In this document: positions 1 through 64,000 of the stretch, one piece after another | Position numbering within the stretch: the stretch's first letter is position 1 | Layout: every line of letters starts with the position of its first letter | Source: an uncultured Candidatus Saccharibacteria bacterium | GTDB taxonomy: Bacteria; Patescibacteriota; Minisyncoccia; Phycocordibacterales; DSPV01 | Length of the DNA: 64,000 nucleotides | Assembly: GCA_964349135.1 (NCBI GenBank) | Contig: CAYGFK010000004.1 | Coordinates: forward strand, 728-64,727 | Direction: 5' to 3' | Notes under the pieces: generated by a model | The model's database searches: none | What the model was told of the DNA's origin: nothing | Seen by the model: the letters and a program-made list of their open reading frames with translations, nothing else | Position numbers and translations under genes: made by a program

Positions 1-1
1 C

Positions 2-340
2 CGATTCGGTAAAGAGGTTGCCACCATGGTCAGTGATGTGACCGAGAAAAATCGTCAGCTTCCGTGGCTCAAGCGTAAGAAGATGGCTGTTGAGAATATC
101 AAAAATCTCCCGCATGCTTCACTGCTCGTTAAAGCGGCCGACACTATCGCCAATTGTACTGAGCTTCTCGCGGATTTCAGAAAGGAGGGCGATAGCACGT
201 TTCGGCGGTTTGAGGTGCCAAAAGACCAACTCATAGAGCACTATATCAATGTTATCGAAGCTATCATTGAGAAGTGGCCCCAACACCCTCTCCGTGATGA
301 CCTTGAATACCACCTCTCAGAGATTCGTGGAATGTACTGA
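2..340 (+). CDS. C-terminal fragment of a hypothetical protein (possibly HD-domain phosphohydrolase-like); gene starts upstream of window
   Basis: Reading frame is open from the window edge to the stop at 340. A hairpin with T-tract lies downstream. No confident family assignment by eye. Confidence 0.45.
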   Translation, partial: RFGKEVATMVSDVTEKNRQLPWLKRKKMAVENIKNLPHASLLVKAADTIANCTELLADFRKEGDSTFRRFEVPKDQLIEHYINVIEAIIEKWPQHPLRDDLEYHLSEIRGMY

Positions 341-421
341 GCCGGTTTACGTCCCTTCTCGAGGGGTATATACTGGACTCAGAGTAAGCTCCCTGTAGGA
401 GCCGGCTTAAATTCAAGTAAG

Positions 422-450
422 AGGTCCTGTCGCAAGACAGGACCTTTTCC
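422..450 (+). terminator. rho-independent terminator (aggtcctgtc-gcaa-gacaggacc + TTTTCC)
   Basis: Perfect 10-bp stem, 4-nt loop, T-run, located downstream of the CDS ending at 340. Confidence 0.6.
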
Positions 451-520
451 GTCACATTACCTTTGCAGTCTCGTCTTTTTTGATATACTGCCACTATAAT
501 CATCTTAACTATCTAGCCTT

Positions 521-1381
521 ATGAAAAAAGTAGCACTATTTCTCTCTTTTTCCGCACTAACGCTTGTTTTTCAGGCCCATGCCCATGATGGCGAAGTTCA
601 TGGTGTGGAACTCGCACAGACGTCGCTTCAGGTAGAGCCGATTAGAGCAGAGCTTCAGTTTGAGACGAAAATTGAAGATGATGGTTCGTCTAAGGGGAGC
701 GTTGAATACGAATGGAAAGTTGAAGAAGGTGAATCGGCAGCTGCGCCAGGTGTCGAGCCTGATGAAATAGATTTTATGAATACATCGGACGATTCAAGTG
801 TGGAGCGTGAGATGAAAGAGTCCGGTGAAAAAGGCGGTACGGAAGACATCAATATCGGGGTTGGAGAGTCTTCGCTTAAGGGAGGAATCAGTGTGGCGAC
901 AGGCGACGTCAACGGATTGACCGAAGAAGAGAAGCAGGAGTTTCTCTTGCGCGTGAAGGAGCACGTTGAAGTTCGTTCTGCGCAGGAGCTTGAGAATTTT
1001 GCGAAAGGGGTTCTTCTTGGAGATGAGAATATAGAGTCGGTGGAAATCGATGACGGGAAGATTGAGGTAAGGTACCGTATCTCCGCTAAGCTTTTTGGTT
1101 TCATCGAATCAGGTATTCCGGTTAGGGCAAGAGTCGAGAGCGATACGGAAAGTGAAGGGGCCGTCTCAGTTCGATTCCCATGGTATCGCTTCCTCTTTAG
1201 TATTCCCGATGAGGTTGGTAGAGATAATTTAGAGACGTCTCTTGGTACTGAGCTCTCCGGTATGGTATTTCTTGGCACTGAGAGCGGAGATACTCAGCGC
1301 GCACGAGTCCTTCAAACTATCAGTAACGTACTGAAGACGCGTCACGACACGGCCAAGAACTCAGTCAATAATATAAGATAA
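521..1381 (+). CDS. secreted acidic (Glu/Asp/Gly/Ser-rich) hypothetical protein with N-terminal signal peptide
   Basis: N-terminus MKKVALFLSFSALTLVFQAHA is a classic signal peptide, followed by a strongly acidic low-complexity region. A -10 TATAAT-like box lies upstream at about 493. Confidence 0.6.
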   Translation: MKKVALFLSFSALTLVFQAHAHDGEVHGVELAQTSLQVEPIRAELQFETKIEDDGSSKGSVEYEWKVEEGESAAAPGVEPDEIDFMNTSDDSSVEREMKESGEKGGTEDINIGVGESSLKGGISVATGDVNGLTEEEKQEFLLRVKEHVEVRSAQELENFAKGVLLGDENIESVEIDDGKIEVRYRISAKLFGFIESGIPVRARVESDTESEGAVSVRFPWYRFLFSIPDEVGRDNLETSLGTELSGMVFLGTESGDTQRARVLQTISNVLKTRHDTAKNSVNNIR

Positions 1382-1386
1382 CGATT

Positions 1387-1611
1387 ATGACGACAGCTCA
1401 CAAACGTCTCTATCGGAGTGAAACGAACAAGGTGTTCGCAGGTATCTGCGGAGGTCTAGGTGAATTTCTTGATGTCGACCCTGTTTTTATTCGGTTTCTT
1501 TGGGTATTACTCGTCGTATTTACAGGGTTTGTTCCCGGCATCATCGCATACGTAGTTGCGCTTTTTGTGATTCCTAAGGAAAAAGCTCGCATCATAGAGC
1601 ACAAAGCATAA
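1387..1611 (+). CDS. PspC-domain membrane protein
   Basis: RSxxNKVFAGICGGLGEFLDVDPVFIRFLWVLLV matches the PspC domain signature (G-x-C-x-G-L..DP..R), followed by a single TM helix. Confidence 0.8.
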   Translation: MTTAHKRLYRSETNKVFAGICGGLGEFLDVDPVFIRFLWVLLVVFTGFVPGIIAYVVALFVIPKEKARIIEHKA

Positions 1612-1613
1612 CT

Positions 1614-2795
1614 ATGAAGAAAATAATCACAATTGTTGTCAGTGTTATTGCCGTAGGATTTATTTGGTATGCGTTTCGAGGAGGTATGTTACAGCCCGAA
1701 CCGAAACAAGAGGTAGTTCTTGGGGGGGATAGTGCGAACGCAACCTATCGAATTGATGGTAAGGAGTACACATTAGAAAATGGGAGGGTTGAAGTGGAGG
1801 CCGTTTCCGGGTCAGCGTCTAAAACTACAGTCCAGCTATTTGGGAATGCGGTTTTGGGAGACTTAACTAATGACGGGTTAGATGACGAACTTGTTTTCTT
1901 AACGTCTGATGGCGGAGGTAGTGGCACCTTTTTCTATATGGTAGCAGCTATCAATACGGGTTCCGGTTATCAGGGGACAAATGCCGTATTGCTCGGTGAC
2001 CGTATCGCTCCACAAACGCTTGCCATAAAAAATGGTATTGCCATCGCAAATTTCGTTGACCGTGCATCTGACGAACCTATGGTTGTTGAGCCGACTATTG
2101 GCAAGTCGATTTATGCAACCGTATCCGGTACCGAACTCATTTCGGTAGGTGATTTCGCTTCCGGTGAACAAGTGATGCAGGGTTATCTTGTGTGGGGCGG
2201 TGAAACACGGTCGTTTCGTCCGTGTGGAGAGGCACAGCCTGAATACTGGCTTCATGGCACTTCACCAGCGCTCGGCGACATTCGTACTACCTATCAGACC
2301 CTTGTCACAGACGTAGAGCCGTCGGCCTATGCTCCGCTTTTTGCTACGGTCGTAGGTACTATCGTCGATGCCCCGGAGGATGGATTTGGTGCTGATTACG
2401 ACTATGCATTGAACGTTCGTTCCCTCGTGTCCTCATCGAGGATGGGGAACTGCAAGAGTGACCTCATCGTGCTTGACGAACCACTCGCCGGCGGAAGTGT
2501 CACCTCACCACTGGTTATATCAGGACGCGCAAGAGGGTCGTGGTTTTTTGAGGCGAGTTTCCCCATTTCGATTGTTGATTGGGATGGCAGGATTATCGCA
2601 GAGCACTATGCGACCGCAGAAGGAGAGTGGATGACGACTGATTTCGTGCCGTTTACAGCGACCATTGAGTTTGAATCTCCCGCAGGTACCGAATCATTTA
2701 TGAATCGTGGCTCGCTTATCCTCAAAAAAGATAATCCGTCCGGGCTTCCTGAGCATGACGATGCTCTTGAGATACCCATATACTTTGCTCAATAG
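1614..2795 (+). CDS. membrane-anchored protein with C-terminal Gmad2-type Ig-like domain
   Basis: N-terminal TM anchor. C-terminal ...ISGRARGSWFFEASFPISIVDWDGRIIAEHYATAEGEWMTTDFVPF matches the characteristic ARG-WFFE-SFP pattern of Gmad2 domains. Confidence 0.6.
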   Translation: MKKIITIVVSVIAVGFIWYAFRGGMLQPEPKQEVVLGGDSANATYRIDGKEYTLENGRVEVEAVSGSASKTTVQLFGNAVLGDLTNDGLDDELVFLTSDGGGSGTFFYMVAAINTGSGYQGTNAVLLGDRIAPQTLAIKNGIAIANFVDRASDEPMVVEPTIGKSIYATVSGTELISVGDFASGEQVMQGYLVWGGETRSFRPCGEAQPEYWLHGTSPALGDIRTTYQTLVTDVEPSAYAPLFATVVGTIVDAPEDGFGADYDYALNVRSLVSSSRMGNCKSDLIVLDEPLAGGSVTSPLVISGRARGSWFFEASFPISIVDWDGRIIAEHYATAEGEWMTTDFVPFTATIEFESPAGTESFMNRGSLILKKDNPSGLPEHDDALEIPIYFAQ

Positions 2796-2802
2796 GTAAA
2801 AG

Positions 2803-2842
2803 AAAAGGCGTTCGCTTGCAGATGCAAGCGAACGCCTTTTGT
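2803..2842. terminator. bidirectional rho-independent terminator (ggcgttcgcttgc / gcaagcgaacgcc) flanked by A-run and T-run
   Basis: 13-bp perfect stem between convergent genes ending at 2795 (+) and 2853 (-). Confidence 0.8.
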
Positions 2843-2852
2843 GTTGGAAGTA

Positions 2853-3416
2853 CTATAAGTCCAACCTCAGCTGTCCGTCATCTCCGCCGAAGGGAGCACA
2901 GACAATGAAGTCGATAACATCTCCTCGTTGAGTGAATACGTGCGACGCACCGATGTGCGCGATTTCCGCCTCTTGCAAGACGACGACTGTCCGCTCTTCA
3001 ATTTTCGGAGAGATGCGTAGGAAGAGCACGTCGCTTGAGAAGTCAGGAGGATATCCGTCAGCTATCCGTCCAAGCGGTTGCACGAAGGGTCTTTCGTGGG
3101 GCTCTTGGATTAAGAATCCTCCATGGATTACCGTTTGATACGAGGTTGTCACCCGTATGAGTTCGTATTGAGGTATCTCGGCCCTCGGTATGGTTGGGTA
3201 ATCTGTGTCGTAGACAATGATGTGGTCCGGCGCGAAGCAATTTAATTCTACGACACACCTTTTCTTCCCGAATTCCACTAATTTCGGATGCCATAGCTCT
3301 AGAGGTTCTCTGATTGCACCCTTACCGGTCATTTTTGCACGAAAGACTCCGTAGGGCGTGATGGTAGCTATGTTATTTCTGGCAGTTTTCCTGAGACTTG
3401 TTCGCAATGCTATCAT
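2853..3416 (-). CDS. hypothetical protein (187 aa from Met15 of the track ORF)
   Basis: An AAGGAG Shine-Dalgarno lies 7 nt upstream of the ATG encoding MIALRTSL. The long ORF is protein-like in composition. No family recognised. Confidence 0.55.
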   Translation of the reverse strand: MIALRTSLRKTARNNIATITPYGVFRAKMTGKGAIREPLELWHPKLVEFGKKRCVVELNCFAPDHIIVYDTDYPTIPRAEIPQYELIRVTTSYQTVIHGGFLIQEPHERPFVQPLGRIADGYPPDFSSDVLFLRISPKIEERTVVVLQEAEIAHIGASHVFTQRGDVIDFIVCAPFGGDDGQLRLDL

Positions 3417-3502
3417 GGTGCGCTCCTTTCGGTTGTTCTCATATGATATTTCCATCATTATTCTTTGTTGTCAATAGTTTCGATTTTGTTATTATATAAG
3501 AT

Positions 3503-3829
3503 ATGAAAATTGTTGTGGTTATTGTCGTTGCGGGAGGTATTATGTGGTACTTCGGATTTCACGGTCCGAATCCTATCTTTACCGACTACTCCGGTCAGGG
3601 CGGTTCCTTTATGGGGCGCCAAATTTGTACCAATCTTGTCCCTCAAAATCCGTACAATCCTCGTCTTGCACAATACAATGGATTTGAATGGGCAAGCCAA
3701 AACAAAAATAGTCGATGCCCGAGTGAGTCATCGTTCATCAAACAAGGGTGTGAAGAATACCATCGACAAGAAGCTATCTATGCAGAATGCACGAAAGACG
3801 ACCCGTATAAAGGTCTTAAGGGTCAGTAA
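3503..3829 (+). CDS. small membrane-anchored Cys-containing hypothetical protein
   Basis: N-terminal TM (KIVVVIVVAGGIMWYFGF), 4 Cys in the exported part, -10-like TATTATATAAG just upstream. Divergent from the 2853..3416 gene. Confidence 0.5.
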   Translation: MKIVVVIVVAGGIMWYFGFHGPNPIFTDYSGQGGSFMGRQICTNLVPQNPYNPRLAQYNGFEWASQNKNSRCPSESSFIKQGCEEYHRQEAIYAECTKDDPYKGLKGQ

Positions 3830-3831
3830 GA

Positions 3832-4509
3832 CTACTCTTTGAAATTCTCTTCTTCGACAACTCCTTTCGAGAGCTTGAGTGTTCGATGTGTCAGTGCGGC
3901 GTACTCCGGTTCGTGGGTGACCATGACAATAGTTTGACCGTCTTTGTTCAGCGAGAGAAAAGTATCAAGAACCGTTTGAGCGGTGGCACTGTCGAGGTTC
4001 GCGGTTGGCTCGTCGGCAAAAATAATCTTAGGGTCGTGGCCAATAGCGCGAGCGATGGAGACACGTTGCTGTTCTCCTCCTGATAACTGGCTCGGGAGAT
4101 TGTTGAATTTGTCGGCAAGTCCTATTCTCTCGAGCGCTTTTTTCGCTTTTTGTGTCGCCTCTTTCTTTTCAAGACCCAGCATGAGGAGAGGAATAATCAC
4201 GTTTTCGCCGGCGGTGAGTTCGGGGACAAGCGCATAATCTTGGAAGATGTAGCCGAGTTCGTTGAGTCGGAATGCGGTGCGCTCGGAAGGGTTTAATTTT
4301 GCAACGTCGACATTGTCGATGACAATTTCTCCACTGTCAGGGACGTCAAGCAGGCCGAGTTGGTAGAGGAGCGTACTTTTTCCTGAACCGGAACGTCCGG
4401 TGATGGAAAGAAACTCTCCTTTTTTCACCTCCATATCTAAGTCTTTTAGGACGACAAGCATTTCGTCTCCGGTTTTAAATGATTTTACGAGATTTCGTAC
4501 GTGTATCAT
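3832..4509 (-). CDS. ABC transporter ATP-binding protein (MacB/LolD-like)
   Basis: Walker [13 protein letters not shown] signature [14 protein letters not shown], Walker B IIFADEPT. Confidence 0.92.
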
Positions 4510-4510
4510 G

Positions 4511-5863
4511 TTATCGTCCGAGAATAGCGTCTAAGGTGTTTTGTTTTGTCACGATGCGGGCGGGGATGTATCCTGCGGCGATGGTTGCAACCACGAGTAT
4601 AGCGACTCGGATGAGCGCACCTTCAACACTGACTGCAAGGATGCCGTCAGAGAACGGGAAGTTAATGGGGTGAGCAAGGAAATATGGTTCAAGCACGCCG
4701 AATACAATCAGCAGGCCAATTCCTGAGCCCGCAATCGCGTAGAGTAGCGATTGAATAATGTAGGCGACTTCGATTGAGGTGGAGCTAATCCCAATACCTT
4801 TAAGAATGCCGATGAATTTTCTCCGGGTGATGGCATTGATGAAGATGACAATGAATATGGTGATTGAGGCAACCACGACACCAATTGAACTGATAATGTT
4901 GCCGAGTGTCGCGAATGTCTTTTTCATATCTTTGATGAATTTAGGTTCGGCGTCGTCTCTTGTCTGGACGCGGGCGTAACGGTCTGCACCTGATGCAATG
5001 AGAGCATTCTTGATGGCAATAGGGTCAACACCTTTTTCAAGTACCACCATAATTTCATTCGCGTTGTAGTCGTAACGATTGATGAGGGAGCGGAACTGCG
5101 TATCGGTGAAGAAAACGCGGCGGTCGAGTTCGTCGACCTTACTTCGCACGATACCTTTGATACGTACGTCTCTTGTGCTCCCGCCAACTGAGATGCGCAC
5201 CTTGTCTCCAACTTGCACATCTTCAAGTGTTAGAAAGATGGGAGATTCGAAATCAAGAAATTCTTTAAGCAAGAGCGCGCCGATAAGAACTTGGTCGTAG
5301 TCATCCGGCTCAAGATATTCTCCTCGAATAAGGAGACTGGAAAGGCCGCTTGCGAGGTCCTCTTTAATAGGATTGATGCCGACAAATGATGTGCCGACAG
5401 CGCGTGACAGTTCTCCCGGTTTTCGTATTTCCTGGTAGTTTTCCTCGATGGTTCCTGATTCAAGGTAGCGGGGGTTCACGTATTTCACTCCCGGTAAGTT
5501 TTGTGCGGTACTTATGATGGTGGAGGTTTTTTCGATATACGGTCTCCCTTGTTTGGCGGAAATGAAGATATCACCGAGGTATCGAGTACCAACAGCCTGC
5601 ACGGCTCCCTCAAGTAGCCCGACAAGGACTCCGGAGACGACCACCATGTTGAGGAAGGTCAGGGTCATGATAAAGACAATGAGAAAGTTGGTCCAGATAT
5701 TGCTTCGTTTAACCTGCCGATAGGCAAGGAAAAAACCGACCGACAATGCGGTCGAGAGAGTCTGCTTTTTGGTGTAATCCTTTACGCGTTCAGGATTCAT
5801 GTATAGGCAATTGTATCGGTTTGTTCGAGAACTATCAATTATACGATATTTACCTTGTGTCAA
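4511..5863 (-). CDS. ABC transporter permease, FtsX/MacB-like (real start probably the ATG at 5800; the track start codon is TTG)
   Basis: N-terminal TM, large periplasmic domain and 3 C-terminal TM helices typical of FtsX-like permeases. Start overlaps the ATPase gene stop by 2 nt, consistent with an operon. Confidence 0.85.
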   Translation of the reverse strand: MTQGKYRIIDSSRTNRYNCLYMNPERVKDYTKKQTLSTALSVGFFLAYRQVKRSNIWTNFLIVFIMTLTFLNMVVVSGVLVGLLEGAVQAVGTRYLGDIFISAKQGRPYIEKTSTIISTAQNLPGVKYVNPRYLESGTIEENYQEIRKPGELSRAVGTSFVGINPIKEDLASGLSSLLIRGEYLEPDDYDQVLIGALLLKEFLDFESPIFLTLEDVQVGDKVRISVGGSTRDVRIKGIVRSKVDELDRRVFFTDTQFRSLINRYDYNANEIMVVLEKGVDPIAIKNALIASGADRYARVQTRDDAEPKFIKDMKKTFATLGNIISSIGVVVASITIFIVIFINAITRRKFIGILKGIGISSTSIEVAYIIQSLLYAIAGSGIGLLIVFGVLEPYFLAHPINFPFSDGILAVSVEGALIRVAILVVATIAAGYIPARIVTKQNTLDAILGR

Positions 5864-5953
5864 GGTAATGGAGCACGTACGCTAGCGTCTTCTCTAAGAG
5901 GCAGGTGCGATGTTGCACCTGCACTATAAGTAATCACCTATAATCAAGCTCAC

Positions 5954-6952
5954 ATGAAGAAGATAACGCTATTTATTATTATTGCTATGTTAGGACTTTC
6001 GTTGGCACCGGCGTTCAGTAGTGCATCCGGAAAATCCGAGAATAAGAAGTCGGGTGTCACGCAAGGTAAATCAGAAGAATATAAACAGAAAAGTAGGCAG
6101 GACAAAGAAGACCGCACTGAATCTGAGAAAAAATCAGGCAAGTATTCTGATGACGACCATGAGGGGGATGATGACGACGATGATGATGAGAACGAGCGTC
6201 ATCGCTTTTTCAAGAATCTCGTCGAGTGGGGAGGTTCAAAAGTCACTATCTGCCATAAGGGCAAGGTAACTATCTCTATCTCCGAGCGAGCTCTCAGGGC
6301 ACACCGTGCTCATGGTGATACCGATGGGCGTTGCACTGGGGGCGATAACGCGACCACAACTCCTCCGACCGTAGATGTAATTCCTCCAGTGATTACATCA
6401 GTGGCGGGTACCGTAGCCGTCAATGGTGCCGTGGTTTCCTGGACAACAAATGAACTCTCGACGTCGCGCGTATGGTATGCGACTTCATCGAATGTTGCGA
6501 CAGCAACTCCGCGCTTCGATGTGTCGAATAATGGCTTGGTCACGAGTCATACGCTAACGCTCGAAGGTCTCACGGCAAGCACCACGTACTTCTTTACCGT
6601 TTCTTCGGTGGATGCAAGCGGTAACAGCGCGACAAGTTCAACCTATTTCTTTAAGACGAATCCGTTGATTATATCTGGATTAAGTGCGACATCGAGCGCA
6701 AGCACAACGGCTTCAATCTCTTGGAATACAAACGATGAGACAAATGGAACGCTCTGGTACGCGACGTCCTCCCCGGTCATTAGTGCATTCACACCAGTGA
6801 TGATGAGTACCACGACGCTCTCAACATCACATACGTTTGCCCTTGAAAACCTTATTGCAAGTACCTCGTATTATTACTTCGTTATGTCTGCTGACCTCTT
6901 CGGGAATACGGCAACAAGTTCTGATGGAGTATTTGTAACGGGAACTGAATAG
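5954..6952 (+). CDS. secreted protein with poly-Asp tract and two fibronectin type III-like repeats
   Basis: Signal peptide MKKITLFIIIAMLGLSLAPAFSSA. Poly-Asp/Glu tract HEGDDDDDDDENERH. Two homologous about 90-aa repeats (SWTTNELSTSRVWYATSS...TTYFFTVSSVDASGN and SWNTNDETNGTLWYATSS...TSYYYFVMSADLFGN). Confidence 0.7.
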   Translation: MKKITLFIIIAMLGLSLAPAFSSASGKSENKKSGVTQGKSEEYKQKSRQDKEDRTESEKKSGKYSDDDHEGDDDDDDDENERHRFFKNLVEWGGSKVTICHKGKVTISISERALRAHRAHGDTDGRCTGGDNATTTPPTVDVIPPVITSVAGTVAVNGAVVSWTTNELSTSRVWYATSSNVATATPRFDVSNNGLVTSHTLTLEGLTASTTYFFTVSSVDASGNSATSSTYFFKTNPLIISGLSATSSASTTASISWNTNDETNGTLWYATSSPVISAFTPVMMSTTTLSTSHTFALENLIASTSYYYFVMSADLFGNTATSSDGVFVTGTE

Positions 6953-6963
6953 ACACGCTTACC

Positions 6964-6997
6964 AAAACGCTCTCCCTTACGGGGGAGCGTTTTTGCT
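6964..6997 (+). terminator. rho-independent terminator
   Basis: aaacgctctccc-ttac-gggggagcgttttt immediately after the stop at 6952. Confidence 0.75.
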
Positions 6998-7008
6998 ATA
7001 CTTACCAT

Positions 7009-7533
7009 ATGGCAACGACTGAGGTATCAAAGAGGAGATTGTTCGCACCCTATATCCGGAACTTTATCTTCGGCGTTGAAGATAGTCTTGTTTCGACGGT
7101 AGGGCTTTTATCTGGAGTCGCTATCGCTGGGGTACCTCGTAGCACCATTTTTCTTACAGGCGTTGTACTTATTTTTGTTGAAGCGTTTTCGATGGGGGCG
7201 GGGAGTTTTTTGTCAGAATCTTCAGCTGATGAATATATGAGCGGTAGGACGCAGGATGGGCGTTCATTCAAGCTCGGCACCCTCATGTTCGTGTCCTATT
7301 TTATAGCCGGATTTATTCCGCTTTTTCCTTATGTTTTGTTTGAAACTGCCGAAGCGTTTAGTATCTCAATCGTGTGTTCACTTGTCGCACTCTTTGTGCT
7401 CGGTCTTATCGGTGGGAGGGTAACTGGGCGTCATGTGGTGAAGCATGGAATACGAATGCTTGTTGTCGGAGGACTAGCCATTGGAGTCGGTATTCTTGCG
7501 GGCCAGATTGTTGGAGTCGTTACGTCTCTTTAA
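7009..7533 (+). CDS. VIT1/CCC1-family (DUF125) membrane transporter-like protein
   Basis: NFIFGVEDSLVSTVGLLSGVAIAG matches the VIT-family N-terminal motif. Multiple TM helices. Confidence 0.7.
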   Translation: MATTEVSKRRLFAPYIRNFIFGVEDSLVSTVGLLSGVAIAGVPRSTIFLTGVVLIFVEAFSMGAGSFLSESSADEYMSGRTQDGRSFKLGTLMFVSYFIAGFIPLFPYVLFETAEAFSISIVCSLVALFVLGLIGGRVTGRHVVKHGIRMLVVGGLAIGVGILAGQIVGVVTSL

Positions 7534-7551
7534 GTAGGGTGTGTCGCTAAC

Positions 7552-8076
7552 ATGATACGTAGGACCGAAAAAGGATTCAGTATTATTGAACTTCTCGTGG
7601 TCATTGCAATTATTGGTATTCTTTCCAGTATGACGCTCGCCACTTTTCAAAAAGCTAAAGGTAAGGCGTATTTTGGTCGGGCACAGGGGGAGTTTATGTC
7701 GATGGCTGATGCGCTTGAGTTATATAGAAACGAGAACGAAGGAACGTATCCGCCCGATGCGAACCGGCAAATCCCCCCAGGTCTCGAAGCGTATCTTGCG
7801 ACTGCCGACCAGTGGCCTAATGCGCCTTGGCCAGGAAGCGTGTATGACTGGGATAATTGGGTTGATTCGGACACGGAAGAAAGTATTTATCAAATCAGTA
7901 TTAGATTCTGTCCCGTGGGTGGACCCCTCTCGGCATGTAGTTTCCCCGATGAAGATTGGGCAGTTGGGTTCGGTGTGAACAGTGCGGTGTATTACTGCAT
8001 TGAGGGAGCATGTCGTGCACATATAAACGAATCAGTTGATTATCCGGGATATTGTGTGAATTGTGCAAACCAATAG
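7552..8076 (+). CDS. type IV pilin-like / pseudopilin (prepilin-type N-terminal cleavage/methylation domain)
   Basis: GFSIIELLVVIAIIGILSS is the canonical prepilin leader (G|F, Glu5) plus hydrophobic helix. C-terminal domain has several Cys. Confidence 0.85.
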   Translation: MIRRTEKGFSIIELLVVIAIIGILSSMTLATFQKAKGKAYFGRAQGEFMSMADALELYRNENEGTYPPDANRQIPPGLEAYLATADQWPNAPWPGSVYDWDNWVDSDTEESIYQISIRFCPVGGPLSACSFPDEDWAVGFGVNSAVYYCIEGACRAHINESVDYPGYCVNCANQ

Positions 8077-8136
8077 TGGCTACATGTGCTATGGTAAGTG
8101 TATCTTATAGGCCTAAGTTATATATTAATATCTACT

Positions 8137-8721
8137 ATGAACAACGATAAGGCATTGGTATGGGTAATAGTCGTCATTCTTTTTATTGGAGGCATTGTTT
8201 ATTTTTCAACGTCGAGTCCTTCGGGTGAAGAAGGGGTCTCCCAAGAAGTGTCGGATGAGGCAGTGACGCAAGAAAAGGTGTCCTCAAAAACTCCTTCTAC
8301 ACCGAAGACATCCGTGTCTTCGACGGGGGCTCAGAGCGGTTCTGCAACACTCGGAAATCTTCTTGCGCAGGGAGGGAATCGTGTGTGTACGTATTCTGAG
8401 ACGACACAGGTCGGACGGACTGACGCCAATGTCTATGTGTCCGGCGTACGAATGCATGCCGTGTATACGACGCATTTTAATGCTGGCGAGAAGGTAGAAA
8501 GCCACGTGCTCTATCTTGCGGGTATGGTGTATGGTTGGACATCTACCTCGGCACAAGGATATAAATCGCCTACGACGGCGTTAGAAGTTGGTTCGACACT
8601 TGGGTTTGCGGGTTCTGCGGGTTATGACTACAGTAGGGCTCTTCCGTACAACTGTCAGGGGTGGGGTGGTGACGCAACACTCTTCTCTATGCCAGCAGGC
8701 GTTGTCTTTACGAACATATAA
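8137..8721 (+). CDS. membrane-anchored hypothetical protein
   Basis: Signal-anchor MNNDKALVWVIVVILFIGGIVYF. Ser/Thr-rich linker. Terminator downstream. The track ORF extends to 8098. Confidence 0.5.
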   Translation: MNNDKALVWVIVVILFIGGIVYFSTSSPSGEEGVSQEVSDEAVTQEKVSSKTPSTPKTSVSSTGAQSGSATLGNLLAQGGNRVCTYSETTQVGRTDANVYVSGVRMHAVYTTHFNAGEKVESHVLYLAGMVYGWTSTSAQGYKSPTTALEVGSTLGFAGSAGYDYSRALPYNCQGWGGDATLFSMPAGVVFTNI

Positions 8722-8723
8722 TT

Positions 8724-8758
8724 AAAAAGCCGACGAGGTAACTCCTCGTCGGCTTTTT
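8724..8758 (+). terminator. rho-independent terminator
   Basis: aaaaagccgacgagg-taact-cctcgtcggcttttt. Confidence 0.8.
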
Positions 8759-8871
8759 GTATTGTGAATGTATAATTCAACGTCGTTGTAACATTTTAGA
8801 CGTACGTACGTGTTATACTATTTAAGTGGGAATAAGGTCGTTTTTTTATTTACCTTAACCTCTTACGCATT

Positions 8872-9003
8872 ATGGAAGAGAATCAGACCCCACAGAATAC
8901 CACCTGCTCAATGTGCGACCATCAGCACAAAGAAGACGGGACTTGTGATTGTGGTTGTAACGGCGCTCAAGAATCTACTTCGGAAGAAGGAGCTCAGGCA
9001 TAA
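8872..9003 (+). CDS. small Cys-rich peptide (43 aa: MEENQTPQNTTCSMCDHQHKEDGTCDCGCNGAQESTSEEGAQA), putative metal-binding
   Basis: Not in the ORF track, which has a 83-aa ORF in another frame instead. -10 boxes TGTATAAT and TGTTATACT lie upstream, and a strong hairpin with T-run (9016..9046) follows the stop. 5 Cys in a C-x2-C...C-x-C-x-C arrangement. Confidence 0.4.
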   Translation: MEENQTPQNTTCSMCDHQHKEDGTCDCGCNGAQESTSEEGAQA

Positions 9004-9015
9004 CGTATGGCACCA

Positions 9016-9046
9016 CAAAAAACCGCTCGTTTTCGAGCGGTTTTTT
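9016..9046. terminator. bidirectional rho-independent terminator
   Basis: aaaaaaccgctcg-tttt-cgagcggtttttt between the small ORF (+) and the convergent gene ending at 9048 (-). Confidence 0.8.
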
Positions 9047-9047
9047 G

Positions 9048-10274
9048 TTACCCGAAGGTGAAGGTAAATGCTTCGAATTCAGGGGACTCAATGATAAGTT
9101 CTAGTGTGTGTTCTCCCCATGACATTCCTTCCACAATTCGATACAGACGGTCTTCTTGGATGGTAAGATAGCCATCGCTACCAACATCAGCTCCGCGCAT
9201 TGATGAGGGTATAACGGTCCCATCGATGAGTACGCGAGCCCGGACCGGAGTGTTTGCTCGGGCAACCATAAAGACCTTCTGTGCTTGGTATTTGAGCAAC
9301 ACGCGAGCCGGTGTATTTGCTGGGGTTGCGTATTCGGTTTGGATATTCCAGGAACCACCGAGGTAGAGTATCGAGGAGTCGAACTCGGAGGGGAGTGTGA
9401 GCGTTTGTGTTCCGTTGATATATCTCGCACCGTTTCCAAGTAGCGAATTCCTAAATGACCCGAAATAAATTTCAGGAGTTCGCGGTTTTGACGGGTCCAC
9501 CGTCTCAGCCTCTACCTTTGTTGAAGAAACGGGCGTCATTGTTTCCCCTAAACGTTCATTTCTCTCTTTGAGGAGGTTTTGAATAAGAGATTCGGTTTCG
9601 GCGTACGCACCTTCTCCTATGTGGTCGTAGACGATAAATCCATCTATGTCTATAAGATATTTCCTCGGCCAATATGAATTTTTATAGGCGCGCCACGTAG
9701 AAAAGTCGTTATCTTGTATGATAGGATATTCAACGCCGAATCGTTGTGCGGCCATGATGACATTTGTTCGGTCTTTCTCGAATTCGAATTCAGGGGTATG
9801 GATAGAAATGATTTCAAGTCCGCTATCCCGATATTTCGTATACCAATCTGTCAGGTAGGGAAGGGTGCGCTGGCAGTTGATGCATGAATAGGTCCAAAAA
9901 TCGACGAGGACAACTTTTTTGCCAATGAGCGATGAGATGGTTACCGGCACTTCTCCTGTATTAATAAATCCTGAGGGATTTACTATCTCAACAAAGCGTT
10001 CATACCGTGTTGCTTTTGCTTTGTAGGCAGAAGTTTCTGAGTTTGATGGTACATCTGTTATTTTTGTATCAGTGCCTGTCGATAGTACCGTTTCTGGAAT
10101 TGAAGAGGAGGTGGTTGTGCAACTTCCGTCCGGTCCAGGATTTTGACACTGCACGATTTCTTGTAATGAAGCCGAGACGCTCGGGCGTGATTTTTGCGAC
10201 TCGAGATAGGTAATAGAGCCGATAATGACGATGACGACAGCTATCAGCGTTAGGTTGCGTGCGTTTAAGGTCAT
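9048..10274 (-). CDS. membrane-anchored thioredoxin-fold protein with C-terminal beta-sandwich domain (DipZ C-terminal-like thiol:disulfide oxidoreductase)
   Basis: TM anchor. TlpA/ResA-like motif VVLVDFWTYSCINCQRTLP (CxxC). About 150-aa C-terminal extra domain. Start overlaps the ccdA stop. Confidence 0.8.
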   Translation of the reverse strand: MTLNARNLTLIAVVIVIIGSITYLESQKSRPSVSASLQEIVQCQNPGPDGSCTTTSSSIPETVLSTGTDTKITDVPSNSETSAYKAKATRYERFVEIVNPSGFINTGEVPVTISSLIGKKVVLVDFWTYSCINCQRTLPYLTDWYTKYRDSGLEIISIHTPEFEFEKDRTNVIMAAQRFGVEYPIIQDNDFSTWRAYKNSYWPRKYLIDIDGFIVYDHIGEGAYAETESLIQNLLKERNERLGETMTPVSSTKVEAETVDPSKPRTPEIYFGSFRNSLLGNGARYINGTQTLTLPSEFDSSILYLGGSWNIQTEYATPANTPARVLLKYQAQKVFMVARANTPVRARVLIDGTVIPSSMRGADVGSDGYLTIQEDRLYRIVEGMSWGEHTLELIIESPEFEAFTFTFG

Positions 10275-10981
10275 GAGCGTAGGAGGAATGCGTTAAGAAG
10301 TTCAAAGTTGGCGATGCGGGCAAGGTTGTTTGTGAATATAAGGATGCCGATTACGATGAGGAGGACGCCAAATACAATATTGATGTATTTCACGACATGA
10401 ACGAATCGGTTAAGAAATTTCGAACTCTCGGCGGCGAACAGCCCAACGATGAGGAAGGGAATACCAAGGCCAAGTGCATACGAGAGGAGGAGGATAAAGG
10501 CGCTTCCCGGAGCGCTAGCCGCAAGGCCGAGTATCGCGCCGAGTGCGGCACCAACGCAGGGTGTCCATCCAGCCGCAAAGGCGAGTCCGAAGACAAATGA
10601 AGTGAGGTAGCGAGAAGAGAATTTCTTCGTAACACGGAGTTTGTGTTCGCGCTCGAGGAATCCAATATGCACAAGGCCTGTCACGTAGAGCCCGAAGAAG
10701 ATAATAATGGCTCCACCGATGCGAGAGAGCCATATCTGTGCATCGTACGCAAAGGATTCTAGCACGGTGTTGAGGAGGACACCGAGGAGGGCGAAGATGA
10801 ATGAGAAGCCGAGAACGAAGAAAAGCGCGTTAAGAAATGTTTCGCGGCGATTCACCTCTCCTTCTTTGAGCGATGAACCCGCAAGGTACGCGAGAAATCC
10901 AGGAATAATCGGGAGGACGCAAGGGGCGATGAATGATATGAGTCCTGCCGTAAAGGCGACGATGATATTGAGGTCTGCCAT
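10271..10981 (-). CDS. ccdA: cytochrome c-type biogenesis protein CcdA (DsbD-like membrane thiol-disulfide electron transporter)
   Basis: ISFIAPCVLPIIPGFLAYLAG plus a second conserved Cys (AAGWTPCVGAALG). 6 TM helices. Confidence 0.9.
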   Translation of the reverse strand: MADLNIIVAFTAGLISFIAPCVLPIIPGFLAYLAGSSLKEGEVNRRETFLNALFFVLGFSFIFALLGVLLNTVLESFAYDAQIWLSRIGGAIIIFFGLYVTGLVHIGFLEREHKLRVTKKFSSRYLTSFVFGLAFAAGWTPCVGAALGAILGLAASAPGSAFILLLSYALGLGIPFLIVGLFAAESSKFLNRFVHVVKYINIVFGVLLIVIGILIFTNNLARIANFELLNAFLLRS

Positions 10982-10982
10982 G

Positions 10983-11636
10983 TTACCGGTGCGATGCTAT
11001 CTCTGATAGATAACGCGATGCATCCCATGATTCCGGAGATTTGAGGACGCGCGTATTATTTTTGATGAATACTTTTGTATGTTGATAGGCAACACCGAAC
11101 TGTTGGGCCAGAACTTTTTCATTTTGGTCGGTTTCGGTGTCATTGAAGTTGACTCGAAATGCAACCACGTCATTTCCTTCAAGTTCGTTGAAGGCACTCT
11201 GCATCTTTGGGAATTCCGTTTTGCAGACGGGGCACCAATTTGCGTAGAAGTAGAGCACCACAAGCTTATCGGTCGCGATGGCCGTGTCGTAATCGGATTT
11301 CGTGAACTCAAGTAGCGGGGAGGTATCCAGCGAGCCGGCAAGGAGGGTTCCGGAGTAGCTCTCTTTCTGCATCATGGATTCATCATTGGTCAGCGTGTCG
11401 TCGGATTCCATCATAACGTCGTTCGTTGGCTCAGTAGGACAGGGAGCAAATTCACATTTTGGTCCGATACGGCCAACGGCACTTCCATCAGGACAGATTT
11501 TTGCGTCTGCTGTACACGCGACAGGACCCGTGTCGATATCCGAAGAATCTCTTGTTGCGTAATAGATTCCTCCGCTTGCGATGAGGAGTATGACGATGAC
11601 GCTTGTAAGTGCGACGGATGATATACCTTTTTGCAT
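10983..11636 (-). CDS. membrane-anchored thioredoxin-like protein (TlpA-family)
   Basis: LVVLYFYANWCPVCKTEFP CxxC motif. N-terminal TM and Cys-rich linker. Confidence 0.8.
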   Translation of the reverse strand: MQKGISSVALTSVIVILLIASGGIYYATRDSSDIDTGPVACTADAKICPDGSAVGRIGPKCEFAPCPTEPTNDVMMESDDTLTNDESMMQKESYSGTLLAGSLDTSPLLEFTKSDYDTAIATDKLVVLYFYANWCPVCKTEFPKMQSAFNELEGNDVVAFRVNFNDTETDQNEKVLAQQFGVAYQHTKVFIKNNTRVLKSPESWDASRYLSEIASHR

Positions 11637-11652
11637 AAACTTTTTTTAATTA

Positions 11653-12015
11653 CTAATTGTTCTTTTTATTCCAGAAGGATGCCACGGCTTTTGTGAGGAC
11701 GCTTACCGCGAAAGCAATAACAAGCCACGGGTCGACGTTGTGGGAAAAGCTTTGAATGCCGATTGCCAATACAAGAACACCCGAAACGGCCAGATACGCG
11801 TTATGACCGGCGCGCATTCGGTGTAGTTCGTCACGTTCATCGAGTGCTCTTTCGCGCCAGACGAAGAAAGCGAATACGGCAAAACATATAAAGAATAGTG
11901 CGATGATAGTCATGGTTATAGCGTCCGGCATTAAGATTTTCATCGGATTAAGGAGTACGCATGCAAGCATAAGGGTGGCTAATGAGACGATGAGTTCCGA
12001 CATAAATGAGCGCAT
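11653..12015 (-). CDS. small multi-TM membrane protein (DUF2975-like partner of the XRE regulator)
   Basis: 3-4 TM helices. Start is 4 nt downstream of the XRE gene stop. This arrangement is typical of YozG-type regulator/membrane protein pairs. Confidence 0.55.
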   Translation of the reverse strand: MRSFMSELIVSLATLMLACVLLNPMKILMPDAITMTIIALFFICFAVFAFFVWRERALDERDELHRMRAGHNAYLAVSGVLVLAIGIQSFSHNVDPWLVIAFAVSVLTKAVASFWNKKNN

Positions 12016-12019
12016 GTGA

Positions 12020-12223
12020 TTATTTTACTGAAAATAATTTCTCTACCGAGACGTTAAAATATCTCGCGATTTTAAGTGCGAGCGCGACCGAGGGTGTGTA
12101 GTTTCCACGCTCCAGAGCGATGACTGTCTGACGTGTGACACCTGTGGCGTGAGCAAGCTCTTCCTGCGTCACCTCTTTTTTCACGCGATAGTCACTGACC
12201 ATGTTTGAGACCATGTCTCTCAT
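12020..12223 (-). CDS. XRE-family helix-turn-helix transcriptional regulator (YozG-like)
   Basis: [39 protein letters not shown] is a canonical Cro/C1 HTH. Confidence 0.88.
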
Positions 12224-12252
12224 GCCTGAAGTATAGCAAGCTAATTTTTGTA

Positions 12253-12270
12253 TGTAAAGTACGCTTTACA
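12253..12270. promoter_or_regulatory. 7-4-7 inverted repeat TGTAAAG-TACG-CTTTACA, candidate XRE operator between divergent XRE gene and msrA
   Basis: Perfect 7-bp arms. Located in the 78-bp divergent intergenic region, next to the TGTTATACT -10-like box of msrA. Confidence 0.5.
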
Positions 12271-12301
12271 TCGGACGTAACCATTTGTTATACTTTATCC
12301 T

Positions 12302-12832
12302 ATGAAAGAAATAGCGGTATTCGGGGGAGGGTGTTTTTGGTGTACTGAAGCGGTGTTCGAGCGTCTCAAGGGCGTGCTCTCGGTTATGCCTGGTTATGCC
12401 GGGGGATTAAAAGACAGCCCGTCGTATGAAGAGGTAAGTCGAGGAAGTACCGGTCATGCCGAAGTTATAAAAATCGAGTATGACCCGAGCGTTATCTCGT
12501 TTGGCGACTTACTTTCGGTTTTCTTCAACACCCATGACCCGACACAGCTCAATCAGCAGGGGAATGATGTGGGGGAGCAGTATCGTTCGGCTATTTTCTA
12601 TACGACTGACACACAGAAGCAGGAAGCAGAATTCCTTATCAAAGAGTTTGGCGAGAAAAAAGCGTACGACAAACCGGTTGTAACGAAGGTGGAACCTCTT
12701 GGAAAATTCTACCCTGCAGAGAACTATCATCGTGAGTATTATAATCGCAATTCAGATGCGCCGTACTGTGAGCTTGTTATCGCGCCGAAACTCGACAAAT
12801 TACAAAGGAAATTCAAACAATTGCTTTCATGA
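12302..12832 (+). CDS. msrA: peptide-methionine (S)-S-oxide reductase MsrA
   Basis: FGGGCFWCTEAVF catalytic motif, GYAGG, full-length MsrA fold. Confidence 0.95.
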   Translation: MKEIAVFGGGCFWCTEAVFERLKGVLSVMPGYAGGLKDSPSYEEVSRGSTGHAEVIKIEYDPSVISFGDLLSVFFNTHDPTQLNQQGNDVGEQYRSAIFYTTDTQKQEAEFLIKEFGEKKAYDKPVVTKVEPLGKFYPAENYHREYYNRNSDAPYCELVIAPKLDKLQRKFKQLLS

Positions 12833-13152
12833 GTAATTTGGTCAATAAGAAATGTGTTCCTTGCGAAGGAGATACCTTACCAGTTTCGGAGAAGTATGCT
12901 CGTGAAAAGCTCACAGAAATTGGAGGTCCATGGACACTTGTCGGCGCGCAACTGATAGCCGCATATTCCTTTAAAGATTTCAAAGAGGCGTTTGCGTTTG
13001 TGAGCAAGGTTGCGGACATCGCAGAGCAGGAAGGGCATCACCCCGATATCAGTGTTTCCTATAACCGTGTCGAGCTCATCCTTACCACGCACGCCATTGG
13101 CGGTCTTTCCGAGAATGATTTCATTATGGCCGCGAAGATAAATACACTTTAG
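12829..13152 (+). CDS. pterin-4a-carbinolamine dehydratase (PCD/DCoH family)
   Basis: EGHHPDISVSYNRVELILTTHAIGGLS matches the PCD signature ([EDKH]x3HHPx5-6[YW]...HxxxGL[ST]). Overlaps the msrA stop by 4 nt. Confidence 0.85.
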   Translation: MSNLVNKKCVPCEGDTLPVSEKYAREKLTEIGGPWTLVGAQLIAAYSFKDFKEAFAFVSKVADIAEQEGHHPDISVSYNRVELILTTHAIGGLSENDFIMAAKINTL

Positions 13153-13167
13153 CGTTACGGACCAGAG

Positions 13168-13197
13168 CGTAAAAAGAAAGCCGCCTTATGGGGCGGC
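13168..13197 (-). terminator. rho-independent terminator for the atp-operon tail (hairpin gccgcc/ggcggc overlapping the stop, T-run on minus strand)
   Basis: Hairpin plus TTTCTTTTTAC on the minus strand immediately after the CDS ending at 13186. Confidence 0.55.
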
Positions 13198-13443
13198 ATG
13201 TTCTTGGTGTACTGGTTTTGGTGTCGTGACCGAGCGAAAGAACGCGGCATCATAGGTATATTTCACCTTTCCCTCAAATTTGAGCAGAAAGGTCTCGCGC
13301 GATTGAATCCATATTTTGACGATGGTCAGCTCGTCTTGGGTCTCAATTAATCCTTTCGTGTTGTCCACTCGCTTGCAAAAGTTCGGGTCTATGGGGACGA
13401 ATTTAGGCACCACCTTATCTCCTACCTTAAACGGTGTGGTCAT
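13186..13443 (-). CDS. hypothetical 85-aa protein at the distal end of the atp operon
   Basis: Strong Shine-Dalgarno AAAGGAGA 7 nt upstream of the ATG, and a terminator at its 3' end. No family recognised. Confidence 0.6.
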   Translation of the reverse strand: MTTPFKVGDKVVPKFVPIDPNFCKRVDNTKGLIETQDELTIVKIWIQSRETFLLKFEGKVKYTYDAAFFRSVTTPKPVHQEHAAP

Positions 13444-13498
13444 ACGTAAGTCTCCTTTCTCTCCTGAATCCTACCCCAATATGGAAAAGCGTCAATAC

Positions 13499-13732
13499 TT
13501 AGTCGGCAAGTACGATAAGCTTCTTCCCGTTCGTATAGGCGCTACCGCCTTCTGTAGAAAAAGATTTTTCCTCATGTTTTTCTCGGCATATGACCGTGCC
13601 TTTTTTGAGAATGGTGAGCAGTGGCGCGTGGTGGTCGAGCACACTAACTTCTCCGTCGACACCTGGCAGGGTGACTGAGTGAGCCTCACCTTCATACAAG
13701 GTTTTTTGTAAGTTGTAGATGTGGACTTTCAT
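13499..13732 (-). CDS. atpC: F0F1 ATP synthase epsilon subunit (short, N-terminal beta-sandwich only)
   Basis: MKVHIYNLQKTLYEGEAHSVTLPGVDGEVSVLDHHAPLLT matches the epsilon N-terminal domain. At 77 aa it lacks the C-terminal helical hairpin. Confidence 0.85.
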   Translation of the reverse strand: MKVHIYNLQKTLYEGEAHSVTLPGVDGEVSVLDHHAPLLTILKKGTVICREKHEEKSFSTEGGSAYTNGKKLIVLAD

Positions 13733-13750
13733 AGGTACGTATCAGCAGAT

Positions 13751-15130
<1,380 letters not shown>

Positions 15131-15148
15131 TTAGCCGAAGCTTGTAAG

Positions 15149-16078
15149 TTAGTTTGATAAGGCCTCTTTACCGGCGGTAATCTCGGTCAATTCCTTGGTA
15201 ATGGCTGCCTGGCGAGTTTTGTTATATTGAATATTGAGTTTCTCGACGAGTTCTCCGGCGCTGTCCGACGCATTTTTCATTGCAAACATTCTCGACGAAT
15301 GCTCGGAAGCATTTCCTTCAAGAATTGCGTGGAAGACTTGGACGGCGAGCAGTTGAGGTAGGATTACGGAAAGTGCTTGGGTAGGTGACGGCTCGAATAT
15401 AAGTTCTTCCGCCGACGTATCAGCTGTTTCGAATGAAGCGGGGATATTAGCGTATTTACCACGCAGGGGTTCGATGCCGGCGAGGATTTCGTTCAAGGTA
15501 TGTTCGGTGAAAGGGAGAAGCGTGCGAACAACCACTTCTTGTTTGAGAGCTGAGAGAAAATTAGTGTAAACGATAACCACCTCGTCGCACTCTCTGCTCA
15601 TAAAGTAATGAATGATAGCATCTGAAATGAGGCGAGTCTCATCTAGTGCCCCATAGTCTCCTGCACCAAGGAATTCTTGTGTAATCGACGCATGACGACG
15701 TCTGAAATAGTCGCGCCCCTTCTTTCCGACCGTAATGAGCAATGTCTTTTTATCTGATTTTGCAATGACTTGCTCGGCGCGTTTGATGACATTTTGATTG
15801 AATGAACCGGCAAGTCCTTTATCGGAAGTAATCACCACAAGTCCTCGAACATTGATTTCACGTTGCTCCATGAGGGGCGACACCTCGCCTGTTTCTAAGG
15901 CACTTTTCTGTATCGAGCGTAGCAGTGAGAGGGCCGAGAGGGCGTACGGTCGCGCGTTTAGGGCAAGCATTTGGCTACGGCGCATCTTTACGGCAGAGAC
16001 AGCTTCCATCGCTTTCGTCATCTGACGGATGTTTTTGGTAGAGCGTATGCGGTTTCGTAATGCTCGTGAGCCGGCCAT
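15149..16078 (-). CDS. atpG: F0F1 ATP synthase gamma subunit
   Basis: N-terminal MAGSRALRNRIRSTKNIRQMTKAMEAVSAVKMRR and C-terminal ITKELTEI helix are typical of gamma. Confidence 0.93.
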   Translation of the reverse strand: MAGSRALRNRIRSTKNIRQMTKAMEAVSAVKMRRSQMLALNARPYALSALSLLRSIQKSALETGEVSPLMEQREINVRGLVVITSDKGLAGSFNQNVIKRAEQVIAKSDKKTLLITVGKKGRDYFRRRHASITQEFLGAGDYGALDETRLISDAIIHYFMSRECDEVVIVYTNFLSALKQEVVVRTLLPFTEHTLNEILAGIEPLRGKYANIPASFETADTSAEELIFEPSPTQALSVILPQLLAVQVFHAILEGNASEHSSRMFAMKNASDSAGELVEKLNIQYNKTRQAAITKELTEITAGKEALSN

Positions 16079-16081
16079 ATT

Positions 16082-17620
16082 CTATTTGTTGAAATAATTC
16101 TTCGTGAAATCATCGAGTGCTCCGCTGAGCGCGCTATCGACTTCTTTTGTAAGCTCTGCGGTGCTGCGTAAATCTGAAAGGATAGTCGCGTTCCTCTCCT
16201 TAAGAAAGGTGAGCAATTCTTTTTCGTAGCGCTTTACGTCGGCCACGGCGACCGTATCAAGGAACCCTTTAACCGCCGAATAGATAGAGATGACTTCTTC
16301 TTCAAACGGCATGTGTGCATATTGGTCCTGTTTCAGGAGCTCGGAGAGACGTTTGCCTCGCTCGAGTTTCTGTTTTGTCGAGGCATCAAGGTCTTGGCCG
16401 AATTGCGCGAAGGCGGCAAGTTCACGATATTGCGCGAGCTCAAGACGCATGGTACCGGCCACTTTCTTCATTGCTTTTGTCTGCGCTGACGAACCAACGC
16501 GCGAGACCGAGAGGCCGACGTTGAGAGCCGGTCGCGTGCCTTGATAGAAAAGCTCCGGTTCGAGATATATCTGACCGTCGGTGATAGAAATGACATTGGT
16601 TGGAATGTAGGCAGAGACGTCGGAGAGTTGTGTTTCGATGATGGGCAGTGCCGTTAGAGACCCGCCACCATATTCTTTTCCGAGTCGTGCGGCGCGTTCC
16701 AAGAGACGAGAGTGGAGATAGAAGATGTCTCCCGGGTATGCTTCGCGTCCCGGTGGTCGACGGAGAAGGAGTGACATTTCTCGGTAGGCCGCCGCGTGTT
16801 TTGAGAGGTCGTCGTAGACGATGAGGGCGTCGCGTCCTTGGTCCATAAAATATTCTCCAATCGCGGCTCCTGTATACGGAGAAAGAAATTGAAGCGGAGC
16901 CGGACTTGATGCGGAGGCGGTGATGACGATGGTGTACTCCATGGCGCCCGACGTCTTAAGCTTTTCAACAATTTGTGCAACTTTAGATTCTTTCTGGCCG
17001 ATAGCGACATAGATACAGATGACCGGTTTTCCATCGCGAACATCTTTACCTTGGTTGATGATGGTGTCGATAGCGATTGCGGTTTTACCGGTTTGACGGT
17101 CGCCAATGATAAGTTCGCGTTGCCCGCGACCGATAGGTATCATGGCATCGATGGCTTTAATGCCTGTCTGCAGTGGCGTGTTGACTGATTGTCGGGTAAT
17201 GACGCCGGGAGCAATTTTCTCAAGAGGATAACGCTTCATAGCCTCGGTCTTAAGGGAAGGACCGCCGTCGATTGGATTACCAAGTCCGTCAATGACACGC
17301 CCGATAAGCGCATCAGAGACGGGGACAGAGAGAATATTACCCGTACCTTTGACCGTTTGACCCTCTTTCACTTTTGTTTTATCTCCGAGGATGACGGCTT
17401 TGAGCGTATGCTCTTCAAGGTTGAGTGCTTGACCGAGCACTGGTGCGCCGTCCGTTTCAAACTCCAAGAGTTCGGAATACATGGCCTGTGAAAGACCTTG
17501 AATTTCTGCTACACCGTCGCCAACCCGTGTCACGGTACCCACGTGCTCTCGAGAAGCTCCTGCGGAAAGTCCCGAAATCTCCTCTTTCAATTGTTGTATG
17601 ATAGTGTCCTTGTCTGTCAT
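16082..17620 (-). CDS. atpA: F0F1 ATP synthase alpha subunit
   Basis: Walker [10 protein letters not shown]. Conserved alpha architecture. Confidence 0.97.
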
Positions 17621-17630
17621 GGTGTTGTGA

Positions 17631-18011
17631 TTACTGAGTAAGCGTACTCTTAAGTTTCGAGAATCGACGTGCGAGCGTGTTATCTATGCGCCAGTCACCG
17701 ATTTGTATACGCACTCCTGCGCCGATGCCTGAATCCGTTTTTTTAACGAGTTGAATGTGGTGTCCGAGTTCTCCTGCGACAGCCGCAATATCCACACTGT
17801 CTTTTTCGGCAACCGTGATTTCTCCCATAACAATCCCTTTTCTCGTATTCCACTCTGTAACAATACTGCGTTCGATGTCACGTCTTAGTCCGAGCTGGCC
17901 GTTTGCTGAGAGTTTTTTAACAAATGCATGTACGGTTTCTCGAATCATCGAAGGTTTTTCTTCGATAAGGTCGCAAAGCGCTTTCGCATATTGTGCAGAA
18001 GTGTATTTCAT
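17631..18011 (-). CDS. atpH: F0F1 ATP synthase delta subunit (OSCP) (start taken at [12 protein letters not shown]; the track ORF extends to 18101 into atpF)
   Basis: Position between atpF and atpA. Delta-like helical N-terminus. Confidence 0.75.
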
Positions 18012-18015
18012 CGTG

Positions 18016-18519
18016 TTATGACCGTTTTGCTTTCTCGATTGCCTGAGAAAGTAGCTTATCTTTCGAGTTTTTATCGAGTATGTCACCGACGGTGCTTTCA
18101 AGAGCTATGGCGATTGTGGCGCCGAGTTCTCGTTTGAGTTCTTGGCGAAGCCGTTCGTGCTGTTCTTGTATCTGTTTCTCGCCACGTGCGACAAGTTGTT
18201 TTGCCTGTGCTCCTGCCTCGGTAACAATGCGTTCAGAGGTTCGCTTCGCGTCCTCCTCGGCGCGTTTAATAAGCGCACTCGATTCCTTACGAGCCTCAGC
18301 GAGGGCGTCATTTTTTGTGGTCTCGATACTTTGGATGCGTTTCTCTATCTCTTCAGCGTACTGATTTGCCCGCTCCACTTCTCTTCGTCGCTTTTCGAGC
18401 ATGGTGATAATCGGTTTGTACGCAAATTTCTGCAATAGCAAAAGGAGGACAGCGAAGTTGATAATTTGTGCTGCCAGAATCTTGGCGTCTATACCGAGGT
18501 TCGAGAAGAGCTCTACCAC
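18016..18519 (-). CDS. atpF: F0F1 ATP synthase subunit b
   Basis: Single N-terminal TM followed by a long charged coiled coil (EERIVTEAGAQAKQLVARGEKQIQEQHERLRQELKRE). Confidence 0.9.
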   Translation of the reverse strand: MVELFSNLGIDAKILAAQIINFAVLLLLLQKFAYKPIITMLEKRRREVERANQYAEEIEKRIQSIETTKNDALAEARKESSALIKRAEEDAKRTSERIVTEAGAQAKQLVARGEKQIQEQHERLRQELKRELGATIAIALESTVGDILDKNSKDKLLSQAIEKAKRS

Positions 18520-18525
18520 AGCGGA

Positions 18526-18750
<225 letters not shown>

Positions 18751-18875
18751 TTATTGCTTATATTGATAATCGAGGAGACAAAAATAGGGGCATGATGCCT
18801 CATGACCCACAGCATACTATATATAGGTGCATTTTCAAGCCTTCGTAGGGTGTTCTGATGAAGTATAATTGAGTC

Positions 18876-19058
18876 ATGATAACGCCGGAACTCATTGACT
18901 ATATCAGGCAACGAAAGCAGTTTGGAATCACCAAAGAAGGCATTGTTCTCGCGCTACTTTCGGTTGGATGGAGTATGGAAGATATCAACGCAGGGTACGC
19001 ACGCGCCGAGAGCCCTGATGGTTTGCCGAAGCCTCCGCCTCCTCCGGTAGGAAATTAA
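18876..19058 (+). CDS. questionable 60-aa ORF antisense within the 307-bp atpB-atpE spacer
   Basis: Protein-like N-terminus but ends in a Pro run. Opposite orientation inside an operon spacer. No flanking signals seen. Confidence 0.2.
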   Translation: MITPELIDYIRQRKQFGITKEGIVLALLSVGWSMEDINAGYARAESPDGLPKPPPPPVGN

Positions 19059-19798
19059 TGTCCTTCAGCTCGCGTAAACATCGAGAAGGCAACCATCGCA
19101 AGAACGGCGAAAATAGCCGCTTGGATAAGTCCAACGAAAAGTTCTAGTCCGAGAAAGGGCACTGTAGCGATGAGGGGGACGAGTGAGCCAACGATAATGA
19201 GAAGCACTTCGCCTGCGAAGATGTTTCCGAAGAGACGGAACGAGAGCGAGATGATTTTTGAAATCTCACTGACGATTTCAAGGATGCCGGTGAAAAAAGC
19301 GATAGGACCCTTGAACGTGATGAATTTGCCGAGATGGTGCTTTGCGCCGACCGTGATGAGTCCGTAGAGATGCGAAAGCGTGACGACAATAAGCGCAAGG
19401 GCGAGTGTCATATTGAGGTCTGAGTAAACGGAACGAAAGAGAGGAACGAACGTCTCATGGCCGTCATGGATTTCACGAACTCCGATTGAACCGATGCCTG
19501 GCAGAATGCCCGCCCAGTTTGAGAGCAAGACAAAGAAGAAGATAGTTGCGGCGATAGGGAAGAAGCGGATAGCAACCTCACGGCTTCCGGCGATGGTTTC
19601 AAAGAAGTTAAGAAGGCCTTCGATAACCATTTCCGCGAGGTTTTGGAGTCTCCCCGGATTTCTCTTGAGTTTGCCAGATACGATGATGGAGCCAATGATA
19701 AGCACGAACATTACAAGCCACGCGGTGAGCATGGTGTTGGTTACGGGTAGTGGGCCTAGGTGGAAGAGAATGTCTGCTTTTATGCCGATATGCTCCAT
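19055..19798 (-). CDS. atpB: F0F1 ATP synthase subunit a
   Basis: Polytopic protein with the conserved Arg-containing helix (SLSFRLFGNIFAGE). Confidence 0.95.
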   Translation of the reverse strand: MEHIGIKADILFHLGPLPVTNTMLTAWLVMFVLIIGSIIVSGKLKRNPGRLQNLAEMVIEGLLNFFETIAGSREVAIRFFPIAATIFFFVLLSNWAGILPGIGSIGVREIHDGHETFVPLFRSVYSDLNMTLALALIVVTLSHLYGLITVGAKHHLGKFITFKGPIAFFTGILEIVSEISKIISLSFRLFGNIFAGEVLLIIVGSLVPLIATVPFLGLELFVGLIQAAIFAVLAMVAFSMFTRAEGH

Positions 19799-19815
19799 CG
19801 TGCGGACATTTTACC

Positions 19816-20028
19816 CTATTTCAATATTTTGGCCACTTTGCGGTAGATGAGATAGGTCGAGCTTGTTGCAGCTATAACGACACCTGCGACGAGAAGCCAA
19901 GGTGATGTATTGAAGTATCTGTCGGCGAAACGGCCAGCGAGCGCAAATACAACAAGTGGGATGGCAATTTGCCAACCAAGTTCGAAGGCAAGGGTCCACG
20001 CGTTAAACATTTTCTGATTATCATTCAT
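19816..20028 (-). CDS. AtpZ/AtpI-family putative F0F1-ATPase accessory membrane protein
   Basis: 70-aa two-TM protein (WTLAFELGWQIAIPLVVFALAGRFAD) immediately upstream of atpB. Confidence 0.75.
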   Translation of the reverse strand: MNDNQKMFNAWTLAFELGWQIAIPLVVFALAGRFADRYFNTSPWLLVAGVVIAATSSTYLIYRKVAKILK

Positions 20029-20054
20029 ACTCCTAGCATACCGTTTTGCCGAAT

Positions 20055-20090
20055 AAAAAACATCCGTTCGCCGTGGCGAACGGATGTTTT
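20055..20090 (-). terminator. rho-independent terminator (catccgttcgcc/ggcgaacggatg) separating the Ala-rich gene from the atp operon
   Basis: 12-bp perfect stem, 3-nt loop, T-run on the minus strand. Confidence 0.8.
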
Positions 20091-20105
20091 CAAAGGTTCA
20101 GAGTT

Positions 20106-20657
20106 TTAGCCGAGGGCTGAGGTAATGACCTCTTTCGGCACTGAGGCAGTCTTCTTAAGTGCCGCTTTAATAGCGTTTCCCGTCTTTCCACCGATTTCTG
20201 TTGCAGCTTCAAGTGCTCCAGAAACAGCTTCTTTGGCGGCCATGGTAGTGTCAGCGCCAAGTGAGCCAGCTTTCGCGACAGCACTTCCAAGAATGCTTTC
20301 GACTGCGGAAGCGGTGTCACCACCTACTTCAGCGACACCGGCGATTGCTCCGCGTACGGCACCTTTTGTTGCCATAACGACGTCGCCACCGACATTTTGT
20401 GCCCCTTCAATAACACTTTCAGCGACAGCTGCTGCGCCGTCAACAACAGAGGTTGTTGTTCCAGTAAGTGCCGTAACAGCACCTTTTGCAACTGATGCAA
20501 CCGAGCCGACTGTCTCCTCAGTGAGAGAGCCAGCGCTTTTGATTGTGTCGCCGACCGTTTTTGTTACCGTATCGCGGAGTGCTCCGATGACATCCTCTGC
20601 TCCGGAAATTGCGGCAATCACCGCACTTTTCGCTTCATTGATGATGTTTTCCAGCAT
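20106..20657 (-). CDS. Ala/Gly/Val/Thr-rich protein built from about 22-residue tandem repeats (LEA/apolipoprotein-like amphipathic repeat protein)
   Basis: Repeats such as ATKGAVRGAIAGVAEVGGDTAS / AVESILGSAVAKAGSLGADTTM / AAKEAVSGALEAATEIGGKTGN. A terminator follows on the minus strand. The opposite strand is also open, so strand choice rests on the terminator and the repeat regularity. Confidence 0.55.
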   Translation of the reverse strand: MLENIINEAKSAVIAAISGAEDVIGALRDTVTKTVGDTIKSAGSLTEETVGSVASVAKGAVTALTGTTTSVVDGAAAVAESVIEGAQNVGGDVVMATKGAVRGAIAGVAEVGGDTASAVESILGSAVAKAGSLGADTTMAAKEAVSGALEAATEIGGKTGNAIKAALKKTASVPKEVITSALG

Positions 20658-20799
20658 TGTTCTTAATTATTATTTACTAAAGACTTTTTCAGTATAGCAG
20701 AGTGGTTCTGAAGTCAAAGAGGGTGGTGTGGAGTGTTGCTGGACGCATGTAGCAGTACTACCATCCCCTCAATTTGTGAGTATTTGGTATACTTTAGGT

Positions 20800-22023
20800 A
20801 TGAAATCATCTGAGATAGCCGAAACACTTAAATTTATAGATAAAAAGATTGCTTATCCTGACATTTACTCTATAGAAGGAGCGTCAACCAACCCTGAGGT
20901 TACTGTGAACGGGAAGAAGGTACTCATGTTCTGCTCTAATAATTATTTAAGCATTGCAACCGATTCTCGCATTAAGGAGGTGATGAGGGGGGCTGTCGAA
21001 AAATATGGGATGGGTTCAGGTGGGTCAAGGCTTGTATCAGGGAATATCGATATACAAGCTGAACTTGAGGCAAAAATAGCTCAGTTTAAAGGGGTAGAAG
21101 ATGCTATTACATTTTCGACGGGTTATATGGCGAATACCGGAGTTATTCCAGTTCTACTGAAACCTCCGACTACTTCTTTTTTCGGGTATATTAAGGATAA
21201 GACTTTTCTTAGAGACGCTAGTCTTGTCCTAAGTGATGAATTAAATCATGCGAGCATTGTAGACGGTGTACGTTTATCGAAAGCAGAAAAAATAGTTTTT
21301 AGGCATAAAGATACGGCCGGACTAGAGGAGGCGCTGAAAACATCTCGTGGATACAAAAGGAAGCTCATCGTTACTGACGGAGTATTTAGTATGGATGGAG
21401 ATATTGCACCCTTGTCCGACATCATGAACCTTGCTAAAAAACATGATGCCGTGGTTATGGTTGACGACGCTCACGCTACGGGCATTCTTGGAGAACACGG
21501 GAAAGGCACCGCAGAGCATTTCCATTTAACAGAAAATCCCGATATTTCTATGGGGACGTTCACGAAAGTTTTTGGAGGGGTAGGAGGATTCGTCGCCGGT
21601 TCCAGAGATTTGATTAAATACCTCCGAGTTACCGCACGAACATATATTTTTTCAGCGCCAATACCTCCCGTTATCGCGACAGGTCTTATAAAGGCGATTG
21701 ATATAGTTGCGTCAGAGCCAGAGCGCCGGAGGAAGCTGTGGGAGAATATAACGTATGCTCACGCAGGTCTCCGAAGTAAGAATTTAAATATTTTAGAAAG
21801 TGAGACTCAAATAACCCCTATTCTCATTGGGGACGAGAAAAAAGCGATTAATGTTTCAAGGCGCCTTCTTGAATTAGGATGTTTCCTTCCTTGTGTTCGT
21901 TGGCCTGCCGTTGCGAGGGGTGCTAGCAGATTGCGGATGACTCTTATGACTGACCACACGAAAGAACAAATAGACGCGCTTATAGGCGCTCTTGAAATCG
22001 TGAAGAAGGAGTTCAAGTTTTAA
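20800..22023 (+). CDS. PLP-dependent alpha-oxoamine synthase family enzyme (KBL/BioF/SPT/CqsA-like class II aminotransferase)
   Basis: N-terminal ...KVLMFCSNNYLSIATD...GMGSGGSRLVSGN and the PLP-lysine region DISMGTFTKVFGGVGGFVAGS (SPT-like GTFTKxFG). Start at MKSSEIAE follows a TATACT box. An unusual about 20-aa insertion lies before DELNHASIVDG. Lower GC than the flanks. Confidence 0.85.
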   Translation: MKSSEIAETLKFIDKKIAYPDIYSIEGASTNPEVTVNGKKVLMFCSNNYLSIATDSRIKEVMRGAVEKYGMGSGGSRLVSGNIDIQAELEAKIAQFKGVEDAITFSTGYMANTGVIPVLLKPPTTSFFGYIKDKTFLRDASLVLSDELNHASIVDGVRLSKAEKIVFRHKDTAGLEEALKTSRGYKRKLIVTDGVFSMDGDIAPLSDIMNLAKKHDAVVMVDDAHATGILGEHGKGTAEHFHLTENPDISMGTFTKVFGGVGGFVAGSRDLIKYLRVTARTYIFSAPIPPVIATGLIKAIDIVASEPERRRKLWENITYAHAGLRSKNLNILESETQITPILIGDEKKAINVSRRLLELGCFLPCVRWPAVARGASRLRMTLMTDHTKEQIDALIGALEIVKKEFKF

Positions 22024-22026
22024 TCC

Positions 22027-23022
22027 ATGTCTCTTTTAAATCGATTTAAGGAGATAAGGAGTCGAAGCGGACTTACCTTTTTTGATACTCATATTCATAC
22101 CCACGAAGTCTTAGGTGTTATGGGGAAGGCAGGTTCTTTCTCGAGAAACTATTCCGCAAGTCTTTTAGAGAGGTTGAATTTTAACAATTTCTCTCTCACC
22201 ATCCTCGGTCTTCTCTTTCGAATTACACCGTTTTATATTCGTTCTGAGATACGAAAGAAATTTCCCAGTTCCGAGGATTCACTAGTGCGCGCTTTAACTG
22301 ATGCATCGATAGACAAAGCTACCCTTGTCCCGATTAATCCAAATGTCTCCCCGCGCTCTCTCTATGAGGATTTCTCTTCAGAAGATTTTGTACGACTTGG
22401 TTCTCCTGATTTCTCGCTCTCTCTTGAGTCTCTCAATCAAGATTTAGAAATCCAATTAACGCAATACTCTATTGTCGGGATTAAGTTGCATCCAAACATA
22501 CAATCCTTTTTTCCTCACCCTGGAAAGAACGCAGATGTTTTAAGAGAGAAATTAGATTTAATTTACCGATTTGCCGAGAAGCATAAACTGTATCTGCTGA
22601 TTCATGGAGGTATTTCTTATGTTCCAGCGGGAGGGGGATTTGAGTTGCGAGAATACGGAACAATCAGCAACTTCTTCGATGGAGGTATCTTTTTTCTAGG
22701 TAAGCTTTCCGTTCCTGTTGTGATAGCTCATTTGGGAATTTATAATGAGAGTAATCCTCGCTGGGACCTAATAGAGAAGATTATGACGTATCCCAATATC
22801 TATTTTGATACAGCGGGAGTCAATCCGAAATATATTGAGAGGTTCCTCAAGAAGGGGGGAGTTTCCAAACTCTTGTTCGGTTCTGACGCAATGTATTTTA
22901 ATATTCGACACAGTGTTGAGTCGGTACTCAATGTTTTATATAGATATTCCAAGGTCGATTTTGAAAAGAATGTAATTTCTGTGTTTAGCAAGACCTATAC
23001 AGATTATATCTGTAAGAAATAA
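22027..23022 (+). CDS. amidohydrolase-2 family TIM-barrel metal-dependent hydrolase
   Basis: FFDTHIHTH metal-binding HxH near the N-terminus and LLFGSDAMYF near the C-terminus. Start is 3 nt after the upstream stop. Low GC. Confidence 0.75.
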   Translation: MSLLNRFKEIRSRSGLTFFDTHIHTHEVLGVMGKAGSFSRNYSASLLERLNFNNFSLTILGLLFRITPFYIRSEIRKKFPSSEDSLVRALTDASIDKATLVPINPNVSPRSLYEDFSSEDFVRLGSPDFSLSLESLNQDLEIQLTQYSIVGIKLHPNIQSFFPHPGKNADVLREKLDLIYRFAEKHKLYLLIHGGISYVPAGGGFELREYGTISNFFDGGIFFLGKLSVPVVIAHLGIYNESNPRWDLIEKIMTYPNIYFDTAGVNPKYIERFLKKGGVSKLLFGSDAMYFNIRHSVESVLNVLYRYSKVDFEKNVISVFSKTYTDYICKK

Positions 23023-24590
23023 TGCAGTACGTAATATTATTCTTCAGTATTGTAAATTTACTATTAGGAATCATCATCTGGATTCATAGTAAGCATGAAC
23101 GAGAGACAGTAACCTTTCTTTCGTTCGCTTTTCTCTCGAGTCTTTGGACATTCAACAACTTCTATCTCCGAATTCACCCCGATATTATTTCACTGAGGGC
23201 GTCCTACGCTTTAGGGTTTGTTGTTGCAACGTTCGGGTTGATATGGACATACTTCTTTTTAAAGAAAAATCTCCCTATTTTTGTAAAATATTTCATGCTT
23301 CCTTTAACGGGAGCTTTCTTTGTGGTTGCGCTTTTTTCAGATCGAATTGTTCGTGAGCTGTACTCTGTAGAACCTTTTGGATATGAGGGAGTTCTTGGTG
23401 ATTGGTTTATTGCGTACTCGCTTTATTTCGGCTTAGTCATTTTGCTCATCCTCTACAACTTTTTCCATCAACTTGTTATTGAAGATGATTCCGCAAGACG
23501 AAGTCAGATACAGTATGTGTTAGGAGGCGCAACGGTATTCGCTATAACCTCCTCGATAGTTAGTTTTGTCATCCCGACATTTTTTAACACACTACGTTAT
23601 ACAATTTTCGACAACTTCAGCTTTTCAATATTTTTAGCGAGCATTGTCTATGCCATTCTTCGATTCAGACTATTCAATATCCGTGTACTGGTAACAGAAA
23701 TCTTTGTTTTCTTACTGTGGACCCTTATCTTAATTCGAGCGACAACGTCCGGTGATTTGAGGGATGCGGTCTTAAATGTTGGACTGCTGGTGCTCTCGGT
23801 ACTTATAGGCATCTTTTTGATTAGGAGTGTGTTGCAGGAGGTGAAGCAACGCGAGCAGATTGAACGATTGGCTAAAGATTTGACGGATACGAATGAACGA
23901 CAGGAGAAACTTATTCATTTCATTGGACATGAGGTGAAGGGGTATTTGACGAAAGGTGAGTATGCGTTCGCTGAGTTGATTGACGGTGATTACGGTGAAA
24001 TAAATCCGGACGCGAAGATTCTTGCCACGAATGCTCTTGCTGAGGTGCGGAAGGGGGTTTCGGCGGTGACAGATATTCTCAAGGCGGCAAACCTTAAACG
24101 TGGCACGGTTTCGTATAATAAAGAGAAAACTGACCTTAAAGCGCTCTTAAAGGAAGAAATTATCAAGCTTAGACCGTCAGCAGAAGAACGAGGTCTTGCA
24201 CTTGAGACAAGTTTTAATGAAGAGCAGAAATATATGGTGCGTATAGACCGCACGCAATTCGCTGAGCACGTCATACGCAACCTCATCGACAATTCAATCA
24301 AATACACTTCGAAGGGGAAGGTTATGGTGCGACTTGCGCAGGCGGGTAGTAAGGTTCTATTGGTTATAAAAGACACAGGGGTTGGTATCACTGATGAAGA
24401 TAAGGAACATCTCTTTACTGAGGGAGGTCATGGGAAAGATTCAATTAAAATAAATGTGCACTCAACCGGGTATGGGCTCTATATCGCTAAAGAAATTGTC
24501 GAGGCTCATGACGGCTCCATTAAAGGGGAGTCTGAGGGGAAGGGAATGGGCTCAACGTTTACCGTCGAATTACCTGCAGTTACCTCATAA
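23022..24590 (+). CDS. sensor histidine kinase with N-terminal 8-9 TM sensor domain (orphan; no receiver domain or response regulator nearby)
   Basis: H-box HFIGHEVKGYL and HATPase_c motifs (IDNSIKYT, DTGVGITDED, GYGLYIAKEIVEAHDGSI). Start overlaps the amidohydrolase stop (taATG). Confidence 0.9.
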   Translation: MQYVILFFSIVNLLLGIIIWIHSKHERETVTFLSFAFLSSLWTFNNFYLRIHPDIISLRASYALGFVVATFGLIWTYFFLKKNLPIFVKYFMLPLTGAFFVVALFSDRIVRELYSVEPFGYEGVLGDWFIAYSLYFGLVILLILYNFFHQLVIEDDSARRSQIQYVLGGATVFAITSSIVSFVIPTFFNTLRYTIFDNFSFSIFLASIVYAILRFRLFNIRVLVTEIFVFLLWTLILIRATTSGDLRDAVLNVGLLVLSVLIGIFLIRSVLQEVKQREQIERLAKDLTDTNERQEKLIHFIGHEVKGYLTKGEYAFAELIDGDYGEINPDAKILATNALAEVRKGVSAVTDILKAANLKRGTVSYNKEKTDLKALLKEEIIKLRPSAEERGLALETSFNEEQKYMVRIDRTQFAEHVIRNLIDNSIKYTSKGKVMVRLAQAGSKVLLVIKDTGVGITDEDKEHLFTEGGHGKDSIKINVHSTGYGLYIAKEIVEAHDGSIKGESEGKGMGSTFTVELPAVTS

Positions 24591-24605
24591 TTTCATGGTA
24601 TAGTA

Positions 24606-26018
24606 GTGTCCATGGAAAGAACCCATATTGGGGATTTGAAGGAATATATTGGCAAAGAGGTGACCATTGCCGGATGGGTGGATGTGCGTCGTGACCACGG
24701 CAAGCTTATTTTTATCGATTTGCGCGATGCGTCGGGTAAGGTGCAAATGGTCGCACTTCCGAATCACAAAGAGGCGCATGTGACGGCCAACATGGTTCGT
24801 TCTGAATGGGTGATACAGGTTTCCGGTAGAATAAACAAGCGTCCTGAAAAGATGGTCAATGCGCATGAGCCGAACGGGACTATCGAGCTCGAGATACTTT
24901 CGATTTCAATTCTTAACGAAGCGAATACACCACCTTTTGATGTACAGAGTGATGGAAAAGAAATTGGAGAGGAACATCGGTTGCGTTATCGCTACGTAGA
25001 TTTGCGACGTTCTCGGCTCCAGAAGAACATTCGAAATCGTGCCAAGATATTGCGATTTGTCCGTGAACAGTTCTCGGAGCATGGTTTTGTTGAAATTGAA
25101 ACTCCACTTCTCTCGGCAACAACACCCGAAGGTTCGCGCGATTATGTTGTGCCGTCTCGTATTGAGAATGGAAAGTTTTACTCACTCCCGCAATCACCTC
25201 AGCAATATAAACAGCTTTTGATGACGGCGGGGTTTGAGAAGTACTATCAGATTGCGCGCTGTTTTCGTGATGAGGATACGCGCGGTGACCGTCAACCGGA
25301 ATTTACTCAGCTCGATATGGAGATGAGTTTTGTCGGACGGGAAGATGTCATGATGCTCAATGAAGAGATTATGATTGCGCTCGTACAAATGCTTTACCCC
25401 GAGAAACGAATCCAAGAAGTACCGTTCCCGCGACTTACCTACAAAGAGGCGATGGAGAAATACGGAAGCGATAAACCTGATTTACGTTCGGATAAAAATG
25501 ACCCAAACCTACTCGCGTTTTGCTGGATTATTGATTTTCCGTTTTTTGAGAAAGATGAAGATAGTGGAGGGTGGACGTTTTCACATAACCCTTTTTCCGC
25601 ACCAAAACCCGAGCATATGGAGCACCTCCTCTCAAAAAAGGACGTTGCACATATTTTGACCACGCAGTATGACCTTGCGCTCAATGGAGCCGAGGTCGCG
25701 GGTGGCAGTATTCGTAACCATCGTCCGGAGGCACTTAAAGCGGTGTTTGAAATAATGGGATACAGTAATGAGCGTATTGAGAAAAGCTTCGGGCATATGC
25801 TTGCCGCGCTTGCGTCAGGTACACCTCCTCATGGAGGCATTGCGTGGGGATTTGACCGACTCGTTATGATTCTTGAGAACGAACCGAATATTCGCGAAAC
25901 TATCGCGTTTGCGAAAACCGGCGAAGGTCGTGACCTCTTGATGGGGGCACCTTCGGAAATTGAAGCCGCTCGCCTCAGAGAACTTGGCTTAAAACTCGAC
26001 GATACGAAGAAGAAGTAA
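24606..26018 (+). CDS. aspS: aspartate--tRNA ligase, short archaeal/eukaryotic-type (type 2, likely non-discriminating)
   Basis: Class II aaRS motifs (FRDEDTRGDRQPEFTQLDMEMSF; GGSIRNHRPE; GFDRLVMIL). 470 aa with no GAD insertion. Confidence 0.93.
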   Translation: MSMERTHIGDLKEYIGKEVTIAGWVDVRRDHGKLIFIDLRDASGKVQMVALPNHKEAHVTANMVRSEWVIQVSGRINKRPEKMVNAHEPNGTIELEILSISILNEANTPPFDVQSDGKEIGEEHRLRYRYVDLRRSRLQKNIRNRAKILRFVREQFSEHGFVEIETPLLSATTPEGSRDYVVPSRIENGKFYSLPQSPQQYKQLLMTAGFEKYYQIARCFRDEDTRGDRQPEFTQLDMEMSFVGREDVMMLNEEIMIALVQMLYPEKRIQEVPFPRLTYKEAMEKYGSDKPDLRSDKNDPNLLAFCWIIDFPFFEKDEDSGGWTFSHNPFSAPKPEHMEHLLSKKDVAHILTTQYDLALNGAEVAGGSIRNHRPEALKAVFEIMGYSNERIEKSFGHMLAALASGTPPHGGIAWGFDRLVMILENEPNIRETIAFAKTGEGRDLLMGAPSEIEAARLRELGLKLDDTKKK

Positions 26019-26030
26019 GGAAAAGAAAAA

Positions 26031-26057
26031 CCCGCCGAGCCCTATTGCTCGGCGGGG
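26031..26057. terminator. hairpin cccgccgagc/gctcggcggg after aspS (A-run upstream, no clear T-run downstream)
   Basis: 10-bp GC-rich stem. Orientation ambiguous. Confidence 0.4.
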
Positions 26058-26211
26058 CGTGTACAGGATGTTTTCCTGCAACTACCAACACTATCGGGGT
26101 GCTGGGTTTCGGTGTTCCCACGGTGCGTTGCTGACTCGAATCGCAACGCTTTATGGGAAAGATAGTATAGTCTCAGTTGCATAAGAAGTCAAGGGGCACT
26201 ATATTGGGCCT

Positions 26212-26796
26212 ATGAATAAGGACTTTGGAGAGATGGGGCGTGTTGCCCAAGCGGTGAAGGATGGTGAGATTGCTGTCATTCCTACCGATACCATATATGG
26301 AGTTGTGGCGTCGGCTTTTAACCCCGTGGCGGTAGAGAAATTGTATCTTCTTCGACACCGGAAGCCTGAAAAGCCATTCATTGTACTTATCGCAGACGTA
26401 CAGGAACTTGCAAGATTCGGGGTGGAAATCAGTTCGGAGCTTATGCATTCTCTTGCTCGTGTGTGGCCCGGTCCCGTGAGCGTTATCTTTTCTTGTCCGG
26501 GTGAAACGCTCTCCTATTTACATCGTGGGTCAGGTTCACTGGCCTTTCGAGTTCCAAAGCCGGAATGGTTGAGGAGGTTTCTTGAGATAAGCGGGCCACT
26601 GGTGGCCCCGAGTGCGAATTTCGAGGGAGAACCGCCCTCGCACACCCTCAAAGAAGCAAGAAACTACTTTTCGAGTAGTGTCGAGCACTATTTCGACGGG
26701 GGAGTTATGGACGGAAATCCTTCAACACTCGTACGTTATGAACGAGGGTCATTCTCGATACTACGTCATGGGGCGGGAGATTCCCTTCTTGGATAG
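26212..26796 (+). CDS. tsaC: L-threonylcarbamoyladenylate synthase TsaC/YrdC
   Basis: IAVIPTDTIYGVVA and the YrdC fold motif (LLRHRKPEKPFIVLI... VAPSAN). Confidence 0.9.
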   Translation: MNKDFGEMGRVAQAVKDGEIAVIPTDTIYGVVASAFNPVAVEKLYLLRHRKPEKPFIVLIADVQELARFGVEISSELMHSLARVWPGPVSVIFSCPGETLSYLHRGSGSLAFRVPKPEWLRRFLEISGPLVAPSANFEGEPPSHTLKEARNYFSSSVEHYFDGGVMDGNPSTLVRYERGSFSILRHGAGDSLLG

Positions 26797-26879
26797 AGTT
26801 ATACACAGTTGCACTCGATACGAACCTCTATATAATTTTCGCATTAGTAAAAGTAACGGTTGCATACTACATTTTACGT

Positions 26880-27071
26880 ATGACGCATTACGTATGCCCC
26901 GGTGATTGCGGAGGCGAATCTGGGAAAGTCGGTCTTTGCGAAAGCGAAGGTTGTACTCGCGAAGGAGATGCACTTATCGAATGCGATTGTGATGACGGGC
27001 TACATAAAGGAGTTCTCGATGACTCTCAGGAGCCTGATGTCGAAAGCATGGATGACGAAGATGATTTCTAA
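26880..27071 (+). CDS. small acidic Cys-rich peptide (63 aa: MTHYVCPGDCGG...CESEGC...IECDCDDGLH...acidic tail)
   Basis: TATATAAT -10 box upstream. Strong terminator 15 nt after the stop. 6 Cys including a C-x-C pair. Overlapping track ORFs in other frames look spurious. Confidence 0.45.
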   Translation: MTHYVCPGDCGGESGKVGLCESEGCTREGDALIECDCDDGLHKGVLDDSQEPDVESMDDEDDF

Positions 27072-27085
27072 GCGATTGTCGTAAT

Positions 27086-27117
27086 CAAAAACCCTCCGTC
27101 GTGGCGGAGGGTTTTTT
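27086..27117. terminator. bidirectional rho-independent terminator (accctccg/cggagggt)
   Basis: Flanked by A-run and T-run, between the small ORF (+) and the MFS gene (-). Confidence 0.85.
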
Positions 27118-27126
27118 ATACAAGAT

Positions 27127-28293
27127 TCACTTAGTGTCTTTAAGGGAGAGCGTGCGCAGGGCACCGTAGAGCATGAGCATGCCGAGCACGAGAAAGAGAT
27201 ATTGGATACCGATAAACGGGAGCAGTAGTGTTGCTATGGCAGGACCGACAAGGTAGGCCCATGGACGAGTCGTCCTGAAAAAACTGATAAGTGAGACGTC
27301 ACGGTCACTTACGTGTTTGAAGAAATACGATTCCGTCATGATTTCCACCGTGCTAGCGCCGATACGGCTTGCGAACAAGACTGAGGTCCACACAAGGAAG
27401 CCTGCGCCGACAAGGAATGACATCGCACTTGTGGTAAAAGCCATAATGATAAAACCGGCAATTAAGAGCTCTTTCTCTCCGAGCCATCGGTCGGCAATTC
27501 GGCCAAGTGGACGCTGGTCAAGAATGAATGGCAAAAGCATGATTCCGAACATAAGCGTGATTTCTTTCCATTCGAATCCGATATGGTTGTGGAGATAGAT
27601 GGGCATGTAAATAACCATCCATGAATAAAAGAATCGGAGAAGGAAATCGAGCGTAAAGATTTCCATGACGGCTTTGTGGCGCCGCACGGTCTTGAGTATT
27701 TTGATAATGGGCACTTCGTGGTAGCGTGAGTCTTTGAATTTCTTGAATATGAAGATAGTTAGGACGAGGAGGATAATTGCTGAAGCAGCAGACGCAAGGA
27801 AGACCGTCCCGAAATAATCATCAGTGATGAGAAATCCCGCGAGTGGTTGTGAGAGTACGAATGCGGTGTTGATTGAGACCAGGAACGAACCGCGGATTTC
27901 GCCGGTTACCATGTCGCTTGAGACGTGCTCAACGAACACATCGTAGACAAAAGCGACCACGGTCGCGCTTAGGTAGCTTAGGATAAACGCACCGACCACG
28001 AGTAAGGGGGCTTTCAGGAGGGCCATAATAACCGCTCCGCTTATGCTGAGAAGAAGCGTCGTCGTTGCGATTTTAATATTTCCAAAACGACGCATGAGTC
28101 TCGGGAGGATGGCGAATGCCGTGATGGTGAGCGCCGATGAAAAGACATAAATCCACCCGATGAATTTCTCGGGCATGAATTGACCAAGGAAGGTCGAGGC
28201 GACGTAGGTAGGAAGGGCGATATGAAGGCCGAGCAGGAATCCAAGGAAATAAATCAGCACTGATGGCCGTTTTACTGCCGTGTGAAGTGTCAT
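27127..28293 (-). CDS. MFS transporter
   Basis: 12 predicted TM helices. MFS-like loop between TM2 and TM3 (LPRLMRRFGN). Confidence 0.8.
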   Translation of the reverse strand: MTLHTAVKRPSVLIYFLGFLLGLHIALPTYVASTFLGQFMPEKFIGWIYVFSSALTITAFAILPRLMRRFGNIKIATTTLLLSISGAVIMALLKAPLLVVGAFILSYLSATVVAFVYDVFVEHVSSDMVTGEIRGSFLVSINTAFVLSQPLAGFLITDDYFGTVFLASAASAIILLVLTIFIFKKFKDSRYHEVPIIKILKTVRRHKAVMEIFTLDFLLRFFYSWMVIYMPIYLHNHIGFEWKEITLMFGIMLLPFILDQRPLGRIADRWLGEKELLIAGFIIMAFTTSAMSFLVGAGFLVWTSVLFASRIGASTVEIMTESYFFKHVSDRDVSLISFFRTTRPWAYLVGPAIATLLLPFIGIQYLFLVLGMLMLYGALRTLSLKDTK

Positions 28294-28297
28294 AGGA

Positions 28298-30199
28298 TTA
28301 CACTCCTATGATAACAGGAATTACGATAGGTCGCTTTGCCGTTTTTTGCATCAGGAATCGGCTTACGTTGTCGGTGACACGGTCTTTAACGATTTCGAAG
28401 TCGATGGGGTGCATACCTGCCGTGATATCCTCAATTGTCTTTTTGATGATGAGTCTTGTTTCCGAGAGGAGCTGTTGCGATTCTCGGAGGTAAACGAATC
28501 CGCGAGAGATAATATCCGGAGATTTTTTGAGTTTTCCGTTTTGACTCGACACACTGGCGATGATGACGAACATACCGTCTTGAGCGAGCATTTGGCGGTC
28601 ACGAAGGACCACTTCCTGTACGTCACCGACTGAGAATCCGTCTACGAGGACAAGTCCCCCCGGAGCTTTCTCTTTCCGTAACGTTATCTTTGTTCCGGTA
28701 GGGTCAATTTCAATGAGAGAGCCGTTATCAGGTACGATAACGTTTTCTTTTGGTACGCCAATTGATTGGGCAAGTTCGGCATGCTGACGGAGCATGTAAT
28801 GGTTTCCGTGGAGCGGGATGAAGAACGAGTAGTCTATTTGTTCATGAATCCATTTGAGCTCATCTCGGTTGCCATGACCTGACGCATGAACGTCTGAATC
28901 AAGATAGGTGATAACTTTTGCCTCGGAACGATACAAGTTGTCTTTGAGCTTCACCACTGAAGCATGGTTTGTCGGAATAATTGAGGACGAGAGAATGATG
29001 GTGTCTGTTGGGCGAAGACGTACATGTTTATGTGTTTTGTTTGCAATGCGCATAAGTGCCGCAAACTCTTCTCCTTGCGCGCCTGTGACAAGCATGAGGA
29101 GACGGTCGGGCGGATAATCTTCAATGGATTCGATAGGGACAATGTTTTTTACCTCAAGAAGTTTGAGCGTTTTTATAATCTCAAGATTCGTCTTCATGCT
29201 ACGGCCCTCGACCGCAACATATTTACCGTACTTTTCCGCTATCTTGATAATGGCGATAATACGTTCGACTTGTGAGGCAAAGGTGCTGATGATGATACGG
29301 CCCGACGTGGCTTTGATAATTTTCTCGATATTTTCGATAACAACGTTTTCTGAGAGCGAGAAACCGTGCTTTTCAATAGAGGTCGAGTCCATCGTGAGCA
29401 GGAGTACTTTACGATTTTTGAATTGTGAGTACTGCTTCACTTCTTCCTGTGTCGGGACACCATTGACGTTGTCGACACGCACATCTTCAATGAAGACAAT
29501 CTCTCCAATCGGAGTCTTAATGATAAGACCCATAGAGTCAGGGATGGTGTGCGAGATAGGAAAGGTTTCAATCGTCATCGTCTCGCTAATGCGAACCGTC
29601 TCTTTCGCTTTGAGAACCTTGATATCAAGTGGCGGGAGATGGGGGAATTCTTCTTGGCGCTTTTGTATCATGATTGCGCCGAATTGTCGTGAATAGATAG
29701 GCGGATTGCCAATCTGGGGCATGATATAGGGAATACCGCCGATATGGTCGAGGTGGCCGTGCGTGATAAAGACGCCACGCACCCTACTCTTTCGTTCTTG
29801 CAGGTAGGTGGTGTTGGGGAGGATGTAGTCGATGCCGGGAGTCCCTTCTTCTTTGAATTGAAGACCCATGTCGATAACGATGATATCGTTTTTATATTCA
29901 ATTGCGGTGAGGTTGCGTCCGACTTCTTCAACGCCACCAAGCGGGATGATTCGAATCGAATCTCCTGCCGGCGGAATAGAATCCGACGGTTTTCTGCTCT
30001 GTCGATGGATTGGAGATTGTGTTTGTCGAGGTCGGCGCGGTGGCTGAGACCGACGTCCTTTTCGCGGAGGACGTTGAGGTCTCTCGTTTGGCTGTTTGGG
30101 CTCGAATTTAGCAGTCATTCGGGCGTGGTAAGGTCTGTGTCGAAACGAACGATTATTGTTCGGGGTTCGATTCGAGTCTTTGTTTTTCTTTTCGTGCAT
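28298..30199 (-). CDS. rnj: ribonuclease J (metallo-beta-lactamase/beta-CASP) with about 85-aa Arg/Pro-rich basic N-terminal extension
   Basis: HGHLDHIGG zinc motif, beta-CASP and C-terminal domain. N-terminal KKNKDSNRTPNNNRSFRHRPYHARM...RPPRKGRRSQPPRRPRQ extension. Confidence 0.93.
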   Translation of the reverse strand: MHEKKNKDSNRTPNNNRSFRHRPYHARMTAKFEPKQPNERPQRPPRKGRRSQPPRRPRQTQSPIHRQSRKPSDSIPPAGDSIRIIPLGGVEEVGRNLTAIEYKNDIIVIDMGLQFKEEGTPGIDYILPNTTYLQERKSRVRGVFITHGHLDHIGGIPYIMPQIGNPPIYSRQFGAIMIQKRQEEFPHLPPLDIKVLKAKETVRISETMTIETFPISHTIPDSMGLIIKTPIGEIVFIEDVRVDNVNGVPTQEEVKQYSQFKNRKVLLLTMDSTSIEKHGFSLSENVVIENIEKIIKATSGRIIISTFASQVERIIAIIKIAEKYGKYVAVEGRSMKTNLEIIKTLKLLEVKNIVPIESIEDYPPDRLLMLVTGAQGEEFAALMRIANKTHKHVRLRPTDTIILSSSIIPTNHASVVKLKDNLYRSEAKVITYLDSDVHASGHGNRDELKWIHEQIDYSFFIPLHGNHYMLRQHAELAQSIGVPKENVIVPDNGSLIEIDPTGTKITLRKEKAPGGLVLVDGFSVGDVQEVVLRDRQMLAQDGMFVIIASVSSQNGKLKKSPDIISRGFVYLRESQQLLSETRLIIKKTIEDITAGMHPIDFEIVKDRVTDNVSRFLMQKTAKRPIVIPVIIGV

Positions 30200-30234
30200 T
30201 CTAGTTACTTAGTAAGAGGGCTTATAATATGTGC

Positions 30235-32004
30235 TTAAAGTGAATTGTTCTCAGAGAACAGGTGCCAAATTCGGTCCGTTTCGATATACCACTCGTTGAT
30301 ATTGAGAAATCGGTCGGAAGGTATCGCTACAGCGCTTAGATTCACCCCTTTAATTTCCGGAGGGACTACGTAGATGAAATCAGGTGAATAAATGAATGCG
30401 GCAGGGACGTCTTTATCGAGTTCTTTAGCGAACTCTCGGTAGATATCCATGCGTTCTGAGCGTGAGCTACTTAGTCGAGCTTTCTCAAGCAGTTTGTCGG
30501 TGGTGATATTGGCGTAGAGCGCAACATTGAGTCCTGGGTCATTGCGTTGCGACGAGTGCCAAAAAGCGAATAAATCGAGGTCTCGTCCGACGATTTCACC
30601 GAAAAAAAGCGTATCGAAATCTCGAGGTCGGATGATGTTTTGTGATAGGTCCCCTGTGTCGAAAAAGGCGAGCGTGACTTTGGCGCCGATGGCCTCCCAG
30701 TTTTCTTTGATTATTTGCGCTGCAGCTTTGAGTTCCTCGGTATTTGAGGTAGCGATTGAGAATTCGAGTCTGACTTTTTGTTTTTTGATGGTTTGTTCCA
30801 TAACTCCATCTTCTTCATTCGGTTTCCACCCGTTGCGCTCAAGAATATCTCGAGCTGCCCTGATGCGGGCATCGGAACTTGTTGCGTTTTCGTGTGGGAG
30901 TGTTTCTCCGAAGAGGGAGTGTGGTAGTGGACCAAAGATTGGAACACCGTAACCGCTGAGCACTTCCTCAACGATACGTTCACGGTCGAGTGCTTCATCA
31001 AGTGCGACGCGCACCTCGGAGTGTGTGAATGCCGCAACGTCGTTTTGATTGAAGAATACGGCAAAAATCCTCGGGAGTGCGACGCGCTCTACTTTAATAC
31101 CAAGAGATGAGAGTGCGCGGGCTTGATACGGAGAGACACTGCTCAGACTATGGATTTCTTTTTTCTGGAGCGCTTCAATGGCCGCATCCTCATTTTGATA
31201 GAATGTGAATATAATTTTCCTGATATAAGGCTCTTCGAGAGTGTAGTCTTGGAACGGAATCAGCGTGTATGAGGATGGGATACCACCACTTGAACGTTGG
31301 ATATTTTTAACGCGATACGGCCCAGACCCGACTGGTTCGATATTGTATTGGCTGAAGGTGAATTGTTCCGTTTCGACTTGTTGCCAGATGTGTGACGGGA
31401 GGATGCCGAGCGTCGTGTTTTCGAGGAATGGCGGGTAGGCCTGCGCAAGTGAGAGCGTGAGGGTATGCTCATCAATTTTTGATGCCACGACGCCCTCCCA
31501 TCCTGCGCGTTTAGGGCTTTTGAGATTCGGGTCCTGAGCTTTTTTAATCGTGAAGATGATGTCGTCTGAGGTAACAGGAGTTTGGTCATGGAAAACGGCA
31601 TTTTTTCGGAGATGAAAAGTATAGGTAAGGCCATCATCTGAGATATCGTAGCTTTCGGCGAGGTCTGGGACGAGCGTGCCGTCGCTTGAGACTTTTAGAA
31701 GGCCTGAATAGACGAGCGTCGTAAGGTCTCGGTCGGCATCAGAAATAGCCAAGAGGGGGTTTATAAAGCGGGGTATGCCCACAATGCCTTCAGAGAGTGT
31801 TCCTCCGGGAGCAGGAACAGGGACTGTCAGCGCGTGGCTCAGATTTGAAAGGAGGACAAATGACGAGCCGGCAAAGACAAGTGCGATAACAAAAAAGACG
31901 ACTCGTTCGGTAAGCGAGAATGCGGTGACGGTGTTTGCCACCTTTTCAAAGATGGAGATACGATACCGCTTCGTTGCAATATTTTTTAATTGGTCGCTAA
32001 CCAC
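30235..32004 (-). CDS. ABC-type substrate-binding protein, family 5 (peptide/nickel OppA/DppA-like), membrane-anchored, orphan
   Basis: N-terminal TM anchor. SBP_bac_5-like core (TLVYSGLLKVSSDGTLVPDLAESYDISDDGLTYTFHLRKNAVFHD). No permease or ATPase genes adjacent. Confidence 0.85.
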   Translation of the reverse strand: MVSDQLKNIATKRYRISIFEKVANTVTAFSLTERVVFFVIALVFAGSSFVLLSNLSHALTVPVPAPGGTLSEGIVGIPRFINPLLAISDADRDLTTLVYSGLLKVSSDGTLVPDLAESYDISDDGLTYTFHLRKNAVFHDQTPVTSDDIIFTIKKAQDPNLKSPKRAGWEGVVASKIDEHTLTLSLAQAYPPFLENTTLGILPSHIWQQVETEQFTFSQYNIEPVGSGPYRVKNIQRSSGGIPSSYTLIPFQDYTLEEPYIRKIIFTFYQNEDAAIEALQKKEIHSLSSVSPYQARALSSLGIKVERVALPRIFAVFFNQNDVAAFTHSEVRVALDEALDRERIVEEVLSGYGVPIFGPLPHSLFGETLPHENATSSDARIRAARDILERNGWKPNEEDGVMEQTIKKQKVRLEFSIATSNTEELKAAAQIIKENWEAIGAKVTLAFFDTGDLSQNIIRPRDFDTLFFGEIVGRDLDLFAFWHSSQRNDPGLNVALYANITTDKLLEKARLSSSRSERMDIYREFAKELDKDVPAAFIYSPDFIYVVPPEIKGVNLSAVAIPSDRFLNINEWYIETDRIWHLFSENNSL

Positions 32005-32073
32005 AAATGCTATTCAGAGAAAAAACGACAAATAAAGTTACGTAGTGCAGAGTAGTTTCCTTCGCGTAAGGAT

Positions 32074-32310
32074 TTAGTTCGAGAGAAGGGCGATGAGCGC
32101 GGTGAGCGCGAACAACACACCGAACACAATGGTCGAATTGAACAAGATACGTTCAGCACCGCGTCGGGCGTGGAAGAACGAACTGAAATTCGAATTGTCG
32201 CCGAACGCACCTCCAAGTCCTGCGCTGGAGCGCTGGAGAAGTATCGCGGTAATCAAAAGTACCGACAGTACTATTTGTACATACGGAAGATAAGAGATAA
32301 GTACCTGCAT
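32074..32310 (-). CDS. secG: preprotein translocase subunit SecG
   Basis: TAILLQRSSAGLGGAFG is the SecG signature. Two TM helices. Confidence 0.85.
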   Translation of the reverse strand: MQVLISYLPYVQIVLSVLLITAILLQRSSAGLGGAFGDNSNFSSFFHARRGAERILFNSTIVFGVLFALTALIALLSN

Positions 32311-32464
32311 TGGGAGAGAGTATAGCAGGATAATCGTAAAAGCGCAACAGCGTCGACCTTACGGTCGTTGACAGTGAAGGCGAATACCATATAATGGGTT
32401 CCGTTTTATCACTCTATGCCCAATGCTTCGTTATGTTCGAAATTGGGCTATATATATTGAAACT

Positions 32465-34488
<2,024 letters not shown>

Positions 34489-34547
34489 ACGAGCGCAATC
34501 CACAGTTTTGATTGCGCCATATTTTGGGCGGGGATACAATAATACCT

Positions 34548-34658
34548 ATGGAACGAGAAGGAGATAAAAGCGCAAAGTTTCTCTTGTTCACGGTTGGTGC
34601 AATAATCGTCGTATTCGTCTTGGCTTACGGCGTTGCTACTGGCCTGATCTTCGGATAA
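34548..34658 (+). CDS. candidate 36-aa hydrophobic micro-protein (MEREGDKSAKFLLFTVGAIIVVFVLAYGVATGLIFG)
   Basis: Not in the ORF track. Single predicted TM helix. A hairpin with T-run follows at 34683..34710. Confidence 0.25.
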   Translation: MEREGDKSAKFLLFTVGAIIVVFVLAYGVATGLIFG

Positions 34659-34682
34659 CTCGCGCTCAATAATTCACAAGAT

Positions 34683-34710
34683 ACTCCTGTAAAATACGGG
34701 AGTGTTTTGT
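34683..34710 (+). terminator. rho-independent terminator downstream of groESL / micro-ORF
   Basis: ctcctgta-aaa-tacgggag + GTTTTGTG. Confidence 0.6.
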
Positions 34711-34770
34711 GATATAATTCCAACGTCGTCTTACTATAGAATCTCTAGGTAGGTACCCTTCAAAAAAATT

Positions 34771-35328
34771 ATGACTATATTACTTGTTATTGCGGTGTTC
34801 ATCGGGCTCATCTTTGTATGGGTTGTGTTCGCGTACAATCGTTTTGTCACGCTTATCAATCGTTCGAAAGAGGCATGGGCGGATATCGATGTACAGCTTA
34901 AACGTCGCTACGACCTCATCCCGAATCTAGTGAGTACCGTGAAGGGGTATGTGGCGCATGAAGCGGGAACCCTTGAGAAGGTGACGGAGGCCCGAACGGC
35001 AGCGATGGGGGCGCAATCACTTGAAGACAAGAATAAGGCAGAGAACATGCTTTCCGGTGCGCTCAAAACTCTTTTCGCGGTTGCTGAGAGTTACCCTGAC
35101 CTGAAAGCGAACCAGAATTTCCTCGAACTTCAACGCGAGCTTTCTGATACCGAAAACAAAATACAGGCGTCGCGTCGCTTCTACAACGGAAATGTCCGAG
35201 ACCTCAATACGGCCATCGAAATATTCCCCGGTAATATTATTGCGAACATGTTCAAGTTCGGAAAAATGGAACTCTTTGAACTTGAAGCGGGTTCGGAGGC
35301 AAAAGAACCAGTTAACGTTAGTTTCTAG
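34771..35328 (+). CDS. lemA: LemA family protein
   Basis: N-terminal TM. AYNRFVTLINRSKEAWADIDVQLKRRYDLIPNLV is canonical LemA. Confidence 0.9.
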   Translation: MTILLVIAVFIGLIFVWVVFAYNRFVTLINRSKEAWADIDVQLKRRYDLIPNLVSTVKGYVAHEAGTLEKVTEARTAAMGAQSLEDKNKAENMLSGALKTLFAVAESYPDLKANQNFLELQRELSDTENKIQASRRFYNGNVRDLNTAIEIFPGNIIANMFKFGKMELFELEAGSEAKEPVNVSF

Positions 35329-35430
35329 AGCTATGTGGAGATAGTGTGCTGACAGTGTTGATGCCTTGCTTTGAGTGCGAGGTATTCATTCTAGCTTTGG
35401 TTAGTTCTAGAATTCCAGGCTCGTGACCTT

Positions 35431-35940
35431 ATGGCATTTATCTCTAAAACAGACGGAGCAAAAGTCACATGGCGTGACAGCGGAGAGATACTAAAGCTCT
35501 TTCTGAAGTCGTGGGTGGTAAAAATCGGGATTGTCGGTTTTCTATGTTTTGCTCTGTATTATCACCTGTTTCTTTATTGGGACGTTTTGAACGGGTGCTA
35601 TGTGCAGATTAGATTTCCCATTTCTGATTTCAACAGCACAACCATAAAGAAGGGTATCCTTTTTCTCAAGGAAAACGTACCCGGTGAATATAAGCGATTT
35701 TGTGAAAATGTCTCGGTGATAGACCCGAATACGTCATGCGGCGGCTTCGGGGGAGGGTGTTTCAGACACTTCTCGTCTCAAGATGGGGTTATTGACGTCA
35801 GTGTTCCGTATGGCTATGTTGAAGCCTCTGCAAAAGTCCTTATTCATGAGACATGCCACGTCATTCAATTCAATGAGGGGCGAGCAGGGGACGAAAACGA
35901 ATGCTATGGACGCGACTCTATTCTTGAATATCGAAAGTGA
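35431..35940 (+). CDS. membrane-anchored hypothetical protein with HExxH zinc-peptidase-like motif and Cys/Gly-rich segment
   Basis: TM near the N-terminus. VLIHETCHVIQF (HExxH) plus downstream Glu (NEGRAGDENECYGRD). CGGFGGGC segment. Located between lemA and htpX. Confidence 0.55.
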   Translation: MAFISKTDGAKVTWRDSGEILKLFLKSWVVKIGIVGFLCFALYYHLFLYWDVLNGCYVQIRFPISDFNSTTIKKGILFLKENVPGEYKRFCENVSVIDPNTSCGGFGGGCFRHFSSQDGVIDVSVPYGYVEASAKVLIHETCHVIQFNEGRAGDENECYGRDSILEYRK

Positions 35941-35996
35941 CAGTCGCAATCGGTTTTTCGTTCCGTGGAGAATTATATATATGATATTCTAAAAAC

Positions 35997-36926
35997 ATGG
36001 CAACTCTCTATACTGAGCAGGATAGTAATGTACGAAAAACGTGGTTTTTGATGTCGCTCTTTCTTGCGCTCATCGTAGGGCTCGGATGGTTTTTCAGCTA
36101 CTACTATGATTCCTATGCCATCCTTGTTTTTGCAGTTCTCTTTAGTGTGCTTGCGAACGTAGGAAGCTATTGGTATTCAGATAAAATAGTGCTTTCGTTG
36201 ACTCGCGCGAAGGAGGTGCGAAAGGAGGACAATCCGATGCTTTGGAATGTCGTTGAGAATCTTTCGATTACTGCAGGTTTGCCGATGCCTCGGCTCTGTA
36301 TTGTTGACGACCCGTCGCCCAACGCATTTGCTACAGGGAGAGACAAAGAGCACGCGGCCGTTGCAGTTACAACAGGCCTTTTGTCGATGCTTGATCGCTC
36401 GGAGTTAGAGGGAGTTATCGCGCACGAACTGTCGCATATCGGCAACCGCGATATTCTCATCTCGACGATCGTGGTGGTACTTGCGGGGCTTGTGGTGATG
36501 CTCTCCGATTTCTTTTTACGCATGCAATTTTGGGGAGGCGGTCGTTCCCGTGACAGCAAAGGTAATCAAGCACAGGCTATTATGCTTATCGTAGGGCTCG
36601 TGTTCGCTATCTTAAGTCCTATCATCGCCACCGTCATACGACTTGCGATTTCGCGTAAACGAGAATTCCTCGCCGATGCGTCAGGAGCTCTCCTCACGCG
36701 CTACCCTGAAGGTCTTGCCCGCGCACTCCAGAAAATTTCTCAGTATGGAGGGAAAATGCAACGTGCGAGCCACGCGACCGCGCATCTTTTCATTGCAAAT
36801 CCCTTTGGCGGAAAGAAAGGGGAGGGTGGAAGTTTGAATTTTTTCGACAGGCTTTTTCTAACACATCCGCCTATGGAGGAACGAATCCACGCCTTACTTG
36901 GCGGAAGAGAGTCGCATGGAAACTGA
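35997..36926 (+). CDS. htpX: zinc metalloprotease HtpX (M48 family)
   Basis: HELSHIGNRD HExxH, 4 TM helices, C-terminal LTHPPMEERI. Confidence 0.93.
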   Translation: MATLYTEQDSNVRKTWFLMSLFLALIVGLGWFFSYYYDSYAILVFAVLFSVLANVGSYWYSDKIVLSLTRAKEVRKEDNPMLWNVVENLSITAGLPMPRLCIVDDPSPNAFATGRDKEHAAVAVTTGLLSMLDRSELEGVIAHELSHIGNRDILISTIVVVLAGLVVMLSDFFLRMQFWGGGRSRDSKGNQAQAIMLIVGLVFAILSPIIATVIRLAISRKREFLADASGALLTRYPEGLARALQKISQYGGKMQRASHATAHLFIANPFGGKKGEGGSLNFFDRLFLTHPPMEERIHALLGGRESHGN

Positions 36927-37500
36927 ACTCAATAAAATAACCATAACGGATAAACTGATTGCAAAGACGATACTTCCGTTCGTGCCTCGCATCGTGACGC
37001 CGAATCACCTTACCGCGTTTCGTCTTGCCGCGACGCCATTCGTGCTTTACCTTCTCACGCTCGGAGAGTATCAATGGGGGCTCGTGCTTTTTATTATCAC
37101 CGCGTTTTCCGATGCCGTAGATGGAGCACTCGCGCGCGTGCGGGGACTCGTCACTGAGTGGGGGAAGATGTATGACCCGCTTGCGGATAAATTTCTCATC
37201 GGTTCGGTTACCGCACTCATCGTCGCAAAATTCTTAGACCAATGGCTCGCACTTTCCATTATTGGGCTCGAGCTTTTTCTCATCATCGGAGCGTTTTGGA
37301 GACGACGGTATCGAAAGATAGAAATTAAGGCAAAGAAAGTTGGGAAGGTGAAGATGGTGCTACAGTCTCTTGGTGTGGGACTGCTACTGCTTTCCATTGT
37401 TCTTGGCGGGCAACCGATACTACTTGAAGCGGCACGATACACACTTATCCTCGGGCTTGCATTCGCGGTCCTTTCGCTCGTTGTGTATCGTTCAATTTAG
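36916..37500 (+). CDS. CDP-alcohol phosphatidyltransferase family protein (PgsA-like)
   Basis: DAVDGALARVRGLVTEWGKMYDPLADK matches D-G-x2-A-R-x8-G-x3-D-x3-D. Start METELNK overlaps the htpX stop. Confidence 0.85.
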   Translation: METELNKITITDKLIAKTILPFVPRIVTPNHLTAFRLAATPFVLYLLTLGEYQWGLVLFIITAFSDAVDGALARVRGLVTEWGKMYDPLADKFLIGSVTALIVAKFLDQWLALSIIGLELFLIIGAFWRRRYRKIEIKAKKVGKVKMVLQSLGVGLLLLSIVLGGQPILLEAARYTLILGLAFAVLSLVVYRSI

Positions 37501-37540
37501 TTGAAAGTTGTAGGGTAACAGTTTAAAGTGAGTAGCTATT

Positions 37541-37625
37541 GGAGGCGTCGCATAGTGGCCTAGTGCGCTCGCTTGGAAAGCGAGTATGGGGAAACCCATC
37601 GAGAGTTCGAATCTCTCCGCCTCCG
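37541..37625 (+). tRNA. tRNA-Ser (anticodon GGA), no encoded CCA
   Basis: Manual fold: acceptor GGAGGCG/CGCCTCC, 3-bp D-stem, anticodon stem CTCGC/GCGAG with loop TTGGAAA, long variable arm, T-arm GAGAG-TTCGAAT-CTCTC. Confidence 0.9.
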
Positions 37626-37807
37626 AATTTGTAAAATAGATAGCTTCTGCTATCTCATTTTGCAAACAGTCGGAAGGAAGCGAAGCTTTCGGAGATTCGA
37701 AAGGCGCAGGTATATTTTCGCAGTAGCGAAAATACCGAGCCAGGGTCGTGAAAATTTTCGAGCGGTAGCGAGGAAATTATTCCTGACCGAATCTCTCCGC
37801 CTCCGAA
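37608..37807. repeat. 20-bp perfect direct repeat CGAATCTCTCCGCCTCCGAA: copy 1 = tRNA-Ser T-loop to 3' end (37608..37627), copy 2 at 37788..37807. An att-like duplication bracketing a 160-bp insert
   Basis: Exact 20/20 identity seen directly. The insert contains imperfect about 42-bp tandem units (TTTTCG..GTAGCGA). Confidence 0.8.
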
Positions 37808-38049
37808 ATGACGAATTATAAGATATCGTTAGATATCTGTTTCGGCATCACGGGTTGTGAGATTTGGTGCCCAGACGAGCATTTTTGAGACGTTTGCGAA
37901 CAGAAAATCTATTCCGGGTCAGGGCCAATACGTGGCGACTTGCTTTGCATTGACTTTTATTGTGTAATGTGCTACCCTTCCCATTCAGAGCGTACTAATC
38001 AAGTCCTATCGGCTTGATCGCACATTCCAAACAAGCAAAAGGAGCGACT

Positions 38050-38616
38050 ATGTTCGAAACCATTAAGTTCGACTTTTACTCTACCCAGATGTACATCCTC
38101 TTCGAGGGCGCCATGAAAGCAAAAGAAGAGGGGAATAATCAACAAGTCTTGTTGCTTCTCCGAAAGGCGCTGAAGGCCGGTCATACGGCTTTGAGCATTC
38201 AGAGTTCGAAGGTCAGCGAGCAGCAACGGTCGGCAGTGACCAATAGAATTTCGTCCGGCCAGAAGCTCTATCAGCGAGAACTTATCGTGCAGATGCCGGA
38301 AGAAGACCGCGAACTCTTCGTGTCGGTTCTGAAGTCGTGGTCGGATATGAAAATTGTCACGATCGGAGCCAATCCTCTCGACCAGATGATCGGCATGTTC
38401 AATATCGCCAAGAATCGTCTCGATAAGGGCAATAAGGTCCTCAGTGTTATTTACAAGGGTGACCATGTGCCCGCGCCGCTTCGGGACATCATACATCCTT
38501 TCCTCGCGGGAGAGGCGACGCAGGAGGAGACCGAGAAGCGACTCGAAGAGTGTACTGTGAAGCTGAAGAAATGGATGCCGGAATTGTTTCCCGGAGAACT
38601 GCTTTCTGCGCGATGA
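38050..38616 (+). CDS. hypothetical protein (188 aa)
   Basis: AGGAG Shine-Dalgarno 7 nt upstream of ATG(MFETIKF). Strong terminator downstream. An antisense ORF of similar length lacks signals. Confidence 0.6.
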   Translation: MFETIKFDFYSTQMYILFEGAMKAKEEGNNQQVLLLLRKALKAGHTALSIQSSKVSEQQRSAVTNRISSGQKLYQRELIVQMPEEDRELFVSVLKSWSDMKIVTIGANPLDQMIGMFNIAKNRLDKGNKVLSVIYKGDHVPAPLRDIIHPFLAGEATQEETEKRLEECTVKLKKWMPELFPGELLSAR

Positions 38617-38635
38617 ACTCCAATCCTTAACACAA

Positions 38636-38675
38636 GGTCTGCACCGCTACGCGGTCGCAGACCTTTCTTTTTGTA
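38636..38675 (+). terminator. rho-independent terminator
   Basis: aggtctgcaccgc-tac-gcggtcgcagacct + TTCTTTTT. Confidence 0.75.
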
Positions 38676-38821
38676 AAGAATAATTTTGTGTGTACTCTGC
38701 GTACTCGAAACGCTTGCATTTGTATTTTGCCAAAGAAAAACTTAAAATTGTCAGTTCGAATGTATCTAATCAAGCAAATAAGGAGTTCTAGAGGTATAAA
38801 GGAATTCAAACCCAGAACAAT

Positions 38822-39796
38822 ATGAGCAATATATTTAAAACGCCCAAGGCAGTTCTAGTTACAGGATGTGCGGGTTTTATAGGAAGTAACTTTGTAAGAC
38901 AATTCAGAAAAGAATTTCCAAAAACCAACATTATTGGGATAGATGATTTCCAAACCGGCAGAAAAGAAACATCTGAATCCGCTACTATTTTTTATAAAGG
39001 CTCGATTTTAGATGGGAATCTCTTGGAGAAGATTTTTTCTAAACACAAACCAGAATATGTCTTTCATTTTGCCGCATTGCCTCGCGTTTCCTATTCCATT
39101 GAACATCCACGGCATACCAGCGAGGTGAATATTATTGGAACGGTTGCCTTACTTGAGGCGTCAAAGAGGTATGGGGTGAAGAGATTTATCTTTTCGTCAT
39201 CTTCTTCTGTCTATGGTGGTGCAAAGAAATTGCCCACAAAAGAGTCTGAAAATGTACCAGACCCGAAATCTCCTTATGCCGTACAGAAATACGCTGGCGA
39301 GACCTTTTGTAAAGTTTTCAGCGATTTATTTGGATTAGATACCATTTGCTTACGCTACTTTAACGTCTTTGGACCGGGGCAATACGGCGATTCACCGTAC
39401 GCTACCGTTGTGTCAGCTTGGCTCGAGTCAGTCTATTTTCCAAAAAAGAAGTCAGCCTTTATTGAAGGCGACGGTAGTCAGTCACGAGATTTCTGTTACG
39501 TAGATAATGTAGTCTCGGCCAATATTCTAGCTATGAAATCAAGACGATATTTTAAGGGCGAGGTGTTGAATGTTGCTTATGGAGACCAGATAAAAATTAG
39601 TGACGCTAGGAAGCTGATAGAGCGATATACAGGAAAGAAGTTAGAGTTAGAAAAACGACCGCCAAGGTTGGGTGATGTAAAACACACCCGCGCAGACATT
39701 TCTAAAGCTCGGAAATTGATTGGCTATAAGCCACGCGTGGATTTTGAGGATGGATTGAAAAGAACGATAGAGTGGTTTAAGGAAAGGAAAAGCTAA
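38822..39796 (+). CDS. NAD-dependent epimerase/dehydratase (GalE/WbpP-like UDP-sugar 4-epimerase), low-GC
   Basis: Rossmann VLVTGCAGFIGSNFV. Catalytic YAVQKYAGE (YxxxK). SDR extended fold. About 38-40% GC versus about 50% flanks. Confidence 0.88.
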   Translation: MSNIFKTPKAVLVTGCAGFIGSNFVRQFRKEFPKTNIIGIDDFQTGRKETSESATIFYKGSILDGNLLEKIFSKHKPEYVFHFAALPRVSYSIEHPRHTSEVNIIGTVALLEASKRYGVKRFIFSSSSSVYGGAKKLPTKESENVPDPKSPYAVQKYAGETFCKVFSDLFGLDTICLRYFNVFGPGQYGDSPYATVVSAWLESVYFPKKKSAFIEGDGSQSRDFCYVDNVVSANILAMKSRRYFKGEVLNVAYGDQIKISDARKLIERYTGKKLELEKRPPRLGDVKHTRADISKARKLIGYKPRVDFEDGLKRTIEWFKERKS

Positions 39797-39920
39797 ATTG
39801 TTCTCAATGTTAGGATGGAATTCGGAGTGCAGACATTAGTGGCCATTTGGTTGCCTTTCGCTTCCGTCTCAGGTAGAGTTCCGTACGGCAGTGAACCTTC
39901 AACAAAGAAAGGAGAGCTCT

Positions 39921-40388
39921 ATGCTCTTTCGAAAACTCTTATCGTTATTCCGTCGTCAAACCGTTGGCACTGTTCGTGAATCGGAAGACGATACGACTCA
40001 AAAAACACCTTCTAGGTGTTCTCATGGCGGGACGTCGGATAGAATTACTATGACCATTCTCGGCTCCACGTGTACTCTGGTAGGTTCTCCAATGTGTCCG
40101 GCATGTACCGAGACCTATCTCAATATGTACAGCACGATATGCGCTCGGTGTAGAGAGCCTATTCTCCCCGGAACTCCTGTGGGGCGTTCGTCTACGGGAG
40201 CACGGTACCCGTTTCTTCATTTAAGGTTTGATTGTTGTCAGACAGGAGCTCTTTATTGCGGTATGTGGGGAGAAGGATGCCTCATTTCACTTCACGAACT
40301 CAAACCGGACACCTATCCGGAAGGCACACTATCCGTGCTTGACCATACTCTCCGGACCGGCAAGATGGTCGTTGAGAATATACCTTGA
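39921..40388 (+). CDS. Cys-rich hypothetical protein (156 aa, about 11 Cys)
   Basis: AGGAG Shine-Dalgarno before ATG(MLFRKLL). Terminator downstream. Cys clusters (CPAC, CARC, DCC, YCGMWGEGC). Confidence 0.55.
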   Translation: MLFRKLLSLFRRQTVGTVRESEDDTTQKTPSRCSHGGTSDRITMTILGSTCTLVGSPMCPACTETYLNMYSTICARCREPILPGTPVGRSSTGARYPFLHLRFDCCQTGALYCGMWGEGCLISLHELKPDTYPEGTLSVLDHTLRTGKMVVENIP

Positions 40389-40407
40389 CTGAGGTCGAGG
40401 GTTTACC

Positions 40408-40437
40408 ATAGCGCCGCTTCGCGGCGCTATTTTTTTG
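40408..40437 (+). terminator. rho-independent terminator
   Basis: atagcgccgc-ttc-gcggcgctat + TTTTTTT. Confidence 0.8.
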
Positions 40438-40470
40438 TTAGTTTATTGTAGGTGCGTTAAAATCTTATGT

Positions 40471-40893
40471 ATGGAACAAAATCAGCGACCTCGCGTTGGT
40501 ATCGGTGTGATGATACTCAAAGACGGTAAGGTACTTCTCGGTAAGCGAAAAGGTTCGCACGGCGAAGGGGAATACGCATTTCCGGGTGGACATCTTGAGT
40601 ACATGGAGGGGTTTGTAGAGTGTGCGAGGCGTGAGACGCGTGAAGAGTGTGGAATTGAGATTGATACTATTCGATTCCAGCTTTTGGCAAACGTAAAAGA
40701 GTATACGCCGAAACATTATGTGCACATTGGAATAGTCGCAGAGTGGAAAAGTGGTGAGCCGAAAGTTCTCGAGCCGGAAAAAGTCGAGTCGTGGGGCTGG
40801 TACGCACTCGATGAGCTTCCAAAACCACTCTTTGCAACAATTCCGAATCATATCGAGGCCTATACGTCGGGCAGGAATTTCTGGGATGCGTAA
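40471..40893 (+). CDS. NUDIX hydrolase
   Basis: Nudix box GGHLEYMEGFVECARRETREECGIE (GX5EX7REUXEEXGU). Confidence 0.88.
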   Translation: MEQNQRPRVGIGVMILKDGKVLLGKRKGSHGEGEYAFPGGHLEYMEGFVECARRETREECGIEIDTIRFQLLANVKEYTPKHYVHIGIVAEWKSGEPKVLEPEKVESWGWYALDELPKPLFATIPNHIEAYTSGRNFWDA

Positions 40894-40980
40894 CGTACAT
40901 GAATAGGTAAGGGATTCGGCTGGGAGTCAACCTTCTTTTTTGGTACACTAATTGAGTTATTAATTTTAGAAGATATTCTC

Positions 40981-41421
40981 ATGGGAAAGACCATTACGGT
41001 ATTTTTAGTTATTTTAATTGTTCTTGTCGGCGGTTACTTCGTGTTTACGGGTGATAAAGAGGAACAAGCACCAGTCGAAAGCCTTGGCCAGGTCACAGAG
41101 GAAGGTGAGGCTTCGGGAGCGACTGATATGGTTGCCGAAGACAGTGTGAAGACGTTTGAAGTTGCCGGTACGAACTTTAAATATTCAGTCGAAGAAATTC
41201 GCGTCAAGAAAGGGGACACGGTTCGTATCGTGTTCACAAGCGAGAGCGGGTTCCATGATTGGGTGGTGGATGAATTCGATGCGCGCACGAAACAGCTTCA
41301 GGCTCCGGGCTCAGAAACCATTGAGTTTGTTGCCGATGAGGTGGGTGAGTTCGAATACTACTGTTCAGTCGGTCAGCACCGAGCGAATGGTATGGTGGGA
41401 ACGCTTATCGTAGAAGAATAG
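40981..41421 (+). CDS. membrane-anchored cupredoxin (plastocyanin/azurin-like type-1 copper protein)
   Basis: N-terminal TM. Type-1 Cu ligand pattern H (FHDW) ... C-x2-G-x-H-x4-M (YYCSVGQHRANGM). Confidence 0.8.
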   Translation: MGKTITVFLVILIVLVGGYFVFTGDKEEQAPVESLGQVTEEGEASGATDMVAEDSVKTFEVAGTNFKYSVEEIRVKKGDTVRIVFTSESGFHDWVVDEFDARTKQLQAPGSETIEFVADEVGEFEYYCSVGQHRANGMVGTLIVEE

Positions 41422-41443
41422 AAAGAGGAGATGTAGTCCTCTC

Positions 41444-41476
41444 AAAACAGCGCCGTTTCGGCGCTGTTTTGTTTTA
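41444..41476 (+). terminator. rho-independent terminator
   Basis: aaacagcgccg-tttcg-gcgctgttttgtttt. Confidence 0.75.
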
Positions 41477-41492
41477 GGTATAATGACGGCAC

Positions 41493-43022
41493 ATGTTCAA
41501 ACGTCTGAATAGTTATATTGATTCGGTCACGATGTACCGACTTATCTTTTACGCGCTGTCGATTCTTGCGATTTTTGCTCTGTTGTTTGGGTTCTTAGGA
41601 GTTATTCCGTTTAGTGGCTCAAGTCTTTCGCTTTCGCTCGCCACTCTCTTTTTCGTGTGTGTGGTGAGTAATCGTTTCTTAGGGCGTTTGACGAAGGCTT
41701 CGGTAAATCTCGAGTCTGACGCGATTACCGCACTCATACTTTTCTTTGTGCTCACTCCCGTTATCGGCACTCTCGCACTAGCTAAACTCACAGTGGTTGC
41801 CACTCTGGCCATAGCTTCTAAATATTTAATTGCGTGGCGAGGGAAGCATCTTTTTAATCCGGCGGCACTGGGCGCTGTGATTGCTGGAGTAATTGGGTTC
41901 GGGGCGAGTTCCTGGTGGGTATCGCTTAGTCCGCTTCTCTATATATCACTCGTGCTTGGGTTACTCATTGTAAAGAAGATAAGACGATTCCCAATGGTAA
42001 TTGCGTTCGCTGTTTCGGTACTTTCAATTAGTTTAGTAACCTCGGCATTTTCGGGAATGCCACCATCTCGATTTCTATTTCTTGTCCCGGCGCAGATTTT
42101 CACGGTGTGGCCTCTCATATTCCTCGGCATGTTTATGTTGACCGAGCCACTGACAACACCACCAACGAGTGGTAAAAGACTTGTGTACGGAATACTTGTT
42201 GGAGCCCTGTTCGGTTTCCCGACACACGTCGGAGGTGTTTACCTTACGCCTGAGTTGGCCCTAGTGATTGGCAACCTCTTTTCATTTTTCGTCAGCTTTA
42301 AAGGCCGAATCGAGCTTACCTTCATCGAGAAAAAGAAACTTGCTCCATCTATTTACGAGTTTGTGTTCAGGGCAAAACAGCATCTTCACTTCAAGGCCGG
42401 ACAATATCTTGAGTGGACGTTTCCGCACGAGCGTCCCGATGCGCGGGGTTACCGACGCTATTTTACGATTGCTTCTTCTCCGACCGAACAAGAGATTCGT
42501 GTCGGAATGAAAGTCACTGAATCAGGTTCAAGCAGTTTCAAGCACCACCTACTCGCGCTTACTCCCGGAACGCGCATGATTGCCGGACAGCTTGGTGGCG
42601 AGTTTGTGTTGCCGAAAAAATCCAGTGAGAAGCTTGTTTTTATTGCCGGAGGAATAGGAGTGACGCCATTCCGAAGTATGATTAAAGAAATGGTTGATAC
42701 GAAGCAGTCGAGAGACATCGTACTCTTCTATACCTGTCTCGACGCATCCGAGTTTGTTTACAAAGAAATTTTTGATGAAGCGGCGCCACTCGGCTTGAAA
42801 ACAGTTTATGTCTTAACTCGTTCCGATTCTGTGCCCGCAGGTTCTTCTTTCAAGACAGGGTTTATCGATAAAGCCCTGCTTTCATCGCAAGTTCTTGATT
42901 TTGAGCACTGCACTTATTATCTTTCCGGACCACCCTCAATGGTGCGCGCCTATAAAAAGCTTGTGCGGTCTCTCGGTGTTCCTCTGTCGCGCATCAAAAC
43001 CGATTATTTTGCCGGCTACTAA
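41493..43022 (+). CDS. membrane oxidoreductase: polytopic N-terminal domain fused to ferredoxin-NADP reductase-like FAD/NAD(P)-binding domain
   Basis: About 7 TM helices in the first 270 aa. C-terminal RRYFTIASSP (RxYS FAD motif) and GGIGVTPFRSM (NAD-binding). No 2Fe-2S Cys cluster seen. Confidence 0.75.
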   Translation: MFKRLNSYIDSVTMYRLIFYALSILAIFALLFGFLGVIPFSGSSLSLSLATLFFVCVVSNRFLGRLTKASVNLESDAITALILFFVLTPVIGTLALAKLTVVATLAIASKYLIAWRGKHLFNPAALGAVIAGVIGFGASSWWVSLSPLLYISLVLGLLIVKKIRRFPMVIAFAVSVLSISLVTSAFSGMPPSRFLFLVPAQIFTVWPLIFLGMFMLTEPLTTPPTSGKRLVYGILVGALFGFPTHVGGVYLTPELALVIGNLFSFFVSFKGRIELTFIEKKKLAPSIYEFVFRAKQHLHFKAGQYLEWTFPHERPDARGYRRYFTIASSPTEQEIRVGMKVTESGSSSFKHHLLALTPGTRMIAGQLGGEFVLPKKSSEKLVFIAGGIGVTPFRSMIKEMVDTKQSRDIVLFYTCLDASEFVYKEIFDEAAPLGLKTVYVLTRSDSVPAGSSFKTGFIDKALLSSQVLDFEHCTYYLSGPPSMVRAYKKLVRSLGVPLSRIKTDYFAGY

Positions 43023-43064
43023 CGTATTCGGATACCTTTTGTCAGTGGACAGTAGGTACTTACT

Positions 43065-43073
43065 AAGACTTTG
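43065..43073 (+). promoter_or_regulatory. extended -10 element TGTTATAAT
   Basis: Perfect TGn-TATAAT. The same 9-mer recurs at 55527..55535. Confidence 0.35.
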
Positions 43074-43329
43074 TTATAATACTCTAATCTACAGTGGGCT
43101 GTATTGCTGGCGACTAGGTAGAGCAATATTTTATACGGGACGCTGTCTTTCTCTAAGAGTTCGATTCTGCAGTCTATATACGGTGAAAGTACCTCAGGAC
43201 TTGTAGGTAAAGGTTCTGGTTTTTTTGTTACAGATACTGCACAGGTCACGTTGACATTGATATATATAGAGCTATTATCTTACCTCCGGCCGGAAGCCGG
43301 CGTATTTATTCTCAATAAACAAACAAAAT

Positions 43330-45426
43330 ATGGAATTGCCATTACCAACCATTCTCTCCGTACTATCCCTACTTGCCATTTCAAGTGGAGTATTTTTCTT
43401 AGCCAAGAAAATAAAAACTCCCTACACGGTTCTTTTAGTGGTGTTTGGTCTTTTTCTCGTCCCGTTATCGCAAATCCCGCTATTTTCATTCATAAAAGAA
43501 TTCGCTCTCACTCCGTCGATACTTTTCTACGTTTTTCTTCCGATACTTATCTTCGAGTCTTCATACAACATGAGCGCTCGCAAGTTAATGAACAACGTAC
43601 GTTCGATTTCTCTTTTATCTGTCGTATCACTTCTTATTTCCGCGTTTTTTGTCGGACTCGGCATTCATTTCATTTTTGGATGGTTCGGCTTCGATGTCCC
43701 TTTCTTGTTAGCTCTCATATTCGGTGCCCTAATTTCTGCAACTGACCCGGTTGCAGTACTCGCACTTTTCAAGGAATACGGCGCGCCTCGCAGGCTTTCT
43801 ATTATTTTCGAAGGCGAGAGTCTTTTTAATGACGGTACCGCTGTCGCACTGTTTCTTGTTCTTCTTGAGATAGGTATAAAGGGATTTCATGGAACAGTAT
43901 CAGTATTAGAAGGGATTGCGATGTTTATGACCATGGTTGCTGGTGGAATCCTATTTGGATTATTTATGGGAATTTTGTTTTCAAAAGCCATCGAGTGGAC
44001 TCGTTCGAATGAAGCGGTGACAATCACGCTTATGTTTGTACTCGCGCACCTCACTTTCGTTCTTACAGAACTTCTCTCGAGTCATCTTGTAATCATGGGT
44101 GAAGAAATAAAGATATCTGCCATCATATCTACCCTTATCGCATCAATGGTCGTGGGTAACTACGGTAGGACTAAAATATTGCCACGGGCAGAAGAATTCA
44201 TTGAGAAGTTTTGGTCGCAAGCCGCTTTTATGGCAAACTCCGTAGTTTTTCTTCTTATCGGTCTTTTGTTCGCAACGATTTCTGTCCGGCTTGAGGATTT
44301 TATCTGGCCTATCATAGGAGGCATACTGATAGTCGCAATTAGTAGGGCAATATCTGTTTATCCTGTCATAGCGTTTCTCAATCGGACAAAAAAAGAACAG
44401 CATATACCTATGTCTTGGCAGCATTTACTGGCATGGGGAAGTCTTCGAGGCGCCCTTGCGGTTACTGTAGTCCTCCTCGTTCCGGCAGACCTCCAATTTG
44501 CAGGTTGGAATTACGATTTTACTCCTCGTGAATTTATAATGGCGCTGACCATTGGTTGTATTTTTGCAACCCTCTTTATCAAGGCGACGACGATTGGCCC
44601 CATTATGAGAAAACTGAAGGTTAATGACCTCACTGATATCGAGAAAGAGACAAGAGAAGGAAGTTTGATACTTGTCCATGGAAGTGTACTTTCAAAACTA
44701 GATGAAATGCTCTCAAGAGGTTTTATAGACAAGTCTATCTACGATAAGTTGTTTGCTCTGAATCAAGAATCATTTAAGGAAGTCACCGCGGCTCAGACGA
44801 CTCTAAAGGCGCATCCAGGCCACGCGCTCATTACGCGCCAGGTTCTTGAGATACAGGCTTTAGCTACAGAAAAACAGGTTCTGAAAACACTTTTCATGTA
44901 TAACGAGATAACAGAACCTGTATATAAAAAGATATTGAACAGGTTAAATATACAGCTTGAGAGCGCTGAAGCTGGAAACACTAATATCGACCGTGTCACC
45001 GAACGTGACCATAAGAACTTCGTCGATGTTGTTATGGATGCCGTGAACAATTTTTTCCCCCAGCCTTCAAGAGAGGTTCTTGTGGGCGAACGATATATGT
45101 ACTATCGTGCCCAATCGATTATTGCTCGCAAGGCTTACGTGGTACTTGAAGAAATGATTAAAGACCATGCCCACGTATTCAATCAGAAGATAGCATCAGA
45201 GATACTCCATATATATAGAGAATTTCAACTTTCCGCAGAAAATAAGATGAAAAATATTGCTGAAGAACAAAAAGAGACAATAAAATCTCTGAACGAATCA
45301 TTGGCTCGTAAAGGCTTGTTCAAGGTTAAAGAGAGACAACTTGCAGAATTGAAAGAGCGTGAAATGATAACTCCGAAGCTATACGTTTCTCTATTACAGC
45401 AGTTTGAGAAGGAAGGTAGGCTCTAA
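43330..45426 (+). CDS. Na+/H+ (cation:proton) antiporter, CPA1/NhaP family, with long cytoplasmic C-terminal domain
   Basis: 11-12 TM helices. Conserved EGESLFNDGTAVALF motif. About 280-aa soluble tail. Confidence 0.88.
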   Translation: MELPLPTILSVLSLLAISSGVFFLAKKIKTPYTVLLVVFGLFLVPLSQIPLFSFIKEFALTPSILFYVFLPILIFESSYNMSARKLMNNVRSISLLSVVSLLISAFFVGLGIHFIFGWFGFDVPFLLALIFGALISATDPVAVLALFKEYGAPRRLSIIFEGESLFNDGTAVALFLVLLEIGIKGFHGTVSVLEGIAMFMTMVAGGILFGLFMGILFSKAIEWTRSNEAVTITLMFVLAHLTFVLTELLSSHLVIMGEEIKISAIISTLIASMVVGNYGRTKILPRAEEFIEKFWSQAAFMANSVVFLLIGLLFATISVRLEDFIWPIIGGILIVAISRAISVYPVIAFLNRTKKEQHIPMSWQHLLAWGSLRGALAVTVVLLVPADLQFAGWNYDFTPREFIMALTIGCIFATLFIKATTIGPIMRKLKVNDLTDIEKETREGSLILVHGSVLSKLDEMLSRGFIDKSIYDKLFALNQESFKEVTAAQTTLKAHPGHALITRQVLEIQALATEKQVLKTLFMYNEITEPVYKKILNRLNIQLESAEAGNTNIDRVTERDHKNFVDVVMDAVNNFFPQPSREVLVGERYMYYRAQSIIARKAYVVLEEMIKDHAHVFNQKIASEILHIYREFQLSAENKMKNIAEEQKETIKSLNESLARKGLFKVKERQLAELKEREMITPKLYVSLLQQFEKEGRL

Positions 45427-45467
45427 TCCATTTTCGGAAATCATCTGCGGTTTGCTACAATGAATAG

Positions 45468-45878
45468 ATGAAAGAAGGTGAGATACCAAAATCTGATGAG
45501 GGGTGGAAGAAAAGACTCGATGAAGAGACGTATCGTGTGACGAGAGAAAAAGGGACTGAGGCCCCGTTCACCGGAAAATATTTACATAATAAAAAGACGG
45601 GAATGTACGCGTGTTCAAATTGCGGGAGCACGTTATTCTCGTCGGATGCAAAATTCGATTCAGGCACCGGGTGGCCGTCGTTTACCGAACCGGCGAATCT
45701 TGAGCATGTGGAACTTGTCGAAGATAATTCGTATGGGATGCGACGCACAGAAGTTGTTTGCAAGCGTTGTGGAGCGCATCTCGGTCACATGTTCGAAGAC
45801 GGTCCTCGTGAGAGAGGTGGTAAACGTTTCTGTATCAATTCTTGTTCACTTGATTTTAAAGAAGGGGAACGGACATAA
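45468..45878 (+). CDS. msrB: peptide-methionine (R)-S-oxide reductase MsrB
   Basis: Two CxxC zinc motifs (CSNCGSTLF, CKRCGAHLGHMF) and GWPSF. Confidence 0.93.
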   Translation: MKEGEIPKSDEGWKKRLDEETYRVTREKGTEAPFTGKYLHNKKTGMYACSNCGSTLFSSDAKFDSGTGWPSFTEPANLEHVELVEDNSYGMRRTEVVCKRCGAHLGHMFEDGPRERGGKRFCINSCSLDFKEGERT

Positions 45879-45890
45879 TCGTTACATGTA

Positions 45891-46385
45891 ATGAAGCGGT
45901 CAATAATTATCTTACGTGTCCTCACGGCTTTCTGCATACTCAGCGCGGTGGCATTATGGTTTTTCTTTTCGCCCACACGCGACGAAGATAGGGCCTTGGA
46001 AGTGTCACGTGAGGCTCACGTCCCGAAAGAAACAGCTATGCTTTCAGTGAATAACACGTCAATTACGGTAGAAATAGTTCGCACCCCCGAAGAATTTTAC
46101 AAAGGTCTCTCCGGTAGAACGTCGCTCGAGCCGGATTTCGGTATGTGGTTTGATTTTAGTACTGATGGACGGCAGGGAATTTGGATGAAAGATATGAAAT
46201 TTCCTATCGACATACTTTGGATAGACTCGAATCAAATAATTATCACCATTGAAGAGAACGTTGCTCCTGACACATACCCTAAAGTGTTTTATCCGACACG
46301 CGATGCACGTTTTGTGCTTGAAGTTTCGGCTGGAACTGTGGAAAAGTACTCGTTTGAGGTTGGTCAGGAGGTTTTTATGAAATAA
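45891..46385 (+). CDS. DUF192 domain protein
   Basis: TPEEFYKGLSGRTSLEPDFGMWFDF...IWMKDMKFPIDILWID...VLEVSAGT matches the DUF192 pattern. N-terminal TM. Confidence 0.8.
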   Translation: MKRSIIILRVLTAFCILSAVALWFFFSPTRDEDRALEVSREAHVPKETAMLSVNNTSITVEIVRTPEEFYKGLSGRTSLEPDFGMWFDFSTDGRQGIWMKDMKFPIDILWIDSNQIIITIEENVAPDTYPKVFYPTRDARFVLEVSAGTVEKYSFEVGQEVFMK

Positions 46386-46583
46386 AGTTATCGCATCCAT
46401 TCGCCCAATTTTTTTTCCGACACTGAATAACACTGACAGCACCTTTCCATTTTAAGGTCGCCCTTTACAGGCGGTTTTTTTTGTGTGTTCTCGTCTTTTT
46501 TGTGAGTTTCCCACTTTCAATACGTTGGTGTGACAGGTAAAATTGTATGACAATAATTTTTTATTAACTCACTCCATCCCATT

Positions 46584-48884
46584 ATGGTGAAAGTCGCTAA
46601 AGAGCTCGATATTGTGAAGAAGGTTCAGAAGCGTGACGGGTCGATTGTTGATTTTGATATCCAGAAAATCGCCAATGCCATCAATAAGGGCATGATTTCG
46701 ACTGGAGAAGGGTCGCCGAAAGAGGCGGAACTTGTTTCCGGGAAGGTGTATAGCGAACTTTTACGTATTACGAAGAAGCATAAGAACTTTGTCCCGACCG
46801 TTGAGGGTATTCAGGATAGTGTGGAAAAAGAATTGATACTCTCTGACTACGTCAAGACTGCCAAACATTACATTTTGTACCGAGAACAGCGCGCCAAGCT
46901 TCGTGAGAAAGGGCTTCAAGTGCCAGAACGTGTGCGTAAGTTTGCCAGCGACAGCAAAAAATACTTCAGGAACGCTCTAGGCGAATTTGTGTACTATAGA
47001 ACGTATTCAAAATGGATTGAGACGGAGGGTCGTCGTGAGACATGGATTGAGACCGTTGATAGATACATGGCGTTCATGAAAGAAAATCTTGGAAAGAAAC
47101 TTAAGGATACTGAATACAAAGAAGTTCGTGAGGCAATCCTAAGTCATGAAGCGATGCCGTCAATGCGTTTGTTGCAATTTTCTGGCAAGGCGGCAAAAAC
47201 GACGAATGTATGCGCGTACAATTGTTCTTACGTTGCTCCGGAAAAATTTGAAGATATCGCGGAGATTATGTATGTCTCGATGTGTGGTACGGGTGCCGGT
47301 TGGTCAGTCGAGAGTCAAAACGTACAAAAACTTCCACAGATTAAATTGCAGACAGGAAAGAAACATCCGACACATGTTGTCGATGACAGTAAGGAAGGGT
47401 GGTGCGATGCTTTCACCCTTGGTATGAAGACATGGGCAAACGGAGAGGATATAGAATTTGATTTTTCTCTCTTGCGCCCGGCAGGTGCTCGACTCAAGAC
47501 GATGGGAGGTAAATCATCCGGCCCAGACCCTCTACGGCGTCTCCTGTCGTTCACTCGTGAAAAGATGCTCAAGCGTCAGGGGAAGCGACTCTCAAATCTC
47601 GATGTGCACGATGTTATCTGTATGATTGGCGATTGTGTCGTGGCCGGAGGAGTACGTCGTTCCGCAATGATTTCACTCTCTGATTTTGATGACGACGATA
47701 TTCGCCACGCCAAAGACGGGCAATTCTATATGACCGAACCCCAACGTTCACTCGCGAACAATTCGGCAGTGTACCTTGGTAAGCCTACTAATGAAGATTT
47801 CCTCGAGGAGTGGATGTCGCTCATCAAGTCGCGTTCAGGAGAGCGGGGTATTTTTAACCGCGGAGGACTTGTTAAACAGCTTCCGGAACGCAGGCTTAAG
47901 GTACTCAAGACCTATAAAGGGTATTTTGACGCAAACGGCAATATTATCGGTTCTATAGGGACCAATCCGTGCGGAGAAATTATTCTTCAGAGCAAGCAGT
48001 TCTGCAACCTCTCGGAAATTGTTGCTCGAAGCACTGATACCGAGAAATCTTTGATGAGGAAGATGCGCATCGCGGCAATTCTGGGGACGTATCAATCATC
48101 GCTAACCAATTTTCCGTATCTTTCTCGTGAGTGGAAGGAGCGATGTGAGAAAGAACGGCTACTTGGAGTTTCAATCACGGGTCAGTGGGATTCATTGGAA
48201 GCTCGCAAGCCGGAGGTGCTCGATACGCTTCGCAAGGAAGCTATCCGTGTCAATAAAATGTATGCCAAACGATTTGGCATCAGTGAATCAACGGCGATTA
48301 CGTGCGTAAAGCCGTCAGGAACTCTTTCACAGATGGTTGACTGTTCATCCGGTATGCATCCGCGCCATTCGCCGTATTACATTCGCCGTATCCGTATTTC
48401 GACAACCGACGCGCTTTTCAAGATGCTTAAAGACCAAGGAGTGCCGTATCATCCGGAAGTGGGTCAGTCTGCCGAAAGTGCTACGACGTTCGTTCTCGAA
48501 TTCCCGGTGAAAGCACCTGAGGGTTCAATCTACAAAGACGACGTGTCTGCGCTTACACAACTTGAACATTGGAAAGTGGTTAAGACGAATTATACTGAGC
48601 ATAATCCGTCAGTGACGGTTTCAGTGGGAGATGATGAATGGATTGGTGTGGCAAATTGGTTGTATAGCAATTGGGAAATCATTGGAGGTTTATCATTCTT
48701 GCCACGTGATAATCATGTGTATAAACTCGCGCCGTACGAACCGATTACTGAAGCGCAATACAAAGAACTTATGAAGCGTTTCGAACATATCGACTATTCA
48801 AAAATTCTTACGTATGAAAAGCGTGACGAAACGGACATAAAGAAAGAGCTTGCATGCGTCGCCGGTGTTTGTGAAATTGTTTAG
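46584..48884 (+). CDS. nrdJ: adenosylcobalamin-dependent ribonucleotide reductase (class II, NrdJ) with N-terminal ATP-cone
   Basis: ATP-cone VQKRDGSIVDFDIQKIANAI. Catalytic Cys loop TNPCGEIIL. Monomeric class II architecture, C-terminal CxxC..C tail. Confidence 0.92.
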   Translation: MVKVAKELDIVKKVQKRDGSIVDFDIQKIANAINKGMISTGEGSPKEAELVSGKVYSELLRITKKHKNFVPTVEGIQDSVEKELILSDYVKTAKHYILYREQRAKLREKGLQVPERVRKFASDSKKYFRNALGEFVYYRTYSKWIETEGRRETWIETVDRYMAFMKENLGKKLKDTEYKEVREAILSHEAMPSMRLLQFSGKAAKTTNVCAYNCSYVAPEKFEDIAEIMYVSMCGTGAGWSVESQNVQKLPQIKLQTGKKHPTHVVDDSKEGWCDAFTLGMKTWANGEDIEFDFSLLRPAGARLKTMGGKSSGPDPLRRLLSFTREKMLKRQGKRLSNLDVHDVICMIGDCVVAGGVRRSAMISLSDFDDDDIRHAKDGQFYMTEPQRSLANNSAVYLGKPTNEDFLEEWMSLIKSRSGERGIFNRGGLVKQLPERRLKVLKTYKGYFDANGNIIGSIGTNPCGEIILQSKQFCNLSEIVARSTDTEKSLMRKMRIAAILGTYQSSLTNFPYLSREWKERCEKERLLGVSITGQWDSLEARKPEVLDTLRKEAIRVNKMYAKRFGISESTAITCVKPSGTLSQMVDCSSGMHPRHSPYYIRRIRISTTDALFKMLKDQGVPYHPEVGQSAESATTFVLEFPVKAPEGSIYKDDVSALTQLEHWKVVKTNYTEHNPSVTVSVGDDEWIGVANWLYSNWEIIGGLSFLPRDNHVYKLAPYEPITEAQYKELMKRFEHIDYSKILTYEKRDETDIKKELACVAGVCEIV

Positions 48885-48904
48885 AGTGCACAACGTAGGA
48901 TTCG

Positions 48905-48940
48905 AAAACTAAAAACTCCCCGAAGGGAGTTTTTAGTTTC
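48905..48940. terminator. bidirectional rho-independent terminator (aaaaactcccc-gaa-ggggagttttt) serving nrdJ (+) and rnpB (-)
   Basis: Perfect stem flanked by A-run and T-run. Confidence 0.8.
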
Positions 48941-49281
48941 TTGTGTCTATAAGCCGAATTCTGTATTCAACCTTTCGGTTGGACGATAGTCATTTATCTA
49001 GCCCCTCGATTACTCTCGGGGTCGAGCGGCACTCTGTCAGTATGCACCACTGACAGCACGGCCTTGCAGCCAGGTAAGGATTTAGCCGTTTCATTCCGAC
49101 ATTGCTGTCGGCCTACTCCGCTTGCGCGGAGTCCCTATCCTTTCGGAATCGGGCGTTTCTGTTCGCACCTCACAGATTGCTCTGGACGGGCGTTACCCGC
49201 TACCCTTTCCGCCTTACGGCGGAGACAGTTCGGACTTTCCTCATCCCGCCCTCGCGGGCGGATGCGACTATCCAACACAAG
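48940..49281 (-). ncRNA. rnpB: RNase P RNA (bacterial type A), about 340 nt
   Basis: Minus strand reads GAGGAAAGTCCGAAC (P4), GGGTAGCGGGTAACGCCCG, GCGAACAGAAACGCC, CGCGCAAGCGGAGTAGG, GCAAGGCCG, CTAGATAAATGACTATCGTCCAAC, CAGAATTCGGCTTATAG. P1 pairs CTTGTGT/ACACAAG. All collinear with E. coli M1 RNA. Confidence 0.9.
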
Positions 49282-49394
49282 ACTAAGTTTATTTTACCAC
49301 CTTTTTATAGAAAGGCAATATCATCGTTGTTCATTGAATGGTTGGTTTTGTTTCGCTATACTACGTGCACCTATCAATAGCTTTTGCTCGCAAA

Positions 49395-51857
49395 ATGGAA
49401 AAACTTAAAGTGAAAATCGAGGAATCAGTTGACCGCGTATCTCGACTTGAAGATATGGCGTACTATATATTGCTTGGAACTGCGTTTTTGCTTCCCATCT
49501 TTTTTATTCCATCAATCGCGTTTCCTTTCCAATTCAGCAAGGCAATCTTCGTTTCGTTAACTTGTCTAACGGCATTTGCCTTATGGCTTATCGCGCGTCT
49601 TAAAGACGGCCGATACATGCTCTTAAACAGCTCAGTATACATTTTCGGGCTCTTTGTTCTTCTTGTGGTACTCGCTTCATCTCTTGTTTCTCCGGTTCCT
49701 CTTGATTCGCTTGTTGGGCAAGGCTCTGAAGTTTCGACATGGGCAAGTACCGTGGTTATGTTTCTGTTCATGTTTCTTTTTTCTGCACTATTTCGGCCTA
49801 AAGAGAAGGTGTTTTATCTTTATCTCGCACTGTTCTCCTCGAGTATTATCCTTATCGTATTCCATGCGTTCCGTTTTGTATTTGGGGCTGACTTCTTGAG
49901 TTTCGGATTGTTTACTGATGTGACATCGAACCTGATAGGGAAGTGGAACGACCTCGGAATCTTTTTCGGACTTGTTTCATTCCTGTCGCTCATGACACTT
50001 GAGCTCATGCGTCCTCGTGCGTTTCTTAAGTGGTTATTGTGGGCAGTCTTTCTACTCTCGGTATTTTCAGTTATACTCGTCAATTTCTCGACCCTCTGGT
50101 ATGTCCTCGCTTTTTTTGCCACGCTCTTCTCGGTGTATGCGTATGCGTTCAAGCGACAGTTTGTCGTGAACACAAAGTCTGAGTCTGATGACCTTGTCCT
50201 CGAAGGGAATGAATTCGACCCGGGAAGTCAATCTCGTCAGGGTCGTGTGTGGCGCGGAAGTATTCCGGCTATGGTGCTTATTGTAATCTCCGCCGTATTC
50301 CTTGTTGATTATTATACGGAGTCGCGTCCTGTCGGTACGAGTCTTGCGAATCGATTTGCCATTTCAAGTCTTGAAGTTCGTCCGAATTTTATTTCCACTC
50401 TTTCCGTTGGCAAGAACACACTAAAAACTGACCCGGTATTTGGTGCAGGCCCGAACCGGTTTGTTAATCAATGGCTCGCGTATAAGCCTGACGGTGTGAA
50501 TGACAGTATATTCTGGAATACTGATTTTTCAGTTGGGTTCAGTCTTCTGTTCACGCAGTTTTCGATGACCGGAGTTCTCGGATTCTTATTCTGGTCTCTC
50601 TTCATCCTCGCAATTACACTACTCGGTTTGCGTCGCTTGCTTACACCTCCTGAGGATACGTTAAAGCGATACCTTTCTATTTCATCGTTTTTTGCGTCAC
50701 TCTACCTCTGGACGTTCTTTGTCTTTTATGCGCCGAGCACGGTTGTGCTCACGCTTACGTTTTTGTTTACCGGCGTGTTTCTCGCTTCTCTTTACAACGA
50801 ACGTCTGCTGAAGCCAAAAGTAGTTACCTTCAGTGACGAACCAAAAACAGGATTTATATCAGTATTTGTACTAACCGTACTTTTGATTGGTGTGGTGACG
50901 CTCGGGTACGCATCAGGTAAACGTTTTCTTGCGTCGGCTCATTATCAAAGAGCTCTTTTGGCAGTCAATCAAGGGCAGAGTATTGATACGGTAGAGCAGT
51001 ATGCGTCGAGTGCTCAGAAGCTTGCGAGTAATGATAGATACAGTCGACTTATGGCCGAGCTTTATCTTGGCAAAATTGGCGCCCTCCTCAATTCTGAAGA
51101 CGCGTCGGACCCTGACGCAATCCGTGCACAATTTCAGTCTTTGATGGGTGAGGCACTTCGTTATGCGAATCTTGCAACAGAAGCTAATAAAACAAATTAC
51201 CAGAATTGGGTGACACTTGGAAGTATCTACCAGGCGGTGGTGCCACTAGCCATTGAGGGTTCGTATAGTGCTGCAAAATCAGCATATGACATCGCCCTCG
51301 CACTCAATCCTCGTAGTCCAGGTATGTATCTCTTACGGGCACGACTCGAAGTTGCCAATGAGGATACTGATGCGGCTCGAGAGGAAATAAATAAAGCTCT
51401 TGGGCTCAAGAGCAACTACACGGAGGCGATATTCCTCTTGTCACAGATTCAAGTTGAAGAAGGGGATGTTCGTGAGGCCATACAGTCTGTTGAATCGGCT
51501 ACGGTCCTTGCTCCGAATGACCCCGCAGCGTTCTTCCAGCTGGGTCTTCTCAAATACAACAATCGGGATTGGCGCGGAGCTATCGAAGCCTTTGAGCGCG
51601 CTGTGGTTCTTGCTCCGACGTATTCCAATGCAAAATATTTCCTAGGTCTTAGTTATGACAAAGTTGGAGATACTGAGAGGGCTTTGACGCAGTTTAATGA
51701 CCTTATGACGTTGAATCCAAGCAATACGGAAGTGCCGACCATTATTGAGAATATAAAAGCGGGCAGAGACCCGTTTGAAAGCGCCCGCGCAACGGAGCTC
51801 CCTGAGAATCGAGATGAGCTCCCTGTCGAAGAGCCAATCATCGAAGAGGAAGAGTAA
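49395..51857 (+). CDS. large polytopic membrane protein, O-antigen ligase/polymerase-like with C-terminal TPR repeats
   Basis: About 12 TM helices with a Wzy_C-like loop, then about 300 aa of TPR-like repeats (AKYFLGLSYDKVGDTERALTQF...). Start taken at MEKLKVK to clear rnpB. Confidence 0.75.
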   Translation: MEKLKVKIEESVDRVSRLEDMAYYILLGTAFLLPIFFIPSIAFPFQFSKAIFVSLTCLTAFALWLIARLKDGRYMLLNSSVYIFGLFVLLVVLASSLVSPVPLDSLVGQGSEVSTWASTVVMFLFMFLFSALFRPKEKVFYLYLALFSSSIILIVFHAFRFVFGADFLSFGLFTDVTSNLIGKWNDLGIFFGLVSFLSLMTLELMRPRAFLKWLLWAVFLLSVFSVILVNFSTLWYVLAFFATLFSVYAYAFKRQFVVNTKSESDDLVLEGNEFDPGSQSRQGRVWRGSIPAMVLIVISAVFLVDYYTESRPVGTSLANRFAISSLEVRPNFISTLSVGKNTLKTDPVFGAGPNRFVNQWLAYKPDGVNDSIFWNTDFSVGFSLLFTQFSMTGVLGFLFWSLFILAITLLGLRRLLTPPEDTLKRYLSISSFFASLYLWTFFVFYAPSTVVLTLTFLFTGVFLASLYNERLLKPKVVTFSDEPKTGFISVFVLTVLLIGVVTLGYASGKRFLASAHYQRALLAVNQGQSIDTVEQYASSAQKLASNDRYSRLMAELYLGKIGALLNSEDASDPDAIRAQFQSLMGEALRYANLATEANKTNYQNWVTLGSIYQAVVPLAIEGSYSAAKSAYDIALALNPRSPGMYLLRARLEVANEDTDAAREEINKALGLKSNYTEAIFLLSQIQVEEGDVREAIQSVESATVLAPNDPAAFFQLGLLKYNNRDWRGAIEAFERAVVLAPTYSNAKYFLGLSYDKVGDTERALTQFNDLMTLNPSNTEVPTIIENIKAGRDPFESARATELPENRDELPVEEPIIEEEE

Positions 51858-51878
51858 TCTCGTCCCCATTCTCTTTGT

Positions 51879-53552
51879 ATGGTCAAGAAACTCTTAGGAT
51901 TACTGACAAGAGAGGTAGCTGGTCTGCATAACGCCGCATACCTCCTGGCTTTCTTTACAATCCTTTCGCAAGTTCTTGCGCTTGTTCGTGACCGTTTGTT
52001 TGCCGCGTACTTTGGCGCCGGACAAACACTTGATATTTACTACGCTGCGTTTAAGATTCCTGACCTGATTTTTATTTCGTTTGCCTCATTTGTTTCAATC
52101 TCGGTGCTTGTGCCGTTTATTGTTGAGCGCTTGAAAGGGGATGATGCAGCGCTCCATGAATTTGTCAGCACGCTTTTCTCGTTCTTTCTCTTTCTTATCA
52201 TTGTGGTTAGTGCGGTTGCGTACTTATTTATTCCGGCGCTTTCAAAAATCTTATTCCCCGGTATTGAAGGTCAATTACTGAATGAATTGATATTGCTGAC
52301 ACGGATTATGCTTCTGTCTCCCATACTACTTGGGATTTCGAATTTTTTTGCTTCAGTGACGCAGGCGTATAAACGGTTCGGTATTTACGCAATTAGTCCA
52401 CTTCTCTATAACTTCGGTATTATTATTGGCGTTGTTGTCTTTTACCCGTTTATGGGGGTAGCTGGACTTGCCTGGGGCGTGATTGCAGGAGCCCTTATGC
52501 ATTTTCTGCTTCAGGTTCCGTTCGTCGTACAAAAAGGACTCTTCCCGAAACTGACTCTGGTGTTCAAGTTTCATGTCATTAAGGAAGTTGTCATTCTCTC
52601 CGTTGGCAGGACGCTTGCCCTAGCCAGTTCAAATGTAACAACGATATTCTTGCTCTCCATAGGGTCGCTCATGACCGTAGGCTCGATTGCGGTGTTCAAC
52701 CTCTCATGGAATTTGCAATCAGTGCCCCTTGCTATCGTTGGGGCGAGCTATTCAGTCGCGTTATTTCCGACCATCAGCAAACATTTTTCAGATAACAACA
52801 GGGAACTTTTTATCGCCGAGATGCTTTCAGCTGCACGCCATATTGTGTTCTGGTCTCTCCCTATCACCGTGCTCTTCATTGTGCTTCGCGCACAAATTGT
52901 TCGTACGGTTCTCGGAAGCGGTGCATTCTCATGGTCTGATACACGTCTCGTTGCGGCGTCGCTTGCGGTGTTCTCTGTCTCGGTCGCCGCGCAAGGGCTC
53001 GTTCTTCTCTTTGTTCGTGCGTATTACGCAAGTGGCAGGACAAAAATCCCACTTTTTATCAATTTCATTTCAGGGATAATTGCTATCGGACTGAGCTTCG
53101 CGCTCTGGAAACTGTATCTTTCCGCGGAATTGTTCCGAGGTTTTTTTGAATCACTACTACGTATTGAAGGAATCCCCGGTACTGAGGCAGTTATGCTTCC
53201 TCTCGGGTACACCATCGGCATACTCTTTAATCTCGCCTTCTTTTGGTACGCATTTCATCACGAAGCAAAAGGTTTCTCTCGTCCGCTCCTCTCAACCTTC
53301 TTCCAGAGTTTTTCGGCCTCGGTGATTATGGGGTTTGTTTCGTACCTAGGTCTGCAATGGTTTGCCGGGTGGTTTAATCTCGAGACACTTCCCGGAATCT
53401 TTATGCAAGGGCTCTTGGCGGGCCTGCTTGGCATAGGCGCCCTTATCGTGGTTCTCCGGGCGCTCGGAAGTCAGGAACTTCATGAGGTGTGGACGACACT
53501 CCATCATAAAATCTGGAAAGAGAAGATTATTGTTTCGGAAGAGTCCCTTTGA
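51879..53552 (+). CDS. murJ: lipid II flippase MurJ/MviN
   Basis: AAYLLAFFTILSQVLALVRDRLFAAYFGAGQTLDIYYAAFKIPD is a canonical MurJ N-terminus. 14 TM helices. Confidence 0.9.
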   Translation: MVKKLLGLLTREVAGLHNAAYLLAFFTILSQVLALVRDRLFAAYFGAGQTLDIYYAAFKIPDLIFISFASFVSISVLVPFIVERLKGDDAALHEFVSTLFSFFLFLIIVVSAVAYLFIPALSKILFPGIEGQLLNELILLTRIMLLSPILLGISNFFASVTQAYKRFGIYAISPLLYNFGIIIGVVVFYPFMGVAGLAWGVIAGALMHFLLQVPFVVQKGLFPKLTLVFKFHVIKEVVILSVGRTLALASSNVTTIFLLSIGSLMTVGSIAVFNLSWNLQSVPLAIVGASYSVALFPTISKHFSDNNRELFIAEMLSAARHIVFWSLPITVLFIVLRAQIVRTVLGSGAFSWSDTRLVAASLAVFSVSVAAQGLVLLFVRAYYASGRTKIPLFINFISGIIAIGLSFALWKLYLSAELFRGFFESLLRIEGIPGTEAVMLPLGYTIGILFNLAFFWYAFHHEAKGFSRPLLSTFFQSFSASVIMGFVSYLGLQWFAGWFNLETLPGIFMQGLLAGLLGIGALIVVLRALGSQELHEVWTTLHHKIWKEKIIVSEESL

Positions 53553-53610
53553 TTCGTACGTTTATGATGAGTAAGCTAGGAATAGGGTTGTGATATGTTA
53601 GTATGTCGCA

Positions 53611-55398
53611 ATGCAGAGTATACGCAATTTCAGCATCATCGCCCATATTGACCACGGAAAATCGACACTTGCCGACCGCATGCTCGAATTGACGCAGTCG
53701 GTAGAAAAGCGTCACATGCGCGAACAGTTCCTTGATTCTATGGAACTTGAGCGCGAACGTGGCATTACTATCAAGATGAAACCGGTACGTATGCAGTATG
53801 CGACGGGTTCCGATTCTTACACGCTCAATCTCATTGACACTCCTGGGCATATAGATTTCTCATACGAAGTCTCTCGAGCCCTCAAAGCCGTTGAAGGGGT
53901 TATTCTTTTGGTTGATTCAACTCAGGGAGTGCAAGCGCAAACACTGACGACGCTTGCGATGGCGGAAGAAGCGAAACTCGTCATCATACCCGTTGTTTCC
54001 AAAATAGATTCACCGCTTGCCCGTATCAGCGAGGTTAAAAATGAGATGGCCCGTGTGTGTAAGTGCTCACCGTCCGATATTCTTGAGGTTTCCGGCAAAA
54101 CGGGGCAGGGCGTCGAGGCATTGCTTCAGGCTGTTATTGCGCGTATTCCACCACCTAAGACATCACCAATCAAAGAGGGTTTCCGTGGTCTTATTTTCGA
54201 TTTTCACTATTCGAGCCACACAGGAGTGATACTCTATCTGAGAGTATTTGACGGCGTAGTGACCGCACGCGACCCCCTCCAGTTTTGTGTCGCTAAGAAG
54301 AAATTTACTCCTATCGAAGTCGGTATATTCTTACCGAAGGAGAAAAAAGCCGACTCGCTTTCAGCGGGAGAGATTGGCTACATCGTGACAGGCATCAAAG
54401 AGCCGGGCGTTGTGTCGGTTGGTGATACCGTAACTTCTTCAAAGCACCCGCTCGAAGCACTCCCGGGGTATCAGGAGCCTCGGCCGGTTGTATGGGCATC
54501 GATATATCCTGAGAGCCAAGATGACTTCGACCTCCTTCGTCAGGCGCTTTCTCGTCTTAAACTTTCTGATTCATCGCTTTCGTATGAGGAAGAAAGCTCG
54601 GGGGTTTTGGGGAGAGGGTTCCGATGCGGCTTTTTAGGAATGCTTCATCTTGAGATTGTAACTGAGCGTCTCAGGCGTGAATTTACGCTCGAATTGGTAG
54701 TGACAGCACCGAGCGTCACCTATGAGATAGAGCACAAAAATGGGAAGAGAATGGTGGCGTATTCAGCGATGCAGTTTCCTGAACACGGTGATATTATCGC
54801 AATCTATGAGCCAACCGCGCTTGTGAAAATAATCACCCCAGCTGATTTCTTGGGAGGGGTGATGCAACTTCTCTACGAACATGAAGCTGAGGTGTTACAT
54901 ACCGAGACCTGGAGTGACAACCGGACCTCGCTCGAGTTGTCTATGCCACTTCGCGAGCTTATGAGGAATTTCTTTGATGAAATTAAGAGCGCGACGTCAG
55001 GCTTTGCGTCACTTTCATATACACTTAGTTCACTCGTGAAGGCCGATGTCGTTAAGCTCGACGTTCTCTTGGCTGATGAGCCGGTACCGGCATTTGCGAG
55101 GATAGTATCGAGGCGTCGCATGGAAATAGATGCTGAGGCCGTTGTTGATAAACTTGAAAAACTATTACCCAAACAGCTCTTTGTGACAAAGATACAATCG
55201 AGAGCCCTTGGACGCATTATAGCTGCCCGCCGAATGGCTGCCCGCCGAAAAGATGTCACAGGGTATTTGTATGGAGGAGACATTTCCCGTAAGAAGAAGC
55301 TGTGGGAAAAGCAGAAGAAGGGGAAAAAGAAGATGCAGGAGCGAGCCAAAGTGAACATCTCGCAAGACGTCTTTTTGAAGATGATGAAGAAAGATTGA
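53611..55398 (+). CDS. lepA: elongation factor 4 (LepA)
   Basis: IRNFSIIAHIDHGKSTLADR G1 motif. DTPGH. LepA-specific C-terminal domain. Confidence 0.96.
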   Translation: MQSIRNFSIIAHIDHGKSTLADRMLELTQSVEKRHMREQFLDSMELERERGITIKMKPVRMQYATGSDSYTLNLIDTPGHIDFSYEVSRALKAVEGVILLVDSTQGVQAQTLTTLAMAEEAKLVIIPVVSKIDSPLARISEVKNEMARVCKCSPSDILEVSGKTGQGVEALLQAVIARIPPPKTSPIKEGFRGLIFDFHYSSHTGVILYLRVFDGVVTARDPLQFCVAKKKFTPIEVGIFLPKEKKADSLSAGEIGYIVTGIKEPGVVSVGDTVTSSKHPLEALPGYQEPRPVVWASIYPESQDDFDLLRQALSRLKLSDSSLSYEEESSGVLGRGFRCGFLGMLHLEIVTERLRREFTLELVVTAPSVTYEIEHKNGKRMVAYSAMQFPEHGDIIAIYEPTALVKIITPADFLGGVMQLLYEHEAEVLHTETWSDNRTSLELSMPLRELMRNFFDEIKSATSGFASLSYTLSSLVKADVVKLDVLLADEPVPAFARIVSRRRMEIDAEAVVDKLEKLLPKQLFVTKIQSRALGRIIAARRMAARRKDVTGYLYGGDISRKKKLWEKQKKGKKKMQERAKVNISQDVFLKMMKKD

Positions 55399-55526
55399 CC
55401 TTTAGAGGAAGAGGGACGGGAGGTAGAGCATTACCATGCTAATGGCAATGAGTACGCATATGACCGCCCAGATGGCGTGTAGTTTCTTCTTATTTTTTCC
55501 TTGCATAAACATGGTCTTTGGGCGTT

Positions 55527-55535
55527 TGTTATAAT
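55527..55535 (+). promoter_or_regulatory. extended -10 element TGTTATAAT 6 nt upstream of the FtsB-like ATG (leaderless-type promoter)
   Basis: Identical 9-mer to 43065..43073. Confidence 0.35.
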
Positions 55536-55541
55536 ACACAC

Positions 55542-55919
55542 ATGAGAATACCGAGGCATTCAATCCATGTCAAGCGAGTGCTCTATGCGCCGATTACCCT
55601 TGTTGCGCTTTCGGTGCTCTTAGTGCTTTTAGGTAGGGCTGCGTGGGGCGCTTATAGGAGTGAGCGAGATAATTTCACTGAATTTGGACGAGTTCATACT
55701 GAAGCAGCCGCCTTACGTGAGAGAGAGTCCGCACTTGAGAGCGATATTGAACTATTAAAGACTCCACGTGGTATGGAAGAAGCATTACGCAATAAGTATC
55801 CGGTTGTCAGGGAGGGGGAGAGCATGGTTATAATTGTTGAGCCTCGGGCCGGAGTGGATGAAGGGGTATCAGAGGAGCCGAGAGGAGTTTGGTCTCGGAT
55901 AAAGGCTATTTTTAGATGA
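55542..55919 (+). CDS. septum formation initiator family protein (FtsB/DivIC-like)
   Basis: Single TM followed by coiled coil (EAAALRERESALESDIELLK) and beta-rich tail. The track ORF start at 55518 would include the promoter. Confidence 0.6.
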   Translation: MRIPRHSIHVKRVLYAPITLVALSVLLVLLGRAAWGAYRSERDNFTEFGRVHTEAAALRERESALESDIELLKTPRGMEEALRNKYPVVREGESMVIIVEPRAGVDEGVSEEPRGVWSRIKAIFR

Positions 55920-55990
55920 GCGGGTATGGTTTAGTGGTAGAATGCGACCTTCCCAAGGTTGAGACGGGGGTTCGATTCCCCCTACCCGCA
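55920..55990 (+). tRNA. tRNA-Gly (anticodon CCC), no encoded CCA
   Basis: Manual fold: acceptor GCGGGTA/TACCCGC, anticodon stem CGACC/GGTTG with loop TTCCCAA, T-arm GGGGG-TTCGATT-CCCCC. Confidence 0.85.
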
Positions 55991-56147
55991 TATCTTCGAG
56001 CGAAGCGAGATGAATAAAGGTAGAGAAAGCGCCGGGGGCGCTCTCGTGGGGAATCGAAGCCCGATTGAGTATTCTCTGGAGCGCGAAGCGTGAACAGGGA
56101 ATCCAATCAGGGTACTGACCCTGTAAGGGTCGAACTTACCCGCATAT
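55983..56147. repeat. direct repeat TACCCGCATAT (tRNA-Gly 3' end, 55983..55993) recurring at 56137..56147 with degenerate T-arm copy (GGGTCGAAC), bracketing a 140-bp insert
   Basis: 11/11 identical core seen directly. Upstream similarity is partial. The insert shares TTCGAGCG-N-AGCGAG with the tRNA-Ser insert. Confidence 0.55.
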
Positions 56148-56574
56148 GAAAAAAGGAGAAGATTATACTGGCATTACCGTAGTGTATCTCTGTCATGATG
56201 GACAGGGTAATATTCTCTTGAATAAACGAAGCAAGAAATGTCGTGATGAACACGGTTGTTGGGACCCGGGCGGGGGAGGAGTGGAATTTGGAGATACGGT
56301 AGAACATACACTTCAAAAAGAAATCCTCGAAGAATACGGAACAAATATCCTCGACAAGGAATTCTTAGGTTTCCGAGATGTGCATCGTGTCCATGAGGGG
56401 AAGAAAACGCACTGGATAGCCCTTGATTTTAAGGTACATATCGCTCGAGATAGAGTCGTGAACGGAGAGCCGGAGAAATTTGATGAGGTTCGTTGGTTCA
56501 CTCTTGATACGCTTCCCGCACCTCTACACTCTCAATTCCCAGATTTTCTCAAACGATATCGAAATCGTCTTTAA
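56146..56574 (+). CDS. NUDIX hydrolase (paralog of 40471..40893)
   Basis: Nudix box GGGVEFGDTVEHTLQKEILEEYG. C-terminal NGEPEKFDEVRWFTLDTLPAPL resembles SGEPK..ESWGWYALDELPKPL of the other copy. Confidence 0.85.
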   Translation: MKKGEDYTGITVVYLCHDGQGNILLNKRSKKCRDEHGCWDPGGGGVEFGDTVEHTLQKEILEEYGTNILDKEFLGFRDVHRVHEGKKTHWIALDFKVHIARDRVVNGEPEKFDEVRWFTLDTLPAPLHSQFPDFLKRYRNRL

Positions 56575-56658
56575 TACTACGCTACGCAATATATTTTGTT
56601 TGAGCGCAAATGATTTGTGCGTTACAATTATCTTCTCGGTATTACTCTCATAACCAAC

Positions 56659-56901
56659 ATGCGTATGAAAAAAGTAACTATTTACTCGACTCCCACTTGT
56701 GTATTTTGCAATGCGGCGAAGTCTTTCTTTGACGAGCATGAGGTGAAATATACGGAACATAATGTTGCAAGTGACCTTGAGGCACGACAAGAGATGATAG
56801 AGAAGTCGGGTCAGATGGGAGTCCCTGTTATCACCATTGGTGACGACCTTGTTGTCGGGTTTGATGAATCGAAACTTTCAGACCTATTGGAAATTAAATA
56901 A
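56659..56901 (+). CDS. glutaredoxin-like protein (NrdH/Grx family)
   Basis: KVTIYSTPTCVFCNAAKSFF CxxC motif. GVPVITIGDDLVVGFD (cis-Pro region). About 80 aa thioredoxin fold. Confidence 0.85.
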   Translation: MRMKKVTIYSTPTCVFCNAAKSFFDEHEVKYTEHNVASDLEARQEMIEKSGQMGVPVITIGDDLVVGFDESKLSDLLEIK

Positions 56902-56933
56902 AAAATCCCCCGCTCGAGCGGGGGATTTTTTTG
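56902..56933 (+). terminator. rho-independent terminator
   Basis: aaaaaatcccccgctc-gagcgggggattttttt. Confidence 0.85.
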
Positions 56934-56966
56934 TCTGTGCTAGCGTGGTATAGTCTTTCTTTAAAC

Positions 56967-57041
56967 GCCCCCGTAGTTCAATGGATAGAACAGCCCCGTC
57001 CTAAGGGGTAGATGTCAGTTCGATTCTGGCCGGGGGCACCA
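56967..57041 (+). tRNA. tRNA-Arg (anticodon CCT), CCA encoded
   Basis: Manual fold: acceptor GCCCCCG/CGGGGGC, D-arm GTTC-AATGGATA-GAAC, anticodon loop GTCCTAA, T-arm GTCAG-TTCGATT-CTGGC. Confidence 0.88.
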
Positions 57042-57204
57042 GTTCAGAAATTGCAAGTTTTGTTCACTCGCCTTGCTTTAGGACTTGACGAGATATAAAA
57101 ATCATGCTAGGATATTGTCAGTCGTAAATTGTGAATTTAGTTTATCGGATTGGTTCTGAAAGGGGACCCTGGTGTTCCGAAACAATACACCTAAATGTTT
57201 CTCG

Positions 57205-57648
57205 ATGAAAAAATACATAGATCTTCAGACTGAAGAGGAAGCTTTTCGCTGGGCAGCCGAAATGGAGGTTCTGCTGAAGGTACCTACTAAACGGCCTAAC
57301 GTCACAGCTTTCTATCGAGACCGTCTGGATGATTGGGACTGTCTCGAGACTTGGCAGAAGGAAGAGCTGTCTGAGAGTTACGAAGAGAGCTTGAGCCGTC
57401 TCGCTGCCGATTCAGTCGCATATTGCGACTTTTCCGTAACTCCCGCCGAGCTCAAAAATCTGTCGGACGAGGCGCTCCAGGACTTCGAATTCTTCGTTCG
57501 AACCCATGTACCAAGCGATGTCGTTCACAAACGTTGCGAAGACATGGGTATTGATGGAAAGAAACTCGGCGGTATTGCTCAGCAGATGTGCAAAGACGCT
57601 GTCGAGCAACACGAGACGCTGAAACGGATCGAAAAGCTTGGCGAATAA
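57205..57648 (+). CDS. hypothetical acidic protein
   Basis: Start at MKKYIDL. Terminator downstream at 57675..57705. No family recognised. Confidence 0.5.
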   Translation: MKKYIDLQTEEEAFRWAAEMEVLLKVPTKRPNVTAFYRDRLDDWDCLETWQKEELSESYEESLSRLAADSVAYCDFSVTPAELKNLSDEALQDFEFFVRTHVPSDVVHKRCEDMGIDGKKLGGIAQQMCKDAVEQHETLKRIEKLGE

Positions 57649-57674
57649 TACTTTCGGGATTGAACGTAATCTCG

Positions 57675-57705
57675 ACCTCGCAGAAATGCGAGGTTTTCTT
57701 TTTGT
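57675..57705 (+). terminator. rho-independent terminator
   Basis: acctcgca-gaaa-tgcgaggt + TTTCTTTTT. Confidence 0.75.
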
Positions 57706-57891
57706 AGTCGCTTAGCGAATGCAAGAATTAGTTTGCGACAAAGAAACACTTGAAATTGTGAAAGATCACGGGCTTCGCTCGCTCCACTTGCGCGAGGGGG
57801 GGGTTCTCGCCGCCTGCGGCGGCGAAATGCGTTCGGACTAATTCAAGAATAGGGCATATATTGAGCATATGACCTGTTTTTGCTAAGATAG

Positions 57892-58134
57892 ATGCCTATG
57901 GATGATAATGACCGTGAGGATTTGAAACGAGCCCTAAAGCTTGCCGAGGAGAATAATGATATGCTCCATAAGCTCTATCGCTCGTGGAGATGGGCTCGGG
58001 TCATGCAAATCGCTTATTGGGTGATTCTGGTAGGTGCTGCTCTGGGAGCGTTCTACTTCATCCAACCGTATCTCGACAGGGCGCGAGATGCCTTCCATAG
58101 TCTTAGTGGCCAGATTGAGGAGCTTGCGCCATAA
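57892..58134 (+). CDS. small membrane protein, hypothetical
   Basis: Charged N-terminal helix then one TM (IAYWVILVGAALGAFYFI). Confidence 0.45.
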   Translation: MPMDDNDREDLKRALKLAEENNDMLHKLYRSWRWARVMQIAYWVILVGAALGAFYFIQPYLDRARDAFHSLSGQIEELAP

Positions 58135-58202
58135 AGTCCTAAGTGTTAGATATACGTCGGATAAACGTTAGACCTGAGGTGAAATTTGAAAGTTAAATAC
58201 AT

Positions 58203-58278
58203 GCCGAGGTAGCTCAGTTGGTAGAGCGTCCGCCTGAAGAGCGGTAGGTCGCCGGTTCGACTCCGGCCCTCGGCACCA
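58203..58278 (+). tRNA. tRNA-Phe (anticodon GAA), CCA encoded
   Basis: Manual fold: acceptor GCCGAGG/CCTCGGC, D-arm GCTC-AGTTGGTA-GAGC, anticodon loop CTGAAGA, T-arm GCCGG-TTCGACT-CCGGC. Confidence 0.9.
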
Positions 58279-58306
58279 AAAAACCGGCCTGTGCCGGTTT
58301 TCTTTT
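58278..58306. terminator. bidirectional rho-independent terminator between tRNA-Phe and the Hsp20 gene
   Basis: aaaaaaccggc-ctgtg-ccggttttctttt. Confidence 0.8.
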
Positions 58307-58308
58307 GG

Positions 58309-58779
58309 TTAAGATACTTTTACGCGTAGCCGTGTCTGTTTGCCTTTATCTACCTTCGGGAGTCGGATAATGAGAAGCCCGTGTTTTTCTATGGCTTCTG
58401 CGCCTTCAACCTCAATCTCCTGTGGGAGTACGATGGTTCGGGTGAATGAGCCCCAATAAAGCTCTTTGAAAAAGAAATTATCGTCAGTGGCTTCGTTCGC
58501 TGATTCTCTGGTGCCTTTGACCGTCACCATGTCGCGGGTGATTGAGATATCAAGGTCATCAGGACGTACGCCTGCCACCATGGTTTTGATAACAATATCT
58601 TCAGGGGTTTGGTAGACATCGACAGCAAGTTGTCCTTCCTCGAAATTTCCTTCGTCAGCAATCCATTCTTTTTCGTCTGACGAGGTTGTATTTTTGGTGT
58701 CAATTTCGACATCACGTTCATCGCCGAGGCTCATCGTGCCGGTAAGGCGTTCAAAAAATGACCGTTTCTTTTTTGGCAT
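58309..58779 (-). CDS. Hsp20/alpha-crystallin family small heat-shock protein
   Basis: Alpha-crystallin domain (LAVDVYQTPEDIVIKTMVAGVRPDDLDISITRDMVTVKG...GSFTRTIVLP). Confidence 0.9.
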   Translation of the reverse strand: MPKKKRSFFERLTGTMSLGDERDVEIDTKNTTSSDEKEWIADEGNFEEGQLAVDVYQTPEDIVIKTMVAGVRPDDLDISITRDMVTVKGTRESANEATDDNFFFKELYWGSFTRTIVLPQEIEVEGAEAIEKHGLLIIRLPKVDKGKQTRLRVKVS

Positions 58780-58795
58780 AGTGTCTCTCTAACTA

Positions 58796-59485
58796 TTAAT
58801 TAGACTCAGGACGTACTTTTTTGAGTTTTTCGAATAAAAGGAGGATGATGACGGCGATAACCCAGACGGATGATGAAGCGAGCAGACTGCCTCCTTGTCC
58901 TTCACCGATCATTATAGTCAAGTTGAAGGCCGTATGCAACGCGATTGCGAGGATAAGTCCGTAAAAGAGATACATTCGCTTCTTTTTCTGATTTTTGTAG
59001 AACGAGAGGCCGAGTGCAACGCCGATTGATGCCGAGGTGACGATGTGTAGCAGGGTTGCGCCGATGAATCTGAGGTTGCTGGTTAAGAGCCCTTTAATGA
59101 TGAATCCTTCCGAGACGGGGGTGAATATAAATAAGGCGTTTTCGAAGGCGGCAAATCCAAGTGCAACGGCAATCATGTAAATAACATAGTCGATAGGTTC
59201 GTCGACTTCTTTTCGGCGCAGAATGAAGAAGTAGGCGGCGATGAATTTTGCAAGTTCTTCGGTGAGAGACCACCAGACAAGTTGCATAGACTCGTCTCTG
59301 ACGAGGTTGAAGATGATACCTTCGAGCTTGAGCACAGGTATGACCACGAGGGCTCCAGCGAAGAAGGCAAGCCCAAGCAATCTTTTTGGTTCAGGGTGGC
59401 GACGGTCCTCTCTCACCCAAAACAAAAGCCAAAGAAGTGCAGGAAATGTCCCGACAACTGCCGCAATCGATACGTGTTCAAACAT
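58796..59485 (-). CDS. PrsW-family intramembrane metalloprotease-like protein
   Basis: Polytopic. EELAKF and FAAFEN motifs characteristic of PrsW/CPBP-type proteases. Confidence 0.7.
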   Translation of the reverse strand: MFEHVSIAAVVGTFPALLWLLFWVREDRRHPEPKRLLGLAFFAGALVVIPVLKLEGIIFNLVRDESMQLVWWSLTEELAKFIAAYFFILRRKEVDEPIDYVIYMIAVALGFAAFENALFIFTPVSEGFIIKGLLTSNLRFIGATLLHIVTSASIGVALGLSFYKNQKKKRMYLFYGLILAIALHTAFNLTIMIGEGQGGSLLASSSVWVIAVIILLLFEKLKKVRPESN

Positions 59486-59497
59486 ACAGTCCTCTTA

Positions 59498-61747
59498 TTA
59501 TACGGGCCAACGCTCTGTCATCAAAAGGGAGCTGTGATTACCTGAGAGAGACCATAGCTCTTCGGTAATGAAAGGAGTAAATGGGTGGAGTAAGGTAAGG
59601 AGCTCAAGAAAGAGCGTTCGAAGCAGAACGCGAAATGATTGTTTCTCTCGTCCGTCTTCGCCGAATACGAACGCCTTACTTTCTTCGAGGAGCACATCAG
59701 CGAGTGTGTGCCAGGCGTAGTGGTAGAGTTTCTCGGCAGCGAGGTAGAATCGGTAGTTTTCCATGTCGCTCGTCACCTCCTTTTTGAGAGACACGAATAC
59801 TTCATAAGTCTCTCGGTTTGTCTCAGTGAGGGTTGAGAGGTCCGTATGAGATGCATCAGTGTTCGAATAAACGAAGCGTGCGATATTCCAAAGCTTGTTG
59901 GAGAAGTGTTTATAGGCCTTGAGCTTATCTTCCGACATTTTGCTGTCATTCCCAGGGCCGGTTCCGATAAGGAGCGACATGCGCATTGCATCGGCTCCGT
60001 ATTTCTCGGTGACATCGATAGGGTCGATGTTGTTTCCAAGCGATTTGCTGATTTTTTGGCCTTGCGTATCTCGTACTAGGCCGTGCAAGTACACGGTCTG
60101 AAACGGGATATCGCCGAGCAGGTAGGTGCTCATGAGAATCATTCGCGCGACCCAGAAGAAGAGTATGTCGTATCCCGTTTCGAGTACGGTGGTGGGGTGG
60201 TAGGTTGTGAAATCCGGAGTATTGTCTGGCCAGCCGAGCGTTGAGAATGTCCACAATCCTGATGAAAACCACGTATCGAGTGTGTCCTCGTCTTGCGTCC
60301 ACCCGTCGCCCGAAGGAGCGGTTGCGCCTACGTAAATTTCTTCGTCCCACGCTTCGGTCTTTGAGCGGTACCAGACGGGGATTCGATGGCCGTACCAAAT
60401 TTGGCGCGAGATACACCAGTCACGCAAATTCTCAATCCAGTGGTAGTAGACTCGTTCAAAACGGTCGGGAACCATGGTAATTTGTTTTGCTTTAAGGGGC
60501 GCTAGCATAAGCTCTTTAAGACTTGCTTCCGCTCCGTTTTTGATACCTTCAAGGTGTGAATTTTTGACGATGAATTTTTTATTTACGTCGATAAACCACT
60601 GGAGTTTCGGTAGAGGTTCCACAATGCCTCCGGTTCGTTCGGCTGTGGCGATATTGTGCTCAATCTCTTCCTCTTTCTCGATAAGTCTTTCTCCGGACAG
60701 CCAGGCAACTACCATTTCTCGGGCTTCGGCCACTTTCTTACCTTTCATATCCGGTATTTCAATGGAGATGCGGGCAAATTCATCTATGAGGGGTACAAGC
60801 GGAAGGTGGTGGCGTTTTGCGATTTCCCAGTCGACAATGCTGTGTGCCGGGGTCACGCCAACGGCGCCAGTGCCGAATTCAGGATTCACGGCATTGTCTG
60901 CAACAATTTTGATATGGAGTTTTGTTCCGGCGAAAGGGACATCATATTCTTTCCCGATGTATTTCTTGTATCGTTTATCGTCCGGGTGGACGGCAACGGC
61001 CGTGTCGCCAAGCTTCGTTTCAGGTCTTGTGGTGGCGATAGCGATAGGGAAGTCTTTTGAATATTTAAACGTGTAGAGTTTCGTTTTCTCTGTTTTGTAG
61101 ACGATTTCATCGTCTGAGATGGTCGTTTGCCCTTTCGGGTCCCAGTTGACGATTCGATATCCGCGATAGATGAGTCCATCGTTATACATTCTCACAAACG
61201 CTTCGCGAACCGCACGGCTCCTCTTTTCGTCGAGCGTGAACGCTTCTCGACTCCAATCTATCGAGCATCCGGTCTTGCGCACCTGTGAGACGATGGTGTC
61301 GTGGCTTTCGTGAGCGAATGTTTCGACACGTTTCAGAAATTCTTCTCGTCCGAGGTCGTGTCGCCGTTTCTTCTCTTCTTTGTAGATAAGCGTCTCGACT
61401 TTCGCTTGCGTGGCGATGGCGGCATGGTCGGTGCCCGGAATCCAAAGTGTTCTTTTACCTTGCATACGTGCGAATCGAACCATGACGTCTTCAATGGCGA
61501 GCATGAAGGCACTACCCATGTGGAGACTTCCGGTGACATTAGGTGGAGGGAGTACCATTGAAAAGACGGGTGCATCAGATTTCGTGATTCCGTCTTTAAT
61601 ACAGGTGTCCGGATTAAAATACCCGCTTTTTTCCCAGAGGACATAGATGCGCCCTTCAACCTCTACAGGATTGTATGGTTTAAGAAGCTTGGCATCTATT
61701 GGGAAGGCGCCCTCAGGCGCTTGTTTTTCAGTCGGTTTGTCGGCCAT
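59498..61747 (-). CDS. valS: valine--tRNA ligase (compact, no C-terminal coiled-coil)
   Basis: HIGH-region PPPNVTGSLHMGSA, KMSKS KISKSLGN, editing CP1 domain. 749 aa. Confidence 0.93.
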   Translation of the reverse strand: MADKPTEKQAPEGAFPIDAKLLKPYNPVEVEGRIYVLWEKSGYFNPDTCIKDGITKSDAPVFSMVLPPPNVTGSLHMGSAFMLAIEDVMVRFARMQGKRTLWIPGTDHAAIATQAKVETLIYKEEKKRRHDLGREEFLKRVETFAHESHDTIVSQVRKTGCSIDWSREAFTLDEKRSRAVREAFVRMYNDGLIYRGYRIVNWDPKGQTTISDDEIVYKTEKTKLYTFKYSKDFPIAIATTRPETKLGDTAVAVHPDDKRYKKYIGKEYDVPFAGTKLHIKIVADNAVNPEFGTGAVGVTPAHSIVDWEIAKRHHLPLVPLIDEFARISIEIPDMKGKKVAEAREMVVAWLSGERLIEKEEEIEHNIATAERTGGIVEPLPKLQWFIDVNKKFIVKNSHLEGIKNGAEASLKELMLAPLKAKQITMVPDRFERVYYHWIENLRDWCISRQIWYGHRIPVWYRSKTEAWDEEIYVGATAPSGDGWTQDEDTLDTWFSSGLWTFSTLGWPDNTPDFTTYHPTTVLETGYDILFFWVARMILMSTYLLGDIPFQTVYLHGLVRDTQGQKISKSLGNNIDPIDVTEKYGADAMRMSLLIGTGPGNDSKMSEDKLKAYKHFSNKLWNIARFVYSNTDASHTDLSTLTETNRETYEVFVSLKKEVTSDMENYRFYLAAEKLYHYAWHTLADVLLEESKAFVFGEDGREKQSFRVLLRTLFLELLTLLHPFTPFITEELWSLSGNHSSLLMTERWPV

Positions 61748-61788
61748 GGATGGAGAAATAGTATCAGAAATAACACTAACTCAAAAGC

Positions 61789-61839
61789 GATAAAAAAAGA
61801 GACCTTCGCTCGTGGGCTTTTGGCCGGTGAGCGAAGGTC
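61789..61839 (-). terminator. intrinsic terminator/attenuator hairpin (gaccttcgctc/gagcgaaggtc) with T-run, 45 nt upstream of valS start and 170 nt downstream of tsaD stop
   Basis: 11-bp perfect stem, 17-nt loop, TCTTTTTTT on the minus strand. Confidence 0.65.
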
Positions 61840-62014
61840 GTGTCTGGGGGTCGTAAGCACGGTACGAGTCCGTTTTTTTTGTTTGTGAACCCTCGAGGGC
61901 TTCTATTCAATCGGCCGTCATTGCTGTCTGGCCGTCAGACTCGTGCAATGTGCCGTTCAGCGACTACACCAGAACCCTCACTAAGGTACTCCTTCTTAGC
62001 TAGACTGTCAACCT

Positions 62015-63193
62015 CTATTCGTGGTGTAATGAGAGCGTTCCGCGGGCCTGCAATGAGTCATTTTTTTCCCTAGAAAGAGGGAGAATTCCTGATTCATGTT
62101 TGATATAGGCCGATATGGCAATCATGACTGCGTTGTCGGTTGAGAGTTCGTGGGTAGGAATATGTAATGTGAGGTCTGAGAATTCATCGGCAAGTGTTTT
62201 GAATTTTTCCCTCAAAAATATGTTTGCAATGACTCCGCCACCAACGATAAAGGTTTGCGCGTTGGTATCCTCGATTGCTTTCCGGGATTTTGCTACGAGT
62301 ACGTCGGCGACTGAATCCTCGAATTCGCGCGCGATAGCTTGTTTCTGATTCTCGGTAAGTGTCCCCATTTTCTCTAGTGCGTACCTTACGGCAGTTTTCA
62401 GACCAGAAAATGAGAATTCATAGCTATGGTCCGAGAGCATCGGTCTCGGGAGTACCAGTTCGCGCGGAAGGTTTTTTTCGCGTGCTTCTCGTGCGAGTCT
62501 TGAGAGGTGGGGTCCGCCAGGGTACGGTAGTGAGAGCAGACGGGCAACTTTATCAAACGCTTCACCGACTGCATCGTCGCGAGTTGAGCCAAGAAGTTCG
62601 AATGTATCCCAGTGTTTTGCGAGTACTAGCTCAGTATGTCCTCCTGAGATGAGGAGTGCGACAAGCGGAAAGGCGAGGGGTGCACGTTTATGTGCGTCGA
62701 GGAGTACTGAGTAGATATGCCCCTCCATGTGGTTTGCCGGCATTATGGGAATCTTCCAGATGTAAGAAAGTGCGCGTACGAAATTGATGCCGACCCAGAG
62801 CGCCGGCTCAAGTCCGGGACCTTGGGTTACGGTGATAAGGTCGATGGCAGGTTTTGGAAAAGCAGAGAGATGTCCAAGAAACATCTTCAAGAGCTCCGGT
62901 TCGCGTTTGAGTATGAGCTCAAGAGTTTTCCGTTCAAGGTCTGTAAAATCAGTTTTGCCTGTAGTCCTCCATCTGCACGGCGAGGCAAGAGAAAGGAAGA
63001 GGGGAATAAGATTTTTGGCATGTTCACGCTTGGCGAGTGCCGGAAAGACGCCACCGAATGGTGCGTGTTCTTTTGTTTGCGAATGGAGCGCGTCGGCTTT
63101 TATGGTGAATGAAGGGCGTTCTAGTCCTCCACTGCATTCAAGCACCGCGAGAGCTGTTTCGTCGCAACTGGTCTCAATAGCTAAGATTTTCAT
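62015..63193 (-). CDS. tsaD: tRNA N6-adenosine threonylcarbamoyltransferase TsaD (Kae1/Gcp family) with an internal insertion
   Basis: MKILAIETSCDETALAVLE N-terminus. HMEGH metal site. ASKH fold. 392 aa versus about 340 typical. Confidence 0.88.
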   Translation of the reverse strand: MKILAIETSCDETALAVLECSGGLERPSFTIKADALHSQTKEHAPFGGVFPALAKREHAKNLIPLFLSLASPCRWRTTGKTDFTDLERKTLELILKREPELLKMFLGHLSAFPKPAIDLITVTQGPGLEPALWVGINFVRALSYIWKIPIMPANHMEGHIYSVLLDAHKRAPLAFPLVALLISGGHTELVLAKHWDTFELLGSTRDDAVGEAFDKVARLLSLPYPGGPHLSRLAREAREKNLPRELVLPRPMLSDHSYEFSFSGLKTAVRYALEKMGTLTENQKQAIAREFEDSVADVLVAKSRKAIEDTNAQTFIVGGGVIANIFLREKFKTLADEFSDLTLHIPTHELSTDNAVMIAISAYIKHESGILPLSREKNDSLQARGTLSLHHE

Positions 63194-63942
63194 CGTCGGT
63201 TGAGTATGTTTTCTAACGTCTCGAGTTCTTCGCGCGTATTCGCTCCAAGGGCAATTTCAGGGTCTATCGCCGTAGTGTGTAGGGACACTCCTTCTTGTGT
63301 CGCGATACCGATAATATCGGTGAGATAATATTCGTTCTGTGCGTTTTCAACGCCGATTTTTTGAAGCCGACTCCACAGCCAGTCAGCTTGGAAGCAGAGA
63401 TAGGATGGATTGACCTCGGTGATGGCGCGCTCGGCTTCTGTGGCATCCTTGTATTCTACAATACGGCTTATGGTGCCGTGTTCATCCCGAATGATTCTGC
63501 CGTACCGCTTGAACGCAGAACGCCATAGAGTGAAATCAGGCACGGACGCAGTACCCATGGTTACCACGGCGTTGTTTTTTTGGTGCGTCTCGGTAATAGC
63601 ACGAATCGTGTCTGCATCAACGAGAGGATGGTCGCCATAGAGCACCATGACATGCTTTGCTCGCGCATCGGTCGCTTCACGGGCCATCAAGACTGCGTGG
63701 CCAGTCCCTTTCTGCTCTTGTTGAAGCGCGTACCGATACGATGGGCCAATCGTCTCTTTGACGAGTTCGGCCTCATGTCCCACGACGATGACGGGCGGGA
63801 TAGAGAGTGAGAGCGGTCGGAGATTGTCGAGAAGATGTGTTATCAAAGGTTTTCCACCAAGCTCTACGAGCACTTTCGGATGCTCTGAAAGCATGCGCGT
63901 ACCTTTTCCTCCGGCAAGGATGATGAGCTGTATCGTGTCCAT
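63190..63942 (-). CDS. sugar-phosphate nucleotidyltransferase (GlmU N-terminal pyrophosphorylase-like, stand-alone)
   Basis: ILAGGKGTRM signature. About 250 aa with no hexapeptide acetyltransferase domain. Overlaps the tsaD start by 4 nt. Confidence 0.8.
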   Translation of the reverse strand: MDTIQLIILAGGKGTRMLSEHPKVLVELGGKPLITHLLDNLRPLSLSIPPVIVVGHEAELVKETIGPSYRYALQQEQKGTGHAVLMAREATDARAKHVMVLYGDHPLVDADTIRAITETHQKNNAVVTMGTASVPDFTLWRSAFKRYGRIIRDEHGTISRIVEYKDATEAERAITEVNPSYLCFQADWLWSRLQKIGVENAQNEYYLTDIIGIATQEGVSLHTTAIDPEIALGANTREELETLENILNRR

Positions 63943-64000
63943 GAGAATCTCTAATCTAAACGAAAAGTGTTTATTCGTCTACAAGGTCGCTGTGCGGAGA

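Follow-up and report, generated by a model that had tools for sequence, protein, structure and literature searches.

Introduction

Bacterial metallothioneins of the SmtA/BmtA type are proteins of about 55 residues, with 9 Cys and 2 His, which carry the signature C-x-C-x2-C-x-C and hold a Zn4Cys9His2 cluster; the SmtA sequence contains motifs of the C-x-H ... C-x-C type and ends with ...CGHTGCNCHG. The MymT sequence also has Cys/His motifs, C-x-H-x2-C-x-C among them. SmtA (Zn, with the ArsR-type repressor SmtB, whose gene adjoins smtA) and MymT (Cu, with a role in copper detoxification) are known bacterial metallothioneins, and were the sole ones with a studied function at the time they were surveyed (PMC7387436). 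A Pseudomonas metallothionein that is rich in His and whose tail is disordered is described by Habjanic et al. 2018, as cited in PMC7387436.

Here we describe a gene at 8872..9003 (+) of a 64,000-nucleotide stretch of DNA (hereafter the window), which encodes a 43-residue protein with a single Cys5His2 module and belongs to a wider family of such mini-proteins. Like BmtA/SmtA, the window protein is small, apparently cytoplasmic and free of aromatic residues, with conserved Cys and His in short C-x-H ... C-x-C motifs, and an ArsR/SmtB-family gene lies near family members in 10 loci, as smtB does near smtA. In contrast to BmtA/SmtA (PF02069), to which there is no profile match, the Cys spacing is different, the Cys5His2 unit is modular and can be repeated in tandem, at 18 residues, 5 of them Cys and 2 His, it is far shorter, and its genes are linked mainly to thiol-redox genes. 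MymT of Mycobacterium tuberculosis is likewise small, lineage-restricted, easily overlooked and endowed with Cys/His motifs, and the conserved Met in the C-x-M-C of the Cys5His2 family would suit Cu(I); however, homology to MymT is undetectable, and MymT appeared in no search output. The His-rich Pseudomonas metallothioneins, as far as they are presented in PMC7387436, share with the window protein a compact Cys/His core and a low-complexity disordered tail (predicted in our case), but they are BmtA-type proteins of another family with another motif.

Two further kinds of protein invite comparison. Rubredoxins and zinc ribbons have knuckles similar to the N-terminal C-x2-C-G-H one (best PDB profile E=0.06-0.35), yet the second half of the Cys5His2 module is C-x-C-x-C rather than C-P-x-C-G, and nothing significant was found by sequence or by Foldseek. 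The precursors of SCIFF/ranthipeptides are similar in length (about 45 residues) and in having several Cys, but they differ in their Cys pattern, in the conserved His of our family, and in the adjacent radical-SAM maturase, which was not found among the scanned neighbours of the Cys5His2 genes.

Results

A 43-codon gene between two terminators

The features of the transcription unit are as follows (+ or -, strand).

8724..8758, unstranded: terminator hairpin of the upstream gene (terminator scan; 15-pair stem with 8 GC pairs; the 207-aa gene itself stops at 8721)
8769..8776, +: distal extended -10-like box TGTATAAT, read in the sequence, 96 nt before the ATG
8800..8811, unstranded: (ACGT)x3, a perfect 12-nt palindrome, read in the sequence, which overlaps or abuts the proximal -10 box
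8811..8819, +: proximal extended -10 box TGTTATACT, read in the sequence, 53 nt before the ATG
8834..8840, +: AAGGTCG, the leader motif RRGGTCGAR as found in the window, with T instead of A after GGTCG; it lies 36 nt before the ATG
8872..9003, +: CDS of the 43-aa Cys5His2 protein (ORF, alignment, HMM, AlphaFold)
8905..8958, +: conserved module C-S-M-C-D-H-Q-H-K-E-D-G-T-C-D-C-G-C, residues 12-29 (invariant columns, HMM alignment, AlphaFold pLDDT)
9015..9048, unstranded: bidirectional intrinsic terminator, common to the convergent 408-aa redoxin gene, which ends at 9048 (fold)

From the sequence and the ORF list, it is clear that 8872..9003 (+) runs without interruption from ATG to TAA and translates into MEENQTPQNTTCSMCDHQHKEDGTCDCGCNGAQESTSEEGAQA (43 aa), exactly as in the original prediction. 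The competing 83-aa ORF that it mentioned in another frame is also present, as a GTG ORF at 8810..9061 that crosses the 3′ terminator. Two -10 boxes do lie upstream, but their spacing from the ATG is 53 and 96 nt, and not the 40-90 nt that had been claimed. The strong bidirectional terminator was found as described, with the hairpin beginning 12 nt past the stop codon (13 in the prediction).

This hairpin (9015-9048) has a dG of -26.6 kcal/mol and a z of -5.3, with 0 of 200 shuffled sequences being equally stable, and consists of a GC core (9023-9029/9034-9040) with an A-run on its 5′ side and a T-run on its 3′ side. A simple terminator scan missed it because the stem extension took in the T-run. 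Since terminators at 8724-8758 and 9015-9048 flank the ORF on both sides, it forms a self-contained transcription unit. Transcription from the TGTTATACT promoter is predicted to start near 8826 and to give a leader of about 45 nt; the same 9-mer recurs unchanged just before the msrA start at 12302. The distal box TGTATAAT is absent from the sigma-70 scan list because it has no matching -35. The palindrome at 8800..8811 is a possible operator, although by itself it is not significant, with about 16 perfect 12-nt palindromes estimated to occur by chance in 64 kb.

An exact look-up returned no recorded gene for the product of 8872..9003. At this place nothing is called in the contig as deposited at ENA, so that the gene is unannotated there. 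The boxes, the flanking terminators, the ENA copy and the family profile described below all support the earlier proposal of a genuine, unannotated small gene with its own promoter and terminator, and 8872..9003 is a real monocistronic gene.

The protein contains no F, W or Y, and is strongly acidic without basic surface residues. Cys makes up 5 of its 43 residues (11.6%), compared to 10/58 (17%) in two-module relatives. In the AlphaFold2 model, made with the module alignment, residues 11-30 have pLDDT values of 81-86, with 56-62 at the ends (56-58 for residues 31-43); the C-terminal tail, residues 31-43, is an acidic, low-confidence segment that is predicted to be disordered.

A conserved family of Cys5His2 mini-proteins

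A word-indexed protein search with the 43-aa peptide gave zero matches. An exhaustive phmmer search of 1.84 billion representative proteins, in contrast, gave 13 matches at E ≤0.001, 12 of which are proteins of 41-72 aa (E 9e-8 (8.6e-8) to 6e-4) that contain one or two copies of the motif C-x-M-C-x-H-x-H-K-x(1-2)-D-G-[TS]-C-[DE]-C-G-C. The remaining match is P0136, a protein of 871 aa in which DGxCDCGCG is repeated twelve times, and was dropped as a spurious low-complexity repeat match. In an alignment of 20 modules, C12, C15, H17, H19, C25, C27 and C29 are invariant and G23 and G28 nearly so; the window protein also has the family-conserved M14, K20, D22, G23, T24 and G28.

A degenerate DNA pattern for the module, which sets no requirement for a start or stop codon, retrieved 47 stretches (loci) from JGI metagenome contigs. 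All 47 matches nevertheless sit in complete ORFs of 19-74 codons, save that in L118, where the ORF has 171 codons and an internal ATG yields 67 aa; family ORFs have their ATG shortly before the first module and their stop usually 0-3 codons past the last. When an HMM built from 55 modules of the other loci, with the window excluded, was run against the window's 2274 six-frame segments, the ORF scored 39.9 bits (E=3.6e-11) and the runner-up had E=1.5; the module motif occurs a single time within the window. The window protein has every family trait, namely C-x2-C-x-H-x-H-x5-6-C-x-C-x-C with the conserved M, K, D-G and G, in an ORF of about 20-75 codons.

Pairwise dN/dS values are 0.09-0.17 for whole genes and 0.08-0.23 over the N-terminal halves, which lie outside the constraint of the search pattern. 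The family is under purifying selection. As to the conservation and Ka/Ks check suggested in the original prediction, the frame is conserved family-wide by phmmer, DNA pattern and HMM, with dN/dS at 0.08-0.23. At the orthologous position, as retrieved through the convergent redoxin gene, the module was found in 0 of 85 other loci, including the closest ones (L082-L086, 55-59% identity). The small gene is therefore dispensable and patchy, and its conservation is shown family-wide, not by synteny.

Architectures, database matches and hosts

Four types of members can be told apart. Type A has two modules in tandem; type B has an N-terminal C-M-A-C-S-C-P-C-E-M-H-K-E-H-N-H module and type C an N-terminal (F/Y)VCKSCGSESSGTPGTCCG module, each followed by the Cys5His2 module; type D, including the window protein, L087, L113 and L126, has one module, bare or with a low-complexity tail. 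Fusions were seen to CMACSCPCEMHKEHNH or VCKSCGSESSGTPGTCCG modules. Long His/Glu-rich extensions occur in L132 247..471 (for example, HRHEHEAHPETTEEHTHDEEHEHEEEEHAH) and in L102, L118 and L093; such extensions give weak, composition-driven matches to the His-rich loops of ZIP, CDF and ZnuA. Two adjacent paralogues were found in L106 2789..3159 (-) and L136 1177..1527 (-), the second copy being more divergent (for example, C-A-V-C-E-H-K-H ... C-D-C-E-C).

Pfam and NCBIfam searches with the window peptide and six relatives gave no family match; PF02069 (Metallothio_Pro) was not matched by any of these seven at E up to 10, and Zn_Ribbon_1 was matched only at E=0.086, far below the cut-off. A PDB profile search returned nothing significant (best E=0.06-0.35), and Foldseek against PDB gave 0 matches. 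Searches of the literature on the motif, on Patescibacteria/Parcubacteria metallothioneins and on CPR Cys-rich small proteins found nothing relevant. To judge from these searches, the Cys5His2 family is previously uncatalogued. Since it has no profile match to the BmtA/SmtA, zinc-finger, rubredoxin or RiPP families, it is filed as a new sequence family, and probably one of a known functional kind, the small bacterial metallothionein.

The best relatives of the neighbouring redoxin all come from Patescibacteria/Parcubacteria MAGs (41-60% identity), for example Candidatus Taylorbacteria, and the best redoxin match in GTDB genomes has 49-53% identity. In L110, the genes beside the family member encode proteins that NCBI lists under a 'Patescibacteria group bacterium', with a cluster member from Candidatus Yanofskybacteria. 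The host range, as given by the window genome and L110 (the sole family locus with named neighbours), is Patescibacteria. In L110, four ORFs lie between DUF3179 and CcdA (DoxX, the small gene, the redoxin and a 162-aa ORF), compared to three intervening accessions between MEK7193475.1 and MEK7193479.1; one of these ORFs, possibly the small gene, may be unannotated in the NCBI MAG too.

Genomic neighbourhood

The genes around the small gene in the window are listed below.

7009-7533: VIT1 (Pfam)
7552-8076: pilin-like gene
8098-8721: 207-aa gene, function unassigned
9048-10274, -: convergent gene of 408 aa, Redoxin and Thioredoxin_10 (Pfam)
10271-10981, -: CcdA/DsbD_TM (Pfam)
10983-11636, -: thioredoxin (Pfam)
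11653..12015, -: 120-aa ORF with a weak Cation_efflux (CDF) match, 22.6 bits against a cut-off of 26.6
12302-12832: MsrA
12829-13152: pterin-4a dehydratase

The protein families of the convergent operon 9048..11636 (-) recur beside family members elsewhere, and the ORF at 11653..12015 may be a truncated or remnant metal efflux gene beside this Trx/CcdA operon. Neighbour clustering was carried out on 51 loci with up to three genes per side; since these loci are phylogenetically related, the locus counts overstate their independence. A membrane-anchored TlpA-like redoxin (WCPFC) lies within three genes in 21 of the 51 loci, and in 17 loci it is directly downstream on the same strand, typically after a gap of 10-16 nt. 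Other recurrent neighbours are DUF3179 (15/51), a TrxB-like flavoprotein (14/51), the ArsR family (10/51), a 121-aa membrane protein (10/51), DoxX (9/51), DsbA-like (7/51), MerT-like (6/51) and CcdA proteins (6/51), a Met-rich thioredoxin (5/51) and a DSP phosphatase (5/51). Near the window copy no ArsR gene was seen.

In L088 the gene order is FTR1, small gene, HTH, Trx, CcdA and Trx_10. Thioredoxin-like proteins in this locus (4022..4570) and in the window (10983..11636) have Met-rich low-complexity segments (MMKDEMQKEGEMMQDDSMKKDG...) after the membrane anchor, which are reminiscent of Cu(I)-binding Met motifs. A LOOT RNA (RF03000, 74.5 bits) was found at L099 4469..4601, about 2.7 kb downstream of the small gene.

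A leader motif before the start codon

In many family genes, RRGGTCGAR stands 23-44 nt ahead of the ATG, and what follows it is A/T-rich and contains no Shine-Dalgarno (SD) sequence. The motif is borne by loci L091, L093, L095, L096, L099, L107, L108, L110-L112, L114, L120, L121, L123, L125-L127, L133 and L135. GGTCG at positions -45..-21 was found in 19 of 44 unique family genes and in 7 of 184 neighbouring genes (Fisher p=1.6e-10, with lineages that are non-independent). It is independent of the identity of the upstream gene, and often comes immediately after that gene's stop codon. Three other genes in the same operons have RRGGTCGAR at a distance of 33-40 nt as well, namely DoxX in L112, the gene for a membrane protein of 120 aa in L109 and one for 113 aa in L115.

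Where a promoter could be recognised (window, L120, L126, L121 and L127), a -10 hexamer lies 2-16 nt before GGTCG, so that RRGGTCGAR would sit at the 5′ end of the RNA. An Rfam search of the leader and 20 loci gave no match to the leader, just terminator-like noise and tRNAs, and neither a conserved RNA structure nor a complementary partner for GGTCGA was found. Five or more loci have GGTCGA 52-74 nt upstream, where it codes for 'LVD' in the preceding DsbA-like gene, and these cases were excluded. AAGGTCG shows no enrichment in the window (14 occurrences compared to 8.9 expected), and the idea of a general promoter element was rejected for this reason.

Even when judged generously, SD sequences precede just 5 of 42 genes in this genome, and their near absence genome-wide means that the missing SD of the small gene is no evidence against its translation. 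Many window genes have a TATAAT/TATACT-type box 6-11 nt before the ATG (for example, those starting at 7009, 12302, 41493, 5954 and 26880), which suggests that leaderless mRNAs are widespread in the genome. Against such genes the predicted 45-nt leader of the small gene is unusual.

The second Cys-rich peptide of the window

The original prediction also pointed to a second gene of the same kind at 26880..27071. A real gene is indeed present there on the + strand, the called 63-aa gene P0001, which begins MTHYVCPGDCGG and has 9 homologues (the P0001-P0010 family, 57-71% identity). Its synteny is conserved, with Sua5/YciO upstream and a convergent MFS gene and RNase J downstream. Six Cys and His42 are conserved in the family, and its acidic C-terminal tail, D-x-ESMDDED (usually PDVESMDDED), is invariant and in sequence looks like a protein-docking motif. 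It is not of the same kind, however, since no homology was detectable: hhalign to the P0001-family profile gave a probability of 0.9% for the window 43-aa peptide and 0.5% for the fused type-C relatives, and homology of the two window peptides was rejected at a probability below 1%.

Discussion

On balance, we lean towards the small gene encoding a metallothionein-like metal-thiolate mini-protein that is expressed alongside thiol-redox stress genes. The invariant Cys and His of this conserved family fit a metal-binding micro-protein, a reading drawn from sequence and genomic context. Seven invariant Cys/His that share a stretch of 18 residues with a conserved Met, the lack of aromatic residues in the window peptide, and the free combination with other Cys/His modules and His-rich tracts all argue for a module that ligates soft metal ions, and at 43 aa (relatives 19-74 aa) the protein has the low molecular weight of a metallothionein. 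Several findings stand against this reading: for a metallothionein, the window protein is poor in Cys (11.6%), neither the bacterial metallothionein Pfam model nor any zinc-finger model is matched, the strongest linkage is to thiol-disulfide oxidoreductases, not to metal efflux or uptake genes, the small gene is patchy and dispensable, and no ArsR gene was seen beside the window copy.

In the scheme that we infer, including the promoter, the transcription start, the identity of the metal and the buffering role, the gene would be transcribed from the extended -10 promoter TGTTATACT into an mRNA with a leader of about 45 nt and no SD, ending at the bidirectional terminator. The product would be a cytoplasmic 43-residue protein, consisting of a single Cys5His2 module (C-x2-C-x-H-x-H-x5-C-x-C-x-C) and a disordered acidic tail, in which the seven invariant thiolate/imidazole ligands and the conserved Met could wrap one or two soft metal ions, most likely Zn(II) or Cu(I), with Cd, Hg and As possible. 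It would then buffer metal or act as a sink for it in the manner of a metallothionein, perhaps storing it in a redox-sensitive way, and would be co-expressed with the thiol-disulfide stress machinery (TlpA-like redoxin, CcdA, TrxB-like, DsbA-like and MsrA proteins), the small gene standing beside ArsR-type regulators in some lineages. That thiol-disulfide enzymes dominate the linkage suggests that the gene is expressed under thiol, oxidative or metal stress.

This same linkage keeps a role as redox switch or relay as the main rival, which we consider rather unlikely but worth keeping in mind. The protein would then be a thiol-redox component and not a metal store, its Cys cluster, possibly Zn-capped, passing between dithiol and disulfide as a cytoplasmic partner, sensor or electron shuttle for the TrxB-like/CcdA/TlpA-like redoxin pathway, with whose genes it shares operons. 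Such a role would agree with the redoxin gene that begins 10-16 nt after the small gene in 17 loci, with the recurrent TrxB-like, DUF3179, DoxX, DsbA-like, CcdA and MerT-like genes nearby (DUF3179 has selenocysteine UxxC forms, PMC9312934), and with the Trx/CcdA/Trx_10/MsrA island that the window copy adjoins. However, the protein has neither a thioredoxin fold nor a CxxC-in-helix context, and metal ligation is what its two invariant His, like the extensions rich in His, point to. The redoxin, moreover, probably faces the outside, given its N-terminal membrane anchor, whereas the small protein has no signal peptide, and the window copy is monocistronic on the strand opposite to the redox operon. 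Doubtful, too, is that the protein works by binding another macromolecule, as a zinc-knuckle mini-protein whose Zn is just structural; it could for instance be a regulator, resemble an anti-sigma factor, or be an adaptor on ribosomes or RNA. Its compact core (pLDDT 81-86), the weak, sub-threshold likeness to zinc ribbons, rubredoxin knuckles and C2H2 fingers, and the variable disordered tails that could serve as interaction arms would suit such a function. One structural Zn, however, needs four ligands, fewer than the seven that are invariant in each 18-residue module; modules that are duplicated in tandem and combined with other Cys/His modules or His-rich tracts are typical of metal sponges, not of specific binders; and the window protein is strongly acidic with no basic surface residues.

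The remaining two explanations appear far less probable. A RiPP-like precursor had been entertained in the original prediction for a small, Cys-rich peptide of this sort; its product might be SCIFF/ranthipeptide-like or thioamitide-like, and one relative does very weakly resemble a sactipeptide model (E=3.9). Yet no radical-SAM, YcaO or lanthipeptide enzyme turned up among the scanned neighbours, and no LanB/C/M or peptidase/exporter either, in the recurrent neighbour clusters of the 51 loci or in the 18 window ORFs at 521-16078; the conserved part is the Cys/His core, not a leader, which is the reverse of the leader/core layout, and many copies are directly followed by a redoxin gene. This very improbable alternative is largely refuted. 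Much the same holds for a chance ORF in a non-coding spacer between two terminators. The missing SD, the lack of a call by gene finders in public contig copies and the absence of the gene at the orthologous position in the nearest relatives could be taken in its favour, but the HMM match (E=3.6e-11, with all seven invariant residues plus M14, K20, D22, G23, T24 and G28), purifying selection across the family, the gene's own promoter, leader motif and terminator, and the rarity of SD throughout the genome all speak against it. For practical purposes it is refuted by the phmmer matches, the complete ORFs of the family and the HMM score.

A broader and more speculative possibility, to which we give little weight, is that the Cys5His2 mini-proteins are a dedicated part of an envelope thiol-reduction/metal-stress system of Patescibacteria, with the RRGGUCGAR leader marking their regulon; there they might act as a metal-loaded redox sensor or shuttle with TrxB-like, DUF3179, CcdA and TlpA-like proteins. 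If this is true, genomes in which leaderless, SD-less mRNAs otherwise prevail would have, in RRGGUCGAR, a new cis-regulatory signal.

Annotation overlooks small proteins systematically, and 8872..9003 is a case that was missed in public contig copies. The family hosts are ultra-small groundwater bacteria, the Patescibacteria, which have tiny genomes and many genes of unknown function; the literature that was searched yielded nothing on metal buffering in Patescibacteria. For these bacteria, a modular Cys/His family with ties to envelope thiol-redox operons would provide a candidate metal or redox buffer, and the conserved leader motif offers a separate handle on regulation in a phylum without a genetic system. 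Taken as metallothionein-like proteins, the family would enlarge the very small set of such proteins in bacteria by a new sequence class, and its compact 18-residue candidate metal-binding module is a subject for biochemistry.

Follow-up and report, generated by a model that had tools for sequence, protein, structure and literature searches.

A conserved cassette of an AONS-family enzyme, an Amidohydro_2 hydrolase and a nine-helix histidine kinase in Patescibacteria: a possible make-and-sense module

Our analyses support the conclusion that three adjacent genes, encoding an AONS-family PLP enzyme (G1), an Amidohydro_2 TIM barrel (G2) and a 9-TM histidine kinase (G3), are a functionally linked module, as their synteny is strongly conserved and specific. 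They lie in a window of 64 kb, the whole stretch of DNA that was analysed, and are the three co-oriented open reading frames that a preliminary description of this DNA had listed. We give about an even chance to the reading that the cassette makes and senses a membrane-partitioning aminoketone or lipid, with a layout like that of the Vibrio CqsA/CqsS and Legionella LqsA/LqsS systems but with different AONS and kinase lineages. The core idea, the pairing of an AONS "CqsA homolog" with a kinase in CPR bacteria, has already been published in silico (Bernard et al. 2020, mSystems; PMC7567580). That study reported 362 CPR "CqsA homologs", 51 of them adjoining kinases that match a CqsS HMM, and read these 51 adjacencies as complete AHK quorum-sensing systems, with no clade analysis or experiment. 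These are almost certainly the same gene pairs as those described here. Its main text has no amidohydrolase, no acyltransferase or link to one, no 7TM domain and no clade-defining insertion.

The features of the locus are collected in the table.

Table. Features of the cassette and its flanks, in positions of the window
Feature	Position	Strand	Basis
183-aa gene, divergent from G1	20106-20657	-	
5' intergenic region of G1, presumed promoter and 5' UTR	20658..20799	+	position only
G1, AONS-family PLP enzyme, 407 aa	20800..22023	+	PF00155, PLP-Lys motif
G1 clade-specific insertion, residues 122-138, PPTTSFFGYIKDKTFLR	21163..21213	+	alignment with other AONS enzymes
G2, Amidohydro_2-type metal-dependent TIM-barrel hydrolase, 331 aa	22027..23022	+	PF04909
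G3, histidine kinase, complete	23022-24590	+	
G3 sensor region, nine membrane helices	23022..23897	+	AlphaFold model
G3 kinase core, without receiver domain	23898..24590	+	PF02518
aspS, 468 aa	24612..26018	+	called gene; tRNA_anti-codon and tRNA-synt_2 domains

The G1 product starting at the ATG is identical to the database protein P0001, and the upstream GTG at 20728 is not its start codon. The tight coupling of the three genes was confirmed: the TAA stop codon of G1 (22021-22023) is followed by a 3-nt gap before the ATG of G2, and the stop codon of G2 overlaps the start codon of G3 by 1 nt in TAATG at 23020-23024, so that G2 and G3 are translationally coupled. The region upstream of G1 contained no recognizable sigma-70-like site and no Rfam match at E<=1, and its RNA folding was not better than that of shuffled sequences (z = -0.76). 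On the other side, aspS begins 21 nt past the G3 stop codon, no terminator-like site was found in the gap, and aspS is probably co-transcribed with the cassette. It is nevertheless outside the conserved cassette: the loci L005, L007 and L009 do not have it 3' of the kinase, whereas L003 and L006 do.

The lower GC content of the three genes, from which horizontal acquisition had been suspected, is real: 0.431 for G1, 0.391 for G2 and 0.419 for G3 (39-43%). As 57 genes of the window average 0.476 (sd 0.028), the z-scores are -1.6, -3.0 and -2.0, respectively. The GC3 values are 0.385, 0.380 and 0.440 (mean 0.484, sd 0.058), and lowered GC recurs in 14 of 15 homologous clusters of other genomes. 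An acquisition would not be recent here, however, because a relative with a 72% identical G1 keeps the same atp/aspS neighbourhood.

Sought in other genomes, the triad recurs in the same order in dozens of independent contigs, which is more than chance, and its range covers many uncultured bacteria, among them Patescibacteria and Omnitrophota-type genomes. A HisKA_7TM kinase lies 0-2 genes downstream in each of the eight G1-clade loci that were sampled independently (50-72% identity) and that differ in their flanks. In a sample of 38 non-redundant G2-family loci, the kinase is the next gene downstream in 28/36 and no farther than 4 kb away in 33/36, and the AONS gene lies directly upstream in 23/33 and anywhere in the locus in 27/33. 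By contrast, only one of 80 generic BioF/KBL loci has an adjacent 7TM kinase, and that one (L010) falls within the kinase-linked clade. The closest homologues of the kinase, the hydrolase and the AONS enzyme are on the same contigs, while kinases of the same family at ~40% identity are not adjacent to either enzyme gene. About a quarter of the hydrolase-kinase pairs are without an AONS gene (e.g. L105, L109, L115 and L121), and AONS-kinase pairs without a hydrolase (L007/8 and L173/174) reach the most distant clade members; therefore no single chemistry is obligatory.

The kinase-linked AONS enzymes, including G1, form a separate clade (NJ bootstrap 84/100) outside KBL, SPT and CqsA/LqsA. G1 belongs to the aminotransferase family PF00155 (1.1e-54) and has the motifs NHAS (149-152), DDAHA (222-226), GTFTK with the PLP-binding K256, and SRLRMT with R379; the catalytic residues are intact in G1, G2 and G3 alike. 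Its atypical insertion, put at about 20 aa in the preliminary description, comprises 17 residues that follow the GYMANTG helix and precede the SDELNHAS strand; in the alignment, Thermus AOS, Sphingobacterium SPT and Coxiella KBL all lack it. The segment measures 16-27 residues in 42/42 members of the kinase-linked clade and 7-8 residues in 81/81 other AONS enzymes, so that the extra 9-20 residues (42/42 versus 0/81) are a clean synapomorphy of the clade. The best solved relative of G1 is the dual-function BioF/KBL enzyme of Thermus thermophilus (AOS, 7poa/8s1y; 318 bits), with an alignment spanning residues 28-403 and all catalytic residues conserved, followed by the SPT of Sphingobacterium multivorum (3a2b/8guh; 282 bits). 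Unlike Thermus AOS, G1 carries the insertion and lies in the separate clade. It also scores below the cutoff of TIGR01825, "BioF/Kbl family" (419 vs 535), and, in contrast to Thermus AOS and this family, has a kinase and a hydrolase as its linked partners, not genes for biotin or threonine.

G2 matches PF04909 with 43.6 bits (cutoff 26.4), in agreement with its earlier assignment as an amidohydrolase-2 TIM-barrel hydrolase. D20/H22/H24, K153/H155/N157/Q159, H193, H235, D261 and D287 are invariant in an alignment of 13 sequences. The AlphaFold model (pLDDT 92.6) gave as top Foldseek matches, at only 11-15% identity and TM 0.5-0.6, the LigI-like lactonase 4i6k, CAC3332, IDCase, LigW and gamma-resorcylate decarboxylase; the structural neighbours are lactonases, decarboxylases and hydratases. 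The family is small: of 1.84 billion representatives, those that score above about 190 bits fall into about 55 clusters at 50% identity.

The AlphaFold model of G3 residues 1-293 (pLDDT 91.3, pTM 0.83) has nine helices (2-22, 27-51, 55-79, 86-105, 129-153, 157-188, 195-214, 220-241 and 246-292), and the earlier count of 8-9 TM helices was therefore right. In the model, the loop that joins helices 4 and 5 forms one extracytoplasmic beta-hairpin (110-125). The sensor region is a HisKA_7TM-type core with two further helices. PF16927 (HisKA_7TM) is present in most G3 homologues, one of them 66% identical, although G3 itself falls below Pfam significance for this model. Its membrane domain matched no NCBIfam or PDB entry, and the search for a solved relative returned weak GPCR-like matches only (E 0.03-0.2). 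The kinase core matches PF02518 (HATPase_c, 8.5e-23), with the H-box IGHEVKG (His303), N-box NLIDNSIKY (420), G1 box DTGVGI (451), F box LFTEGG (464) and G2 box GYGLYI (483), and the many NCBIfam histidine-kinase models that hit G3 cover this part only (residues about 254-520). The domain search revealed no receiver domain, as described before, and no sensor domain besides the membrane helices. In line with the earlier description, tblastn, a local HMM and Pfam scans of about 45 ORFs found no response regulator in the 64 kb. Receiver-only response regulators adjoin the cassette in L007/8, L009, L172 and L010. Regulation alone might account for the presence of a kinase in the operon.

The neighbourhoods of the relatives suggest that the product is lipid-like. 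Upstream in L005, L006, L007/8, L100, L119/120, L122 and L123 there is a PF01553 acyltransferase that has the HX4D motif and resembles the lysophospholipid acyltransferase domain of Aas/PlsC. In one case (P0044 in L009) it is joined to the AONS enzyme in a single protein, and this fusion suggests a two-tailed lipid rather than a diffusible hydroxyketone. Further genes of the Omnitrophota locus encode ICMT/PEMT, MGDG-synthase-like and lipid-A-type (LpxL-like) acyltransferase proteins, together with REC and GAF-HD signalling proteins, and the variant loci L115 and L172 carry an SDR reductase or a glycosyltransferase. These acyltransferase, SDR and glycosyltransferase links echo the long-chain-base, ceramide and glycolipid logic of bacterial SPT and aminolipid pathways. 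Unlike in those pathways, we found neither an ACP nor an acyl-ACP synthetase or bCerS-type gene with the cassette, and we know of no kinase linkage of SPT operons. G1 also fails all SPT models of NCBIfam (376 vs 640, 299 vs 500, 245 vs 670). In our 64-kb window, neither an acyltransferase nor a source of acyl-thioester was found; to our knowledge, CPR bacteria are generally thought to be without fatty-acid synthesis.

Judging from the chemistry of its family and from its own intact set of catalytic residues, G1 would convert an amino acid and an acyl-thioester into a hydrophobic alpha-aminoketone similar to a long-chain base. In the relatives, the adjacent or fused acyltransferase may acylate this product further. 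G2, with its catalytic residues in place, might tailor the molecule or turn it over by hydrolysis or decarboxylation. G3 would detect the product as its presumed ligand, or its level in the membrane, within the helical bundle, autophosphorylate on His303 and signal to a receiver-only response regulator whose gene lies elsewhere. The output may be signalling within a population or upon host contact, or else homeostasis of the membrane lipids, which the evidence does not separate; given the lipid-type neighbours, membrane-lipid sensing is as likely as classical quorum sensing.

Another possibility, which we regard as rather unlikely, is that G3 senses a physical membrane property or an unrelated cue, and that the AONS enzyme and the hydrolase, with the acyltransferase in the relatives, are lipid-remodelling enzymes that it controls or with which it is simply co-expressed, the product not being its ligand. 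In Bacillus des-desK-desR, a polytopic kinase without an extracellular domain adjoins a membrane-lipid-modifying gene; DesK has five TM helices and works with a DNA-binding regulator of its own, DesR. G3 resembles DesK in being a multi-helix kinase next to putative lipid-type enzyme genes, with membrane helices as its sole sensor part, and the lipid-gene neighbours described above are common. The HisKA_7TM family is also large in CPR bacteria, with most members in other contexts. However, G3 has no sequence relation to DesK, and receiver-only proteins, but no DNA-binding response regulator, were seen at the loci. Moreover, the very tight, specific co-inheritance of one kinase subfamily with an AONS clade and a small hydrolase family goes beyond usual co-regulation, and the genes are translationally coupled.

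It is more doubtful that the hydrolase and the kinase form the core, with the AONS enzyme optional. G2 would then degrade or process a lactone, amide or carboxylate from outside, perhaps from the host, or act as a cytoplasmic co-sensor for the kinase. The adjacency of the two genes is more constant than that of the AONS gene and the hydrolase, the 1-nt overlap couples them, pairs without an AONS gene exist (in L115 an SDR gene is inserted between hydrolase and kinase), and there are lactonases among the Amidohydro_2 relatives. On the other hand, the hydrolase is missing from AONS-kinase pairs that include the most distant members of the clade, the insertion in the AONS enzyme tracks kinase linkage, and the invariant metal and catalytic residues of G2 argue for an enzyme and not a pure sensor.

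The make-and-sense reading shares its layout with the Cqs and Lqs systems, in which the gene for an AONS-family PLP synthase likewise adjoins a polytopic histidine kinase without a periplasmic domain; the Lqs response regulator, too, is without a classical DNA-binding output, which may be compared with the receiver-only regulators of the cassette relatives. CqsS, a hybrid kinase, has a receiver domain. G3 is of the HisKA_7TM type and has none, and its nine helices contrast with the six of CqsS, within which a hydrophobic ligand is recognised (PMC3285556). Of the analogy drawn in the preliminary description, the parallel of a synthase with a polytopic kinase stands, while common descent and a CqsS-like sensor are not supported. 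True alpha-hydroxyketone quorum sensing, with G1 as a CqsA/LqsA orthologue making a CAI-1/LAI-1-like signal and G3 as its CqsS/LqsS-type receptor, is quite improbable, and the claim of membership is already weakened. The layout, the catalytic residues common to all AONS enzymes and the published kinase-adjacent "CqsA homologs" agree with it, but the criterion behind the latter (at least 25% identity, 75% coverage; PMC7567580) is set at the superfamily level, where every AONS enzyme qualifies. On the CqsA/LqsA model of NCBIfam, G1 reaches 190.7 bits (cutoff 428). Six other AONS models give it higher scores, from bioF (428.1) down to ALAS and beta-proteobacterial SPT (~300), and against the CqsA structures it has only 94.7 bits, compared with 318 against Thermus AOS. 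The conserved Amidohydro_2 enzyme between synthase and kinase, the unmatched membrane domain of G3 and the PlsC/Aas-like acyltransferase often linked or fused in the relatives are further differences.

Least credible is ordinary metabolism, with G1 in a housekeeping role as BioF (biotin) or KBL (threonine/glycine) and with no functional tie to the hydrolase and kinase: G1 marginally passes the bioF cutoff of NCBIfam TIGR00858 (428.1 vs 426.45, by 1.6 bits), NCBI and JGI name many of its homologues "8-amino-7-oxononanoate synthase", and its best solved relative is promiscuous, but this cutoff does not discriminate, because L014 and L056, which score better as KBL-type, pass it too, the KBL models are failed (394 vs 460; 311 vs 493), no bioA, bioB, bioD or tdh occurs in the window or in the annotated related loci, and G1, which nests neither in the KBL clade nor among clear BioF sequences, has a unique insertion and a kinase adjacency that is conserved across phyla.

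The three genes form a tightly coupled cassette, in which G1 encodes an alpha-oxoamine synthase (AONS) family enzyme, G2 an Amidohydro_2 hydrolase and G3 a membrane histidine kinase, and the catalytic machinery of all three proteins is intact. The junctions are as the preliminary description had read them: the TAA of G1 is separated by 3 nt from the ATG of G2, and G2 and G3 overlap by 1 nt (TAATG). A G1 start at the GTG at position 20728 was rejected as a mechanical ORF-calling artefact, as the identical database protein starts at the ATG listed in the table. Upstream of G1, no sigma-70-like promoter was found by a scan that may not apply to CPR, and a riboswitch or structured leader was rejected (no Rfam match at E<=1; folding z = -0.76). 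Since aspS follows the kinase gene closely and no terminator-like site was found between them, the cassette transcript may continue through aspS as far as the downstream hairpin. The aspS gene also lies downstream of the kinase in two homologous loci, L003 and L006. The surrounding window genes are housekeeping genes of the kind usual in small Patescibacteria genomes, namely the atp operon, aspS, Sua5, RNase J, GroEL, MurJ, LepA, LeuRS and TsaD. The cassette is separated from the AtpI-like gene of the atp operon by a 183-aa gene, and L003, a relative at 72% identity, carries an unrelated 840-aa gene in its place.

Features of the window and of related loci in other genomes (positions refer to each sequence)
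Sequence	Feature	Position	Strand	Description
Window	Thiol/oxidative-repair cluster	9048-12832		thioredoxin-like/AhpC-TSA, DsbD-type membrane protein, second thioredoxin-fold protein, MsrA
Window	183-aa gene	20106-20657	-	Ala/Gly/Val/Thr-rich, repeat-like; no Pfam match
Window	Antisense ORF	20125-20697	+	opposite the 183-aa gene; looks spurious
Window	G1	20800-22023	+	407 aa; starts with ATG
Window	G2	22027-23022	+	Amidohydro_2 hydrolase ORF
Window	G3	23022-24590	+	histidine kinase ORF
Window	aspS	24612-26018	+	short form, 468 aa; starts 21 nt past the G3 stop
Window	Hairpin	26031-26056		10 bp, G+C-rich; T-run on minus strand only, preceded by A-run on plus strand
Window	tRNA-Ser (GGA)	37540-37626	+	
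Window	SDR	38822-39796	+	GDP-mannose-dehydratase/epimerase type
Window	Cupredoxin gene	40981-41421		
Window	509-aa protein	41493-43022	+	weak NQR2/RnfD/RnfE-like membrane region, C-terminal FNR-type NAD-binding domain
Window	Na+/H+ exchanger	43330-45426	+	698 aa
Window	MsrB	45468-45878		
Window	RNase P RNA	48934-49283	-	bacterial class A, 118 bits
Window	tRNA-Gly (CCC)	55920-55990	+	
Window	tRNA-Arg (CCU)	56967-57041	+	
Window	tRNA-Phe (GAA)	58203-58278	+	
L009	P0044	1383-3305		640 aa; PlsC/Aas-like acyltransferase fused to AONS N-terminus
L010	AONS, 7TM and kinase-core region	5115-14989		
L103/L104	Stand-alone HisKA_7TM protein	968-1990 / 3736-4758		no kinase core
L107	Stand-alone HisKA_7TM protein	1815-3219		no kinase core
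L115	Hydrolase-kinase pair	5983-9594		no AONS
L172	Extended cassette	1-15224		Omnitrophota, Ga0104751_1000002

G1 matches PF00155 at 1.1e-54 and retains the other hallmarks by which the family was recognized: the PLP-binding Lys (T253/K256 in GTFTK), the NHAS His (H150), the DDAH Asp/His residues (D222/D223/H225) and the carboxylate-binding Arg (R379). These residues align to their counterparts in Thermus thermophilus AOS, serine palmitoyltransferase (SPT) and glycine C-acetyltransferase (KBL), and K256, H150, D222/D223/H225 and R379 are invariant or at least 90% conserved in a 39-sequence alignment of the clade. By these features G1 is a member of the alpha-oxoamine synthase family of fold-type I PLP enzymes. 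A neighbour-joining tree of 123 AONS sequences unites the enzymes encoded near HisKA_7TM kinases, together with that of L010, in one clade (bootstrap 84/100). Thermus AOS, SPT, KBL and the remaining 79 outgroup sequences fall outside it, and G1 is not nested inside the KBL clade or among the clear BioF sequences. The insertion of about 20 aa that had been noticed in G1 is a clean marker of this clade, since the segment measures 16-27 residues in 42/42 kinase-linked members and 7-8 residues in 81/81 other AONS, none of which has the long form.

The G2 protein scores 43.6 bits against Pfam Amidohydro_2 (PF04909; threshold 26.4), and no NCBIfam family was matched. This class is characterized by a (beta/alpha)8 barrel with an HxH motif on strand 1, His residues after strands 5 and 6 and an Asp after strand 8; in G2, a confident barrel is predicted (pLDDT 92.6), with H22/H24, H193, H235 and D287 at these positions. 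The residues invariant among its homologues are D20, H22, H24, K153, H155, N157, Q159, H193, H235, D261 and D287, the pattern of an active metal-dependent barrel enzyme. The model matches LigI-like lactonases, CAC3332, IDCase, LigW, gamma-resorcylate decarboxylase and LigJ at TM 0.5-0.6. No reaction could be read from the structure, as these neighbours are only 11-15% identical and range over lactonases, decarboxylases, hydratases and C-C hydrolases. An exhaustive profile search gave only about 55 clusters at 50% identity for the subfamily.

The kinase core of G3 is complete, with a HATPase_c match at 8.5e-23, an H-box His (His303), an N box at 420, a G1 box at 451, an F box at 464 and a G2 box at 483, as expected of a functional histidine kinase. 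No receiver domain (Response_reg) was detected in the protein. Its N-terminal 292 residues are modelled as nine helices and one extracytoplasmic beta-hairpin (pLDDT 91.3), and this helical bundle is the only plausible sensor. The match of G3 itself to HisKA_7TM (PF16927) is below significance, and the assignment to this domain is made by transitive homology: PF16927 is present in a 66%-identical orthologue and in most of the 120 homologues listed, and a local HMM for the membrane domain of the G3 family matches PF16927-positive ORFs in L104 and L010. Comparison of the membrane domain with NCBIfam, and with the PDB by phmmer, returned nothing relevant. Homology to GPCRs was rejected; the Foldseek matches of the model to seven-helix structures in the PDB are non-significant (E 0.03-0.2, TM 0.3-0.5), and we treat them as generic topology.

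The preliminary description had proposed the three genes as a module, and this triad is indeed strongly conserved elsewhere, whether the search starts from G1 or from G2. Relatives of G1 at 50-72% identity have a HisKA_7TM kinase 0-2 genes downstream at 8/8 independent loci with differing flanks. Our metagenome scan for the G2 family, in which the loci were annotated with local HMMs, surveyed 38 non-redundant loci; the kinase lies directly downstream of the hydrolase at 28/36 and within 4 kb of it at 33/36, and the AONS lies directly upstream of the hydrolase at 23/33 and somewhere in the locus at 27/33. As a background, we used generic BioF/KBL loci (<=44% identity) among the matches listed by the AONS-clade contig scan, which also served as the outgroup of the tree; a 7TM kinase neighbour occurs at only one of these 80 loci from diverse genomes, L010, whose AONS falls inside the kinase-linked clade and bears the insertion. 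HisKA_7TM kinases about 40% identical to G3 are found in unrelated gene contexts, so that it is one specific subfamily of kinases that accompanies the enzymes. The co-inheritance of the cassette genes is specific and deep.

Many of the related loci contain additional partners. Upstream of the AONS, L005, L006, L007/8, L100, L119/120, L122 and L123 encode a PF01553 acyltransferase; its HX4D motif is intact, and it resembles the corresponding domain of the Aas/PlsC lysophospholipid acyltransferases. At L009, a receiver-only response regulator is followed by the fusion protein P0044, then by the hydrolase and the kinase. The extended cassette of L172, with an AONS 55% identical to G1, encodes in order an SRPBCC/polyketide-cyclase-like protein, two unknowns, the AONS, another unknown, an ICMT/PEMT methyltransferase, a HisKA_7TM-GAF kinase, a REC protein, a GAF-HD phosphohydrolase, an MGDG-synthase-like glycosyltransferase and a lipid-A-type acyltransferase. 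Such acyltransferase and lipid-gene neighbours suggest that the product is lipid-like and possibly acylated further. The window's genome shows the three-gene core only, and local searches and Pfam scans found no PlsC-type acyltransferase elsewhere in the window. The sensor varies as well: stand-alone HisKA_7TM proteins are encoded immediately upstream of the AONS at L103/L104 and L107, and also upstream at L010. Downstream of the AONS at L010 come a HisKA_7TM-DUF835 protein and an individual ORF for the kinase core, and six ORFs with receiver-domain matches flank them. At L007, a weakly 7TMR-DISM-like membrane protein of 237 aa is encoded immediately upstream of the AONS.

We consider the chances to be about even that G1 makes, G2 tailors or turns over, and G3 senses a hydrophobic aminoketone in the membrane. 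Under this proposal, G1 would condense an amino acid and an acyl-thioester into a hydrophobic alpha-aminoketone, G2 would modify or remove this product, and G3 would perceive it within the membrane and signal to a receiver-only regulator encoded elsewhere. The adjoining response regulators of the relatives are receiver-only where present. In the 64-kb window, local searches and Pfam scans found no response regulator, in agreement with the preliminary description, and the classical two-component arrangement with a cognate regulator adjoining the kinase is absent there. Such a make-and-sense cassette may serve communication or membrane homeostasis.

A DesK-like sensor of membrane state that is merely co-encoded with lipid enzymes is an unlikely alternative. 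Still less likely, in our estimation, is a hydrolase-kinase core that acts on an external molecule. Hydrolase-kinase pairs do occur with no AONS at L105, L109, L121 and L115, the last with an SDR (NAD-dependent epimerase/3-beta-HSD/fatty-acyl-reductase-like) between the two genes.

The make-and-sense proposal resembles the Vibrio and Legionella systems CqsA/CqsS and LqsA/LqsS, which are the nearest in layout, each pairing a synthase with a polytopic sensor kinase. However, true membership of the Cqs/Lqs family is very improbable and fails on all four features compared. G1 scores 190.7 against the CqsA/LqsA model NF005526 (cutoff 428), and eight other AONS models score higher. Among solved structures, CqsA (2wk8/3hqt) reaches only 94.7 bits, as compared with 318 for Thermus AOS. 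CqsS is a hybrid kinase with a C-terminal receiver domain, whereas G3 has none. Finally, the last helix of the CqsS sensor is the sixth (PMC3285556), as against the nine predicted in G3. The preliminary description was accurate as to a real and conserved feature, and its interpretation was correct in part. The outcomes it had named as refuting its reading did not arise: G1 stands outside the KBL and BioF clades, the triad recurs in other genomes, and the GC content departs from the average.

A synthase-kinase pair in CPR has been proposed before. Bernard et al. (2020) counted 362 CPR 'CqsA homologs', 51 of which adjoin kinases matching a CqsS HMM, and on a superfamily-level homology criterion they put forward alpha-hydroxyketone quorum sensing for CPR; the main text makes no mention of an amidohydrolase, an acyltransferase or a 7TM domain (PMC7567580). 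We found no later follow-up of this proposal in the searchable literature. This earlier notice was superficial, and the name 'CqsA homolog' overstates the relationship. New relative to it are the Amidohydro_2 enzyme as the most constant partner of the kinase, the fusion to and neighbourhood of lipid acyltransferases, the extension of the cassette beyond CPR, and the standing of the kinase-linked AONS as a clade of their own, marked by the insertion and lying outside CqsA, KBL and SPT.

The curated NCBIfam models do not place G1. It passes the bioF model TIGR00858 marginally (428.1 bits, cutoff 426.45), and this cutoff does not discriminate because the clearly KBL-type proteins of L014 and L056 pass it too; we would have called a BioF where TIGR00858 is clearly the best model above its cutoff, with bioA/bioD/bioB in the context. 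G1 falls short of the BioF/Kbl subfamily model TIGR01825 (419, cutoff 535), of the KBL models NF005394 (394, cutoff 460) and TIGR01822 (310.9, cutoff 493), bona fide KBLs scoring 560-635, and of the SPT models NF047600, NF047599 and NF047603 (376, 299 and 245, cutoffs 640, 500 and 670). The solved structures after Thermus AOS are Sphingobacterium SPT (282 bits), KBLs (232-261) and BioFs (about 195-217). Pfam scans of the window revealed neither bioA/bioD/bioB nor tdh; the annotated related loci showed none of the bio genes, and no tdh neighbour was seen at any locus. The database name 'BioF' is probably wrong for the kinase-linked clade, and that G1 is a housekeeping BioF or KBL and the kinase its neighbour by coincidence is the least probable reading of all.

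To our knowledge, Patescibacteria are thought to be unable to build their own lipids, and we know of no demonstrated autoinducer system in them. It is possible, although we hold it only tentatively, that Patescibacteria and some Omnitrophota possess an independently evolved circuit, in which the insertion-bearing AONS clade, together with an Amidohydro_2 enzyme and in many cases a lysophospholipid-type acyltransferase, makes a new class of aminoketone or sphingoid-like lipid from scavenged acyl chains, and a dedicated HisKA_7TM kinase reads this lipid in the membrane. If so, this would be the first ligand class assigned to a widespread, uncharacterised sensor domain, and would offer a handle on how episymbionts sense the state of the membrane or of host contact. 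A cassette that makes and senses its own lipid-like aminoketone would be the first signalling circuit specific to CPR/Patescibacteria that is amenable to experiment; these organisms have a minimal metabolism and depend obligately on a partner. The cassette would also represent convergent evolution of the Cqs/Lqs design from other enzyme and kinase lineages, and challenge the view of CPR bacteria as mere scavengers of membrane lipids. Since each of the three proteins is small and either soluble or reconstitutable, heterologous expression offers a test of the hypothesis that does not require the organism in culture.

The low GC content that had been noticed by eye is real but moderate: G1, G2 and G3 have GC contents of 0.431, 0.391 and 0.419 (z -1.6, -3.0 and -2.0) and GC3 values of 0.385, 0.380 and 0.440, against means over 57 window genes of 0.476 (sd 0.028) and 0.484 (sd 0.058). 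Equally low-GC genes in the window are the SDR (0.408) and the Na+/H+ exchanger (0.416). The horizontal acquisition suggested on this ground is not upheld as a recent event, because the relative with a 72% identical G1 keeps the cassette in the same atp/aspS neighbourhood. The cluster is lower in GC than its own flanks in 14/15 homologous clusters from genomes of 32-57% GC (a comparison that included L003, L005-L007, L009, L091, L093, L098, L114, L118, L119, L122 and L126), which points to transfer on repeated occasions or to a systematic bias in composition. Most often the hydrolase has the lowest GC, as at L119 (0.363, flanks 0.574). The low GC of the cassette may stem from low-GC donors, through older or repeated transfer, from a bias in the composition of its proteins, or from low expression.

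Homologues carry labels such as Taylorbacteria, Nomurabacteria, Wildermuthbacteria and Paceibacteria, which put the organism among the Patescibacteria/CPR. The contig of L173/L174 is labelled 'Candidatus Pacearchaeota archaeon', but it encodes a sigma-70 factor and an OMP beta-barrel protein beside the AONS-kinase pair; this archaeal assignment probably results from an error in binning or annotation. Elsewhere in the window, the 509-aa protein gene and the adjoining cupredoxin gene form a redox module unusual for a CPR genome, and MsrB is encoded apart from the cluster that contains MsrA.

Follow-up and report, generated by a model that had tools for sequence, protein, structure and literature searches.

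The positions 37670-37807 of the analysed DNA (the window, i.e., the whole stretch of 64 kb, the numbering of which is used throughout) hold one member of a family of structured elements that are about 140 nt long and occur in multiple copies; the family is found in bacteria of the candidate-phyla-radiation type and is apparently undescribed. The copy stands behind a tRNA-Ser(GGA) gene, and the exact duplicate of the tail of this gene, described before as a likely integration scar, is a part of its structure. Rfam 15 gave no match over the window element, over the element that is found behind tRNA-Gly in the same window, or over 8 canonical loci, and none of its ribozyme models (hammerhead, twister, pistol, hatchet, HDV-like), nor sX4, came at or near the gathering score; a description of such a tRNA-attached element was not found in the literature searched. 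The explanation that we consider the best one, and to which about an even chance is given, is that of a co-transcribed, tRNA-capped small RNA, which would multiply by recombination at the repeated tRNA tails.

The tRNA-Ser(GGA) tail and the anatomy of the element

The tRNA-Ser(GGA) gene is located on the + strand at 37541-37625 (Rfam RF00005, 56 bits; bounds of 37540-37626 in ARAGORN) and has no encoded CCA. Its 3′ part, from C56 (37608) onward, is termed here segment A. A 20-mer, CGAATCTCTCCGCCTCCGAA, has two exact occurrences in the window: copy 1 (A; 37608-37627, +), which runs from C56 of the T loop through the 3′ strands of the T stem and of the acceptor to the discriminator G and two trailer bases, and copy 2 (A′; 37788-37807, +), separated from the first by an insert of 160 bp. 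No third site was present anywhere in the 64-kb window when up to three mismatches were allowed. The chance expectation is 0.02 matches, and since two or more matches were obtained in none of 100 shuffles, the exact 20-bp direct repeat of the tRNA-Ser tail reported in the first-pass annotation is real; the extent given there, from C56 of the T loop to the discriminator and two trailer bases, was also correct.

Between the tRNA gene and the element there is a terminator-like hairpin, AGATAGC-TTCT-GCTATCT followed by CATTTT (37638-37661, +), that was missed by a generic scan because it has too few G-C pairs. A second terminator-like hairpin, AGATATC-GTTA-GATATCT followed by GTTTCG (37821-37844, +; recognised by sequence and fold), has diverged from the hairpin at 37638-37655, of which it is a copy. 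The element itself starts with UCGGA (37670-37674, +), which in the folds is the degenerate counterpart of a copy of the 5′ acceptor strand and pairs with UCCGA of A′ (37802-37806) or of A (37622-37626); in canonical relatives all 7 nt of the 5′ acceptor strand are copied at this place. The following hairpin, P0 (GGAAGC-GAA-GCUUUC; 37676-37690, +), is placed by the fold and is shortened in comparison with the canonical relatives, where it has 9 bp and a CUGC loop. Segment B, GGAGAUUCGAA (37691-37701, +), also read as GGAGATTCGAA at the same positions, is complementary to the T loop (T54-T60) and the T-stem 3′ strand; it constitutes the 5′ strand of helix P1, which covaries across the family, and is paired with the stretch 37788-37796 of A′. 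Two further arms complete a three-way junction: P2 (37703-37741, +), with a GGC...GCC base and an inner hairpin at 37709-37736, defined by fold and covariation, and P3 (37744-37788, +), GGUCG(U)GAA...UUC(C)UGACC with the apical GAGCGGUAGCGAG. Finally, A′ provides the 3′ strand of P1 and takes part in an acceptor-like closing helix. The insert had also been described as imperfect tandem units of about 42 bp, yet it is not a tandem repeat: TRF finds none at 37628-37787, and the alleged units are the similar tips of the hairpins P2 (37716-37731) and P3 (37753-37778).

A family of tRNA-attached elements

Several relatives duplicate their own, differing, tRNA-Ser 3′ end downstream of the gene. A direct copy of the tail is located at 166 bp in L001 and at 89 bp in L028, and an inverted copy, that always ends with GATTCGAA, is found 50-67 nt downstream in L004, L005, L007, and L011. 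This inverted segment is present in the window too, as segment B. The window also contains an element termed type II (55991-56148, +), placed behind tRNA-Gly(CCC) (55920-55990), the interior of which is clearly homologous to the element behind tRNA-Ser of L001. Its segment B is GTGGGGAATCGAA (56046-56058), and the 11-mer TACCCGCATAT at 56137-56147 repeats the positions 55983-55993.

For type I, the search pattern TCGAA-N40/41-GGGTCGYGA-N31/32-TGACCGAAT was taken from three full copies (the window, L005, and L011), and a metagenome scan with this pattern gave 66 loci. The invariant blocks TCGAA, GGGTCGYGA and TGACCGAAT are an effect of ascertainment via the search pattern and are no evidence. 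A covariance model, R1, with the layout B - GAAAG - P2 - P3 - UGAC - A′ and with B paired to A′, was built from 53 distinct copies, the window copy included. It scored 68 bits or more at 62 of the 66 pattern-selected loci, rejected four loci suspected to be chance occurrences as well as one viral hit, and gave in total 79 hits in 60 metagenome loci. The window copy is matched at 37683-37804 (+) with 112.9 bits (E = 5e-33), a score that is partly so by construction, as this copy is one of the 53 training sequences; copies outside the training set score 40-118 bits.

Covariation of the three-way junction

In the sample gathered by the sequence pattern, RNAalifold gave a three-way junction with P1 formed by B and A′ and with the arms P2 and P3, and compensatory changes were found in 22 of the 33 pairs. 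Paired cells made up 93.6%, compared to 30-46% in a control with slid partners, and the covariation score of 0.536, which was 0.06-0.12 in the controls, was reached by none of 500 shuffles. When only the pairs not forced by the search pattern were counted, G-U was present 67 times and A-C 25 times. This excess of G-U over A-C points to a functional form that is single-stranded and of the tRNA sense (+), most simply + strand RNA. In canonical copies the closing helix additionally pairs the discriminator and two trailer bases (UGC:GCA).

Several known RNA motifs were considered and rejected. A hammerhead, for which GAAA, GUC and CUGA-like boxes were mapped by hand, has C3 unconserved and mostly G at position 17, its CUGANGA box would need an extra base, and no ribozyme model of Rfam matched. 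For a K-turn in P3/P2, covariation favours a continuous P3 helix. The 25 bits (E = 0.003) obtained with sX4 (RF02223; gathering score of 70) came from the tRNA part of this model, because of which sX4 picks up tRNAs generally. TIGR-Tas arrays, that are composed of 36-nt box C/D-type units (PMC12045711), are unrelated to the element.

Arms matched to the upstream gene

A same-strand tRNA gene is located within 120 nt upstream in 44 of 73 copies, and at least 11 specificities are represented; the host tRNAs include Ser (five anticodons), Tyr, Pro, Arg, Asp, Val, Asn, Lys, Glu, Ile, and Gly. One copy stands behind a tmRNA gene. Among the remaining copies, 7 are later members of arrays, 7 lie at contig ends, and 15 of the 73 (~20%) have no tRNA within 700 nt upstream. 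Every copy has the order P0, B, P2/P3 core and A′, often with a 5′ acceptor copy in front. B corresponds to the T-stem 5′ strand joined to the complement of the T loop of the upstream gene; A′ runs from C56 of the T loop through the 3′ strands of T stem and acceptor and ends with a few trailer bases. The arms follow the upstream gene even in its T-loop variant. With the upstream T loop TTCGAAT, B ends with ATTCGAA and A′ starts with CGAAT; with TTCAATT, the T loop of the tmRNA, these ends are AATTGAA and CAATT, and with TTCGAGT (Ile) they are ACTCGAA and CGAGT. An exact 7-nt copy of the 5′ acceptor strand is present at a fixed distance in L104 (GGATGGG), L120 (GGAGAGG), L131 (TCCGCGG), L101, L111, and L086. 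These positive cases were read directly, since the acceptor-stem test (best 7-mer complement vs. shuffles) was too noisy because of indels carried by A′. A link to tRNA genes that lack an encoded CCA (counts of 30 vs. 7 against 35 vs. 16) was unconvincing, and the CCA test is unreliable. In its order, the element is thus a cut-down tRNA, with P0 in place of the positions 8-48 and with the T loop opened into the helix that bears P2 and P3.

Such an order, i.e., 5′ acceptor, T-stem 5′, T-stem 3′ and acceptor 3′, speaks for a functionless pseudo-tRNA, a decayed tandem duplicate of the tRNA-Ser gene, and the trailers and terminators that follow A and A′ are indeed duplicated and diverged copies (in the window and in L124). 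However, independent decay cannot yield the same P0/P2/P3 core, with compensatory changes, behind more than 10 tRNA specificities and tmRNA. In addition, no tRNA was detected at 37626-37830 by Rfam or ARAGORN even at E ≤ 10; the T-stem 5′ partner is absent directly 5′ of copy 2, which is paired with B, 90 nt away. Because the core is conserved, decay of a tandem duplicate is refuted as a complete explanation and is left with a very low probability, though a pseudo-tRNA may be the remote origin of the scaffold. In the first-pass annotation, a copy 2 that belongs to a pseudo-tRNA was named as what would speak against the scar. This is so in a modified sense only: copy 2 is one strand of a helix imitating the T-stem/acceptor helix of the tRNA, and the element is not a simple decayed tRNA.

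Is the repeat an integrase scar?

In the first-pass annotation the repeat was taken for attL/attR. By this idea, an element with a tyrosine integrase would have inserted at the tRNA-Ser 3′ end and then been stripped of its genes, so that a scar, or a remnant mobilisable in cis, was left behind. The exact direct repeat of 20 bp from a tRNA 3′ segment speaks for it, as do true insertions found at this tRNA 3′ end in relatives, where a 3.3-kb insert is present in L118, L126, and L089 and absent from L084 and L144. The gene order is also in agreement with it on the downstream side: an HtpX-type M48 peptidase gene is located upstream of tRNA-Ser (35997-36926), and the order GroEL - LemA - HtpX - tRNA-Ser(GGA) is retained in most of 27 HtpX loci, but nothing in the gene content 3′ of the tRNA is conserved among these 27 relatives' loci. 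The argument drawn from the composition of the supposed accessory region is weak, as the GC contents at 38-39 kb (0.45) and 39-40 kb (0.43) lie inside the range of the window, 0.39-0.55.

The insert, however, is conserved and covarying, and not decaying island DNA. Its sequence and structure are kept across lineages with HtpX merely 55-73% identical (the window HtpX is 72-73% identical to Candidatus Taylorbacteria MAG proteins and 54-66% to those of other Patescibacteria), its homologues are placed behind more than 10 other tRNA species, and tRNA-Gly in the same window shows an equal design. No integrase, transposase or reverse transcriptase was found in the 64-kb window (Pfam, 59 ORFs), the matches being to housekeeping proteins only, e.g., ATP synthase, GroES/EL, aminoacyl-tRNA synthetases, RNase J, RNR, MurJ, LepA, and TsaD. 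Similarly, for about 60 copies, clustering of the neighbours within 4 kb revealed only syntenic housekeeping genes and no recurrent mobility protein, so the integrase sought was found neither in the window nor recurring near the copies. Viral contigs scanned with the type I and type II patterns gave only chance-like hits: three viral-contig loci have no tRNA and lie in coding-like sequence, and the viral hit L081 was rejected, as the covariance model did not confirm it. At the right-hand repeat junction, TGAC|CGAAT, the symmetric core expected of a T-loop att site is missing, i.e., the half-site on the attR side is asymmetric. The integrase-scar reading thus fails because of the insert content, the missing recombinase and the junction anatomy; it is strongly disfavoured, and only a marginal probability is assigned to it.

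Copy number, arrays and the possibility of mobility

The family forms tandem arrays (L127, L105, L134, L139, L094, L108, and L146), with mixed element types within L135 and L146; four copies are present in 14 kb of L098 and three in L110. In one sample, the 104-nt core is 100% identical between L096, behind tRNA-Pro, and L098, behind tRNA-Ser (GCT), at equal GC; P0 of these two is ~80% identical and their arms are locus-specific. The P3 stem sequences are lineage-specific. Comparison of orthologous tRNA-Ser(GGA) loci, which had been advised in the first-pass annotation, showed that these loci differ: the window has type I, L001 type II and L002 none, and among Parcubacteria about 6 of 21 such loci are occupied. 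The flanking direct repeat always starts from C56 and has a length of 6-27 nt or more, sometimes extending into the trailer. Moreover, A′ decays at many loci and B remains complementary to the tRNA, as in L139, where B fits the tRNA at 18 of 18 positions and A′ differs; B is more complementary to A than to A′ at 17 loci, equally so at 20 and less so at 2. There are also arms that are intact and self-consistent but unlike the nearest tRNA, or that have no tRNA near (L135 and L113).

All these observations would suit a mobile element that is non-autonomous, exists in a structured form as RNA or single-stranded DNA, and targets the T loop/3′ end of tRNA-like genes. A and A′ would then be a target duplication with the left edge fixed at C56 and the right edge variable past the gene, B and the 5′-acceptor copy would recognise the target by pairing, and the enzyme would be encoded elsewhere in the genome. 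The earlier suggestion of a miniature non-autonomous element is for this reason closer to the evidence than the scar, insofar as the element is multi-copy, arrayed in tandem, patchy and flanked by a 3′ duplicate of the target gene. However, no transposase, reverse transcriptase or integrase is encoded in the 64-kb window or recurs by the copies, there are no terminal inverted repeats beyond P1, and the length of the target duplication is not fixed. Plain copy-and-paste cannot account for arms and a T-loop variant that fit each host gene. For the window locus, no strain-level pair of empty and occupied sites was found among the contigs with identical HtpX (L150 and L151), the first being identical over the element and the second ending inside the tRNA. 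Mobility of this kind is the main rival of the small-RNA reading, though it stands clearly below an even chance.

Since B and A are complementary over 8-18 nt, and B follows A more closely than it follows A′, one more possibility opens, i.e., a strand-swap switch acting in cis on tRNA maturation. In such a mechanism B would pair either with A, leaving the tRNA unfolded, or with the decoy A′, by which the three-way junction would be closed and the tRNA freed. The choice between the two would be governed by a ligand or protein bound at the conserved junction. The lowest-energy fold of the precursor 37541-37860 has the swapped topology (A:B, with A′ closing the tRNA body) at -131.8 kcal/mol, compared to -126.9 kcal/mol for the native topology; the swapped fold is favoured because two extra U:A pairs are open only to A. 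A common core with gene-specific arms also recalls an aptamer with its expression platform. Yet, the T arm is near-palindromic, and therefore complementarity of B to A follows automatically from pairing of B with A′. About a fifth of the copies have no adjacent tRNA to regulate, later array members have no tRNA of their own, the arms mismatch the nearest tRNA in some copies (L135), and 13 of 37 loci, the window included, have a terminator-like hairpin between the tRNA and B. We consider this switch unlikely.

A proposed tRNA-capped small RNA

The best explanation, a small RNA co-transcribed with its tRNA, would work as follows. The element would be transcribed together with the tRNA or by read-through, and the transcript would adopt the three-way-junction fold, with a closing helix, in imitation of the acceptor/T-stem helix of the element's own tRNA, as its cap. 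The cap could allow excision by the tRNA end-processing enzymes (RNase P and RNase Z) and provide stability, so that the product may be a tRNA-scaffolded small RNA with the conserved P2/P3 core as its active part. New copies and arrays would arise through duplication, unequal recombination or gene conversion between the tails A, A′ and A′′, with no need for an integrase. In 24 of 37 loci the interval from tRNA to B has no terminator-like hairpin, which would allow transcription of the tRNA and the element as one unit.

Several points weigh against this explanation. Its expression, processing and function are all putative. The paired discriminator and two trailer bases are unlike a normal substrate of RNase P or RNase Z, and with the T loop turned into a helix the "elbow" usually recognised by these enzymes would be missing. 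In the window itself a terminator-like hairpin stands between the tRNA and the element, and 15 of 73 copies have no tRNA in the 700 nt upstream. Furthermore, the patchy orthologous loci, several copies in 14 kb and identical cores suit a selfish mobile element equally well. The small-RNA, mobile-element and strand-swap readings do overlap. As a tentative extension, for which the chances are rather low, a class of RNA-structured elements may be considered that colonise the 3′ ends of tRNA-like genes, rewrite their arms for each host gene and, without a protein of their own, spread within genomes in an RNA-guided or ribozyme-like manner in which the T loop is recognised by pairing.

Comparison with known systems

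Duplications at att sites in tRNA genes and CIMEs resemble the family in that a tRNA 3′ repeat flanks an insert, the upstream copy restores the tRNA, and tandem accretion is possible. In contrast to CIMEs, the family has no integrase or related autonomous element, and the window insert has just ~160 bp with a covarying RNA-type structure. Unlike in att duplications, the right-hand copy belongs to the structure, and the junction is without a symmetric core site.

Among tRNA-linked transcripts, MALAT1-mascRNA and the gammaherpesvirus tRNA-miRNA are units released by tRNA-processing enzymes. Plant dicistronic tRNA-snoRNA genes are released by such enzymes as well (Kruszka et al., 2003, as cited in PMC12045711). 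Dicistronic tRNA-ncRNA units resemble the family in that an ncRNA, putative in the family, is placed on the same strand behind a tRNA, in most loci (though not in the window) with no terminator-like hairpin in between, and the tRNA-like helix could signal processing. However, the family RNA imitates the acceptor/T-stem helix of its neighbour, forms arrays and is attached to many tRNAs, and its processing is putative.

The tRNA-like domain of tmRNA, viral 3′ tRNA-like structures and the bacterial Y-RNA-like YrlA have a genuine T loop and an unpaired 3′ end. All of them have, like the family, an acceptor-like stem on a T-stem-like helix, joined to unrelated RNA modules. In the family, in contrast, the T loop is opened into a helix leading to the three-way junction, the discriminator is usually paired, and there is no Rfam match. 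Riboswitches with three-way junctions also have a conserved junction and a P1 5′ strand with two possible partners, but the alternative partner would here be the tRNA, which many copies of the family lack.

MITEs and REPINs are likewise short, multi-copy, structured and intergenic, and encode no protein. Unlike them, the family is strictly co-oriented with and attached to tRNA-like genes, and its arms are rewritten for each host gene. The hallmarks of MITEs, terminal inverted repeats and a target duplication of fixed size, are absent; the sole inverted repeat, P1, changes with the host tRNA.

Significance

The family is taken as real because of its covariation and copy number and, if so, it is common at the tRNA loci of a large part of the bacterial tree that is little understood, and has hitherto escaped annotation. 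A short repeat of a tRNA tail is as a rule taken to mark the edge of an island, which here would lead to false att calls. One may ask what would separate the small-RNA and mobile readings: does an enzyme co-occur with the elements, and are copies gained quickly at new tRNAs? Should the element be mobile, it would choose its targets in a new way, i.e., without a protein of its own, by pairing with the T loop and with arms adapted to each target. Should it be an RNA gene, nature would here have used a tRNA scaffold to carry a small RNA, and the conserved three-way-junction core of that RNA could turn out to be a new ribozyme, an aptamer or a protein-binding RNA.

Elements of the Window and Their Transfer RNA Genes

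The type I element, the structured family found behind tRNA genes, has in its window copy two hairpins with similar ends, the P2 tip UUUCGCAGUAGCGAAA (37716-37731) and the P3 tip UUUUCGAGCGGUAGCGAGGAAA (37753-37778). The first-pass annotation had read this stretch as imperfect 42-bp tandem units; the similarity that it noticed is real, but the presumed units are the tips of hairpins. A second kind of element of the same design, termed type II, follows tRNA-Gly(CCC) (tRNA and element, 55920-56148). Its segment B, the strand complementary to the T loop and T stem of the upstream gene, is GTGGGGAATCGAA (56046-58) and is followed by a long hairpin and the module ACTGACCCTGTAAGGGTCGAA, and the 11-nt sequence TACCCGCATAT of positions 55983-93 recurs at 56137-47. 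This type II element and the element behind tRNA-Ser in the metagenome locus L001 are homologous. The start of a NUDIX ORF (56146) falls within the 11-nt repeat.

Both window tRNA genes that are followed by an element, tRNA-Ser and tRNA-Gly, do not encode CCA, and tRNA-Arg(CCT) (56967-57041) and tRNA-Phe(GAA) (58203-58278) encode CCA and have no element behind them. When counted over all loci, the link of the element to tRNA genes without CCA was unconvincing.

Other RNA Genes

The window also contains a bacterial type A RNase P RNA (48934-49283, minus strand, 118 bits), and the mechanically called ORF that overlaps it (49064-49408) is probably not a gene. A LOOT RNA (RF03000, 63.5 bits) was found in the metagenome locus L129 (10051-10171); it has no relation to the element. 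The same population was also assembled independently; that contig (L151, Logan contig ERR3094294_525580) breaks off within tRNA-Ser, at the equivalent of window position ~37592, and the D arm of this tRNA carries a 1-base deletion, both of which are probably an assembly artefact.

Behind a tmRNA gene a type I element is located ~70 nt 3′ of the gene (L098, 3254-3883, minus strand). The T loop of this tmRNA, TTCAATT, is unusual, and both B (GGGGAATTGAA) and A′ (CAATTC), the copy of the 3′ part of the gene, match that variant. Several element copies without a detectable tRNA are preceded by a short conserved sequence, which is YAATACAYCACCGC at the loci L088, L092, and L142 and GGGCACTTAACCC at L112 and L113; further RNA genes that ARAGORN and Rfam miss may end in these sequences at their 3′ side.

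Insertion, Duplication and Exchange

In L118 (115-3446), as well as in L126 and L089, a 3.3-kb insertion separates tRNA-Ser(GGA) from its type I element, lying precisely between the two, and the otherwise identical L084 and L144 are without it. It is bounded by the 10-bp direct repeat CCGCAAAGTA and contains two ORFs, one of 281 aa (membrane-like) and one of 329 aa with DKNNVY repeats; it carries no integrase. One end of the insertion, GCGGTACCTTTTGGTTRAAAT, was found again adjoining the L001 element in reverse orientation.

A single tRNA may be followed by two to three elements in tandem, in some cases with the types mixed; such arrays are present at L146 (3182-3760, minus strand), L135 (4170-4454), L094 (1-440), and L108 (143-587). 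The acceptor pair of the L135 element, GGAGAGT/CCTCTCC, is unlike the GGTGGGG of the adjoining tRNA. The locus L110 carries tRNA-Ser(CGA) twice within 2 kb, each with a type I element behind it (3244-3365 and 5225-5346, minus strand), which appears to be a duplication of the entire tRNA-plus-element unit. Finally, the element behind tRNA-Gly in L096 (1300-1650) is a hybrid, of which B and P2 are of type I and P3 is expanded and contains the type II module ACTGATCCTGTAAGGATCG; since this hybrid joins parts of both types, the distal modules of the elements appear to be exchangeable between them.
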